Notes under the pieces: generated by a model | The model's input: the letters and a program-made list of their open reading frames with translations, nothing else | What the model was told of the DNA's origin: nothing | The model's database searches: none | Source: Okamejei kenojei | Lineage: Eukaryota | Length of the DNA stretch: 64,000 nt | Assembly (NCBI GenBank): GCA_035221665.1 | Contig: CM069141.1 | Coordinates: 42,036,001 to 42,100,000 of the forward strand | Reading direction: 5' to 3' | Shown: positions 1 to 64,000 of the stretch, piece by piece | How positions within the stretch are numbered: position 1 is the stretch's first letter | Layout of the letters: the number at the start of each line of letters is the position of its first letter | Position numbers and translations under genes: made by a program

Positions 1-280
1 TTGGAGGATGTGCAGGTAAACCTCTTCCTCACCTGGAAAGACTGTTAGGGTCCTTAGATGGAGTCAAGGGGAGAGGTAAAGCGACAAGTGTGCCATTTCC
101 TGCGATTGCAAGGGAAAGTACCAGGGGAGGGGGTGGGAAGGGTGGGAAGGGACAAATTGACCAAGGAATTATGACAGGAACGGTCTCTGCGGAAAGCCGA
201 AAGGGGAGGAGATGGGAAGATGTGGCCAGTGGTAGGATCCCGTTGGAGGTGGTGAAAATGGCGGAGGATTATCTGTGTAG
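1..280 (-). mobile_element. Penelope-like element fragment
   Basis: Closely similar to 21200-21475 of the Penelope copy at 20714-22089. Confidence 0.8.
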
Positions 281-1182
281 TTCACTTGCAAGCTACTATA
301 CAACATTAACTATTACTTACCTTTAGGTCAAGATTATTTTAGAGAGAGATCTTACCAAGAAAACCACAGGATGTTCTCCATCATAGCCTGAGGTTTCAAT
401 CCGTCTTGCTTAAAGAACAAAACACATACTGCTGGAGGTCAGGACCATTCTTCCGACGGATGCTGTCTGACCTGCTGAGCTCCTGCAGCAGTTTGTTTTT
501 TGCTCAATATCCAACATCTGCAGTTTCTTGAATCTCTAGCTTGAAGAAGACATTCTCATCAGCATATTCCCCGTCCCACCAGAGGATCAAATAGTCTCAA
601 CCACTGGTGCTCCACTATTAGAGACACCTATTGCACCAACTCTTGCCCGCACTTTGGAAAAGCAGACTATCTGCATGTGTTCCTGCTTCTCACGCATAGG
701 CAGTGACAGATGCAGATTGCTCTGGCTGAGAGGATTTTACAGAACTGGTCAGCGGAGGCAGTGGAGTGACTTCACAACTATTTGTAATTGGTAGACTGCA
801 CTCAGCAATGGACCTGCACAAATACCATGGTTGTTACTGACTGAGTAAGGAAATATGTGGTGGAGTGCATTCTTACCAATTAAACACTCTTGACACTTGA
901 AGATGAACAACAGGACTGCTTTATTCGTGGAAAGTTCAGGTTCATCACTATGAAGTAGTTAATTAATATTCTCCCGGATATTTACACTTGAAATATCTGT
1001 TGAAGCCACCCGTGGCCCCACTAGAATCAACTTGTTAGTTACACAATGGCTTCTTACATCGGTATCACTGTCACATTCCTGGGTTCAAAAAGAAAATCTT
1101 GTGTTTATATGAACAAACATTTCATAAGTGATAGAAGCAGAATGTGGCTAGTCGGCCCATCAAGTCTACTCTGCCATTTAAT

Positions 1183-4100
1183 AGTAAGATTAAACGAGAA
1201 CTTACCAGTTCGAAGTTTGATCGTTATTTTATGAGGAGTAACAATGAGGGATTACGTGAAGAAGCCCCGCCTGGCGCATGATCGGCATACTTCAAAGCAG
1301 TGGCATGAAAAACACAGAACATAATAGCCGGAGTAAGCTAGTAAGGCTCAACATAGATTTAGAACTACCAGATGATCATTTATTTTATGAGGGTCGGGAG
1401 TGGAGGGCACATAATCCCTCATCGTTACTCCTCATAAAATAACGATCAAACTTCAAACTGGTAAGTTCTCATTTAATCTTACTCCTTTACTTCGGAGTCA
1501 CGTGAGTGATTACGTGAAGATTTTGCAGCTCTGTGTTTTTTATGCCGTAGACTCATTCCATAGACACTCTGGCTCAATCAACACAGTAATGAGCAAATAA
1601 CACATTTTTTCCCAAACATTGCTTCAGTTTATGTGATAAGTTTTTTCATTATAAAAGAATGAAAGTAATGCCCTTTCTATTAAAAGGCAAATTTATCACC
1701 AAAATATCAATTGATAATATAATTTGATAATATAAACAAAGCAACAATTACAGAGAACCCAACACACCGTGTCCAATCCTGACACCATGACTGGTTCCTT
1801 GTTACTTTAATATTTATTTTACATCCTCCTACGGCTTTGAATCTTTGCTTGAGCGGCCCATCCTGTGCCATTCCTGTGAATGTATCTACCTCCTTAATGG
1901 AGTAATTTTCCACATCTCAATGTCTAGTTCCACTGAGTCTTAAACATGTTTTAACCATCTAGAATGTAATTATCTAGAACCATCAGTTTTTACTGATACT
2001 TAATGTGGTTTTGTGTGTAATAAGTAGTGCTGTCTCACCACTACAGAGACTTACCTACTTTAACATATTGAGTCAATGCTGACCCACACACAATTTTTGG
2101 CCGACAGGATATGCTTAAATTTTTACCTTGGTTCCAGCTCTTCTTGGTCTGCTTTGTTTGGTAAATTCATAAACATATAAGATAATGTAATCTGTAGCCA
2201 CATGCAATTATATAACATATGCAATGTTTGCACTCTTATGCTGATACTAAAGTCATGAGCATTATTACTTTCAATGTTAATTTTTTGAATCATTGATAGA
2301 ATTGGAGTCCATTGCCTAAGGCAAGTCAGGACTATGCTGATCTCCCAACTTCTGTATTTCAACTTTGGACATTTTACATATATATATTCCTTTTACATAT
2401 CGGGATATTACGGATGAGCCCGATAAATTCTTGGTCAGCAATTTGTCCTAAATAGGACGATAAACACTATGAGCCCGATTATTGGCCCTGTCACTTAGAT
2501 GCTGAGAAAAAATGCAATCCACAAGGAACTCCCATATATCTAATATGATAAAATAACTTTTACTGTCTGCAAAAGACTTCCAATTTCTTATAAAAACAAA
2601 ATATTGTTTTTTAAATGGTTTTTCTCCAAATTGTATGTATAACATTCATTTTGTACATAATTGTTATATTGTTAAAACATTCCTAGACCTCTTTGACCGT
2701 CAAACTGTTATAATGGTCTGGTCAAACCTGCAGATAGCCAAATTCATATCTTCATGCCATGGATGAATTTGTACAACAATAAATTACTGCAACTATGAGT
2801 CTTCATAACTGGTTCAAACATCACTCTCAACGTTAATGAGAACCATGACAGTCCGGTTTGGGCCACCAAAGTGCCCCTGGCAGTGTCCTGCTACATTTTC
2901 ATCAGACACTGCCCTATCAGACAGAATGAGGAACATAAAAGAACATCTTTCCTCATGTAATTTAGCGAAATGCATCCACCGCTCCTGCTCCTGGTTTTCC
3001 CACGAGAAACATTTGAGCAATCGGTGATTTAATCTGGACACAAACAGATTAATGGTAAGTAATCCATATTACTGACAATGTTTTTTTCCCCTGATTTGTT
3101 GTCTGCGACAACATTGTCTCTTCCTTAGAGATAAACAGCTGAACGAAAACATTTTTAGAATACACCACATCTGGTTAGCCAGATAATCACTTGATAATGA
3201 TCTTACTTGACCCATGTGATTGATATATGCCACAGCCGTGGTATTGTTCACCTGATTGGACATGCACACTTTCATAGTAGAACAATAGGCATTTAATCCA
3301 TAAAAAGCTCCTGATACTCCAATAATTAATACAAATGTTTGGAGAAAAAAGTTTCTTAGGACAATCCATTTGCAATTCCCTGGTGTTATTGTCCGTAGTC
3401 CCCTAAACAAGAGACGTATCAAATATTAACTTGATAAGAATAGATATTATACTTATCTTAGCCCAAATAATCACAGAAGCTATCCATCATCCGAGAATAC
3501 TTGCTTCAGTTTGCAATGGCTGCTAAGCTTATATGTTTAAAGCAGCTTGTGGAACCTTTTCTATCCACCACTTTAATTCTGATAAAGTATCCTTTGGTAA
3601 TTACATAGGCCTGTCAAAAGGCCTGCATACTCTTATAATGCTTGTGTTTTCCCTTTTTTGGAGCTGTTTTACTCTTTTATCTAAGCGCCTTCTCGGATGG
3701 AGGGACAAAGTTTGTCAACAAAGCAATGAGACATATTTGTAATATTGACATTTTGTTTCTCGGAAAAAAAAAATTCCCCCATATGGTGCTGAATTACTCC
3801 TAAACCCAGAATAGTAATTTAGGAATGTTTATGAATGCGTAAAACATAGTTTTTATTGGATGGGTCAGGACCCTTGCCTCTCAACAGGCTTGTAATTGCT
3901 GCACTAATTTGCACTGACTCCTGATCAACCTTCCAATTTAAAATGTGATCATGATAAACCATGACCATGTGTCCTCATTAGTGCAAGTGCTGATCTTCTA
4001 TCAGTGCAATTGCTGTTCCAATAATTGTGTGAACAACCTAGAACTGAGTTTAATCCATTAGACAATGTCTTAACTTGCAACAGCTGACCCATCTAATTAA

Positions 4101-5971
4101 TTTCAAGCACCTGTAAATATGATAATAAATTGGTACTAAATACCATCCTTCAAGTCTTATAGTAATGATTAACAATTTGTTAATAACAACTGTTTTTCAG
4201 TGTTGAAGATGTCCATTTTGATAAAATGTTTTCACACTGTAAAAGTGTATTTAAAATGATGTCTTGTATGGCTTTCCCACCACATCATCCTTTTCCCTGG
4301 GGAAATTTATGATACAAATTTGCTTACCTCTTCTTTATTGGAGATATTTCGGGTGCAAACCTAAAATCAATTTTTAGGTTTTCCTATACAGGTAAACCAA
4401 TTCCTTCTACAAATTTTTTGTAGATCCTTTACACATTACAATAAATCAATCCGTTGTTATGCCGTATCATTGATCATAACACACCTGTAATCTCCCACAA
4501 TTGGAGATTTCATCAACTTCTTCTGTAACAAGTTTTTGCACCTCTTCAAATGTACATGAAGCTTTCTCTCCCCAACGATATGGGTTCACATAAGGCTGTG
4601 TTGGATAAATATTTATTTATCATACTCCTGCCTCTGTTTGATCCATTATCAAATCTTTACATTGGATCATAATTTTGCCAAAATTTAATGACCAATAGTC
4701 TTTCCTTTGTAATCAATGTCTTTGATTTATCCTGAGGCAGGTTTACTCCATAAATAATCAGGAGTTTAACATAACTTGATCTGTATTGACCTGCAAATCT
4801 AACGTGCAAAATGGTCCCAATAACAATAACAATATATATATATATATATACCATTGAGCTCCACAAACTAATGGCAATTTGTCTTTTTATTTAAAAAATG
4901 TTTTGGTTATTGCACAATGTTTTACTTGTTTTACATAAGTAGTAATGCCACACACCAGCTTGAAACTCTTTGAAATCGTATTTCCTTATGATTCCATATA
5001 ATTGAGACATGGGTATCATAATCGGATTCACCGTTGGCACCTTAATAAAACATAAATGTTTTATCAATAACTCTGCTGTTTCAACCATAACAGCTTTATG
5101 AAGCTGGTGAGAGACCAATTAATGTTGGTTACCATGGTTTCCTTCCATGGCCTCACTCCTTCATTCAGGTATCGTACTTAGTACACCTGTATGTATATTT
5201 GTGCTGTGGTGGGTACTTATGACCAGCCACCACTATCAATGCACCTTCAGGGTCTGCTTTTTCACTTTCTTTTACTGCCCTGGTACTCCTGAGATTTCCC
5301 TCAAGGAGACTACCTCCAAATCAATCTGAGGTAGATATTCCCACATTGGTAAATCCCACCATATATATTAGTATAAGGAAACCCCTCAGGATCTGTTTTT
5401 GGGAATATTCTGGGCCTTTTTTAAATCCTTTTGGTTGAATTTTTTTTTTTAATTTGGAGTCTTTCTCCATCAATTTATTCTAAGCCATAAAGCTTTTTTG
5501 TCTGGAGGCCTTTTTTATTAGAAATTTTAAATCATGGCCTCTCTAACTTCTCAAAATTTCTCCTCACTGGAGTTTTTCTCATAGCCAAAAGTTTGTGGAG
5601 CAACTAAAGTGTTCCTAACGGTAACTTTAACGGCCACCGGTATCGGAACTGGCTCCGCACTAATCTGCTGTCCCGATCGCAGAGGTTTCCACCGGGACGC
5701 TTTTTTAAACTACGTTTTTTCCCCGGAGTATTTTCTTTTAGCTTTTAAACTCCGTTTTATTTCCACCCGGAGTATTTTTTCTTTTTAACTCCTGGTGGCT
5801 CTATACACCAGCCATGGAGTTTGGATATGCCCTGTAAGTAATTCAACTGTACATACCTGCGGGCCCGTACCTGCGCTCTGCAGCTCTTGCTCTGCCGTCA
5901 GCGTCGACGTAATGCCGATCATGCGCCAGGCGGGGCTTCTTCACGTAGTCACTCACGTGACTCCGAAGTAA
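1183..5971 (-). mobile_element. DIRS1-like tyrosine-recombinase retrotransposon, both ends present, ORFs decayed
   Basis: Inverted termini (tacgtgaagaagccccgcctggcgcatgatcggcat near 1253 and its reverse complement near 5912-5947). Internal complementary region at about 1415-1520. RNase H remnant NNTTAVAYINHMG (ORF 3069-3422). AAT on both flanks (1180-1182, 5972-5974). Confidence 0.9.
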
Positions 5972-6360
5972 AATCATAGCTGATCTATCTTTTCATCTTA
6001 ACTCCATTCTCCTGCCTTCTCCCCATAACCCCTGACATCTGCACTAATCAAGAAACTACCCATCTCTGCTGTATAAATATCCATTGACTTGCCCCACAGC
6101 CTTCTGTGGCAATGAATTCCACAGATTCACCACCCACTGACTAAATAAATTCCTCTGCATCTCCTTCCTAAAGGAACATCCTTTTATTCTGAGGTTATGA
6201 CCTTTGGTCCTAGACTCTCTCACAAGTGGAAACATTCTCTCCACATCAACTCTATCCAGGCCTTTCAATATTCAATGACGTCTAAACTCCAGCGAGTAGA
6301 GGCCCAGTGCCGTCAAACATTCAACATATGTTAACTTACTCATATCTGGGATCATTCTCT
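5972..6360 (-). mobile_element. CR1 LINE 3' fragment (its extreme 3' end, about 1120-1182, is split off by the DIRS insertion)
   Basis: ORF 6056-6268 MKGLDRVDVERMFPLV..TKGH..SQWVVNLWNSLP is the CR1 ORF2 C-terminus. Confidence 0.85.
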
Positions 6361-7564
6361 TGCCATTTAATACCACTCTCCAAACATAGCAGACATAATT
6401 CATCTATGTGGATCCCTACATTTACTTTAATGCCTTGTAGCATCAGTTTTTGGACACTTCCATGCAGACCCTTACAACTAGCTAGTCCATAAAAACTTCC
6501 ACCTCCAAACAGTTTGCACATCAGATTGAATATAATACCCAGACAGCCTGGGAACAAACTTCCAAAGATTCACTGCACTTGGGTGAAGAAGTTCTTTCTC
6601 AAGTTGATCCTGAATGGCCAAACATTTATTTAGACATATCAGCTCTATTTCATAGCAATCCCTCCAACCAGGAAAAATATGAATATAGTTTCTACCCTGT
6701 CAACCTCCTGATAGAGTGTCCATGTTTCAGTGAGCTCAGCTTGATTTCAGAATGTCCAAACTCATCAGAAACAGTTTCTTAACAAAATAGAGACCTTGTC
6801 TAATCTAGGCTGTTAAAATTGATACATTTTGATTAAAAGACAGAGGGAAATAGGAACAAACTATCAGCAGGTTTCGCACAGACAGAAGGAAGCACTTTGT
6901 TAACTAATGACAGGGTGTTAGCTGGACTGGTGTCAGGAACGCACCTTTCCCCAGACGGTGGATGGGGGGTTGGAATGTGGAAGCACATTTCCACAGAGTG
7001 CAGGAGGGGAGTGGGAACTTACGTTATAGAGGACATTTGTAAGACAACACAAGGCCATTATGTATGGGTTTGGTTTTCTATATTTTATAAAATTACATAC
7101 CTGCTGTAGAAGGAAATTTTAGCGTCATACATGTATTCTGGGTCTTGCTTTGCTTGGGGCCCTGCTCAGATAGAAGGGGACACAATTAAAATATCTCCTA
7201 GAAGAGTGATAGTTTGACAAATAATTTGGTTTATTGAAAGCTTAATAGTGCACACTGGGAAACAATCTGAGAGAATTCAAAATGTTTTAGTGATTCACAG
7301 CACCCACAACATTTTTATATTCTCATAACACAATGGTTACTTGTGGAAGCTATATTTTTGAAATAATTCATAATTGATCAATGTCTCTGTAACCTTTCAT
7401 CGTTGTCTTTCCCCAGAGTTATCTTTAACCTTATGTTCCCTGCTATTTACAAAACCACTCTCTCATTTGTCTAACAACCCCAATGTTTATTTTACCTAAA
7501 CTGGCTGTGCTGTGGAACATAAACACCATGATAAATTTATTTATTGCCTCACTAACATCCTTAA

Positions 7565-7815
7565 GTTTTGTTTAGTTTAGTTTAGAGATGCAGCTCGGAA
7601 ACAGACCCTTCAGCCCACCAAGTCCGCACCGACAAGCAATCCCCGCAAATTAACACTATCCTACACAATCTTGGGACAATTTTACACATACACCAAGCCA
7701 ATTAACCGACGTACCTGTACGTCTTTAGAGTGTGGGAGGAAACCGAAGATCTCGGAGAAAATCCCCCGGTCACGGGGAGAACGTACAAACTACGTCCAGA
7801 AAGCACCTATAGTCT
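7565..7815 (-). mobile_element. tRNA-derived SINE (HE1-like), partial
   Basis: (gttta)n tail; body similar to 11703-12025. Confidence 0.7.
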
Positions 7816-8014
7816 TGGGTTAAATACATTACAAACTACTCTTCTTCCATATAATTTTCAAAATTTCCAACATGACCCACGAAAGTGACAATGCAATGAA
7901 TATTTACTACATTGGTTCCTGGAATGGCAACTATGATGTATGAGGAGATATTGCGTAGACCAAGACTGTATTCTCTCAACATTAGAAAAATGAAACATGC
8001 AAAATTCATGTAGG

Positions 8015-8345
8015 TCTCAATAGACAATAGGTGCAGGAGTAGGCCATTCGGTCCTTCAAGTCAGCACCGCCATTCAATGTGATCATGGCTGATCATCCAC
8101 AATCAGTACCCCGTTCCTGCCTTCTCCCCATATCCCCTACTTCCGCTATCTTCAAGAGCTTTATCTAGCTCTCTCTTGAAAGTATCCAGAGAACCGGCCT
8201 ACACCGCCCTCTAAGGCAGAGAATTCTACAGACTCACAACTCTCTGTGTGAAAAAGTGTTCCTCATCTCCATTCTAAATGGCTTACCCGTTATTCTTAAA
8301 CTGTGGCCCCTGGTTCTGGACTCCCCCAACATCGGGAACATATTG
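8015..8345 (-). mobile_element. CR1 LINE 3' end
   Basis: caatagacaatag tail and 3'UTR matching 22728-22975 and 25300-25600 in reverse. Confidence 0.85.
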
Positions 8346-9814
8346 GGGGAGATACACCACCTGCCCATTTACTTCTTACCTTCTCAATATCTAGGAAATA
8401 AAACATTCCGTCCAGCAGAAGCAGAGATGCCTAAGTGCCTCTTCTAATTCAGTCCATTCCAATCAAGACTCACAAAGTGATCGCCTCTACAGTAGGAAAA
8501 CTAAACTCAGGAATCGATAACAACTTTGCAGAATCAGTCCATGGAGATGTCCATCAGTTTTCATTTGCCTGTCGCTTTAAATCCCCTTTTCCACTCTGTC
8601 ATTGGCCCCGTTCACTGCCTCAGTGAGGCCCAACAAAACATCAGGCAGTTCATCACTTCTTCCAACTGGGCACATCACAGCTGCAAGATTTAACATTGAA
8701 TTCAACTATTTCAGCCATTTCAACCCAATTTCTTGGAAAATGAATATCAAGGATTCATTTCTTCTCATCTCAGTCTTGAGTGGGTCCTTTTGTTGCAAAT
8801 GTGTCCCTGATTCTGGATGCCCAGTTATGAAGCAGTATTCTGCTGTCCTGTGCTTCTCTCTTCTGCCCTGAAGCCTGGAATGAATTTAAAAGCTAATAGA
8901 GGTGGGTATGATATCAGATACATAGTTATGAGACCAGGGTTTGAGCTGAATAAGTAACAATGATGCAGCGTATGGAAAATCCCATGAACAACTTCCCACA
9001 AGTTAATCCTTGCCGTGAAATGAGGCATGAAGGGGTGACTGAATGGGACATCACCACCACACCCCTCAGTAACTGCACAACCATTTAGCCTTAGCTGCCC
9101 AGTCTATGTGCTGATATCCACCATTTAGCTTTAAAACATAAAATTCAGTATTAACGCTTCTAGCTTACCAGGAAGGTAAAATATGGAGAAGGTTCATAGA
9201 TGGAGGGAGATTATGACCTTGTATAAATTACTGCAGAAGACTATACTAAAATCTGCCACAAATCTGCACACCCTGCTCTTTTAAACTGAGTATACAGGGA
9301 AATACATTGCATTGTCACTAATTCAGAAATGTAGAAGTTTACACCAGAATTAATCTGTGAAGTTGCTTCTTATGTATTTTCTGTTCTTCCCACGTCTTGA
9401 AAATGCCATCTCCAACTGGGTACCACCTCAGCTCAGTGTTGAATGAAACATCAAACTCAGTCCCTCTTCTACTTCAGAAGTGTGGAAGAGAGGCTTTGGT
9501 GTCCCTTAGAGCAGCGTTTTCCTGCTGTCCTTGTTATATTTACCATATTTGCATTTATAGTTATTAATTTCACTGCTCTTTGTGGGACTGCTCACAAAAT
9601 GGTCATCATAGTTGTCCATAAAGAAAAACAGGGATTAATAGGCTGCTAGAGATTTAGGAAATTGACAAAGTACATATGACGGAAATGTCAGGTTTCTTTC
9701 CACTTGAGATGCATTTTCAACCCATCTGATCGAGTGATTCTTTACAAATCAATTCCATATAAATGAGTGTATTTTCTCAATTTAACTTGAAAATGTGCAC
9801 TCTGTAGTACAGAC

Positions 9815-10640
9815 TGTGCTGGGCGGCACAGTAGGGCAGCATTCCAGCGCTGGAGACCTGGGTACAATCCTGACTGTGAGTGCTGTCTGTAAAGGGCCTG
9901 TCCCAGCAGCATGCAACTCCATGCAATGAGCGCGACCTAACGTGGTCGCTTGAGCCGTCCGGCGTCGCGGGGCCGGTCCCACTTCGATCGCCGGAGCCGT
10001 GCGGAATTGTGCGGAGTTTGTCCCGACATCGCGCGGGGCTCCGAAAAACTGACCATGTTCAAAAATTCCGCACGGCAACGGCTTGTCGGCTCGCAGTCAT
10101 TACACACCGCCTCGACGTCGTGCCTCCGTGACCCTCTCTGTAGGCGCCTCCGTGACCCTCTCTGTGTGTGGCTCCATGACCCTCTCTGTGTGTGCCTCTG
10201 TGCCCCTTTCTGTGTGTCCCTCTTTGTCCTGGCGAACTTACCTTTCAGACTTCGCTCCAAATTCGCCTCACTTCCCGCCGCGTTGCGTCACTCACCCCAC
10301 CTCCGCGTGGCCCCCGCTGCTGGGTTGGTCGCGCTCTTCGCATGCAGGCGCATGCTGTTGGGAACGGCCCTGTACAGGGATCACTCGACCTCCGTGCGGT
10401 CCCCGCTGCCGGTTTGGTCGCGCTCACCGCATGGAGTCGGATGCTGGTAGGACAGGCCCTTTAGGGGTTTGTATGTTCTCCCCATGACCTGAGTGAGTTT
10501 TCTATTGGTGCTCCGGTTTCCACCAACACTTCAAAGATGTGCAGGTTTGTAGAGGAATTGGCTTAGATAACGTTGTAAATAGTCCCTAGTATGTGTGGAT
10601 CGAGCTCGTGTGTGGGTATCTCTGGTCAGTTTCGAACCAT
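9815..10640 (+). mobile_element. tRNA-derived SINE interrupted by a Harbinger MITE
   Basis: Head ggcggcacagtagggcagc with B-box-like gggtacaatcc; body resumes at 10464 (ggggtttgtatgttctcccc). Confidence 0.7.
9893..10460. mobile_element. Non-autonomous PIF/Harbinger element
   Basis: TIRs AGGGCCTGTCC / GGACAGGCCCT flanked by TAA and TTA. CpG-rich interior with short tandem repeats (ctccgtgaccctctctgt). Confidence 0.85.
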
Positions 10641-11456
10641 CTGGGACAAACCTAATCCTTAATGGGAAACAGAATATTATGCACACCACTTGCACGACCA
10701 TGGGCTTACTTTTGTTTCTTGTGGTATTCTGCACAGATATCATGTTTTTTGCACAGTCTTTCTGTTTTTGCTGTGTTGGATAATTTAAATATAATTTAAA
10801 TCCTATGCGTTAGTTGAGCCTATGCCTCTGACACTGATGCAAACGAGATTGTCATTGCAACTGTGCCACACGGTACTTGTGGATAAGAGAATAAACTCAA
10901 ATTGATTTGACTTGATTAGAACTGAGAAAGAGAGAATGCAAATTAGTCTCAATGGCAGAGAAGGTGGAGGGGGAAGACATTGGGTAGAACAAAGGGAAAC
11001 AAGAACTGAAGATGCTGGAATCTTAAGCAAAACATAAAGTGTTGGAGGAATTCAACTTCAGGCAGCATCAGTGAAAGGAATGAAAGTGACGGATGGAAGC
11101 CTTCTTCAGAGAAGGGGAATGTCTGTATTGTCGTGAACTGGCGCAGCCATTAAATGGACAGTTAAGCTCATTTGCCTATTTCAAGTGTTGAAAATATGAA
11201 GCCTGTTTCATCTGGGCAATTGGCTAATGCTGAGTAGGCCGGAATAAACAAATTAAAGAAAAATAATGATTAAAATATTATGGGTTGGAAAAATAGCAAC
11301 CACAAATTGCCAGTCCTGATACAATAGAAAAAAAAAGAGCAAGTTATCTGAAGTTGATGAATTCAATATTTATTACTACAAACAAAACATGCTCAGACAA
11401 AACATGAAGTGTTCTTACTTGAGGTTATGCCGGGCCTCATAATAGTGCAGAAGGCC

Positions 11457-11479
11457 ACACACACACACACACACACACA
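11457..11479. repeat. (CA)n microsatellite
   Basis: Read directly. Confidence 0.95.
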
Positions 11480-11702
11480 GAGGTCAAAGTGTGAGCAGAA
11501 TGGTGATTTTAAATGGCAGACAATCGGAAGCTCAGGGCTACCCCTGCTGACTGAGTTCAGGTGTTCTGCAAATTGATTACCCGATCTGTGTTTGGTCTCT
11601 ACAATGTAGTGGAGGCCACATTGTAAACATCAAAAGCAACAGACTAGATTGGAAGAAGTGTAAGTGAACTGCTGTCCCCTCTGAATGGTTGGAAGGGATA
11701 AG

Positions 11703-12025
11703 GTTTTTAGTTTAGTTTGGTTGAGCGATACAGCACGGAAAGCGGCCCTTCAGCCCACCGAGTCTGCATCGACCAGCGATCCCAGCACATTCACACTACC
11801 CGACACACACAGTAGGGACAGATTTACATATAAACCAAGCCAACTAACCTACAAACCTGTACGTCTTTGGAGTGTGGGAGGAAAACGAAGATTTTGGGAA
11901 AAATCCCATGCAGGTGATGGTGAGAAAGTACAAACTCCGCACCGACAAGCACACCATATCAGGGTCTAATCCCGGTCTGTGGCACTGTAAGGCAGTAGCT
12001 CTACCACTACGCCACCATGCTGCAC
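11703..12025 (-). mobile_element. tRNA-derived SINE (HE1-like), near full length
   Basis: (ttagt)n tail at left; tRNA-like head (reverse complement gcatggtggcgtagtggtagag) at right. Confidence 0.75.
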
Positions 12026-12574
12026 TAAGGTGAAATACAGCAACAGGCCATTCGGTCCACAATGTCCATGCCGAAACTAATCTTCTCTCCTCCTCTACCT
12101 GCATGTGATCCATATCCCTAATTCACTGCATATCCACACGTCTATCTCAAAACCTCTTTAACACCACAATCATATCTGCCTCCATCACCACCCTTGTAGC
12201 ATGTTCCAGGCACCTTCCTCTGCAAATAAAGAGCTTGCCCTGCAAATCTCCATGCATCTTTGTCCCGCTCTCCTTAAAGCTGTGCCCTCTAGTCTTTAAC
12301 AAAAGATGAGGTGTTGATCCTCCTGTATATGTTGGGCCTCATTGTAGTAATGCAGGGGGCTACAGACAGAACGGTTGGAGTAAGAATAGGATGCCAAAGT
12401 AATCAGAAGTCTTACCCCCCTGAGGAATATGTACTGACTGTCTATCATATCTATGCCTCTCATAATTTTATGTACCTATATCAAATCTCCCCTCAATCTC
12501 TGACACTGAAGACAAAACAATTTAATAAAGAACAGTTGTGGGTGCATGGGAAAGTGCCCAATGGGAAGTAGAGA

Positions 12575-12822
12575 AGAAGACCCAAAGAGTTTAGTAACTC
12601 AACAGGTCAGGAAGCATACTCTGGAGAATATGAATATGGATAGGTGACATTTCAGGTCGGAATCCTTCAGACCGAAGAAGGGTCCCATCAGTCTGAAGAA
12701 CGGTCCTGACCCCAAACTTCACTTACCCATATTCATCAGAGATGGTGCTTGAACTGCTGAGTTAATCCAGCACTTTGTGTCTTTTTTTTTTGTACACCAG
12801 CATCTGCAGTTTCTTGTTTCTA
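12575..12822. mobile_element. Palindromic Penelope-end-derived element
   Basis: Two inverted, decayed copies of the ctgaagaagggtc..gaaa..gatgctg..ctgagtt terminus. Confidence 0.6.
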
Positions 12823-15773
12823 TAATGGGAAATAGAATTCAGGAGAGTGGGAGAGTGGACCAGAGTGTTGAGAAGGGAACGATGTTCAAAATGCTGAAAG
12901 GCAAAGGGAGGGAATGTGTGATTGGTGGTGGAATTTTGTTGGAACTAGTGAAAATTGCATAGGATGATCTGTTGAGTGCACAAATTGGTGGGGCCAAATG
13001 CGAAGACTAGGGATGATCTGTTCTTTCCAAAATCATTATTCCATGGCTACATTACTCCAGCATATTACTGACATTCCAATTCCCCTTGTTCCACTCATTT
13101 CTCTCCCCAACCTTCTCTGCGGCAAAGGCAAACTTGCTTTCTCTTTCTCAGTTCTGATAAAGGGACTTCAAAACAGTTGTTTTTGCAAAGTTCAGCACTG
13201 ACAGTGGGTTCCCTGCAGCTTCGTGGGATAGGTATTTCAGTCAATATATTCAGCTGATCTTTGATGTGCTATGTTTATGCCATCTTGTGGACGTTGAAGG
13301 AACAGTAGCCACCCGGTGTACAGAGTCTACTGGCTGAAGGTACAGTGGGCTTGATGCTGTTCTTATTTAGACTGATGAAGGATGGACCTGAGTTATACAA
13401 AGTGGCAGAACGCTGGTGAATTAACCTTAGATGCTTTACTTGAACTCTAGAGGTTGTAGTTACCCATGCTAAAGTTGCAGCAAGTAAGCTCATTTTCCCA
13501 GTTTATATGTTGTGGAAGGTGCTCATTTTCTCGATAATAAGATGGTGACATAAAGTACTCATGAAATGGTCAAGAGAAGCAAAGGGAGACAAGGAAGGAT
13601 TTTCAAAACACATTGTAGTTACTCACAGTTGAGTACAATTTCTCCATGTACCAGCAAAGACATTAGAAATGCATAACTTCAACCACAAAAATAGCCAAAA
13701 ATGACAGAGTGGTTATAATTTTCATCATTACGCTACACAGGGAGGTGATCAGGAGCATGATGTGGGTACAGTAGGAAGTACAGTACAGTAGAAAGAGTAG
13801 TCGCTAGATCGCACTGGCAGTTTTATAGCCTTGGTGCACCATGATAACCTGAGAGCAGAAATACACCAGTGGCACTATGACATTGTGAGTGTGACAACTA
13901 GATTCAAACAGCTGCTTGAAGCAATATGGCTGAAGAGCTCTATCGATCTGATGGGGGAATAGTTTCTCTTGTACCCATTTTCCAGATCCAGTCTGAACAG
14001 TATGGGGAAAACCATTCATACTCACAGACTAGCACAGCACAGAATGCTTCTAAAAATAAACCTTCAAAACCAACTGAGTGCCATAAATAATACAACAGAA
14101 ATACAAACTCAATCGCATAAAAAATTACAGGAATTTTTAATGATATTAATCACCACAAATTGTAATGTATTCTGTGTCTTACATGGTTTTAACCATGTAT
14201 TGTAACTTCTGGCAATACTCTCACTCCACAGGCGGTTAATTCAATTTGCAGTACACCTGCAAGCTGTCTTTAATAGTAAATGCTACTTCTTTTTTAGCTT
14301 TTGATTATTTAGGAGATAACTCACACCGACAACTATTCAGGGTGTTCTATGTATAAGCTCTTCAAAAGTTGCTCCATGTGTCTAAGCCCACTTTACCTAT
14401 AAACTAAAAATAATAACCATGACATTTTGAGTGCCACAAATTTCTTTATCAATTGTCCTTCCCGCCATATATAGGCATGTTTGTTCTGCAAACATTAGCA
14501 CAACAAAGATGCTTTGATTGAGAAAAGTTTGAGTTTATCAACACACTAAAAGTGCGAGAAGTTAATGAGTACTTCTATACATTTTTTTATATTTACACTT
14601 GCAAATGTCTGCTGAAGCCAGCCTCGGTTACATCGGAGCCATCATATTAGTTATGCAATGACCTGTTACTTTGGGTACACTGTCGCATAGCAGAAATCCA
14701 GAAGAAAAGTTCATGTTTACACAAACATATTTAGAATTTATTTCCTAGTTATGAGCCATCATTTGAAAGGTTCAGGCTGACATGGGTTCAGCATTTAGAA
14801 ATAAGTATTTTCAGTAAACACATATGACCAATCTTCAGTTCACTAACGCAATGCCTTTTGATTGGGACAGCAGCCAGTACATGGAGTCTCTCTTGCAATC
14901 CATGCTGTTCTTATTCACAAAAGTGAAGTTTGAGCCTGAGTGATACAAAGATGCCAGAACACTGGTGAATGACCTTTGATGTTTTGCTTGATTGGTTGCT
15001 GTGCGTGGTGTGATGATGAGAAAGCATTGAACTATTACAGAATGAATGAAACACTTTTACGATGAAAGATGTTCATTTTCTGTTTGTTTACCTATGAATC
15101 AGAAACAAAAATATTAATGATCTTCGATTGCACTCTCTGACTGAAGTTCGATACATAAACAAATTAAAGTGGAATGCAGAAAATCAAAAAACTCCTTCCA
15201 TGTAAATTGCATATTGAAATGTGTAGAACTGGACACTCAGTACTCCCCAGAAATGAATGTTGGTGACAAAATTAATGAACCAAAGGAAAAGCTACGGTTA
15301 TTATTAGAGGATAGATGCTGGAGATGTTGGATGGATCCACGAGGTGAAGAGGTAGCTCCTTCAGATTCCCCAACATCATATGTATATTAGCAGGAGTGAT
15401 AGGGAGGTGGAGGGTAGTGGGATGGGAAGAGAAATGCTTTGATTCAGCTCGTCACTGACTGTTTTCCGAATTCCATATTGTCATGTTTCAGAACTCTGTC
15501 TCCACCACTTTAATTAACATTCACCACTTTCTTATCTCTTCCATTCTGAGAGTTTTGATCTAATTATTGTTTTTGTCAGCTTCCACAGGGACTCTTTCCA
15601 TTAGAGCCTTCTAGTAAGATTTTGGGTCAGGAAAGTTATAATTATCTCCTGGGGGATTGTAAATTATCAGGAGGAAACATTCTGGAATGAGGTTCTATGA
15701 TTTTGAGCATCTTCATGCTTGATCCTAATGTAGTTACTGGGCTGAAGACCCAGGAAAATTCAAGATACAGTAA

Positions 15774-15961
15774 TTATTTGACAGTCACTTTGCAATGGAA
15801 GACAAAATTTCTCAGTTGAAAACAATGCTCTGCTGAAATCTCCTCTTCTGACAAATCAGCTACGGATGCAATGGTCAGAATTGAATTTAAATAAAACCAT
15901 CTTTGGTTCTCCCCATTCTCTGCGATTCTTTCATTCCTCTTCCATCTTTCTGCCTCCAGGA
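15774..15961 (-). CDS. Candidate cytoplasmic/last exon of the TIM gene (FLEAERWKRNERIAENGENQ..., 62 aa)
   Basis: Acceptor gttctcag|TC, open in phase 1 to TAA at 15776-15774; minus-strand AATAAA at 14737-14742. The acceptor is weak, and an equally open alternative exists at 16524-16633. Confidence 0.27.
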
Positions 15962-17330
15962 CTGAGAACTATATAATTATGACAACCATTTTGATCTTCA
16001 TGATGAAAGAGTTGAAACAAGAGGTTCTCTGTGTGAGAGCATGTAAATAGAATCCTTCAAATGGGAATATATTTGTGGATACAAACGCCTTTGGTCAAGT
16101 TAATTCATGATTTATGAAGTTTACACTGATTGTTCAAGCTTTACTTCAACCCAGCAGAGAAAATATTGGAATTTATGACTGCAGCTCCCGCATTCACCAT
16201 TTCAGAAATAAATTAATCAAATCGAATAGATACAACTCAGCACAACTGGCATATTTACCAGGTTCACACCCTCTACCTGAGAACCTCACCAATGTTGCAG
16301 GATTTGTCTTCTTAGTTAGTTACTTTAAATGTAGTAAGTAATTCTGTATGACCTCCCTTCTCATGGACAACGTAATTTAATACGAATCACAGTGCTTACA
16401 AAAAAATGTCATCCATCTCCATTTGTCCTCAGGTAAGATGGTTTGTCATGGACACTCAACTCTGACCAGTAAGAATCGTCCACCATTTCACAAAAATGGG
16501 AACATGAGGGGTCACGTCATCTTTCAAGCATGTTTCACCAAATTTATATCATAACCCGAAGCATAAAATGTTCCCAATATTGATTTGGATTTTTCAGTAA
16601 CCGAAACATCTTCATGAATTCCAATATTAATACCTGAAAATTCCGAACTTCTATTAGACTTTCCATGTGGAAGTAATTCCTATATTCTATTCTGAAAGAT
16701 CCAGTTTCAGTTTTAGCAATGCCATTTAACCCTAAACTCCCAATTCAGTAGAAAATATTTATTTCAATATCCATCAATTTACGTTAACACCATGAAAACA
16801 TTTGTGCAGGGTCTTAGAATTGCTAAAATTACATAAACTTTCACTTAGAAATAGTTTCTTCCCACATTTAATCCAATATCATGTCCTTCTCCCCAATTTA
16901 TCTTGCCTCATTAACTTGCCAACCTCTATTACATACCTGTTCTCCATGTCTTTAAAATCATTTCTGCACCCCATCCCTGACCTCTCCTCATTGTAACCCC
17001 GCATCATCCTCGAGCTCTGCCTCCTAGCATTAGTCTTTCATTCTTCTAACTCTCCTTATGTGCTGTCATCCCTCATCTCCACCATCAAAGGCAGGGGCCT
17101 TTGGCCAATATAGCTCCAGCCTTATGGATGCTTTGAAATCCCCATCTATTTGGTTACATCTTTCCTATTTCTTCAAAATATGTATTAAAATAAATTTTAA
17201 TTGCTATTCATTCTCCTCCCCTGCATTAACTTGCACTCAGGGTCACATGTTCCAAGTTAACAATAAGTTGCTCAAGTATCTCAACAAAGTGTTTTGAGTA
17301 AAATGCAGGTTCCTAGACAGTGACACTTAC

Positions 17331-17439
17331 ATTTCCATTGACAAAGGAGCAGAGTGATTGCAAGAAAACAGATGAAAACTGAGACACGGGCTGCCCAGGC
17401 AAGATACGAAATCAGGATGTTTACCAACTCATTGGGAAC
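17331..17439 (-). CDS. TIM transmembrane exon (VPNELVNILISYLAWAARVSVFICFLAITLLLCQWK)
   Basis: Acceptor tatctatttcag|GTT, donor AAAT|GTAAGT. 109 nt, phase 0 to 1, hydrophobic helix followed by WK. Confidence 0.8.
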
Positions 17440-17519
17440 CTGAAATAGATACACAAAATTAGAGAACAAGATTTTTTCACTATTTTAAATCTAAAATGCA
17501 TGAACCACAACCATTGACC

Positions 17520-18160
17520 ATTACAAGGTCATAAGGCCATTCTGCCCCTGAAGTCTACTACACCAATCAATTATGACTGAATCATAAGTCTCCCTCTGAA
17601 CCCTATTCTCCTGCCTTCTCCCCATAACTTCTGACATCTGTACTAATCAAAAATGTATCTGCCTTAAAACTATCCACTGACTTGGCCTCCACAGTCTTCT
17701 GTGGCAAAGAATTCCACAGATTCACCACCCTTTGGCAAAATTAATTTATTCTAATCTCCTTCCTAAAAGAACATCCTTTAATTCTGTGGCTATGACCTCT
17801 AGTCCTAGACTCTCCCACTCAATGGAAACATCCTCTCCACATCCACTCTATTGAAGCCTTTCACTATTCTCTATGTTTCAATGAGGTCACCCCTCATTCT
17901 TCTAAACTCCAGCGAGTACAGGCCCAGTGCTGACAAACAGTCATCATAGATTAACCTATTCATTCCTGGGATCATTCTCATAAACCTCCTCTGGACCCTC
18001 TCCAGAGCCAGCACATCCTTCCTCAGATATGGTGCCCAACATTACTCACAATATTCTAAATGTGTCTTTGCAAATAAAGCCTCAGCATTACATCCCTGTT
18101 TTTGTATACACGTCCTCTTGAAATAAATGCTAGCATTGAGTTTGCTTTCTTTACTACGAA
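17520..18160 (-). mobile_element. CR1 LINE 3' fragment
   Basis: Reverse-complement similarity to 28300-28900. Confidence 0.8.
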
Positions 18161-19860
18161 TTATTGTAAGTAAAGTGCAATTGGAACCAAACAAACTGAT
18201 TCAAGTGTACTTGCATAACAGAAGAACATAACAATAAGAGCAGTCCCTCAAGTCATCTCTGGTGTTCAATAAGACCATGACTGACTGAGCTGTAGCCACA
18301 ACTCTTCCCTCTCTGTGTGATGCTCACTGGCTAATCCACCATCCTTTCATTTCATTTGAGTCTATTGTTCTTCCTAGAGCAAGCTTGAAAGTATTCAAAG
18401 ACCCAGGCTCCAAGATTTTCTGCAGTAGAAATCTAGTCTTAAATCTTCTGAAACTACAGTTCTTGGATCCAATATCTTCCCCAGGGTGAACTACTGTTGT
18501 CATGTACCCTGTTAGACTCCCTCAGATCAACTTTAATTCTTCTGAACTCCAGTGAATACAGGCCCTATGTGTTCAATCGTTCCTGTTTCAGGTGAGCGAG
18601 CCTTTACTGAACCAGGCATGAACAACACTTTCATTTGAGTTGGCAATTGCCTGAAATTGCTTATTAGCAGAGGTAACTCTGAATTGACTGCTAAGGTAAG
18701 GCATGTGGAAATTATGATGAGGTTACCTAATTCTCATTTTCAATTTGTGCTGTGAATGTTTGCCAAATGATAGAATATATGATATAGGACAGTACAGCCT
18801 GCGAACAGGCCCTTCAGCTCACAATATCGATGACAATTATGGTGCCAAGTTAAATTCCTCTGCCTGCATGTGATCTGTATCCCTCCATTCCTTGCATATC
18901 CATGTGCCCATCCAAAATCTTCTCAAACGTCACTATTTTAGCAGCTTCCACCACCACACCTGGCAACCTCTTCCATGCGCTCACCACTCTCCATGTAAAA
19001 GAATTGTCCCGCACATCTCCTTTAAACTTTCCCCTTCAGAAGTTTAAACAACGGTCCCTTTTCTCTGACATTTCTACCTTGGGGAAAAGGATCCAACTGC
19101 TATCCCATCTATGACCCTCTTAATGTTATATACTCTATCAGGTCCCAGAGAAGACCCAGAGGTCCTAGATAAACAATCCGAGTTTGTCTAACCTCTCCTT
19201 ATAGCTAATATTTAATAGCTGGAGCTAAAATGTTTTCTGACAATGTAATGGGACACTTGTTCAAACACATTCCGAGAAGATCATACATCTAGTATTTGGA
19301 GGAAAGTTGGAGGTAGTGGGAACCCTCGGACAAGCACTGCTTTCAACACCTCCAGTTTCCACATACCAGCAGCTTTTCAACCATGCAGTCATGTCCTCCA
19401 AAACATAATGCACAACATTTAGTGAAACACATCCCTCAGGATTAGAGAAGGTGGCACAGAATGGTAGCAGTCTCGGGAAAGTACTGGAGAAAGACATTCT
19501 CCTGCATGGCTAAAGGCCCTGCACAAAATCAGTATGGTTCATGATGAGACGGGGCATCACTGAGCATATACGGTTGGGTTGGAGGGATCAATGATGAAAG
19601 TACTTAGACATTTAATCACACTTGGTTCTTCCCACTTCTCCCTCAATGCATAATTTCCTCTGACACACAAGCTGTAGATGATGTGAATCCACACTTCTCA
19701 CACTGTCCCAGCTCAGCACATAACCCATAACTTAATCCCATATTCATTTTGAACATTCAGAGCCCAACCTAGAACCTGCTGAGCTGGAGCAGACCACAGT
19801 GAAAATGAGCAATAATATCGTAATAAAAAGGAAATTAATAATAAAAAAGAAATTGCTCAC

Positions 19861-19934
19861 AGGTGAAAGAGGAGTTGAATCAAAATCTCTCAGTGTAGTC
19901 GAGGGTGAGGTAATATAAGGTGTAAGTTTCATAT
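19861..19934 (-). CDS. TIM stalk/mucin-like exon B (DMKLTPYITSPSTTLRDFDSTPLSP)
   Basis: Acceptor ttgtttctttcag|, donor CCT|GTGAGC. 74 nt, S/T/P-rich. Phase 1 in matches the IgV donor and phase 0 out matches the TM exon; the other two frames are closed. Confidence 0.75.
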
Positions 19935-20713
19935 CTGAAAGAAACAACAATACCGTATTTGGTGTAAAGGCAGTTTAATCAACATTGCAAAGCAATCTGT
20001 TAATATTTCCACCCATTGATTTTCCAACAATCCCCAAGATATCAGGTTTTCTGGGCTCCTTAATATTGTAGTCAGACGAATATGGATTTGAGGTCTTGGA
20101 TTCATTCTTATCATACATCTGGAGTTCAGTTCTTTTGCCAACTCTTGAAGCAACACTTCAATGAGGCCACAAGAGTGAATGAGTCAAGTGTTGGTAAAAA
20201 TACAATAAAGCACTGGTGAGCACCGTGTTATTTGACAGCATTGTCCACCACTAGACTGAAGACTCAGGGCAGACTATGTATATATGAGGGTGAAAGAGAA
20301 ATGACGCTGTCTTTGTGAACAGGACATACTTGGGAAACTTTCTGCATTAATGGGTCTTCCTTTTATTTTAAAATATGTACTTCCCAAAGAGATGATTCAA
20401 TTGAAGATGCCATGAACTGGAATGAACTGAATTAGAATGAAATGGATGACAGGCGAGAGTGCCATTGTAGGGAACTACAGCAATAGAGAACGTTGGTAGG
20501 ACTACATCTTGAGAAAAAAGGAGACTGCAGAAAGTGTTGGACTATGCCCAGTCCCTCACAGGTATTGACCTTCCCACCCATGAAGGTATTTATTGGAGAC
20601 CCAGCCTCACGAAGGCAGTAAATATCATCAAACACCACATGGCCATGCTCTTGTCGCTGCTTTCATCAGGAAGTAAGTACAGGAGCCTGAGAAGCAGTAC
20701 ATCTAAATTCAAG

Positions 20714-22089
20714 GTAGACAAAAATGTTGGAGAAACTCAGTGGTTGAGGCAGCATCTATGGAGTGAAGGACTAGGCAACGTTTCGGGTCGAAACCCTTCT
20801 TCAGACTGATGTGTGGGTGGGGGGGGGGGGGGGCAGGAAGAAGAAAGGAAGAGGGGAGCCAGTAGGCTGAGGGAGAGATGAGAAGGGGAGGAGAAAGTAA
20901 GGACTACCTGAAATTAGAGAAGTCAATGTTCATACCGCTGGGGTGCAAACTGCCCAAGCGAAATATGAGGTGCTGCTCCTCCAATTTATGGTGGTCCTCA
21001 CTCTGGCCATGGAGGAGGCCCAGGACAGAAAGCTCGGATTCGGAATGGGAGGGGGAGTTGAAGTGTTGAGCCACAGGGAGATCAGGTTGGTTATTGCGAA
21101 CCGAGCGGAGGTGTTAGGTGAAGCGATCACCAAGCCTACGTTTGGTCTCACCGATGTAGAGCAGCTGACATCTAGAGCAGCGGATGCAATAGATGAGTTT
21201 GAAGGAGGTGCAGGTGAACCTCTGCCACACCTGGAAAGACTGCTTGGGTCCTTGAATGGAGTCAAGGGGGGAGGTAAAGCGACAAGTGTAGCATTTCTTG
21301 CGGTTGCAAGGGAAAGTGCCCGGAGAGTGGGTGGTTCGGGTGGGAAGGGACGAATAGACCAGGTAGTTACGGAGTTAGCGGTCTGTGCGGAAAGCAGACA
21401 TGGGAAGAGATGGGAAGATGTGGCGAGTGGTGGGGTCACGTTGGAGATGGCGAAAATGATGGAGGATTATTTGTTGTACCTGACGGCTGGTTGGGTGGAA
21501 GATGAGGACAAGGGGGACTCTGCCGTTGTTACGAGTGGGGGGATGGGGAGTGAGAGCAGAGTCAAGGGATATAGAAGAGACCCTGGTGAGAGCCTCATCT
21601 ATAGTAGAAGAGGGGAACCCCCGTTCCCTGAAGAATGAGGACATCTCCGATGCCCTGGTGTGGAACACCTCATCCTGGATGCAGATGCGGCGTAGACGGT
21701 GGAATTGGGAGTAGGGGATAGAGTCCTTACAGGAAGCAGTGTGGGAAGAAGTGTAGTACAGATAGCCATGGGAGTCAGTGGGTTTATAGTGGATGTCGGT
21801 CAGTAGTCTATCACCTGCAATGGAGATAATGAGGTCAAGAAATGGTAGGGAAATGTCAGAAATGGTCCAGGTGTATTTGAGTGCCGTATGGAAGTTAGTG
21901 GTGAAATGGATGAACTCAGTGAGTTGTGTGCGGGTGCAGGTAGCACCAATGCAGTGGTCGATGTAGCGGAGGTAGAGTTCGGGAATAGGGCCACGGTACG
22001 TCTCGAACAAGGATTGTTCGACGTACCCTACAAAGAGGCAGGCATAGCTAGGGCACATGTGCATGCCCATAGCTACGCCTTGTATTTGG
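20714..22089 (-). mobile_element. Penelope-like element, 5'-truncated (RT C-half, GIY-YIG endonuclease, terminal repeat)
   Basis: ORF 21375-22109 GVAMG..PSYACLFVGYVE..YLRYID..LPFLDL..YKPTD. Flanked by aattcaag at 20706-20713 and 22090-22097 inside a decayed Rex-type LINE. Confidence 0.92.
20777..20804 (-). ncRNA. Minimal hammerhead ribozyme core, sense to TIM pre-mRNA
   Basis: Minus strand reads CUGAAGA-A-GGGUUUCGACCC-GAAAC-GUU. Confidence 0.5.
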
Positions 22090-22727
22090 AATTCAAGCTC
22101 CTTACACAACCACCAAGGTCTAATCCCTGCACGTTCCTGACCACAACCCTACCTCAGCATTGGACTACAATGGGCTTTGCGCTGCAAAGGTTGCACTTGA
22201 TACTTTGGTTTGAATTATCATGGTGTGATTTATCTGGAATAACTGCTAACTTATTAAATAGTTATTTGTTGCGTTGTATTTAGTGTGCTTGTAAAGCAGC
22301 AGTAAATAACAATTTCATTGTTCCAGTACCAATACATATGACAATTAAACGCTCTTGACTCTTGAGTACATTTGGCTTTGGTCTTTCTTTTCTGAAAAAA
22401 TATACTTGCCATTCAAATGGTGCAATAAAGAATAACTAAACTTATTTCCAAAATTAAGTCATAAGAAATTGCTGATGCTAGAGGGAAATGGACACCTAAA
22501 GAAGGGTCTCCACCCAAAACTGAAGAATGGTCCTGACCCCAAATCTCACCTGTTCATTCCCCTTCCCAGATGCTGCCCGATGAGCTGCTAAACAACTGAT
22601 TTTTTGCTGTGGGGTTTTCATGATGACAGATTTGCCATACAAGGAGAGGTTGAGTGGATTAAACCTGTAAATTTAAGAATTGGGGATCATGACAGAAACC
22701 TCCTTGTGGTGATCCCTGGAAATGGAG

Positions 22728-22975
22728 TCGAGGAAACACTTTTTCTCACAGAGAGTTGTGAGTCCGTGGAATTCTCTGCCTCAGAGGGCGGTGGAGGCCG
22801 GTTCTCTGGATACTTTCAAGAGAGAGCTCGATAGGGCTTTTAAAGATAGCGGAGTCAGGGGATGTGGGGAGAAGGCAGGAATGGGGTACTGATTGGGGAT
22901 GGTCAGCCGTGATCACATTGAGTGGCGGTGCTGGCATGAAGGGCGAATGGCCTACTCCTGCACCTATTATCTATT
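22728..22975 (+). mobile_element. CR1 LINE 3' end
   Basis: 3'UTR ending cctactcctgcacctattatctattg. Confidence 0.85.
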
Positions 22976-23294
22976 GACTCGCCACTTCTAGGGTACCATG
23001 AACTCACTGTTCTGCAACGCTCTCCAAGGCTCTATAATTCACTGTGTAAGTCCTGCCCAAGCTTGAAATATCAAAGACCAATACCTGACACTTATCAGAT
23101 TTAAATTCCATTTTCCATTACCTGGTCCATCTACCTAAGTGATCTAGATCCTGTTGTAAAATTGGGTATCCTTCCTAACTGTAAGACTATCAATTTTGGT
23201 GTCATCTGCAAATTTACTTACAACATTAACTACGTTGTTATCCAAATCAATAATGTAAATAACAAACAGCAGTGGACCCTGCACCGACTCTTGT

Positions 23295-25603
23295 TTTGCG
23301 TGGCCCCTTGGGCAAGAGTGACCATAATATGGTTGAGTTCTTCATTCGGATGGAGAGTGACATTATTAAGTCAGAAACAAAAGTTCTGAACTTAAACAAA
23401 GGTAACTTTGAAGACATGAATTGGCCACGATAGACTGGCAAGTGATTCTTAAAGGGTTGACAGTGGATGTGCAATGGAAGGTATTTAAAGACTGCATGGA
23501 TGAACTACAACAATTGTCAATCCCAGTTTGGCAAAAGAATAAATCAGGGAAGGTAGTGCATCCATGGATAACAAGGGAAATCAGGGATAGTATCAAAACA
23601 AAAGATGAAGCATACAAATTAGCCAGAAAAAGCAGCCTACCAGAGGACTGGGAGAAATTCAGAGTCCAGCAGAGGAGGACAAAGGGCTTAATTAGGAAAG
23701 GGAAAATAGATTATGAAAGAAAACTGGCAGGGAACATAAAAACTGACTGCAAAAGTTTTTATAGATATGTGAAGAGAAAGAGATTAGTAAAAACAAATGT
23801 AGGTCCCTTGCAGTCAGAAACAGGTGAATTGATCATGGGGAACAAGGACATGGCAGATTAATTGAATAACTACTTTGGTTCTGTCTTCACTAAGGAAGAC
23901 ATAAATAATCTGCCGGAAATAGCAGGGGACCGGGGGTCAAATGAGATGGAGGAACTGAGTGAAATTCAGATTAGCCGGAAAGTGGTGTTGGGTAAATTGA
24001 ATGGATTAAAGGCCGATAAATCCCCAGGGCCAGATAGTCTGCATCCCAGAGTACTCAAGGAAGTAGTCACAGAAATAGTGGATGCATTAGTGATAATTTT
24101 TCAAAACTCCTTAGATTCTGGAGTAGTTCCTGAGGATTGAAGGGTAGCTAATGTAACCCCACTTTTTAAAAAAGGAGGGAGAGAGAAAACGGGGAATTAC
24201 AGACCAGTTAGTCTAACATCGGTAGTGGGGAAACTGCTAGAGTCAGTTATTAAAGATGGGATAGCAGCACATTTGGAAAGTGGTGACATCATTGGACAAA
24301 GTCAGCATGGATTTACGAAAGGTAAATCATGTCTGACGAATCTTATAGAGTTTTTCGAGGATGTAACTAGTAGAGTGGATAAGGGAGAACCAGTGGATGT
24401 GTTATATCTAGACTTTCAGAAGGCTTTCGACAAGGTCCCACATAAGAGATTAGTATACAAACTTAAAGCACACAGTATTGGGGGTTCAGTATTGATGTGG
24501 ATAGAGAACTAGCTGGCAGACAGGAAGCAAAGGGTAGGAGTAAATGGGTCCTTTTCAGAATGGCAGGCAGTGACTAGTGGGGTACCGCAAGGCTCAGTGC
24601 TGGGACCCCAGCTATTTACAATATATATTAATGATTTGGACGAGGGAATTGAATGCAACATCTCCAAGTTTGCGGATGACACTAAGCTGGGGGGTAGTGT
24701 TAGGTGTGAGGAGGATGCTAGGAGGCTGCAAGGTAACTTGGATAGGTTGGGTGAGTGGGCAAATGCATGGCAGATGCAGTATAATGTGGATAAATGAGGT
24801 TATCCACTTTGGTGGCAAAAACAGGAGGGTGGACTATTATCTGAATGGTGGCAAATTAGGAAAAGGGGAGATGCAACGAGACCTGGGTGTCATGGTACAC
24901 CAATCATTGAAAGTAGGCGTGCAGGTGCAGCAGGCAGTGAAGAAAGTAAATGGTATGTTAGCATTCATAACGAAAGGATTTGAGTATAGGAGCAGGGAAG
25001 TTCTACTGCAGTTGTACAGGGTTTTGGTGAGACCACACCTGGAGTATTGCGTACAGTTTTGGTCTCCAAATCTGAGAAAAGACATTCTTGCCATAGAGGG
25101 GGTACAGAGAAGGTTCACCAGACTGATTCCTGGGATGTCAGGACTTTCATATGAGGAAAGACTGGATAGACTTGGCTTGTACTCGCTAGAATTTAGAAGA
25201 CTGAGGGGGGATCTTATAGAAACTTACAAAATTCTTAAGGGGTTGGATAGGCTAGATGCAGGAAGATTGTTCCGATGTTGGGGAGGTCCAGAACAAGGGG
25301 TCACAGTCTAAGGATAAGGGGGAATTCCTTTAGGACCGAGATGAGGAAAACATTTTTCACACAGAGAGTGGTGAGTCTCTGGAATTCTCTGCCACAGAAG
25401 GTAGTTGAGGCCAGTTCATTGGCTATATTTAAGAGGGAGTTAGATGTGGCCCTTGTGGCTAAAGGGATCAGGGGGTATGGAGAGAAGGCAGGTACAGGAT
25501 ACCGAGTTAGATGATCAGCCATGATCATATTGAATGGCGGTGCAGGCTCGAAGGGCCGAATGACCTACTCCTGCACCTATTTTCCATGTTTCTATGTTTT
25601 TAT
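23295..25603 (+). mobile_element. CR1 LINE, 5'-truncated, nested in an older minus-strand CR1 (about 22980-25845)
   Basis: RT motifs [33 protein letters not shown] and FADDTKL across ORFs 23421-25514. (tttctatg)n tail. TSD gactcttgt 23286-23294 / gactcctgt 25604-25612. Confidence 0.95.
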
Positions 25604-25879
25604 GACTCCTGTGGTATTCCATTGATTACAAAAAATCTAATCAGGAAACAACCCTCCACAACTACACTTTGACACCTTCCTCCAAGCCTATTTTCAATCC
25701 AATTGGCAAGCTCACCTTGAATTCCAGTCACTGTAACCTTCCAGGCTACCATGCAAGACAGTCAAAGGCCTTGTTAAAGTTCATGTAGACTATGTCCACT
25801 CCTCTGCCCTCATCGTCCTCTAGGTGATCTCTTCAAAAAGACTATTGGTTTTGTGAGACAAATTTGTGAGGCAGCAGTA

Positions 25880-26950
25880 AAACCACAAGATGGTTTTGAG
25901 AAGGGGAGATCTTGCCTGATGAATCTGCTGGAATTCTTTGAAAACGTAAATAACAGGACAGACAAAGGAGAATCAGTTGGTGTTGTAGATTTTCAGAAAG
26001 CCTTTGATAAGGTGCCATGTGTGCGGCTGCGAAGGTAGATGGCTTTGAAGGCTTGCGGCCAAGTTTGCAGATGATACGAAAATAGGTGGAGGGGCAGGTA
26101 GTATAGAGAAAGCAGGGACTGCAGAAGGACTTGGGCAGGTTGGGAGAGTGGGCAGAAGGAATATAGTGAAGCAAAGTGTGGAGTCATGCATTTTGGTAGT
26201 AAGACTATTTTCTAAATAGGGAAAGAATCTAGAAATCAAAGGTGTAAAGGTAAGGGAGTGCTGGTGCAGGATTCCCAAAAGGTTTTTTGCAAGTCAAATC
26301 AGTAGTAAGGAAGGCAAATGCAATGCTAGCATTTGTTTCAAGAGGGCTAGAATACAAACACCCAGATATATTGCTGAGGCTCTATAAGGTGCTGGTCAGG
26401 CTGAATTTGGAGTATTGTGAGCAACTTTGGGTACCATATCTGAGGAAGGATGTGCTGTCTCTGGCGAGGGTCCAGAGGAGTTTTATAAGAATTATCCCAG
26501 GAATGATTGGGTTAACATATGATGGGCGTTTGATGGCACTGAGCCTATACTCGCCTGAGTTTAAAGGATGAGGGGAAGGACCTCATTGAAAATTACAAAA
26601 TAATGAAAGGCCTGGATGGATTAAATGTGGAGATGATGCCAGTCTAGGATCAGAGGCCATTGCCTCAGACTGAAAGGTCATACCTTTAGAAAGAAAATGA
26701 GGTGGAATTTCTTGACTCAGGTGATGAATCTGTGGAATTCATTGCCACAGATGGCTGTGGGGGCCAAATCAATGGATATTTTTAAGGCGGAGATTGACTA
26801 GCCTAGAGATTCTTGATTAGAATGAGTGTCTGGGATGATGGGGAGAAGGTAGGTGAATGGGGTTGAGAGGGAAAGATAGAGCACCCATGATTGAATGGCA
26901 GAGTAGACTTGATGGGCTGAATGGCCTAATTTTGTTCCTATAACTTATGA
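25880..26950 (+). mobile_element. Decayed CR1 LINE
   Basis: GRSCLMNLLEFF, DFQKAFDKVP, KANAMLAF..LEYCEQLW remnants. Confidence 0.85.
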
Positions 26951-27108
26951 ACAGTATTGCTCTATGATCAGAAATGAAGCCGACTTGGGCTGACACTCTC
27001 CAGGGTATAAATAAATGACTAATGGCATCACTGGGCTTAGTAGGGTGGATGAGGGATGATATTTCCATGAGCAAAGCAAACTGATTGCCAGAGCAGCTAA
27101 ACGCTTAC

Positions 27109-27185
27109 ATCCATTCCATTACTTTTGAGTTTCTGTTCTTTTGCTGTTGGTGTGGATGGTAGTTTTGAAATGTATCTTCCAAGAA
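27109..27185 (-). CDS. Candidate TIM stalk exon A (VLGRYISKLPSTPTAKEQKLKSNGMD)
   Basis: Acceptor catctcctctcccttag|, donor GAT|GTAAGC. 77 nt, open in phase 1 to 0, located in a non-repetitive island. Confidence 0.4.
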
Positions 27186-27599
27186 CTAAGGGAGAGGAGA
27201 TGAATCATCCACTTCCTTTTTTTATTGTGGTAGATGCCTGTCCTCACAACTAACATTATTTTGACAATCCGCTCAAGAACAGAAAGGGAATAAAACCAAA
27301 AACCAGGGGAACATCCTGTTGTACTGAGTTTTCTTATTTTCTTAGCATTAGATCTTATTCGATTCACTTTGATGAGCAAATGCTCATGTGGATTTTTGGT
27401 TCTGCTTCTCCCAGCAATCTGATGAATTAACATTGGTCAATTCATTCAAATTTTGCTCTGACTGCTGGACTGCTGTGCCTTATGGACTAGGAACTGGGCT
27501 GAGCCTGTACTTCACTGCAGTACATTTTCACAGCAAAGAAATTACAGTTCCATCCCCCCAAATAAATCTGATTAACAGGTGGAAAAACAGTACCTATAG

Positions 27600-28910
27600 T
27601 AGTAGTTCAGCATTTGGAAAGATTGATGGAAGGTTGACATTAGGATCAGTCTTAAAGGAAAGCAGAGGTTAAGGAAGCTGGAGGCTCAATGTTCCAGACT
27701 TTCAAAGTTTCAGACACGATAAGGTGGGAGGGAAGAGGTGGCGGAGTTGCTCTACTAATCAGGGAGAATGTCAAAGTGGCACTGAGAGAACGCAGTGGAG
27801 GGTCCGCCCACTAAGGTGATAAGGGTCAAGATCAAAATTAAGAAAGGTGCGAGCAATCTAAAGGGATTGTACTATCAGCCCCCAATAGTCAGCAGGAGAT
27901 AGAGCAACTATTTGTAGATAGAGTACTGAAAGATTCAGCGTTGTCTACGTGGATGAGCTTAACTTCACCTATATTGACCGGGACTTGCTCAGTGCTAAAG
28001 GCTTAGAAAGGGCAGAATTTATTCAGTGTATCAAAGACTGTTTCCTGAAACGGTGTGTGGTTAGTCCAACCCGAGAAGGAAACATACTTGTGTTGAAAAA
28101 TGAGCTTAGTAAAAGGCAACTAACTTCATGCAGAGAAAGGAGGAGTGCTGGTTCCACACGATCAGTGAGACGAATACTGCAATTTACAATTTACGTTCAT
28201 AATTTATTTTCTAAATGGGGAGAGAATCCAGAAATCAGAGGCGCAAAGGGACTTGGGAGTGCTCGTGCAGGATGCCCAAATAGTTAATCTGCAAGTCGAA
28301 TCTGTAGTAAAGAAAGCAAACTTAATGCTAGCATTTATTTCAATTGGGCTTGTATACAAAAAGAGATATAATGCTCAGGCGCTATAAGGGGCTGGTAAGG
28401 CCACATTTGGAATATTGTGAGCAATTTTAGGCACCAAATCTGAGGAAGGATGTGCTGGCTCTGGAGAGGGTCCAGAGGAGTTTACAAGAATTATCCCAGG
28501 AATGAGCAGGTAAACCTATGATGAGCGTTTGTTGGCACTGGGCCTGTACTCGCTGGGGTTTAGAAGAATGAGGGGGGACCTCATTGAAACAGACAGATAG
28601 TGAAAGGCTTGGATAGAGTGGATGTGGAGAGGATGTTTCCACTAGTGGAAGAGTCTAGGACAGGAGGTCAGAGCCTCAGAATTAAAGGACGTTCTTTATG
28701 GAAGGAGATGTGGAGAATTTTCTTTGGTCAGTGGGTGATGATCTATGGAATTATTTGCCACAGAAGGATAGACATATTCTTGATTAGTACAGGTGTCAGA
28801 GGTTTTGAGGAGAAGGCAGGAGAATAGGGTTGTGAGGGAGAGACAGAACAGCCATGATTGAATATTGATGGGCCGAATGGCCTAATTCTACTTCTATCAC
28901 ATATAACTCA
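27600..28910 (+). mobile_element. Decayed, internally deleted CR1 LINE(s)
   Basis: Endonuclease remnant (ORF 27949-28287) and C-terminal remnant (ORF 28600-28827). Confidence 0.75.
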
Positions 28911-28996
28911 GGAATGTTATTTTTTATAATTAATAGTCATTAATCCTGAAGAGTATTCCAACAAATCACATGAGTAATAATGAACTTAATTTGTCT

Positions 28997-31033
28997 TGGC
29001 CCTTCCAGTCCGTGCCGACCATTTGTTTTCCCCTAGTCCCATCTACCTGCACTCAGACCATACCCCTCCATTCCCTTCACGTCCATATACCTATCCACTT
29101 TACTCTTAAATGTTAAAATCGATCCTGCCTCCACCACTTCTGCTGGAAGCTCATTCCACACAGTCACCACCCTCTGAGTAAAGAAGTTCCCCCTCACGTT
29201 ACCCCGAAACTTGTCAAAGGCCTTACTGAAATCCATATAGACAACATCCACTGCTTTACCGTCATCAATTTCCCTAGTTACCGCTTCAAAAAATTCAAGA
29301 AGGTTTGTCAAACATGACCTTCCAGGCACAAATCCATGTTGACTGTTCCTGATCAGACCCTGTTTATCCAGATGCTTATATATGTTATCTCTAAGTATCC
29401 TTTCCATTAATTTGCCCACCACTGACGTCAAACTAATAGGTCTATAATTGCTAGGTTTATTCTTTGAACCCTTTTTAAACAATGGAACAACATGCGCAGT
29501 ACGCCAATCCTCCGGCACTATTCCCGTTTCTAATGACATTTGAAATATTTCTGTCATAGCTCCTGCTATTTCTACACTAACTTCCCTCAATGTCCTAGGG
29601 AATATCCTGTCAGGACCTGGAGACTTATCCACTTTTATATTTTTCAAAAGTGTCAGTACTTCCTCCTCTTTGAATCTCCTAGTTTCCATAGCTACTCTAC
29701 TTTTTCCCCTTAACTCACAGAGTTCAATATCCTTCTCCTTGGTGAATACCGAAGAAAATAAATTGTTCAATAACTCCCCCATCTCTTTTGGCTCTGCAGA
29801 TAGCTGTCCATTCTGGTTCTCTAATGGTCCAATTTTATCCCTCGTTATCCTTTTGCTATTAATATAGCTGTAGAAACCCTTTGGGTTTATTTTCACCTTT
29901 CTTGCCAAAGCAACCTCATATCTTCTTTTAGCCTTCCTAATTTCTTTCTTAAGATTCTTTTTACATTCTTTATACTCCTCTAGCACCTCATTTACTCCAT
30001 GCCTCCTATATTTATTGTAGATATCTCTCTTTTTTCGAAACAAGTGTCCAATTTCCCTTGAAAACCATGGCTCTTTCCAATTTTTCCTATTTCCGTTCAA
30101 CCTAACAGGGACATAAAGATTCTGTACTCTTACAATTTCCCCTTTAAATGTCCTCCATTTCTCTTCTACATCCTTCCCATGAAACAAAGTGTCCCAATTC
30201 ACTCCTTTTAAATCCTTACGCATTCCCTCAAAGTTAGCCTTTCTCCAATCAAAAATCTCCACCCTAGGTCCAGTTCTGACTCTCTCCATAATTATATTGA
30301 AACTAATGGTATTGTGATCACTGGTCCCGAAGTGCTCACCAACACATATCTCCGTCACCTGACCTGCCTCATTTCCTAACAGGAGGTCCAGCACTGCCCC
30401 TTCTCTGGTCGATACCTCTATGTACTGCTGCAAAAAACTATCCTGCACACATTTAACAAACTCCAAACCATCCAGCCAATTTACAGAATGTGTTTCCCAG
30501 TCTATTTTTGGAAAATTGAAATCTCCCACAATCACTACCTTGTGCTTACTACTAATATCTGCTATCTCCTTACATATTTGCTCTTCCAATTCTCGCTCCC
30601 CATTTGTCGGTCTATAATACACCCCTAAAAGTGTTGCTACACCGTTCCCACTTCTCAGTTCCACCCAAATAGCCTCCCTAGACGAGCCCTCTAATCTATC
30701 CTGCCAAAGCACTGCTGTAATGTCTTCTCTGACAAGCAATGCAACACCTCCCCCTCTGGACCCTCCAATTCTATCACACCTGAAGCAACGAAATCCTGGA
30801 ATATTTAGTTTCCAATCACAGCCCTCCTGCAACCATGTTTCACTGATTGACACAACATCATATTTCCAGGTGTCAATCCAGGCTCTAAGTTCATCCACCT
30901 TACTTACAATGCTCCTAGCATTAAAATATACACATTTTAGAAACCCACCATCCCTTATTCTCTGTCTATTATCTTTTTCATCTTTCTCGCCTACATTTTG
31001 GATCCGAGTGCTTCCCTTCTCGATCCCGATCAC
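28997..31033 (-). mobile_element. Young CR1 LINE with uninterrupted 666-codon ORF2 (APE endonuclease plus N-half of RT, internally deleted)
   Basis: YFNARSI, SETW, GVYYRP, GDFNFP, LDLL, SDH endonuclease motifs; RT runs to DFSKAFDK and then jumps in frame to FRGNVRGNFFTQRVV. Confidence 0.95.
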
Positions 31034-31669
31034 TGCTGATTTAGCTACAGTTTACAAAGGCAATAGAAAATGCAAGTTAAACCCAATGGTTCATTTATGA
31101 AGGGGGAGTATCAAACAATGGGGTAGTTATGCAAAATCTGCTTTGAGCTTTGGTGGGAACATATTAGTGATTAGTTTGCCCAGTTCTGGTCTGCACATTA
31201 TAAAAAGGATGCAGAAGTTGCACATAGGTATTTTGTAAGGATTTACATGGAATTACGAGAAATGGCTCCCGGTGACTCAGGCTGGGAGCTAAACATGCAG
31301 GGATATTCGATATTCTGGAAGGATAGACAGAAAGGAAGAGGAGGTGGGGTGGCATTGCTGGTTAAAGAGGAGATTCATTCAATAGCAAGGAGAGACATCA
31401 GCTTGGATGCTGTAAAATCGGTATAGGTAGAACTGCAAATTAGCCAAGGGCAGAAAACGCTTTTGGAGTGGTATACAGAGCATCAAACAGCAGTAGTGAG
31501 GTCGGGGATAACATCAGGCAGGAAATTAGAGTGGGTGTAGCAAAGGTAGAGCGGTTATCATGGGTGACTTGAATCTACATATAGATTGGGCCAACCAAAT
31601 TGGTAACAGTGCCGAGGAGGAGGATTTCCTGGAATGTATACTGAATGATTTTTAAACCAATATGTAGAG

Positions 31670-31960
31670 CATGAGTGGGTAACCTGCGGCCCTAAGGCCT
31701 CATGCGGCCTTCTAGGCCATTAAGTGTGGCCTTTTGAATTAATCCAAATTTTGTGGAACAAATCCTTTTATTTTTTAATATGTTTTTGTTCGTCTTTTAT
31801 TATTTATATTTTAATCCTTAAAAACGTATTTAAAATACCAGAGTAAAAGAAGATTCAACGAAATAATCCTATATCTATTTGAAGTTTCTTGGATGTGGCC
31901 TTTAATAGATTACAGATAACTAAATGCGGCCTTCCAACATGAAAAGGATCCCCACCGCTG
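31670..31960. mobile_element. hAT (Charlie-like) MITE
   Basis: Imperfect TIRs catgagtgggtaacct / aggatccccaccgctg; 8-bp TSD atgtagag at 31662-31669 and 31961-31968. Confidence 0.85.
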
Positions 31961-32223
31961 ATGTAGAGGCAGGGCCGGCCTTAAGCCGATTGGACCGATT
32001 TCTCCCAATTGGGCCCCACGGGGGGGGGGGTATTTTTCCGTATTTTGTACGGAAATACAAATTTGCTTTGTTAAATAAAGATTTTAAAAAACATTCGACA
32101 TACGCATTTTTTTACAAAACGAACATAGATAACAATTGCTGCACGGCCATCAGACACAAACGATTTGTTAACTACTACTGTAGCACTTATTAACAGCCAG
32201 TAGTTAACAAGTAGTTATACATT

Positions 32224-32388
32224 GTGTCATCAATGCATCAATCCACATTCCTCAGTAAATGTAATTGTGTTTTGAACAAGTATTAATGACGCTGCGTTCT
32301 TTTGAATATAATTCACGGGGCGTCATCAATACTTGTTCAAAAAACAATTACATTTACTGAGGAATGTGGATCGGCGCATTGATGACAC
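32224..32388. repeat. Long inverted repeat (69-bp arms, 27-nt loop)
   Basis: 32224-32292 is the reverse complement of 32320-32388 with about 6 mismatches. Confidence 0.9.
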
Positions 32389-32399
32389 GTTGAGAATTT

Positions 32400-34294
32400 C
32401 TTAAAACTCACCATCATAATTGAGGGCTTCTTCTTGGTCTGCTGCAGGTTAATAATTGGGTGAGCAATCTGAGGGCTGAATTTAACCCATTAGGTAATCC
32501 CCTCAGCTGACCCATCCAATTAATTTAAGTACCTGAATAATAAGGCATCTTTTTTAGGTCTAATAATAGCCATATAGTAGCCTTGTGATGACAACTTTGT
32601 TACAGTATAATTTTTTTAAATTGCCTATACTGAACTATAAATTTAAGTTTGTGAGTCCCAGAATGACTCTGCAACCCCCATACTTGTGTCTGGGATATAT
32701 TATCTCTACCTGACGAGTTCCTGGTACATTCAAACACCAAGCCGATCAGATTTAATGCAGAATTATAAAACAATTGTAACCAGAGGTTGATTCCCAGAAA
32801 TTCCATGTGTGATAGAATGACGTTTCTGTACTTCCGTAAATGAACCAGAAGATCTCCTTCTCTTAATATAGGGGTTCGTATTCAACCTGTTTGTTTTCGC
32901 AAAGCAGGGATGAGAAGTTTTATAAGGCAAATATCCTTAATTGTTTGGGCAGTTTTTCATCAATCATAAATCTGGTTATAGCTTGCCCACATAATCCTAC
33001 ATTTTTTTGGGGTATAATGTTAGCCAAATGGCAATTTTCATCATACAATTGGGTTCGAATATGCATTGCAGAGTAACGCAAGCATGTCTTAAAAGTATTG
33101 GACATTATCGACCCATGTATGTCTTCCCCAAATGCAGTGATGCCAACTAAATATCAGCTAGGCGACATGCTGGAACACATTTCCTGTCCTCGCATCGTTA
33201 CACTCATGGGTGCCCAATTTCTTTTGGAGCCTGCCTTAGAATCTCATGGGTCTTAAAACCCTTAATTGTTTAGAATTTTGAGCATTTTACCTTGCTCTAA
33301 ATACTTCATCCAGACCTATGTAAGGCACTGGTGAATGAGATTCTCATTCTTTATAGGCACCATACTCAGTGTATGGAAACTCCTTCGGAGCCTGCCATAG
33401 AATCTCATGGGTCTTTAGAACCCTTGACTGATTAGAATTTGGAGCATTTTATCTTGCTCTAGGGATCTCATCCAGACCTAACCAAGGTACTGGAGAATCA
33501 GAATCCCATTTTCATAGGCACCATATTCAGCGTATGGAAACTCCTTTGGAGCCTGCCTTACAGGAAGACATACCTGGGTCAAGAACCCTTGACTAAGTCA
33601 AGTGTGGAGCATTTTCTCCATTTACAGCCTCCCCCACATTCTTGTCCTCCCTTGGAGGAGAGTTACTTCTTTACTATTTTGTATTTATGCATAAACCATA
33701 TATGTTTAAAATTGTAATTCTGACAGGCACATTCTGCTTGCAGAATATTTGTATTAACCTCAGTATCACACAAGGTTATATACATTTCCACGAAGAAACT
33801 GCATCTGGTAACATATACTCAGAGCAGACTTTATTTAACAATTGCTGGGTATTTGGAGCCGGCATTTAGCACAGCCGTTATCTCCAAACCCGATCTAAAT
33901 AGCGGTAAATAGCGGGAGCCGGCTTTTAAAGCAGCCTTTACCGGGAGCCCTTACCTCCCAATCCGATCTAAATCGGAAACTGCGGTTCCAGAGTGTTCTA
34001 TTCAATTACCGCAGTTTAAAAATACATTCACTCTAGTTGGCTCCGTATTTCGAGCCAGAGTTACAGAGTTTTTAAAAAAGATTCAAAATACATCAGCACT
34101 CTAGCTGGCTCTGCAGACTTACAGAGTTTAAACCCACTAGCAAGAAAGTTCAACAGCGACTTACCTGCAGGTTAAACTTACGCTGGTGGGAGCTGCGCTC
34201 TCCACCCTGTTGGAGCTTCACATGCGTCGACGTAATGCCGAGCATGCGCCAGGCGGGGCTTCTTCACGTAGTCACTCACGTGTCTCCGAAGTAA
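32400..34294 (-). mobile_element. DIRS1-like element, 5' part only
   Basis: 34226-34297 is nearly identical to 5903-5974, including the flanking AAT; 32504-32535 matches 4081-4113. Confidence 0.82.
33226..33620. repeat. 161-bp tandem repeat, about 2.4 copies
   Basis: ggagcctgcc unit starts at 33226, 33387 and 33548. Confidence 0.85.
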
Positions 34295-34713
34295 AATGAC
34301 CCACATGCTGTGTGTGTGTGTTTGGAGGAGTCTGAGGGAAGAAGCGCCGCCACCAAGAGCGAACGAACGTGCGGACAGACGCACAAACATAACGTTCATA
34401 GAGTGGAATTGGTGACATTTCAGGTCGAGACCCTTCTTTAGACTGACAATCAAGTGAAAGTGAAATGGGAGATATAGGCATATCGTCCATTCATTTGTCC
34501 TTAGTACCGTCTTGTTCCTCTTTCCCCTGACTCAGTCTGAAGAAGGGTCTCGACCTGAAATGTCACCTATTCCGCTCTACCAGTGTTGCTTTCGTCCGTC
34601 TGTCCGCTCGTTCACTCATCCTTGGATTAAGTGGCGCAGGATAAAGCTGCATATTCATGCACAGGATGGAAACTGGAAACTGAAAACTAGGGGAACGCCA
34701 TCCCCCTGCGTAA

Positions 34714-34774
34714 CCCCCCCCCCCCCCCCCCACCATTTCCATCACTGCTTCACACACACATTCACACACAACCA

Positions 34775-34807
<33 letters not shown>

Positions 34808-34846
34808 CACACACATTCACACAGACAACCAACACACACACACACT
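34714..34846. repeat. poly-C plus compound (CA)n microsatellite
   Basis: Read directly. Confidence 0.95.
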
Positions 34847-36893
34847 ACTAAGTTAGGATGGGGCTGAAGCCCAAAGTTGAATGCCTGGACTGGTTTTTCG
34901 CCAATAGTTATTGGTTTCCAGGATCTAGTTAATTATCATTTTTTTCACTTCACAGTCACTAAAGTGGTATTGTAACTATGTACATTTCAAAGGTGATCTA
35001 CACCTTTTGTTTGTTACTTGCAGGTACATGTGTGCAATTGTATATTAAAATGTAGCTTCTATCTGTTTGGTCCATTAACTCGCATGCACTTTTTAACCGC
35101 ACATTTTGATTACGTTCTATTCTACCATCGAGATATAAAGTCTATAATAGACTTTATTTGTATTTCTATGATTCTACAGACCTTGGCTGGGTACCTGGGC
35201 TCACCAAAAGTGTTCCCAATTGGGCCCCGCACCTCCTAACGCCAGCCCTGTGTAGAGGAACCGAATAGAGGGCAGGCCATCCTAGACTGGGTATTGTGTA
35301 ATGAGGAAGGATTATTAAGCAATCTTGTTGTGCAAGGCCCCTTGGGCAACAGTGACCATATGGTGGAATTCTGCATTAGGATGGAGAGTGACACAGTTAA
35401 TTCAGAAACTAGGCTACTGAACTTGAATAAAGGAGATTTTTAAGACATGGACAGGAATTGGCTATGATAGACTGGCAAATCATACTTAAAGGATTGACAG
35501 TGGAGATGCAATGGCAAAGATTTAAAGACCGCATGGATGAACTCCGGAAATTGTTCAACCGTGGCTGACAAGGGACATCAAGGATAGTGTTAATGCCAAG
35601 GAAGAGGCAAAAAATTGGCCAGAAGAAGTGACAAACCAGGGGGCTGGGAGAAATTTAGATCTCAACAGAGATGGGAAAAGGGTTTAATTAAGGGGGGGTT
35701 GGGGGGAGAGCATGAAAGAAAGCTTGCGGGGAATATAAAAACAGACTGTGAAAGTTTCTATAGATATGTAAAAAGGAAAAGACTAGTGAAGATGAATGTA
35801 GGTCCCTTACAGTCAGAGACAGGTGAATTAATATTGGGAAACAAGGAAATGGCAGAACAGTTCAACAAATACTTTGGTTCTGTCTTCACTAAGGAAGACA
35901 CAAACAATCTAGGGGATCAAGGATCTAGTGGTGGGGAGGAACTGAAGGGAATCCACATTAGTCAGAAAATGGTGTTAGGTAAATTGTTGGGACTGAAGGC
36001 AGATAAATTCCCAGGACCTGATGGTATGCATCCCAGATTACTCAAGGTGGTGGCCCCAGAAATTGTGGATGCATTGATGATCATTTTCCAATGTCCTCTC
36101 GACTCTGGATCAGTTCCTGTGGAATGGAGGGTGGCCAATGTAACTCCACTTTTTAAGAAAGGAGGCAGAGAGAAAATGGGGAATTATAGACCAGTTAGCT
36201 TTGCATCGGTAGTGGGGAAGATGCTGGAGTCGATTATTAAAGATTTTATAGCAGCACATTTGTAAAGCAGTGATGGGATCAGTCAATGTAAGCATGGATT
36301 TATGAAGGGGAAATCATTCATGACTAATCTTTTGAATTTTTTTGAGGATGTAACAAGTAGAATGGATAAGGGAGAGCCAGTGGATGTGGTGTATCTGGAC
36401 ATTTAAAAAGCCTTTGACAAGGTCCCACACAAGAGATTAGACCACATGGTATTGGGGGTAGGGTATTGACATGGATCGAGAACTGGTTGGCAGACAGGAA
36501 GCAAAGAGTGGGAATTAATGGGTCCTTTTCAGAATGGCAGGCAGCGACTAGTTGGGTGCTGGAAGGCTCGGTGCTGGAACCCCATTTGGTTACAATATAT
36601 ATTAACGATTTAGACAAGGGAATTAAATGAAACATCTCTATGTTTGCGGATGACACAAAGCTGGGCTGCTGAGTGAGCTGTGAGGAGGATGTTATGAGGC
36701 TGCAGGGTGACTTGGATAGGCTGGGTGAGTGGGCAGAAGCATGGCAGATGCAGTATAATGTGGATAAATGTGAGGTTATCCACTTTGGTGGCAAGAACAG
36801 GAAGGCAGATTATTATATGAATGGTGTCAGATTAGGAGAAGGGGAGATGCAACGAGACCTGGGTGTGCTTGTACGTCAGTCACTGAAAGTAAG

Positions 36894-37125
36894 TCTCATT
36901 TTCACACCACAAACAGCTTACAATGGCTTGTTCCCTTTATCATCAATACTTTTTTGCATATCTTTCATCCATTGTTCTTTATCTCTCCACATCACCCGTC
37001 TATATCTCTCGTTTCCCTGATCCCTGACCAGTCTGAAGAAGGGTCTCGTCCCGAAACGTCGCCTATCTCCTTCGCTCCTTAGATGCTGCCGCACCCGCTG
37101 AGTTTCTCCAGCTTTTTGTGTAACC
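36894..37125 (+). mobile_element. Penelope terminal-repeat insertion
   Basis: 13-bp TSD cactgaaagtaag at 36881-36893 and 37126-37138; same terminal motif as the longer Penelope copies. Confidence 0.85.
37033..37060 (+). ncRNA. Minimal hammerhead ribozyme core (Penelope-associated)
   Basis: CUGAAGA-A-GGGUCUCGUCCC-GAAAC-GUC. Stem I is only about 2 bp, so activity is unproven. Confidence 0.55.
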
Positions 37126-37433
37126 CACTGAAAGTAAGCATACAGGTACAGCAGGCAGTGAAGAAAGCCAATGGCATGTTGGCCTTCATTGCAAGAGGAT
37201 TTGAGTTTAGGAGCAAGGAGGTCCTACTGCAGTTGTACATGGCACTAGTGAGACCACTCCTGGAGTATTGTGTGCAATTCTGGTCCCCTAATTTGAGGAT
37301 GGACATTATTGCTATTGAGGAAGTGCAGCACAGGTTCACCAGGTTAATTCCCAGGATGGAGGGACTGACGTATGATGAAAGAATGAATCCAGCTGGTATT
37401 GGCTGGATTTCTGAAGGATGAGAGGGAATCTTA

Positions 37434-37890
37434 TCTATATAATTAAAATTCTCATCTTGACCACTTCCTGTTTGCACTGCATATTGATTTTAGAAAATAA
37501 GCTACCACTTACGGCTGTGATTTTTGGCCATCTTAACTCAGAGTCTCCCTCCGCTGTGCAGGACAAGAGGATTTTTCCCATCAATGAAAAATAAGAGTTA
37601 TTAGTATTTTAAAAATGTTGAGATTCTCTCTCCTGTCAATCACTGCCATGAAGGCCACGCCCCTTCTGGGGGGAGGGACTATAAAACCCAGAACTGTGGG
37701 CGTGTCTCAGTCTCTGCAAGATGAGGGAGGGAGAGGTCACCTTGGTGGACTTGCATCCTGCTTGAAATGGTAGGCAACTGCTTTTGAATTTGGTGGCCTT
37801 GCTCCCTGCTTGAAATGGTAGGAAACTGCTTTTGAATTTGGTGGTCTTGCACCCTGCTTGAAATGGTATGAAACTGCTTGTGATACCACC
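37434..37890 (+). mobile_element. Helitron-like element, 5' part, with 48-bp tandem repeats (37757-37880)
   Basis: Begins TCTATATAATTAAAA directly after an A of the host CR1 (ctta|t site); no TSD; 3' end lost. Confidence 0.6.
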
Positions 37891-38796
37891 AAATGTTCCC
37901 GATGTTGGGGCGTCCAGAACCAGGAGTCACAGTTTAAGATTAAGGGGTAGGTCATTTAGGACTGAGATGAGGAAAAACATTTTCACCCGGAGTTGTGAAT
38001 CTGTGGAATTCTCTGCTACAGAAGGCAGCGGACAGCAATTCACTGGATGTTTTCAAGAGTTAGATTTAGCTCCTGGGGCTAAGGAAATCATGGGATCTGG
38101 GGAAAAAGCAGAAACGGGGTACTGATTTTGGATGATCAGCCATGATCATATTGAATGGCGGTGCTGGCTCGAAGGGCCAAATGGCCTACTCCTGCACCTA
38201 TTTTCTATGGTGCTATGTTGGATATGCAAGAACGTACATTAAAGAAAAAGATGATGAGATCAAACTCTTTGGCTTTGGAATAAGGCTGAAGGCTAAGCTA
38301 AGCGAAGTTGTTAATATGAGATGTTTTGTTAGGATGACACAGATAGAACGCATAATTAGATGCCATCAATTTGGACAGCTAACAAACACAAAAAATCCAG
38401 CAGGAAATTCAGCAAAAAACTTGCTACTGTGGTGAGTGGTTGACATAAATAAAGATGTATTTATGGGGAAAACACGCAAACATTTGAGGTGAACGGGAAT
38501 AGAGATTTACACTAACAATAGATCGATAAAAAACTGGGAAAGCCTCAAGTGGAGTATAAATGCCAGCAAGGACTGGTTTCCACAGCTGGGGATTTTCTCT
38601 GCCGAAAAATACAGCATGTTCTTTCCCACAATATGTGAGGCAATATCTGAGGCACATTTACATAAAATACAGGACTCCGCTGTCTTTTGCATCGTGTACA
38701 TTGATCATGGAGCTTGATGTTAGAAGGTAGCAACGAGTAATCTAGAAACAGCATTTATGAGATTACACAATGTGTAATATTGAGCTTCCTGCTTAC

Positions 38797-39154
38797 CCTC
38801 CAAAACCTCCAAAACTAGGAGATTCAAATTCACTTTCACATCATTAAACGGTCCAGGGATCTCCACACGGCAGCAATACCATCCACCGTCTTCTTTCCGG
38901 AGGTGATTTAACGTGAGCGACACGTCTCCTTGCTCAATGTTACCACCAAGCTGATATTTCTCGGATCCTGCTGAAGTTACTGTTTCTCCGTTTGTTTTAG
39001 TCAGCACAGCTCCACAGCCAAAGACAGGACACTCTCCCCGACCCCAGCACATCGCAGTTTTGCCATACTTTCGGACAGAGTAGTGGCACGGCAGAGTGGA
39101 TCGCCTGTCCCGGGTATCCTCGCACTGGTGATCCGGTGGCAAAGGCTACTCGAC
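38797..39154 (-). CDS. TIM-family receptor, exon 2, IgV domain (one +1 frameshift near 39098 as assembled)
   Basis: Acceptor tttcag|GT and donor GAGG|GTAAGC. Translation VRGYPGQAI/TLPCHYS..MCWGRGECPVFGCG..GDVSLTL..DGGWYCCRVEIPGPFNDVK has the six-Cys TIM IgV signature. Orthology within the family cannot be resolved here. Confidence 0.93.
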
Positions 39155-39458
39155 CTGAAACAATCGGGGAAAGAAACTGACAACTGACTCTGACTGGAGT
39201 GAAGAGAGAGGGGGTGTCCACAGAAGTGAAAACCCATCCCAGACCGAGAAAGTGACCCCGTTACTGACTGGGCGGCTAATTTGGGATAATTATCAAATCA
39301 TTGTTTTGCATCGGGACCCGTCACCTGTCCTCACAACCAGACCCGGCATCACTCGGTAACTCGTCTGTATCCCGCGGACCCCTCTAATTTACTGCTGTCC
39401 AAGGAATTTTAAAAACATGATCAAATATAATAAACAAATTCTTAACTCAGAAACGTAC

Positions 39459-39507
39459 CTAAAAGAGAGATGACGGTCAAATAATCCACGCGGCTAATCA
39501 CAACCAT
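39459..39507 (-). CDS. TIM-family (HAVCR1/TIMD4-like) receptor, exon 1, leader MVVISRVDYLTVISLL
   Basis: ATG at 39507-39505 in strong Kozak context (gccacaATGG). 49 nt ending at a phase-1 donor TTAG|GTACGT, 304 nt upstream of the IgV exon acceptor. Confidence 0.8.
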
Positions 39508-39730
39508 TGTGGCCGACACTGACCGTCGCTCTCCGGGCCTTCACAGGAAACTAGCTATTGTGACCAATAGCCAAACCCCGGGGAAATGTGGCAACTGCTC
39601 GCAAAACTGAGCTCCTGCACTAAGACATAGTTTCCTTTCATTGAATTGTGTCGCGGTTTGCAGTTATGACAGACAAAATACTAAGCTGGTCACCGCTGAC
39701 ATTGCATCCTCCCTAGATCTGCAACTCGTG
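39508..39730 (-). promoter_or_regulatory. Putative 5'UTR and proximal promoter of the TIM gene
   Basis: Unique, CpG-retaining sequence before the ATG. ETS-like ACAGGAAAC at 39543-39551, CCAAT at 39564-39568, IRF/ISRE-like AGTTTCCTTTCA at 39629-39640. Confidence 0.45.
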
Positions 39731-39734
39731 GATA

Positions 39735-41530
39735 AATAGGTGCAGGAGTAGGCCATTCGGCCCCTCAAGCCAGCACCGCCATTCAATAGGATCCTGGCTG
39801 ATCATCTAAAATCAGTACCCGTTCCTGCCTTCTCCCCATATCTTTAACAGCTCCATTAGAGTTCGGTCCAGAGAATCGGCACCACTGTGTGAGGGATAAA
39901 GTGATTAAACCCCACTATTGTAAGGGGCTTTAAAGAGGATTCAAACCGATAGAGGCCAGGGAGAGGATTCTGACACAGCTGTGTATAAAAGTTACCAGAG
40001 CCATCCTTGAGTAAGAAGTGATAGCATTGTATAGCGGTAGAAGGGAGTGATGTAGGTAGATCCCTATCAGTAGAAGGGAGTGATAGATAGATGGGACCCT
40101 TGTCACTATAGCTTAGCTTTAGTGCTGATATAGGAGAACTGAGAGAGTTCAGTTGGAGGTGAGTAAAACTAGGGCAGGTCATAGACAACTGAGCATGCTT
40201 AATAAAATAAATGAATATTACAACACACCCCTGGTCAAGAAACTGCTCATTACCATGCACATGTCTGGACATGCGATGTATGATGTGGGAGGTACTGGGG
40301 GGACGTACCTACAGATTGTGCACCTCAGTGTCTGATTGGAGGGGGTCAAAGAAGGGAGGTTGGATGTAAAATTGTGTGTAGAAAGGGAGTTTACCCATCT
40401 GACTTCGGTGTGTCTCAACTTGGAGAGGCACCCGACTCTGCAGACTCGCAAATATAATAAAGAATCTCTTGCTTCCACGATTTAGTCTCTGAGTAGTGAT
40501 TGTGAGCACAGTGCATATCTCACAACTGCCTTCTGAGGCAGAGAATTCCACACATTCACAACTTTCTGGGTGAAAACGTGTTTCCTCATCTCCGTTCTAA
40601 ATAGCTAACCCCTTATTCTTAATGTGTGCCCCTTGGTTCTGGACTCCCCCAATATCAGGAGCATGTTTCCTGCCACTTGTATGTCCAATCTCTTAATAAT
40701 CTTATATGTTTCAATAAGATTCCCTTTCATCCTTCTAAATTCCAATGTATACAAGCCCAGCCGCTCCATTCTTTCAACATATGACAATCCAGCCATCCCG
40801 GGAATTAACCTCTGAACCTACACTACACTCCCTGCACAAAAATGTCTTTCAGCAAATTTGGATACCAAAACTGCACACAGTACTCCAGGTCTGTTCTCAC
40901 CAGGGCCCTGTACAACCGTAGAAGGACCTCTTTGCACCTATACTCAACTCCTCTTGTTATGAAGGCCAACATACCATTAGCTTTCTTCACTGCATGCTTA
41001 CTTTCAGTGACTGATGTACAAGCATACCCAGGTCTTGTTGCACCTCCCCTTTTCTTATTCTGACATTGTTCAGATAATAATCTGCCTTCCTGTTCTTGCC
41101 ACCAAAGTGGATAACCTCACATTTATCCACATTATACTCCATCTGCCCACTCACCCGACTTATCCAACTCACCCTGCAGCCTCATACCATCCTCACTGCA
41201 GCTCACACTGCCAACTAGCTTTGTGTCATCCACAAACTTGGAGATGTCACATTTAATTCCCCCGTCTAAATCGTTAATATATATTGTAAATAACTGGTCC
41301 CAGCACTGAGCCTTGCGGCACCCCACTAGTCACTACCTGGCATTCTGAAAAGGGCACGTTAATTCCTACTCTTAACTTCCTGTCTGCCAACCAGTTCTCT
41401 ATCCATGCCAATACCCTACCCCCAATACCATGAGCTTTAATTTTGCACACTAGTCTCATGTGGGACCTTGTCAAAAGTCCAGATACACTACATCCACTGG
41501 CTTTCCCTTACCAATTCCACTTGTTACATC
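39735..41530 (-). mobile_element. CR1 LINE 3' half, interrupted by a solo LTR
   Basis: [31 protein letters not shown] remnants; 3'UTR at 39735-39880. Confidence 0.9.
39888..40524 (+). mobile_element. Solo LTR (637 bp) of an ERV or Gypsy-type element
   Basis: Termini TGTGAG..CTCACA; 4-bp TSD ACTG at 39884-39887 and 40525-40528; TATA-like tataaaag near 39985; AATAAA at 40456-40461; internal repeat gtagaagggagtgat x2. Confidence 0.85.
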
Positions 41531-42624
41531 CATAGGGAGTGGTTGCGAAAATGAGATATAGAACTAGTGTGAAGAGGTGATTGCTGGCCGGAATGGACTT
41601 GTTGTGCTGAAGGGCCTGTTTCCATGCCATTTCTTCCAATCAATGACTTCAATTTGACTTCCCAAAATGCATTAGGTTCAAAGGTTCTTTATGAGTCACC
41701 TTGCAGGATTAAATTCTATAGCCTAACCCTTCAATGTTCCATCTGTTCTATATCCTGCTGTAACTTTAGACAACCTTCCGCCCTACATGGTCACTTAAAC
41801 TGGGTGTACATGGTGTATGGTCCACTGATTTATTCACGTGTCGTCATCTGGCATTTCCCTGCTGTCCTTCTTAAATAAAATAATAGTTATCATTCAGTCT
41901 TCCAACACTTCGCCTTTAGTGAAGATACAAAAATCTCCACTGGGGCCCTGTGGTGTACGGCAACTTGGGATGAATCTCATTCACACCTGGGAATTGATCA
42001 ACTCTTGTATGTCCCATTTCATCTTACTCCATTGACTTTGTTAATACTTACCTGCTCTGGATTGTCCATGTACCCCTCCATGAACTCACTTCCCTCCATA
42101 CCCAATACAGACAAGTATTTATATAGCACCTTGCCCATAATTAATATACTCATCTGCATCCTTAAATGGCTTCATTCCATCCGTACCCTGCATCATTCTC
42201 GTGTTTTCTAGCAAATGTCCTCCACTCCTCAAAATCCCCATTAATAACAATAACTCCACATTCAAAGCCCAAATCGTATTGTATAATATAAGAGTTCCAC
42301 AGAAGGATAAACTTGAGTCAAATGTCTTCTCTTGTGCATTAATTTTACTCCAATAAAACAGCTTAATTTCAGCCAAATATCTTCATGATGTGATACAATA
42401 AGACATGCTCAAATAGTAGCACCATATTTCTACTAGCAATGGAGGACTGTGATATTAGGCTGAAAGTAAGCTGTTTTAATTGACCTAATGCACCTATCTA
42501 TCTAGACATCAAACTATTCCCTGCATGTCATCCAAAGTTAGACCCTATGCCAGATACTTTGTCAATGACTGCTTGTCTGTTTCAGCTGCATATCTCCTCC
42601 ACCCAAAGAATTCAGTGAAAGATA

Positions 42625-43390
42625 TACGATATGATAGAACTTTATTTATCCCAGGAGGGAACTTGATCTGCCAACAGTCATAAAAATACAAAATACATAA
42701 AACATTAAATTAAAGTGAGTGGAAAGGATTCCGGACGTGCAATGATTTGGGGGTGGGGGGGGGGGGGGTGGGAGGAGTCAGTCTCGGTCTACCCTATGAC
42801 AGAAAGGGGAGATGTGGTACAGTTTGATAGCCACAGGGAAGAAGGATCTCCTGTGGCGTTCTGTGCTGCATCTTGATGGAACCAGTCTGTCGCTGAAGGT
42901 ACTGCTCAGATTGACCAGTGTGTCATGGAGAGGCTAAGCTGTATTGTCCAGGATGAACCACCGTTTGAGGAGCATCCTCCCCTCCAAGACCACCTCCCAT
43001 GAATCCAACTGCGCCCCCAGGACGGAGCCAGTCTTCCTGATGAGTTTGTTGATCCTATTGGCACCGCAGCCTTCGCCCTGTGCCCCAGCACATGGCAGAG
43101 AAGAAGATGGCACTGGCCACCACCGATTGGTAGAACATCTGCAGCATCTTACTGCAGATGTTTAAGGAGCAGAGCCTTCTCAAAATGTACAGGCGGCTCT
43201 GTCCCTTCTTGTACAGGGCCTCATGTTCCTGGACCAGTCCAGTTTACACTCCGGCTACACTCCAAGTTATTTGTACTCCCTGGTAAACTGTACATCCACA
43301 CTATTGATAGTGACAGAGGCAGGGGTGTTCCTCTCCTCCTAAAGTCCACCCCCAACTCCTTAGACTTGTCAGTGTTCAGCCCACACCCCT
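42625..43390 (-). mobile_element. Rex1/Babar-type LINE 3' fragment
   Basis: LNTDKSKELGVDFRR remnant; aataaagttc and short-repeat tail on the minus strand. Confidence 0.75.
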
Positions 43391-43989
43391 CAACAAAGTC
43401 AGGCTCAGTGAATATCCATCCCATAAGAAATTGCACCTTCTTGCTTCCGGCATTCATCTTAAGTCACACAAGCAGCAATCCTACAGAGATCATATTATTG
43501 CAAATGTTCATAATCCAACATTTCATCCTAAATCCTTTATTGAACGATAAACCAGCCAGAAATGTTCAAACCCAACAACTTAAGAATGTGAATGCTAATT
43601 ATGCGTAAATGGATTTTAATTCACCTTTCCCATCGACAGGAATTTCTCTTCTTCATTTTCAGCTGTGGAAACATTCACATCATTAAATACAAATGATAGA
43701 CTCACTATTAGTAATACAGGGAGCCTGAATCAACAATCCACAAGTTAAGATTCCACCAATGTGGCTGGGGTATTTAAATTCAATTAATTAAAAAAAGAAA
43801 CTGTCCGACTAACTTAAAAATCCATCCAATTTACCAGTGAATTTAGGGAATCTTTGCCCTCACTTAACATGGTGGGCATTTGAATCCTGAAGCCAAGGAA
43901 TATGGTTGACACTTAAACTATAAACTACCTGGTCACTAGATTTGGATACTGCAGTTACTCACAGCCCACTTCCCTTTGCAAAGTTCTCA

Positions 43990-44450
43990 TCAAGCATCAA
44001 GGTCCAAGATCAAAATTAGGAGATGCTTCTTCTCCACAAATTAGATTATGAGCTAAAGATTCTTAGAAATCAGTGGAGATGCTGTGTTTTGTTAAAGAAG
44101 CCGAGTACATCCTTACATGAACCAAGTGCATTGAAGGTAATGAAGGTATTGGAGCTTTGTCTCGCTAGTCATGGATTATCAATGCCTTTATCAAGAGTAA
44201 GCTCCCAAGATATAGAACAAGGTCTGTTTCTCTGGGACCTAATGTGAACCTTAATTGTGCGTTGGTTGTGTGCTGCAGGTGGGGCATATGGGTAGAGGAC
44301 CTTTATCCTGCAAAAGTTAGTTACAAGACCAATGCTTTCAAATGCTTTAGTGAACTTTTCAAAAATAGCTTTCAGCTTGACCTCTGTATGCATGCAAATG
44401 CAAGCAACAACTGAGTCCTGTTGCTTACCCTCAGGGGTCACGTCCATTTA
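43990..44450 (-). mobile_element. Decayed RTE-like LINE fragment
   Basis: HTEVKLKAIFEKFTKAFESIGLVTNFCRIKVL resembles the region after YADD in RTE RT. Confidence 0.5.
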
Positions 44451-44999
44451 TCTGCAATGTTGTCACCACCGGTTGGGATTCAAGCAGAAGCCTCCACGTG
44501 GCGCATCCCGGGCAATGCTGACGACAGGAACTGTACCATGGTGACTGACTGAAGTAGCCAATTCTGCAACCACCGACCCTCAACCGTCACTGACCAACCG
44601 GAAAGACATGATATATAAGATGGCTGGACACGAGGAAGAAGACCACAGGTTCAAATAAATCATGTAAATTATGAAGATTACCTTTTCTTTTACAAAAAGT
44701 CTGTTGATGGTAAGATGCAGCATTGCCTCAACAGTTCTCTCAATTTTTTTTTGTTGGAATTACACAGGCTTGCTTGATACCAGTCTTCGTGAAATTGGTT
44801 GAGTAGAATTGTCTTGCATGCTGTCATGAAACAAATTTCTGCAGGCAATCAAATTTGAGGAGGCTTTTCCTCGACTCTCCATATATCCATGACTGCAGCC
44901 AGCCAGAACTCCAATGCTATTTTTAAATTCACTGGAGCTTCCTGTCCTGAAATGCCGTGATTCTGTGGTCACTCATCAAACCGATCCGGGTTGTTCTTG

Positions 45000-45840
45000 G
45001 GAAAACAAGAATCTCTATATAGATGCAAATAATGACTAACTTCAGGTCAGCCTGCAAACTGTGTACATTCTGACTAATTCGCTTCAATGTGCTTCTTAGT
45101 CCCTTCTACTGCTGCAGGGATACACTTGACCCATGGCTACAGCTAGTTATACTCGACCCATGCATCCTTTTTCATGACCAGAGCTGTAATTTATTTTATT
45201 ATCCAGCATTACTTATTCCTACCTGCCTTGCCCTTCATTCAAACTGGGAGTTCATCTGTGACCTTTTGAAAAGCATCCCACTTTCAGGACATCCTTTGCC
45301 TCCATATAACCTATTCCATCAACCTAAGCAAGCTCCCGCCTAGTACCATTAAAGTTGGCTATTTCATAAGTTGCAGACCAGTCCTGTCCTTATCTGTAAT
45401 TATTTTAAAGCTGACAGAACTGTGTTTTTTAGCCCGTAAACCTCACACAATGCCACTTTAGATACTTTCCCAGCCTTTCAATAAAAGTAGGTCAAGCTCT
45501 GCTCTTTCCCTTGTAGGGACTCCAGTAATTACCCAAGAAAACATTCCAAAACACACTTACAAATTCCACCTAATCTAAGCCCTTTGCACTACGGCAGTTC
45601 CTGTCTATATTGGGAAAGTTAAAATCCCCTTATTATAAGCCTATCAGTCGGAGCCATCTGCAATCTCTCAGCTTATTTGTTCCTTCAATTCTAGTTGATT
45701 ATTTTGGGGCCTATTGTACAAATACCACGTGACAATCATCCCCTTTTTATTTCTCAGATCCACCCAAAGGGCCTAATTGGATGATCTTTCATAGAGCACA
45801 GAGCGGTATCTTCTGACAGCAGACTTCACTGTCTGCAACT
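45000..45840 (-). mobile_element. Old decayed CR1 endonuclease region
   Basis: Reverse complement ggggattttaactttcccaatatagac (GDFNFPNID); collinear with 29900-30720. Confidence 0.65.
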
Positions 45841-45894
45841 CCTCCAATGTTGATGTCGTTAACAAACATACTCACCAACCCATCGAGGCCCTCA

Positions 45895-47725
45895 CAAGCC
45901 TCCAACCTCATCATTCCCCAGCCCCGCATGGCCCAATTTTACCTTCTCCCCAAAATCCACAAACCTGACTGTCCTGGCAGACCCATTGTTTCTGCGTGTT
46001 GTTGTCCCACCAAACATTTCCATATACCTCAACTCCATCCTACCCCCTGGTCAAATCCCTCCCTACCTATGTCCAAGACCCTTACACGTTCTTCGTCTCC
46101 TCTATGGCTTCCGTTTTCCAGGCCCCCATTCCCTCATCTTCACCATGGATGTCCAGTCACTCTACACCTCCATCCCCCACCAGGAGGGTCTTAAAGCCCT
46201 CTGTTTCTTTCTCGATCGCAGAGCCAACTCATCCACGCTACTGATACTCTCCTCCGCCTAACGGAGCTGGTCCTTACCCTCAACAACTTTTACTTTGACT
46301 CCTCCCATTTCCTCCAAATCCCAGGCTTAGCTATGGGCACGTGCATGGGCCCAAGCTATGCCTGTCTCTTTGTTATGTACGTCGAACAATCCTTGTTCAA
46401 GGCATACTGTGGCCCTATCCCAGAACTCTACCTCCGCTACATTGACGACTGCATTGGTGCTACCTCCTGCACCCACGCAGAGCTCACTGACTTCATCCAT
46501 TTCACCACCAACTTCTATCTGGCACTCAAATTCACCTGGACCATTTCCGATATCTCCCTACAATTTCTTGACCTCACTACCTCCATCGCAGGTAACTAAC
46601 TACTGACCGATATCTACTACAAACCCACTGACTCCCATGGCTGTCTGGACTACACTTCTTCCCACCCTGCTTCCTGTAAGGACTCTATCCCCTACTCCCA
46701 ATTCCTCCATCTGCGCCGCATCTGCACCCAGGATGAGGTGTTCCAAACCAGGGCGTTGGAGGTGTCCTCATTCTTTAGGGAACGGGGGTTCCCCTCTTCG
46801 ACTATAGATGGGCTCTCACCAGGGTCTCTTCGATACCCCGTAGCTCTGCTCTCACTCCCCATCCCCCCCCCACTCGTAACAAGAACAGAGTCCCCCTTGT
46901 CCACACCTTCCACCCTACCAGCCGCCACATACAACAGATAATCCTCTGACATTTTTGCCACCTCCAACGGGAACGCACTACTGGCCACATCTTCCCATCT
47001 CTTCCCCTTTTGGCTTTCCGCAGAGACCGCTCCCTCCGCAACTCCCTGGTCAATTCGTCTCTTCCCACCCAAACCGCCCCCTCCCCTGGTACTTTCCCTT
47101 GCAACTGCAGGAAATGCTACACTTGTACAAAATAGCTCCCCCTTCGACTCTATCCAAGGACCCAGTCAGTCTTTCCAGGTGAGGCAGAGATTCACCTGCA
47201 CTTCCTCCAACTTCATCTATTACATCCGCTGCTCTAGGTGTCAACTGCTCTACATCAGTGAGACCAAGCATAGGCTTGGCTATCGCTTCGCCCAACACCT
47301 CCACACAGTTCACATTAACGAACCCGATCTCCCGGTGGCTCAGCACTTCAACTCCCCCCCCTCCCATTCCATATCCGACCTTTCTGTCCTGGGACTCCTC
47401 CATGGCCAGAGTGAATCCCACCGAAGCAGAAGCAACACCTCATATTTTGCTTGGGTAGTTTACACCCCAGCGGTATGAATATTGACTTCTACAATTTCAG
47501 GTAGTCCTTGCTTTCTCACTCCTTCCCCTCCCCTTCCCAGTTTTCCCACAGTCCACTGTCTCTTCCTTTCTTCTTCCCATCCCCCCACCCCCACGTCAGT
47601 CTGAAGAAAGGTCTCGACCTGAAACATCACCTATTCCTTCGCTCCATAGATGCTGCCTCACCCGCTGAGTTTCTCCAGCATTTTTGTCTACCATTGATTT
47701 TTCCAGCATCTGCAGTTCTTTCTTA
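45895..47725 (+). mobile_element. Penelope-like element, 5'-truncated
   Basis: FYLLPKIHKPDCPGRPIVS, MDVQSLYTSIP, MGPSYACLF, YLRYIDD, and GIY-YIG-like IYYIRCSRCQLLYISETKHRL; terminal repeat 47590-47725. Confidence 0.93.
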
Positions 47726-48111
47726 GACATTTACATCTAGGTCATTTATATATATATACCACAATTAGCAGAGGTCCCAGCACAGATCCCTGCAGAACTC
47801 CACTGGTCACAGCCCTCCAGCCAGAATATCTATCTTCCACCACAACTCTGTCTTCTATGAACAAGCTAGTTCTGAATTCGGAATGTATCAGTCCAAATGT
47901 CTTTTGTATATTGTTACTGTACCTACCTCAACTGCACTCTAGGCCCCACTTGTGGAGACGGTGGGACCTAATGTGGAGGAGGCTTGTAACGCAGCATGTT
48001 CCAGTTCTTGGTTGGATTTACGCTTGGAAACTTTGTGGGAATGTATCTGGTCCAGAATTATCAGATTCCAAACATCTACAAGAAGCTTGAAGAATTCAAA
48101 AGAGAGAGTTG

Positions 48112-48744
48112 AGGGCCTGTCCCACTTACGTGTCCTTGGCACGCAAAGTAGGCGACCTCGTGGTCACGTTGAGGCGCATGGGCATCGTGTGGCCGCGTGG
48201 GGCCACACGGTCCCACTAAGAGGCACGGAGGGGTATGTAGTTGTGTGCAACATCGCTCAAGGCTCCGAAATTTTTGTAGCGAATGAAATCTTCGCGCGCC
48301 AATGGCCTGTCACGTAACTGACCCTGGCGCGACGCAACATCTCACATCCAACAGCAGCAGAAGCAGGCAAACGATCGCCAAACTCGGCCTGGGGCTCACG
48401 GCCGTTGCGGTCTGGATCCGCCCCCACTTCTACTCCCAGAGCGGGGCCAAGAAGAGTGAAGATGGACACAAAATGCAGGAGTAACTCAGCGGGACTGGCA
48501 ACATCTCTGGAGAGAAGCAATGGGTGACATTTCGGGTCAGGACCCTTCTTTTCAGACAGGAGCAGAAACATCAACCCATGCCTTCTCTCCAGAAATGCTG
48601 CCTGTCCCGTTGAGTTATTCCAGCTTTGTGTCCATCTTTGTGTCCATCTCCAGATGGCTGTGCGTACGCATGACCGTCGCGGCTCAAAGCGACCACGAGG
48701 TCGCGCTATTTGCATGCCAAGGACAAGTAAGTGGGACAGGCCCT
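48112..48744. mobile_element. Non-autonomous PIF/Harbinger element in a CR1 3' end
   Basis: TIRs AGGGCCTGTCCCACTTAC / GTAAGTGGGACAGGCCCT; flanks TTG and TTA. Confidence 0.85.
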
Positions 48745-49799
48745 TTAGATTTAGCTCTTAGGGCTAAGAGAATAAGGGATATGGGGAAAGGCCAGAACGG
48801 GGTACTGATTTTGGATGATCAGCCATGGTCACATTGAATGGCGGTGCTGGATCAAAAGGCAGAATGGCTGCAACTATGTTTCTATGTTTCATCTGGCAGC
48901 TTGTTCCACCCTCTGAGAAAACTGTTGGAAAGACGAGAAGAGAAATAGCAAGTGTGAGGTGTTGAACTTTGGGAGTTTGATGTAAAAAGAAAATAAACAG
49001 TAAATTGCAAGACCCTGGGGAACAATTTTGGGGTGCACTTCTGAATCCATACAACCAAGTCATCTTACATTCCATACATCTTAATCTTCTAGATGAGGGA
49101 CCTTACAAAAGCCTTACAAAACCCATGTGTACAAGATCCACTATCCTACCTTCATTAATTCCATTAACATCTCCTCAAAAAACCCAACAGTAAGGCATGA
49201 CCCGTCACGTACTGGTGGTTATCCCTGGTTAGCCGTGCTGGTTATCCCTGATTAGACCATGATCTTCCAAATTGGAGTAAATCCTATCTCGAGAATTCTA
49301 TCCAATATTTTCCCTCCCATCTAACAAATTGTGCGCCATCTAACACTCTTACCTTGTCCCAGTCAATAGTGGGGAAATTAGTCAACCACTACAACAACCC
49401 TGTGGTTCTTGCATCCTTCTGTAATCTATCTACATACCTGAAACTCTATCTCCTGGTGGCAATTGGATGGCATATAATATAATCCCATTAGAGTAATTGT
49501 TCCCTTCTTATTTTTGAAAGCATCAGTAGACGTACCCTCCAATATGTCCTCTCTAAGTATCGTCGTGACTTTCTCCATGCTCAGTAAAGCAGCTCCTCCA
49601 CCTCTTTTACTCATTCTCTCTCATGTGAGAAACATTAAAACCCAGGTGCAGTGAGCTGCCATTTGTGCTCTCTTGCAACCAAGATCATACACCATAGATG
49701 GCCACAAGATCATAGAAAATAGGTGCAGGAGTAGGCCATTCGGCCCTTCGAGCCAGCACCAACATTAAATATGATTATGGCTGATCATCCAAAATCAGT

Positions 49800-50980
49800 A
49801 CGAAAGAACTGCAGATGCTGGTAAAATCGAAGGTAGACACAAAATGCAGGAATAACTCAGCAGGGAAGCAGCATCTCTGGAGAGAAGGAATAGGCAACAT
49901 TTCGGGTCGAGACCCTTCTTCAGACTGATGTCAGGGGACGCGGTGGGACAAAAAAAGAATGTAGGCAGAGACAGTAAGACTACTGGGAGAACTGGGAAGG
50001 GGATGGAGAGAGAAAGCAAGGGCTATCTGAAGTTAGAGAAGTCAATTTTCATTAATACACTACCCAAGCGAAATATGAAGTGATGTTCTTCCAATTTGTG
50101 CAGATGGAAAGGTCAGATTGGGAATGGGAGTGCTGGGAGACAGCTAGGTTAAGACGGACTGAGCGGAGGTGTTCAGCAAAATGACCGAGCCTGTGCTTGG
50201 TCTCAAAGTTGGTAGAGAAGTTGTCACCTGGTACAGTGGATACAGTAGATGAGGTTGGAGGAGGTGCAAGTGAACCTCTGCCTCACCTGGAAAGAATGTT
50301 TGGGTCCTTGAATGAAGTAGAGGGGGGAGGTAAAATGACAGGTGTTGCATTTCCTGCGGTTGTAGGGGAAAGTACCTGGGGAGGGGGTGGTTTGTGTGGG
50401 AAGGGATAAGTTGGCCAGGGAGATACGGCCGAAACGGTCTCTACGGAAAGCAGAAAGGGGTGGAGATGGGAAGATGTGGCCAGTAGTGGGATCCCATTGG
50501 AGGTGGCGAAAATGTTGGAGGATTATATGCTGTATGCGACGGCTGATGGGGTGGAAGGTGATGACAAGGGGGGCTGTCCTTGTTACGAATGGGAGGGGGA
50601 ATAAGAACGGAACTGCGGGATATCGAGGAGACCCTTGTGAGAGCCTCATCTATAATGGAAGAGGGGAACCCCCGTTCCCTGAAGAATGAGGACATCTCTG
50701 ATGCCGTGGTATGGAACACCTTATTCTGGGCGCAGATGCGGCGCAGACGGAGGAATTTGGAGTAGGGGATAGAGTCTTTACAGGAAGCAGCGAAGGAAGA
50801 GGTGTAGTCAAGATAGCTATGGGGGTCAGTAGGTTTGTAGTAAATGTCGGTCAAAAGTCTGATTCCTGTGACGGAGATGGTGAGATCTAGAAATGGTGGG
50901 GAGATGTTGGAGATGGTCCAAGTGAATTGAATGCAGGATGGAAATTAGTGGATGTTGATGAAGTTTCCATCCTGCACTCA
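49800..50980 (-). mobile_element. Penelope-like element, 5'-truncated
   Basis: TDIYYKPTDPHSYLDYTSS..SIPYSKFLRLRRIC; RQRFTCTSSNLIYCI; terminal repeat at 49800-49930. Confidence 0.9.
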
Positions 50981-53900
50981 CTTACTTTCAGTGACTGATG
51001 TACAAGACGCCCAGGTCTCGTTGCACCTCCCCTTCTCCTAATCTGACACCATTCAGATAGTAATCTGCCTTCCTGTTCTTGCCACCAAAGTGGATAACCT
51101 CACATTTATCCATATTAAATCTGCCATGCTTCTGCCCACTCACCCAACCTATGCAAGTCACCCTGCAGCCTCATAGCATCCTCCTCACAGCTCACACTGC
51201 CACCCAGCTTTGTGTCATCTACAAATTTAGAGATGTTACATTTAATTCCCTCATCTAAATCGTTAATATACATTGTAAACAACTGGGGTCACAGCACACT
51301 AGTGACTGCCTGCCATTCTGAAAAGGACCCGTTAATTCCTACTCTTTGCTTTCTGTCTGCCAACCAGTTCCCTATCCATGTCAATACCCTACCCCCAATA
51401 CAATGTGCTCTAATTTTGCACTCTAATCTCTTGTGTAGGACCTTGTAGGCATTTTTGAAAGTCCAGGGACACCACATCTACTGGCTCTCCCTTATCCATT
51501 CTAATTGTTACAAACTGAAAAAAATCCAAAAGATTAGTCAAGCATGATTTCCCCTTCATAAATCCATGCTTACTTTGACCGATCATGTCACTGCTTTCCA
51601 AATGCGCTGCTATAACATCTTTAATAATCGACTCCAGCATCTTCCCCACTACCAATGCAAAGCTAACGGGTCTATAATACCCCATTTTCTCTCTCCCTCC
51701 TTTCTCAAAAAGTGGAGTTACATTGGCCACCCTCCTTTCCACAGGAACTGATACAGAGTCGAGAGAACATTGGAAAATGATCACCAATGATCATCCACGA
51801 TTTCTAGGGCCACCTCCTTGAGTACTCTGGGATGCAGACCATCAGGCCCTGGGGATTTATCTGCCTTCAGTCCTATCTAACTAATCCTTCCTCATTACTA
51901 GAGCCAGGATGTTTAGGCGCTAAAAACCTGAAATAGGCAGGCAAAAAGGCTTAATAAAATTACAAAAAAGGCATGAAAAATGCATTTATTGACAAAATAA
52001 ATCATTAAATGACCAAAGTTTCCACCACCAAAGTAACCATTAAATGACCAAAGTTGCCTGGTTGCACATAATTACTAGCATGTTTTTCAAATTATCTGGT
52101 GTTAAACTATGCCGTCTGTCAGACAGAATACGCTTCAGTTGTGAAAAACTTCTACCTCAGCTGAGGTCACTGGTGCATACCCTAAACAAGCTACCGACTC
52201 TATATTCATGTTAATAACTTGTGCATTACAGCTACCTTTGAGAACTTCAGCTATGTTTTGTATTTCTTCAAGATCTTTGTTAGCTAAAATCACTCTCTCA
52301 CATTTTCCTTGTATATCTTTACCTACATCACCAGGAATTTTACAGGTATTGTCAGTTACTTTGTTGAAAACCTGCAAGTTATTCGCTAATGTTTCGCCAC
52401 ATTTCTCAAGGGAAGTGACAGCTTGTGGGAAGTTTGCAAAATTGGAAGCAATGAACACAAGATCGCAGTGGAGGGTCTTTTTCGGCATGATTTCACTGAC
52501 GATCCTAACTGCAACAGATTCTTCTTCTTCAAAACAGTTGACGATTTATTTTATCTTTTCAAAATTTGCAGCATAGTAGAGTACAGCAGAGAGCCATGTA
52601 CCCCACCTAGTCAAAATGGGCTGAGGAGGTAGCGGAATCTCGGGTGCCATTTCCTTGAACACTGCACACGTGACAGTGCTTTGAGGAAGATTTTCTTGAC
52701 ATTGGAAACTAGGCGATCGACATTTGGGAACAAGCCACATATGTGCTTGACAATTCTATGAAGTCCTTGAGCTAAGCATGTCAAATGCAAAACCTTGGGG
52801 ATTAAAACTTTAAGAGCACCCAGAGAGATGTGAATTTGTGGAATTCCCTGCCACAGAGGGCAGTGGAGGCCAAATTACTGGTTGGATTTAAGAGAGAGTT
52901 GGATAGAGCTCTAGGGGCTAGTGGAATCGAGGGATATGGGGAGAAGGCAGGCACGGGTTATTGATTGAGGACAATCAGCCATGATCACAATGAATGGCGG
53001 TGCTGGCTCGAAGGGCCTAATGGCCTCCTCCTGCACCTATTTTCTATGCTTCTGACACGAACCGCTATTTTTATGTACGGAGCTGCATCAGTCACAAACA
53101 GAAGAACATTCTTGTGTTTTACACCTTCTGGCCAAAGTACAGCAAGTGAAGATGTAAACAACTGAGCAATAGTTGAGCTGTTTGACTTATCCAATACTTC
53201 CAATGTCAACAATTACTCCTTTGATAGTTGACCTGCCTCCAGGGTACTGATGACAACATTGGCAACATACCTCCCCACAATATCGGCTGTCTCGTCTATT
53301 GAGATCCATATGTTGTTGCGTGCAACTTCATGTCAAATTTTCTGCACAACAATGTGGAAGTTGCTGTCAACATAATTTTTCCGTAATAATGACTTGCTTG
53401 GTTTCTGTTCCTCTGTGTATTTCTCTAAAAAAAAACCTCTGAGAGATTTGTTTCCCAATTTCCACAGTGGAATTCCAGCATCAATGAATGCCTTGCACAG
53501 ATCACTCAAACGCAGATTTACGACTGGAGCCAGCAGTAAATGTAGTGAGATGACAAGTTTGGGTATTTTGCTTGTGCAATCTACACCCCAGTGGTATCAA
53601 CATTGTCTTCTCTAATTTTAGATAGCCCTTGTCTTCGCCCTCTCACCCTTCCCATCTCTCCTCTACTATCTCTGCCTCTTCCTTTCTTTTTCCCGCCCCC
53701 TCCTCCCACATCAGTCTGAAGAAGGGTCTTGACACGAAATGTCACCTATTCCTTCTATCCATAGATGCTGCCTCACCCACTGAATTTCTCCTGCATTTTT
53801 TGTGTACCTATGCTTTTTCCAGTACCTGCAGTTCTTTCTTAAATAGATCTTGGAGCAGGCTGAACCAGCGGGCAGCAGCATGAATGAATGAACGACCGAC

Positions 53901-55500
53901 GGTGGCGCTCCCGGTTTTGCCCCAGTGGTGGAAATGTTCTCGTAAGTTATACTGTTAACACATTAATAATAACATTAATAACATTAATATTAACGTGTTA
54001 ACAAAGAAAATGTCGTTGTAATCACGGTACAGTTAGAGAAAATAGCACAACTTAGCAAAATGGCAAAAAAAGGCTGAATCATCAAAAAAGGCATGAAAAA
54101 GCACATGGCATTTATGGCAAAATCCTGGCTCTACTAATTACACAATGCTCAGTCTAGGATGGCGTTCTCTCCAGTTGGTTCTTCTACATATTGGTTAAAA
54201 CACCCAGCACGTACACATTCCAAGAAATCCTCCTCCTCAGCACTGCTACCAATTTGGTTGGACCAATCTATATGTAGATCAGTCTCCCATGATAACTGCT
54301 GTAGCTTTGTTACACGCATCCCTAATTTCCTGCTTGATGCTATCCCCAACCTCCCTACTGCTGTTTGGTGGTCTGTGCATTTTCTGCCCTTCACTATTTG
54401 ACAGCTATCCATACCGATTCTACAGCATCCAAGCTAATGTCTCTGCTTGCTATTGCATTAATCTCCACTTTAACCAGCAATGCCATCCCGCCTCCTCGTC
54501 CTTTCTGTCTATCTTCTGAATATCATAATTCCCAGCACCAATATAAGCTCCAAATTCAAAAGCTTTACCCACAATACTCCTTGCATTGAAGAAAAAACAC
54601 CTCAGACATTCGTCATGCACATATTCATGAACCACTGCCTGTCCATCCTTTGAGACTTACTTGTCATAATCTCCACTTTCTCATCAGCCCTTCCATTTGC
54701 AGACCTGCTGCTCTGGTTTCTACCTTCCTGCCACTCTAGCTTAAACCCTCCCGAGTAGCACCAGCAGACCTCGCTAAAAGAATGTTCGTGCCCCTCCAGT
54801 TCAAGTGAAATCCTTCACTCTTGTACAGGTACCCTCTGCCCTAGAAGCAATTCCAATGGTCCAAAGATCTAAATTCATATCTCCTGCAACAACTCCTCAG
54901 CCATGCATTCATCCTAACCTCCTATTGCTACCCTCATTAACACGTGGCACTGATAGTAATCCAGAGATTACCACCCTCAAGGTCCTGCATTTTAACCTTT
55001 TGCCCAACTCCCTATATTCACTCTGCAGGACCTAATCTTTCCTACCCATGTTATTTGTGTCAACATGCATTACGACCTGGCTGCTCACCCTCCCCCTTGA
55101 AAATGTTCTGCAGCTGCTCCGAGGCATCCTGGGCCCTGGCACCATGGAGGCAACAGAGCATACTGGAGTCTAGTTTGCTGCTACAGAATCCCTCATCAGT
55201 CTCCGATCTATCGAATCTCCTATCATTATAACCGTGCCCAACGTCTCCCTACCCCACAATGCCTCAGAGCCAGGCCCAATGTCACATACCTGACTGCTGC
55301 TGCCCCCTGAACGTCCATAGCGTTCAAAAGCGTATACCTGTTTTTCCAGGGGAATGGCCACGGGAGATTCCTGAACTCTCTACCTACTCCCTATCCTGGT
55401 GGTCATCCATCAATTTTCTGCCTGCGCCTTAGGTGTGACAACCTTGCTATAGCTCCTTATTATGACTGGCTCACTCTCCTGGATTAGCCAATGTCATCAA
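50980..55500 (-). mobile_element. CR1 LINE(s) with ORF1 esterase remnant, split by a hAT transposon
   Basis: RT ORFs 51289-51787; endonuclease FFNARSIVGK at 54450-54635; SGNH-like IGDSI at 55170-55361. Confidence 0.8.
51899..54133 (-). mobile_element. hAT DNA transposon with decayed transposase (CGGBP1/DUF659-related type)
   Basis: TIRs TAGAGCCAGGAT / ATCCTGGCTCTA; 8-bp TSD ctcattac / ctaattac; motifs [37 protein letters not shown]. Nested CR1 tail (52822-53050) and Penelope end (53583-53845). Confidence 0.9.
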
Positions 55501-55944
55501 ACTACAGCTCCAGTTTCATTATTGATCCTTTCATTTTCTGCAACACATACTTTGTTACACTTTTTAAATATAGAAACTTTTTTTACAATTCTGAATAGAT
55601 CTCTCATACTGTAATTACTGTTCCTTGTTGAACTTCCAGTAATTTTTAACTATTTGTAATTTGTATAATCTTCTCATCTGCTGTCTATATTAAAGCAATT
55701 ATTAGTTTTTTCTCTAAGTTTGGTGAAAACATCACCTTCTGAGTTTACTGGAGGCCATCCAAATATCCAATTTCATGCATGCCAGTTCATTTTAATGAAC
55801 TGATCCTTTAACCTAATTTGCCAGCATACATACTTCTTTCTGCTTTTGTCATAATTGTCCTTATTGATGTTGAAATGTTGATGTTGAAATTACTTGTCAT
55901 GGACCAATTCTTTCTTTCTTTTAGTTGAATGGATTAATTGTTGA

Positions 55945-56750
55945 AGGGAGGAGGTCCAGCTCCTAGCAGCATGGTGCGCTGACAACCTGGCCCTTAACAC
56001 CAAGAAGTCCAAGGAGCTCATTGTGGACTACAGAAGGTCTAGGGGTGGCACGCACACCACCATCCATATTAACGGGACAGAGGTGGAGCGTGTTTCCAGC
56101 TTCAGGTTTCTGGGGGTCAACATCTCTGATGACCTTTCTTGGACCCACAATACCTTAACACTGGTCAAGAAGGCTCACCAGTGTCTCTTCTTCCTGAGGA
56201 GACTAAAGAAGGTCCACCTGTCTCCTCAGATTCTGGTGAACTTCTACCGCTGCGCCATCGAAAGCATCCTTACCAACTGTATCACAGTATGGTATGGCAA
56301 CTGCTCTGTCTCCAACCGGAAAGCTCTGCAGAGAGTGGTGAAAACTGCCCAACGTAATACCAGTTCCTCACTCCCCTCCACTGAGTCTGTCCAGAGCAAG
56401 CGATGTCTGCGAAGGGCGCGCAGCATCGTCAAGGACTGGTCTCACCACAACTACAGACTGTTTACCCTCCTCCCATCTGGGAGACGCTACAGGTCTCTCC
56501 GTTTCCGGACCAGCAGGTTCAGGAACAGCTCTTCCCTGCGGGTGTTACCCTACTTAACTCTGCACCTTGGCGATTGCCAGTCATCCCCCCCGCCCTGAAA
56601 ATTGCACTACTGCTACTGTATAAACATAAATATATTTTACTATCCCGTTATTCTGTGTTCGCACTTCTGGGTGAGATGCTAACTGCATTTCGTTGTCTCT
56701 GTACTTGTACACTGCACAATGACAATAAAGTTTTGGATATTGAATCTTGA
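55945..56750 (+). mobile_element. Rex1/Babar-type LINE 3' fragment
   Basis: ORF 56023-56598 VERVSSFRFLGVNISDDLSW..KKAHQCLFFLRRLKK..ESILTNCITVWYG; tail gacaataaag. Confidence 0.88.
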
Positions 56751-56754
56751 AATA

Positions 56755-57365
56755 TTAGATTGTCCCTCTTGGCAGTCATTTGTGCGCCATAGGTAAAATA
56801 AGTCGACGCGTGGGGTGCGCATGGGTGACGCACGCATTGCGCATGGTGAGACGTGGAATTGCATGCAGTGGCGCGCGGTGCTCCAGGATTTCCGTGTACC
56901 AAAATCCTCGGTCGCCAACTGCATGACGCATTGGCTTCGCACGCTATATCGCATGGTTACGTCACTGCGCGTCAATGTCTGTAAACATGCGGCGCCGCAT
57001 GTCACACATACGCAGTCGGCCCGCCTTTTACGCGTCATGTAACTAACCTCGTCCACACAGACCTCTTCATGGGTTTCCTGCTAGCCTTTCTTGTACTTCT
57101 GCCTGGCTGATCTGTAAGTATGAGGGCTGCTGCTAACAGATGTCTCTGTTGTTGCTGTAGCAATAAAATCTGTAGTTCTTCCATGATGGTCATGACGCAG
57201 AATAGGGAAGCAGGGTATTCTAATGACGTCACGCGCACCAGACGGCTGTGCTGATGCATGATGACGCGTGATTTGCGTGTGATGTCGTGCGTCATGACAT
57301 GTCGACCTATTTAACATATGACGCATAAATGAGGCGCAAATGACGGCCAAGTGGGATAGGCCCTT
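56755..57365 (-). mobile_element. Internally deleted PIF/Harbinger element
   Basis: Subterminal inverted repeats (ttggcagtcatttgtgcgcc / ggcgcaaatgacggccaagtgggataggccc); short ORF ending KRSVWTR resembles a Harbinger transposase N-terminus. Confidence 0.7.
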
Positions 57366-57949
57366 TAGGCAGACCTTCACGATTATTTCATCAATTATTA
57401 ATTAGTAGCTTAATGCTTGCAGCAACAGTTTCAAAATATTAGTTGCTGTGCTGTTATTATACTGCCATTTTTTAATGTCCATCCCACAACCTGATAACCC
57501 TTTACGCAAAGAATTAATTAATATTTCAATATTTATTACTAATTAAGTAACATTGGGCCCATGAATGAGATATACATAAAAAAGACTCAGCTCAAGAATA
57601 AATTTATATGAAATGCACATTGGAATAAAAGTATTTGGGTACTATTTGCAATGTGCCCAAAAACATGCTTTCAGTCTGAATCATGCATATAAAATAGGTG
57701 CTTTCTGTGTGTAAATTGGTAGAAGTGGCATTGATCTACATTCAATGATCATCATTAGAAGAATGATGAGGGATCAAAAAACAGTGAGAGTTAGACCAAT
57801 TAATTTAATATCTGCTATCAGGAAATTACTTGTCTTTAACAAAGGATAATAAACACATGGAGAATTTGCAACTGATCAGACAGCCAGAAAGGCTGCTCGT
57901 ACCCAATAAACATAATTATCAACTTCCATTTACATGGATTTGCACAAGG

Positions 57950-58725
57950 CAATAGACATAATAGACTATATGTGCAGGAGTACGCCATTCGGCCCTTCGA
58001 GCCAGCACCGCTATTCATTGTGATCATTCCCAATCAGTATCCTGTTCCTGCCTTCTCCCCATATCCCCTGGCTCCGCTATCTTTAAGAGCCCTATCTAGC
58101 TCTCTTGAAAGTATCCAGAGAACCAGCCTCCACTGCCCTCTGAGGCAGAGAATTCCAGACTCACAACTGTTTGTGAGAAAAAATGTTTCCTCTTCTGCGT
58201 TCTAAATGGCTTACCCCTTATTCTTAACCTGTGGCCCCTGGTTCTAGACACCCCCAACATCGGGAACATGTTTCCTGCCTCTAGCGTGTCCAAACCTTTA
58301 ATAATCTTATATGTTTCAATAAGATCCCCTCTCATCCTTCTAAACTCCAGAGTTATATAAGCCCAGCCGCTCCATTCTCTCAGCATATGACAGTCCCGCC
58401 ATCCTGGGAATTAACCTTGTAAACCTACGCTGCACTCCCTCAATAGCAAGAATGTCCTTCCTGAAATTAGGGGACCAAAACTATATTCCAGGTGTGGTCT
58501 CACTAGGGCCCTATACAACTGCAGAAGGACCACTTTGCTCCTATACTCAACTCCTCTAGTTATAAAGGTCAACATGCCATTCGCTTTCTTTACTGCCTGC
58601 TGTACCTGCATGCTTACTTTCATTGAATGATGAACAAGGACCTCCAGATCCTGTTGTACTTCCCCTTTTCCCAGCTTGACACCATTTAGATAGTAATCTG
58701 CCTTCTTGTTTTAGCTACCAAAGGC
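57950..58725 (-). mobile_element. CR1 LINE 3' fragment
   Basis: QVQQAVKKANGML and RMRGDLIETYKIIKG; (ctattgt)-type tail. Confidence 0.9.
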
Positions 58726-59031
58726 ATTTGATAAAACATAGGTAGCTAAATTAGAAGGACATAGAAGGCCAATAGGGGAAATAATTTAATTTGATAATCA
58801 TATGAAATTTGCTGAGCAAAAACTCAAGAGATTTTTTCCATTTCGCTAGCGATTTCACTTTTACATTCGTAAATCCACTCATTACATTTAGACATTTTTA
58901 TGTACATTTTTTAATTTAATAAAATTCCCCCCCCCCCCAAACTCACTCATTTTGTCGGCTTCTGCTCTCTCCCCCCCCCCCCCCTGACATTTTTCTTATT
59001 TCGCTGGTGATTTAACTGCCTCCATTTCCCC

Positions 59032-59065
<34 letters not shown>

Positions 59066-59143
59066 CATGCGTTTCTGTTTGTGTGTCTATGTGTGGGAGT
59101 GTGTGTGTGTGCGTGTTCGTCTGTGTGTCTGTCTCTGTGTTCC

Positions 59144-59175
<32 letters not shown>
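59032..59175. repeat. Compound (TG)n microsatellite
   Basis: Read directly. Confidence 0.95.
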
Positions 59176-59177
59176 AA

Positions 59178-59705
59178 GTCAAATCAAATCAAGTTTATTC
59201 GTCACATACACAAACGAGATGTGCAGTGAAATGAAAAGTGGCAATGCTCACGGATTGTGCAAAAAAACAAAAACAAATTACAACTAGAATGGAACAGAAT
59301 CGCATATTTTTTGGGAGGGAAGAAAAAGGGGGAAAAAAGGGAAAAAACAGCCATTTTAAAAAGACACCACACAACAGTAAAATTGTACAGTAAAGTTAGT
59401 CCCTGGAGAGATAGTTTACAGTCCTAATGGCCTCTGGGAAGAAACTCCTTCTCATCCTCTCCGTTCTCACAGCATGGCAACGGAGGCGTTTGCCTGACCG
59501 TAGCAGCTGGAACAATCCGTTGCTGGTGTGGAAGGGGTCTCCCATGATCCTGTTGGCTCTGGAGTTGCACCTTCTGATGTATAGTTCCTGAAGGGGGGCG
59601 AGTATAGTTCCCATAGTGCGTCCGGCTGAACACACTACTCTCTGCAGAGCATTCTTGTCCAGTTCCCAAACCAAATCATATTTCCGGACAAGATGCTTTC
59701 CACAG
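59178..59705 (-). mobile_element. Rex1-type LINE 3' fragment
   Basis: ALQRVVCSAGRTMG..LFQLLRSGKRLR..RRSFFPEAIR; (gattt)n tail. Confidence 0.8.
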
Positions 59706-59789
59706 CCGCTGTGTTTCTGCGTGTGTGTGCGTGTGCATGTGTATGTGTTGTGTGTGTGTGTGTGTGTGTGTGTCTGTGGGTGTGTAGCT

Positions 59790-62700
59790 GCTTGCATTGT
59801 TGCTGCTGCTGCCAACGATAGCAGCCACGGTGTACTGCTCCTTGTTGGTTTGTATGCGTTTGTTCGTTTGTGTCATCTGTGAAAACCCTACAAAGATTAC
59901 CTTCACGAGAGAGGTACTCATAAACATCGGACATACAGTACCTCCAAACATCGATCCGGATTTCTCTCACTCGCTGGATTATTTGGACATACTCGTCGGC
60001 GGGGCTGTGGCTTGAGATGGAGGACCCGTGGGAAGCGCTCTGGAGCACTCACCCGACACCGGCGACGAGGATCACGCACACCACTCCCGAGCATATTCCT
60101 GGCAAACGTACGTTCTCTCAAGAACAGAGTGGACGAACTACAACTCCTGCACCGGACAAACAAGGACTTCTCTCGAGCTGCTACCCTGTGTTTCATCGAG
60201 CTGGCTTCCAACTTCACAGAGCGGACCGCGAAATGGAGGCAGCAGGGAAATCAAGAGGCAGTCAGCTTTTGCGAGGACAGTTGCATTCCAACTAAGACCC
60301 GGACATGGTTCAACAACAAGCCCTGGTTCACTGCAGAACTCAGACAGCTCCGACGGTCTAAAGAGGAGGCCTACAGGAGCGGGGATGCAGACCTCTACAG
60401 GCTGGCCAAGTACAAGCTGAGAAGAGGAATCAGAGCTGCCAAGGAAAGGTACTCTGAGCAAGTGACTCTTCGTCAGTTTGGAAGGGCTTGCAAGAAATTA
60501 CCAGCTACAAGAGGAAAGCCCCCTGCTCTTTGCACAGTCATCAGCTGACCAACAACCTGAATGAGTTTTACTGCAGGTTTGAAAATCATAAAAGTAACCC
60601 TGGTACCCCCTCCCACCCTCCCCAACCAACACAGCCAGACCCCAGTCTACAAAGAGTGGACCCTGCACCCTCTCCTTCCCATTCACCACTTCATACCTAC
60701 TTAAGGCAAGACTACAGTACAAAAAGACTGGACCCATCCCCCTCCAATCACCACTTCACACCCAATCACCCACACCCTCTGTGATGCACAACATCACTTA
60801 TCCAATATCAATTTTAAATAAGAGGTGGAGAGGCTTTTCAGAGGACAAAAAAGCTGGAAATCTCCAGGACCTGACAATGTTTCTCCCTCTACTCTTAAGC
60901 TCTGTGCCAAACAGCTGGCACCAGTCTATTCAGACATTTTTAACTAGTCCCAGCAAACATGTACTGTTCCTGCCTGCTTCAAACTCTCCACTATTTTCCC
61001 TGTACCCAAAAAGGCAAGGATTACTTGTCTTAATGACTACAGGCCTGTCGCACTGACCTCTCTAGTCATGAAAACACTTGAAAGGCTTGTGCTGGCCAAG
61101 CTGAAAAATATCACAAACCCCCGGCTGGACCCTCTGCAGTTTGCATGTCGAGCCAATAGATCTTGGTTCTTGGTTACTTGGTCCTCCAAAATATTCCTAC
61201 TGGAATTTAAACTGGAGGTGGTGAAGGGAGGGGTTAAGCCAGAGAGGGTTATTGGGAAGAAAGTGCCACTTTAACTTTAGTTGCCTCTGGCTAGGCAACT
61301 GTGGCTTGAATCCACCATACAGCCTTACAGTTAAAAATAAAGAACACAACATGGAGTAGAAATTCAACATAAAACATCCCCTCACAGCAGGATCAAAGTT
61401 TCCCGCTGTGAGGGAAGGCACCAAAGTCAGTCTCTTCCCCTGATGTTCCCCACTGTTCACCCGTGGTTGGGGCCTCCCCGAGCCCTCCAGTCGTCACTAC
61501 GGGCGGCCCGATGTTCAGGCCCGCTCTGCGGGGTGATGCAAGTCCGACGTCGGGGCTGGGGGAAGTCCTCAGCGGCCCGGACCTCGAGTTGGCTACCTCC
61601 TACCGGAGGCCGCGGCTCCCAAGTCCGCAGGCCGCGCCGGGTGGAGACGCAATGCTGGAGGCCCTCAGCAAAGGGCCCCAGGACTCCATGGAGTTCAGCG
61701 CCGCCTGCGTTGGAAGCTCTCCCAACCAGAGCTCCACGATGTTGGATCAGTGGCCCAAAGCTCCGGAGCTCCAACGGCGACCCAGGTAGGTATCGCCCGC
61801 TCCGCGGTGACTCCAGAGCCGCCGCTGTTGCAGCTCTGGTCCGGTTCCCGGTCCCCGGCAGGAGAGGCCGCTCCGATCCAGGAGGTAGGCCGCAAGGTGG
61901 GGGGCGAGGACGCGACTCGGAGAAATAGTCGCGTCCCCGCCAGGAAGCGACTGGGAGTTAGTTTCCCCCTTACCCTGCCCCCCCTCCCCCACATATAAAA
62001 GTTAAAGTTTCCCCAAAAACAAACTTTAAACTGACTAAAAATTAAAAAAAGATGGAAAAACAAACGGGCTGCAGGCAGAGGCTGCTGTCAGTGCAGCGCC
62101 CCCTAGATGGTGATCTGTGAATGATGCAGTCAACCTGGGCCTGCACTTCATCCTACAGCACCTAGACCGCCAGGGGACTTACTCGAGGATCCTGTTTGTT
62201 GATTTTTAGTTCTGCATTCAACACCATTGTGCCAGAGCTACTACACTTCAAACTTTCCGAGTTGACTGTGCTGAACCCCTCTGTCGGTGGATCACCAGCT
62301 TCCTGACAGACAGGAAGTGGACCCACAAACGCTTAGCATAGGAGCACCGCAAGGCTGCGTACTCTCTCCTCTCCTCTACACCAACGACTGCACCTCCACA
62401 GACACCTCTGTCAAGCTTTTCAAGTTTGCGGACGACACAACCCTGATTGGACTGATCCAGGATGGGGAGGAATTTGCCTGCAGACAGGAAGTGTCACAGC
62501 TGGCGTCCTGTTGTCGTCGCAACAACCTGGAACTCAATGCTCTTAAGACAGTGGAATTGATTGTAGACTTTAGGAGAGCTCTCCCTCCCCTTACCCCACT
62601 CACCATCAACAACACCACAGTCACATCTGTGGAGTCTTTTAAGTTCCTGGGAACCATGATCTCCAAGGACTTTAAGTGGGGGACTACCATCGACTCCACA

Positions 62701-63290
62701 GTCAAAAAGGCACAACAGAGGATGTACTTCCTACGGCAGCTGAGGAAGCACAATCTGCCACAGGTAATGATGGTCTAATTCTACACAGCCATCGTAGAGT
62801 CTGTTCTCACCTTCCCCCATCATAGTCTGATTTGGCTCAGCCACCAAGCACGACACCTGGAGGCTGCAGTGAATCGTCCGATCAGCAGAGAAGGTTATTG
62901 GCTGCAACCTTCCCTCCATTGATGAACTGTGCACTGCAAGGGCCAGGAAGCGTGCGGGCAAGATCATCTCTGACCCCTCTCACCCTGGCCACAAACTCTT
63001 TGAATCACTTCCCTCTAGAAGACGATGCCAGACTGTCAAAGCTGCCAGCCAGACATAAAAACAGTTTTTATCAACGAATAGTTACTCTACTCAACAGCCA
63101 AAAATCTGTAGCCTCCCTTTGATCTGGTATTTTGTTGGTTCACATGCTTGATCAATGGTGCTTTATCATGAATGTTTAGTGTTTTCCGAGTCATTCGTAA
63201 CTGTCACTGTATGTCATGTTGTTACTTGTGGGCGGAGCACCAAGGCAAATTCCTTGTATGTGAATACTTGGCCAAAAAACGTACTTACTT
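59790..63290 (+). mobile_element. Rex1/Babar-type LINE, near full length with deletions
   Basis: [60 protein letters not shown]; tail (actt)n at about 63283. Confidence 0.9.
61162..62112 (-). mobile_element. Unclassified GC-rich non-autonomous retroposon nested in the Rex1 LINE
   Basis: Host gccaatagatc|tgtgaatgatgc is split with gatc repeated on both sides; (accaaga)n-like tail at left; no coding motif recognised. Confidence 0.55.
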
Positions 63291-64000
63291 TTCTCTGCGT
63301 GTCCGTGCGTGCGTGCTTCTCCATGCGCGTTTCTGTGTGCGCGCGCATGCGATCATATCTACGCCAAAATGTACACAGCAGAGCTAAATTTTTTGCGGAA
63401 CCTTACTCAGCTTTTTCCCGTCGTCATACTTGTCACGTTTCCTTCAGATTTCATGCTATATTTCACGTTATTGATATTTAATGGTTTGTAAAAGATAATT
63501 TTAAAAATATTTTTACTGTTAAATCCTTGCAGCCCCAGCTTACAAACTTCCATACAGTTGCCATCCAGGAACACCCTGTGCTTCCATCAAGTTTCTACCT
63601 GAACGGAATCTCACAGTCCACGGACATCTCCAACAATGTTGCCATCATCGAACTCCTGCTCCTGCCAACACAGGAGGGGGAGGGGCCAGTGGAAGTGGAA
63701 TTGGAAGTGCTGGGGGAGGCAGGGGAAATGCAATTGGATTTATTTATTTATTTTATTTTTTTTAGGTCCCGCGCTGGAGGAGGCAGGGCAGTGGTGGAAT
63801 CTTATGTTGGTGAATGGGTTGCGCTGGGTGACCGTGGGGGCAATGGGTGAGTGGTGGAATATTGCGTTGGGGTCAGGCCTCCCGTCTAACAGGGACCCAA
63901 CGGGTCCCACATGGTCTAGTATACAATAAAAGACACAGAAATTGACTTCTGCTTGTACATTGTGAATTTGCTCAGTAGGGAGCCAAGTTGGAAAGGCAGC

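What the first reader, a model, noticed from the sequence alone, without database searches (positions are those of the whole stretch)
17331..17439. TIM-family receptor with an intramembrane Arg: possible adaptor-coupled activating TIM
Seen: the TM exon reads LVNILISYLAWAA-R-VSVFICFLAITLLLC-QWK, with Arg (CGT, 17388-17386) inside the hydrophobic run. Established: a TM Arg is how GPVI, OSCAR, FcalphaRI, LILRA and NKp46 recruit FcRgamma or CD3zeta, whereas mammalian TIM-1 and TIM-3 signal through tail tyrosines. Inference: this gene may be an ITAM-adaptor-coupled TIM class in cartilaginous fish, with a very short stalk (about 25 aa). A similar Arg may already exist in teleost TIM-like proteins; I could not check this.
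Basis: partly seen in the sequence, partly recalled or inferred. Interest (0 to 1): 0.72.

Follow-up and report, generated by a model that had tools for sequence, protein, structure and literature searches.

The report
Arginine-bearing paired TIM receptors of fishes
This skate-like genome has two TIM immune-receptor genes with an arginine in the membrane segment and a short tail without tyrosine, beside a near-twin with an ordinary tyrosine tail; arginine forms recur in sharks, rays, gar, bony fish and frogs, and they likely signal through the FcR-gamma adaptor, which is untested.

Summary
The Arg (CGT, 17388-17386) is real and lies inside every best-scoring membrane window. The gene (A) is one of three tandem HAVCR1-like TIM genes. 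A and B have the Arg membrane exon and an 11-residue tail without Tyr. C has an uncharged membrane segment and an EDNIY tail. B is a chimera: C-like ectodomain, A-like membrane and tail. The Arg exon is conserved in 11 named shark and ray species (65% shark-ray identity, against 57% for IgV), while IgV domains group by species, not by type (AU p 1.8e-55), as paired receptors kept alike by gene conversion do. Arg forms also occur in gar, teleosts and frogs; none of those I could name is from an amniote. FcR-gamma and CD3-zeta membrane exons are in the genome. Best reading: an FcR-gamma-coupled activating TIM (about 0.68); binding is untested. Corrections: the class is not limited to cartilaginous fish, the short stalk is not a class trait, and A's IgV exon has a one-base frameshift in this assembly that two DNA runs lack. 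Ten paper searches found no description.

The parts
39459..39507 (-). Gene A signal-peptide exon (49 nt, ATG at 39507, phase-1 donor)
   Evidence: the 304-nt intron is skipped GT..AG in a contig of run X14, whose alleles are B/C-like
38797..39154 (-). Gene A TIM-type IgV exon: six Cys, FG loop PFND instead of WFND, 9-nt duplication at its 3' end
   Evidence: PDB TIM-4 E 1.8e-30; Pfam V-set E 3.2e-12; coordinates
39098..39099 (-). One extra C that shifts the IgV frame in this assembly
   Evidence: absent in paralogs B and C and left out in all covering contigs of DNA runs X1 (depth 19.5 of 19.5) and X3 (98.7 of 98.7)
19861..19934 (-). Gene A Ser/Thr/Pro-rich stalk exon (phase 1 to 0), similar to the membrane-proximal stalk of ray Arg-type TIMs
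   Evidence: (weak tblastn hits E 0.004-0.013 with P0035, P0040); its junction to the IgV exon is predicted, not seen in reads
17331..17439 (-). Transmembrane exon with Arg at 17388-17386
15057..15091 (-). Tail exon, 11 residues, no Tyr, stop TAA
   Evidence: 100% match to the Leucoraja P0032 tail over 10 residues; X22 contig 14919-15087 with 0 differences and 27 further letters whose depth fits the membrane exon (the joint is inferred by arithmetic)
620..18336 (-). Duplicated block (3' half of gene A and the following intergenic DNA) that recurs as the 3' half of gene B and the B-C spacer
   Evidence: blastn pieces of 86-95% identity to L010, L011 and L013

Best explanation
The exon is the membrane segment of a HAVCR1-like TIM receptor that has an arginine near the outer end of the helix and no tyrosine in its short tail, and it likely signals by pairing that arginine with the aspartates of an FcR-gamma (or CD3-zeta) dimer, as the predicted activating member of a receptor pair. 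Shown: three tandem TIM genes; A and B carry the Arg exon and short tail; C carries an uncharged segment and an EDNIY tail; B joins a C-like ectodomain to an A-like membrane and tail; IgV domains group by species across sharks and rays while the Arg exon stays conserved. Inferred: unequal crossover made B, and gene conversion keeps the ectodomains alike, so both types would see the same ligand (probably phosphatidylserine on dying cells or enveloped particles); the Arg type would then trigger ITAM signalling while the ENIY type signals through its own tail. Gene A is probably intact in the species; the frameshift is likely an assembly error or a private null allele.
For: Arg inside 6 of 6 best windows; one continuous predicted helix across the exon in the Leucoraja relative, pLDDT about 60-79 (alignment of only 4 sequences). 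Chondrichthyan proteins: 19 charged (18 Arg, 1 His), 13 uncharged, 7 without a membrane segment, of 39 entries including isoforms; none of the 19 has the ENIY motif, 12 of the 13 uncharged do. Over 233 distinct membrane segments, 1 of 29 with an N-terminal Arg has an ENIY-like motif against 102 of 204 without (Fisher p 3.6e-7, not corrected for kinship). Shark-ray identity: Arg segment 65%, IgV 57%, uncharged segment 36% (5 x 5 pairs each). IgV tree of 47 chosen rows: 18 label changes, shuffled mean 16.0; one clade of Arg-type IgVs rejected, p-AU 1.8e-55 (14 against 13 rows). B is 95.6-97.1% identical to C over about 10 kb around signal, IgV and first mucin exons and 86-95% identical to A from the membrane exon on. 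FcR-gamma (E 7e-12) and CD3-zeta (E 6e-12) membrane exons with the Asp are in the genome. Arg to next charged residue: median 17.5 in 26 chosen Arg types; adaptor Asp to next basic residue 16. [quoted passage not shown]
Against: No binding, expression-by-cell-type or signalling data. In the 19-residue windows the Arg sits only 3-4 residues in, where it could simply reach the lipid head groups. PMC1440944 shows most adaptor pairings tolerate wholesale change of the helix, so the strong conservation of the whole segment is not demanded by FcR-gamma and may reflect another partner (although Fc-alpha-RI fell to 11% there). Gene A is frameshifted in this assembly, no second mucin exon was found in its 19-kb intron, and no contig joins its IgV to the stalk: the X18 contig reads on into the intron and the spliced X14 contig is B/C-like at 12 of 13 sites. 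Gene C has no ITIM, so the pair is not shown to be activating against inhibitory. The FG loop is PFND or LFND rather than WFND, so lipid binding is not assured. One caecilian protein has both Arg and EDNIY (P0164), and two relatives have His for Arg (P0120, P0259).
Confidence: 0.68

Rival explanations
1. The Arg is an interface residue or serves homo- or hetero-dimer packing, and the protein is a non-signalling tether or decoy, like TIM-4, that binds ligand and needs no adaptor.
For: Arg only 3-4 residues into the best 19-residue windows; the whole C-terminal half of the helix is conserved, with several invariant columns besides Arg; TIM-4 lacks the tail tyrosine motif (PMC7326247, passages).
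Against: Arg and loss of the ENIY motif go together across sharks, rays, gar, teleosts and frogs; uncharged TIM segments do not need such a residue; 15 hydrophobic residues after the Arg are short for a bilayer on their own (general knowledge).
Confidence: 0.2
2. The Arg recruits a different adaptor (DAP10 or DAP12) or another membrane partner.
For: Conservation beyond the Arg; DAP10 and rodent DAP12 accept Arg from type II receptors (PMC1440944). DAP10 and DAP12 were not searched for in this genome.
Against: For type I proteins the same paper reports Arg with FcR-gamma and central Lys with DAP12.
Confidence: 0.1
3. Gene A itself is a pseudogene or null allele, and gene B is the working Arg-type copy in this lineage. 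This concerns the copy, not the class, and can hold together with the best explanation.
For: One-base insertion and early stop in the assembly; only one stalk exon found; no spliced IgV transcript of A seen; the Leucoraja and Amblyraja Arg-type models are B-like.
Against: All covering contigs of two DNA runs from two studies lack the extra base; splice sites, membrane exon and tail are intact; an A-specific tail contig in X22 appears spliced to the membrane exon; short-stalk isoforms exist in relatives (P0093, P0116).
Confidence: 0.2

Closest known systems
TIM-1/HAVCR1 and TIM-3/HAVCR2 (TIM family)
   Same: Six-Cys IgV, mucin stalk, single membrane segment; FND of the lipid-binding loop kept; MED7 on the same contig about 2 Mb away; gene C has the E(D/E)NIY motif described for TIM-1 (PMC4913284, passages).
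   Different: Genes A and B have a membrane Arg and an 11-residue tail without Tyr; W of WFND is P or L.
TIM-4/TIMD4
   Same: Best structural sequence hit of the IgV; tail without the tyrosine motif (PMC7326247).
   Different: TIM-4 proteins in my sample have long mucin stalks, uncharged membrane segments and 35-45-residue tails.
FcR-gamma-coupled receptors such as Fc-alpha-RI (GPVI, OSCAR, LILRA, NKp46 recalled, not seen in a call)
   Same: [quoted passage not shown]
   Different: Those have unrelated C2-type Ig ectodomains (recalled); here the ectodomain is a TIM IgV with mucin stalk, and coupling is untested.
Paired receptors kept alike by gene conversion (CEACAM1/CEACAM3 and Xenopus ceacam pairs; SIGLEC5/14 and KIR recalled)
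   Same: Linked genes with near-identical ligand-binding domains and different signalling ends (PMC5112662, abstract).
   Different: The partner here carries an ENIY motif, not an ITIM; the activating end is a membrane Arg, not a tail ITAM.
Fish NITR and DICP families (skate MDIR recalled, not seen in a call)
   Same: Fish Ig-superfamily clusters with charged-membrane activating forms (bioRxiv 2021.06.11.448072, passages).
   Different: Different ectodomain family; the passages seen do not mention TIM or HAVCR.

Membership tests
TIM family | IgV domain with six conserved Cys | tested here: met
   six Cys in the translation; 15 TIM chains rank first in the PDB search
TIM family | WFND phosphatidylserine-binding loop | tested here: inconclusive
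   PFND in A and B, LFND in C; FND kept; LFND and PFND are common in other TIM-like hits (95 and 27 against 189 WFND); binding not assayed
TIM family | Mucin-like stalk | tested here: met
   one short Ser/Thr/Pro exon in A, two in B and C
TIM family | Locus near MED7 | tested here: met
   MED7 at C11:44.12 Mb, cluster at C11:41.95-42.08 Mb; loose linkage only, ITK not searched; human linkage is recalled
TIM-1/TIM-3 type | Cytoplasmic E(D/E)NIY tyrosine motif | tested here: not met
   absent in A and B, present in C
FcR-gamma/CD3-zeta-coupled receptors | [quoted passage not shown] | tested here: met
   rule from PMC1440944
FcR-gamma/CD3-zeta-coupled receptors | Short tail without signalling motif | tested here: met
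   11 residues, no Tyr
FcR-gamma/CD3-zeta-coupled receptors | Adaptor with membrane Asp encoded in the genome | tested here: met
   membrane exons at C24:20.998 Mb and C12:5.921 Mb; their ITAM exons were not found in the DNA fetched
FcR-gamma/CD3-zeta-coupled receptors | Arg-dependent physical assembly with the adaptor | not testable with these tools
   needs bench work; no complex model was obtained
Paired receptors | Linked genes with near-identical ectodomains | tested here: met
   B and C differ at 6 of 291 nt in the IgV, A and B at 18 of 291
Paired receptors | Inhibitory partner with an ITIM | tested here: not met
   the C tail does not fit the ITIM consensus quoted; it has the TIM ENIY motif
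Paired receptors | Shared ligand and expression on overlapping immune cells | not testable with these tools
   only contig-level runs were available

The most novel reading that the evidence does not exclude
In vertebrates other than amniotes the TIM family works as a paired-receptor system: an FcR-gamma-coupled activating TIM, at least as old as the shark-ray split and present in gar, teleosts and frogs, is kept matched to a tyrosine-tailed TIM by repeated gene conversion, plausibly as a counter to pathogens that exploit TIM lipid binding, and amniotes lost it.
Probability: 0.45. Interest if true: 0.78.

Novelty: new variant of a known kind. Interest (0 to 1): 0.62.

Why it matters
TIM proteins are described from mammals and birds as receptors that signal through a tail tyrosine or act without one. 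An adaptor-coupled form would give the family a second signalling mode and a paired layout of the sort usually read as a mark of pathogen pressure. It makes a direct test possible in common models, since carp relatives, cichlids and frogs carry Arg forms. It also warns that fish and frog genes auto-named HAVCR1, HAVCR2 or TIMD4-like may be activating receptors rather than TIM-3-like checkpoints.

Tried and rejected
Complex prediction of the membrane segment with an FcR-gamma dimer was not available: no verdict. No RNA holder was listed for the IgV stretch. The second read-laying was swamped by repeats and its joint table was cut, so the stalk-to-membrane junction could not be read; no contig showed an IgV-to-stalk junction. 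Homology of the Arg segment between elasmobranchs and bony vertebrates: with the Arg masked, an elasmobranch profile scored 22 bony-vertebrate Arg segments no higher than 194 other segments (median 1.3 against 2.8 bits), so a single origin is not supported by sequence, although an unanchored alignment lines the Arg up. A second stalk exon in gene A was sought by splice scan, blastn and tblastn and not found. Other TIM exons were sought in 100 kb upstream and 110 kb downstream of the cluster and not found. A candidate tail exon at 7161-7100 was dropped: the tail stops at 15057 and that stretch lies in duplicated intergenic DNA. 'Very short stalk as a class trait' and 'confined to cartilaginous fish' were rejected. 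No holocephalan protein was named among the listed hits; only the best 120-150 of each search were shown, so this is not absence. Ten paper searches listed no paper on a membrane-charged TIM; I judged most from titles and abstract starts; subscription journals are largely missing from the library and no supplements were read.

Full report
Observation. A six-frame motif scan found one Ig exon upstream; it matches TIM-4, TIM-1 and TIM-3 structures first (E 1.8e-30). Exon phases chain correctly: signal 39507-39459, IgV 39154-38797, stalk 19934-19861, membrane 17439-17331, tail 15091-15057. The tail has 11 residues and no Tyr, and matches the Leucoraja RefSeq model P0032. The closest named proteins are from skates (80% IgV identity).

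The IgV exon is 358 nt; one extra C at 39098/39099 shifts the frame and stops translation early. Both paralogs lack it. In two DNA runs from two studies every covering contig leaves it out (depth 19.5 of 19.5 and 98.7 of 98.7); in X3 that depth is about three times the single-copy depth, so it accounts for all three genes. Contigs drop rare variants and the window differs from both runs at other sites, so this is an assembly error or a private allele; I cannot tell which.

Is the Arg in the membrane? For gene A the best 19-, 21- and 23-residue windows on two scales all include it (6 of 6; crude scales, values recalled). An AlphaFold model of P0032 from four sequences has one helix across the exon (residues 201-244, pLDDT about 60-79); it says nothing about the bilayer. 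In 26 Arg-type proteins that I chose, the next charged residue lies a median 17.5 residues after the Arg (range 7-21). [quoted passage not shown] The genome has FcR-gamma and CD3-zeta membrane exons with the Asp; I did not find their ITAM exons in the DNA fetched.

The cluster. A genome search gave three close IgV copies on C11 and two distant hits elsewhere. Gene B (C11:42.0325-42.0057 Mb) has two mucin exons, the Arg exon and the same short tail; gene C (41.9776-41.9541 Mb) has two mucin exons, an uncharged membrane exon and a tail ending in the EDNIY motif, which PMC4913284 (passages) gives as the TIM-1 phosphorylation site. B is 95.6-97.1% identical to C over about 10 kb around its first exons, 88-96% further on, and 86-95% identical to A from just before the membrane exon; the switch lies between C11:42010223 and 42007612, in the intron after the second mucin exon. 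The A-B and B-C spacers are also homologous (86-91%). Inference: unequal crossover between an ancestral A and C made B, and later conversion kept the B and C ectodomains closer than the rest of the duplicated block. B and C differ at 6 of 291 IgV bases, 5 codons changed and 1 silent, too few for a selection test. MED7 lies about 2 Mb away.

Relatives. Of 39 chondrichthyan entries (isoforms included), 19 have a charged membrane segment (18 Arg, 1 His), 13 are uncharged and 7 have none; no charged one has the ENIY motif, 12 of 13 uncharged ones do. Arg forms come from 11 named species of rays, skates and sharks, Heptranchias included; 8 of them also gave the uncharged type. Whale shark, basking shark, Heterodontus and Chiloscyllium plagiosum gave only the uncharged type in the listed hits. 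The Arg segment is more conserved between sharks and rays (65%) than the IgV (57%) or the uncharged segment (36%) (five by five pairs). On an IgV tree of 47 rows that I chose, the type label changes 18 times against 16.0 for shuffles, with well-supported mixed pairs in Scyliorhinus, Chiloscyllium, gar and genes B/C (bootstrap not fully settled); one clade of Arg-type IgVs is rejected (p-AU 1.8e-55, 14 against 13 rows, quick tree). This is the pattern described for paired receptors adjusted by gene conversion (PMC5112662, abstract).

Outside cartilaginous fish. The first two searches gave 2 charged of 102 membrane-bearing other entries (35 had none). The representative search gave 15 of 78 (42 had none), all named afterwards: Arg forms in seven frog entries, a cichlid, Albula and gar, a His form in a frog, and four Lys or Glu forms. 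A third search added Arapaima and five cyprinid genera or species entries. None of the Arg forms that I could name is from an amniote; the searches list only their best hits, so this is suggestive only. Over 233 distinct segments, 1 of 29 with an N-terminal Arg has an ENIY-like motif against 102 of 204 without (kin are not independent, and the window rule misses some, such as gar P0213). With the Arg masked, the elasmobranch profile does not favour bony-vertebrate Arg segments, so several origins remain possible.

Expression. No run is on record as RNA. A contig of X14 splices signal to IgV but is B/C-like at 12 of 13 sites; a contig of X18 with A's 3' end reads on into the intron. In X22 a contig matches A's tail and 3' end with no difference (B is 89% identical there) and has 27 further letters; its depth accounts exactly for the 0.50 seen in the membrane-exon bin, which points to a membrane-to-tail splice, though the joint row was cut from the table. 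The join of IgV to the Arg exon rests on NCBI gene models of relatives, whose transcript support I did not check.

Mechanism and odds. Most likely (0.68) the Arg pairs with FcR-gamma or CD3-zeta and gives ITAM signalling on ligand binding, beside a twin that signals through its own tyrosine. Rivals: a non-signalling tether with an interface Arg (0.2), or another partner (0.1). Separately, gene A may be a dead copy (0.2) with B the working one. The twin has no ITIM; the ENIY motif is shared by TIM-1 and by TIM-3, which lacks classical inhibitory motifs (PMC7326247, passages), so 'activating against inhibitory' is not shown. Lipid binding is inferred from the retained FND.

Novelty. Ten searches of the held library listed no paper on a membrane-charged TIM. 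PMC4913284 has no hit for 'charged' or 'arginine'; PMC4536121 and bioRxiv 2021.06.11.448072 (passages) do not treat TIM genes in the passages seen. Fish TIM papers in subscription journals, and supplements, were not seen and could already note the residue. The scan's own notes hold no look-alike by sequence or place; one note (e1-9571334) describes an Arg gain in a shark receptor pair of an unnamed family, which I did not check. Verdict: a real, conserved variant of the TIM family with a well-precedented but untested mechanism; interest 0.62.

Noticed in passing
G000:C11:42032555-42005684 (L008-L011): Gene B is a chimera of a C-like ectodomain and an A-like membrane and tail; the Leucoraja and Amblyraja Arg-type models have the same make-up, so the event predates these skates' split.
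   Followed up: yes
P0290 (Protopterus annectens): Lungfish TIM-like protein with a Lys near the middle of the membrane segment and a 9-residue tail, the DAP12-type layout rather than the FcR-gamma type.
   Followed up: no
P0003, P0005, P0006, P0008 and others: Frog proteins of about 460 residues, named 'polymeric immunoglobulin receptor-like', are strings of TIM-type IgV domains with no membrane segment after the last domain, perhaps secreted multivalent TIMs.
   Followed up: no
G000:C36:14844547-14844831 (L004, L033, L034): Distant TIM-like IgV (45% identity, FG loop without FND) on another contig; a candidate uncharged membrane exon occurs twice, 5 kb apart (L034:2721 and 7742).
   Followed up: partly
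window 38797-38814: A 9-nt tandem duplication at the end of gene A's IgV exon adds three residues relative to B and C.
   Followed up: partly
window 7100-7161 (- strand): Exon-like open stretch with good splice sites and several Tyr, in intergenic DNA that is duplicated between B and C (91% identity in L013); no role found.
   Followed up: partly
window 29033-31051 (- strand): 672-residue open frame with endonuclease and reverse-transcriptase domains (LINE) inside the IgV-stalk intron of gene A; further retroelement fragments at 21378-22148 and 55945-56595.
   Followed up: no
window 14838-14933 (- strand): Matches the alternative tail of Leucoraja isoform X2 (P0033, 91%); open in A but frameshifted in B, so probably not a conserved coding exon.
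   Followed up: partly
P0120 (Scyliorhinus torazame), P0259 (Aquarana catesbeiana): His stands in place of the membrane Arg in a shark and a frog protein with short tails.
   Followed up: no
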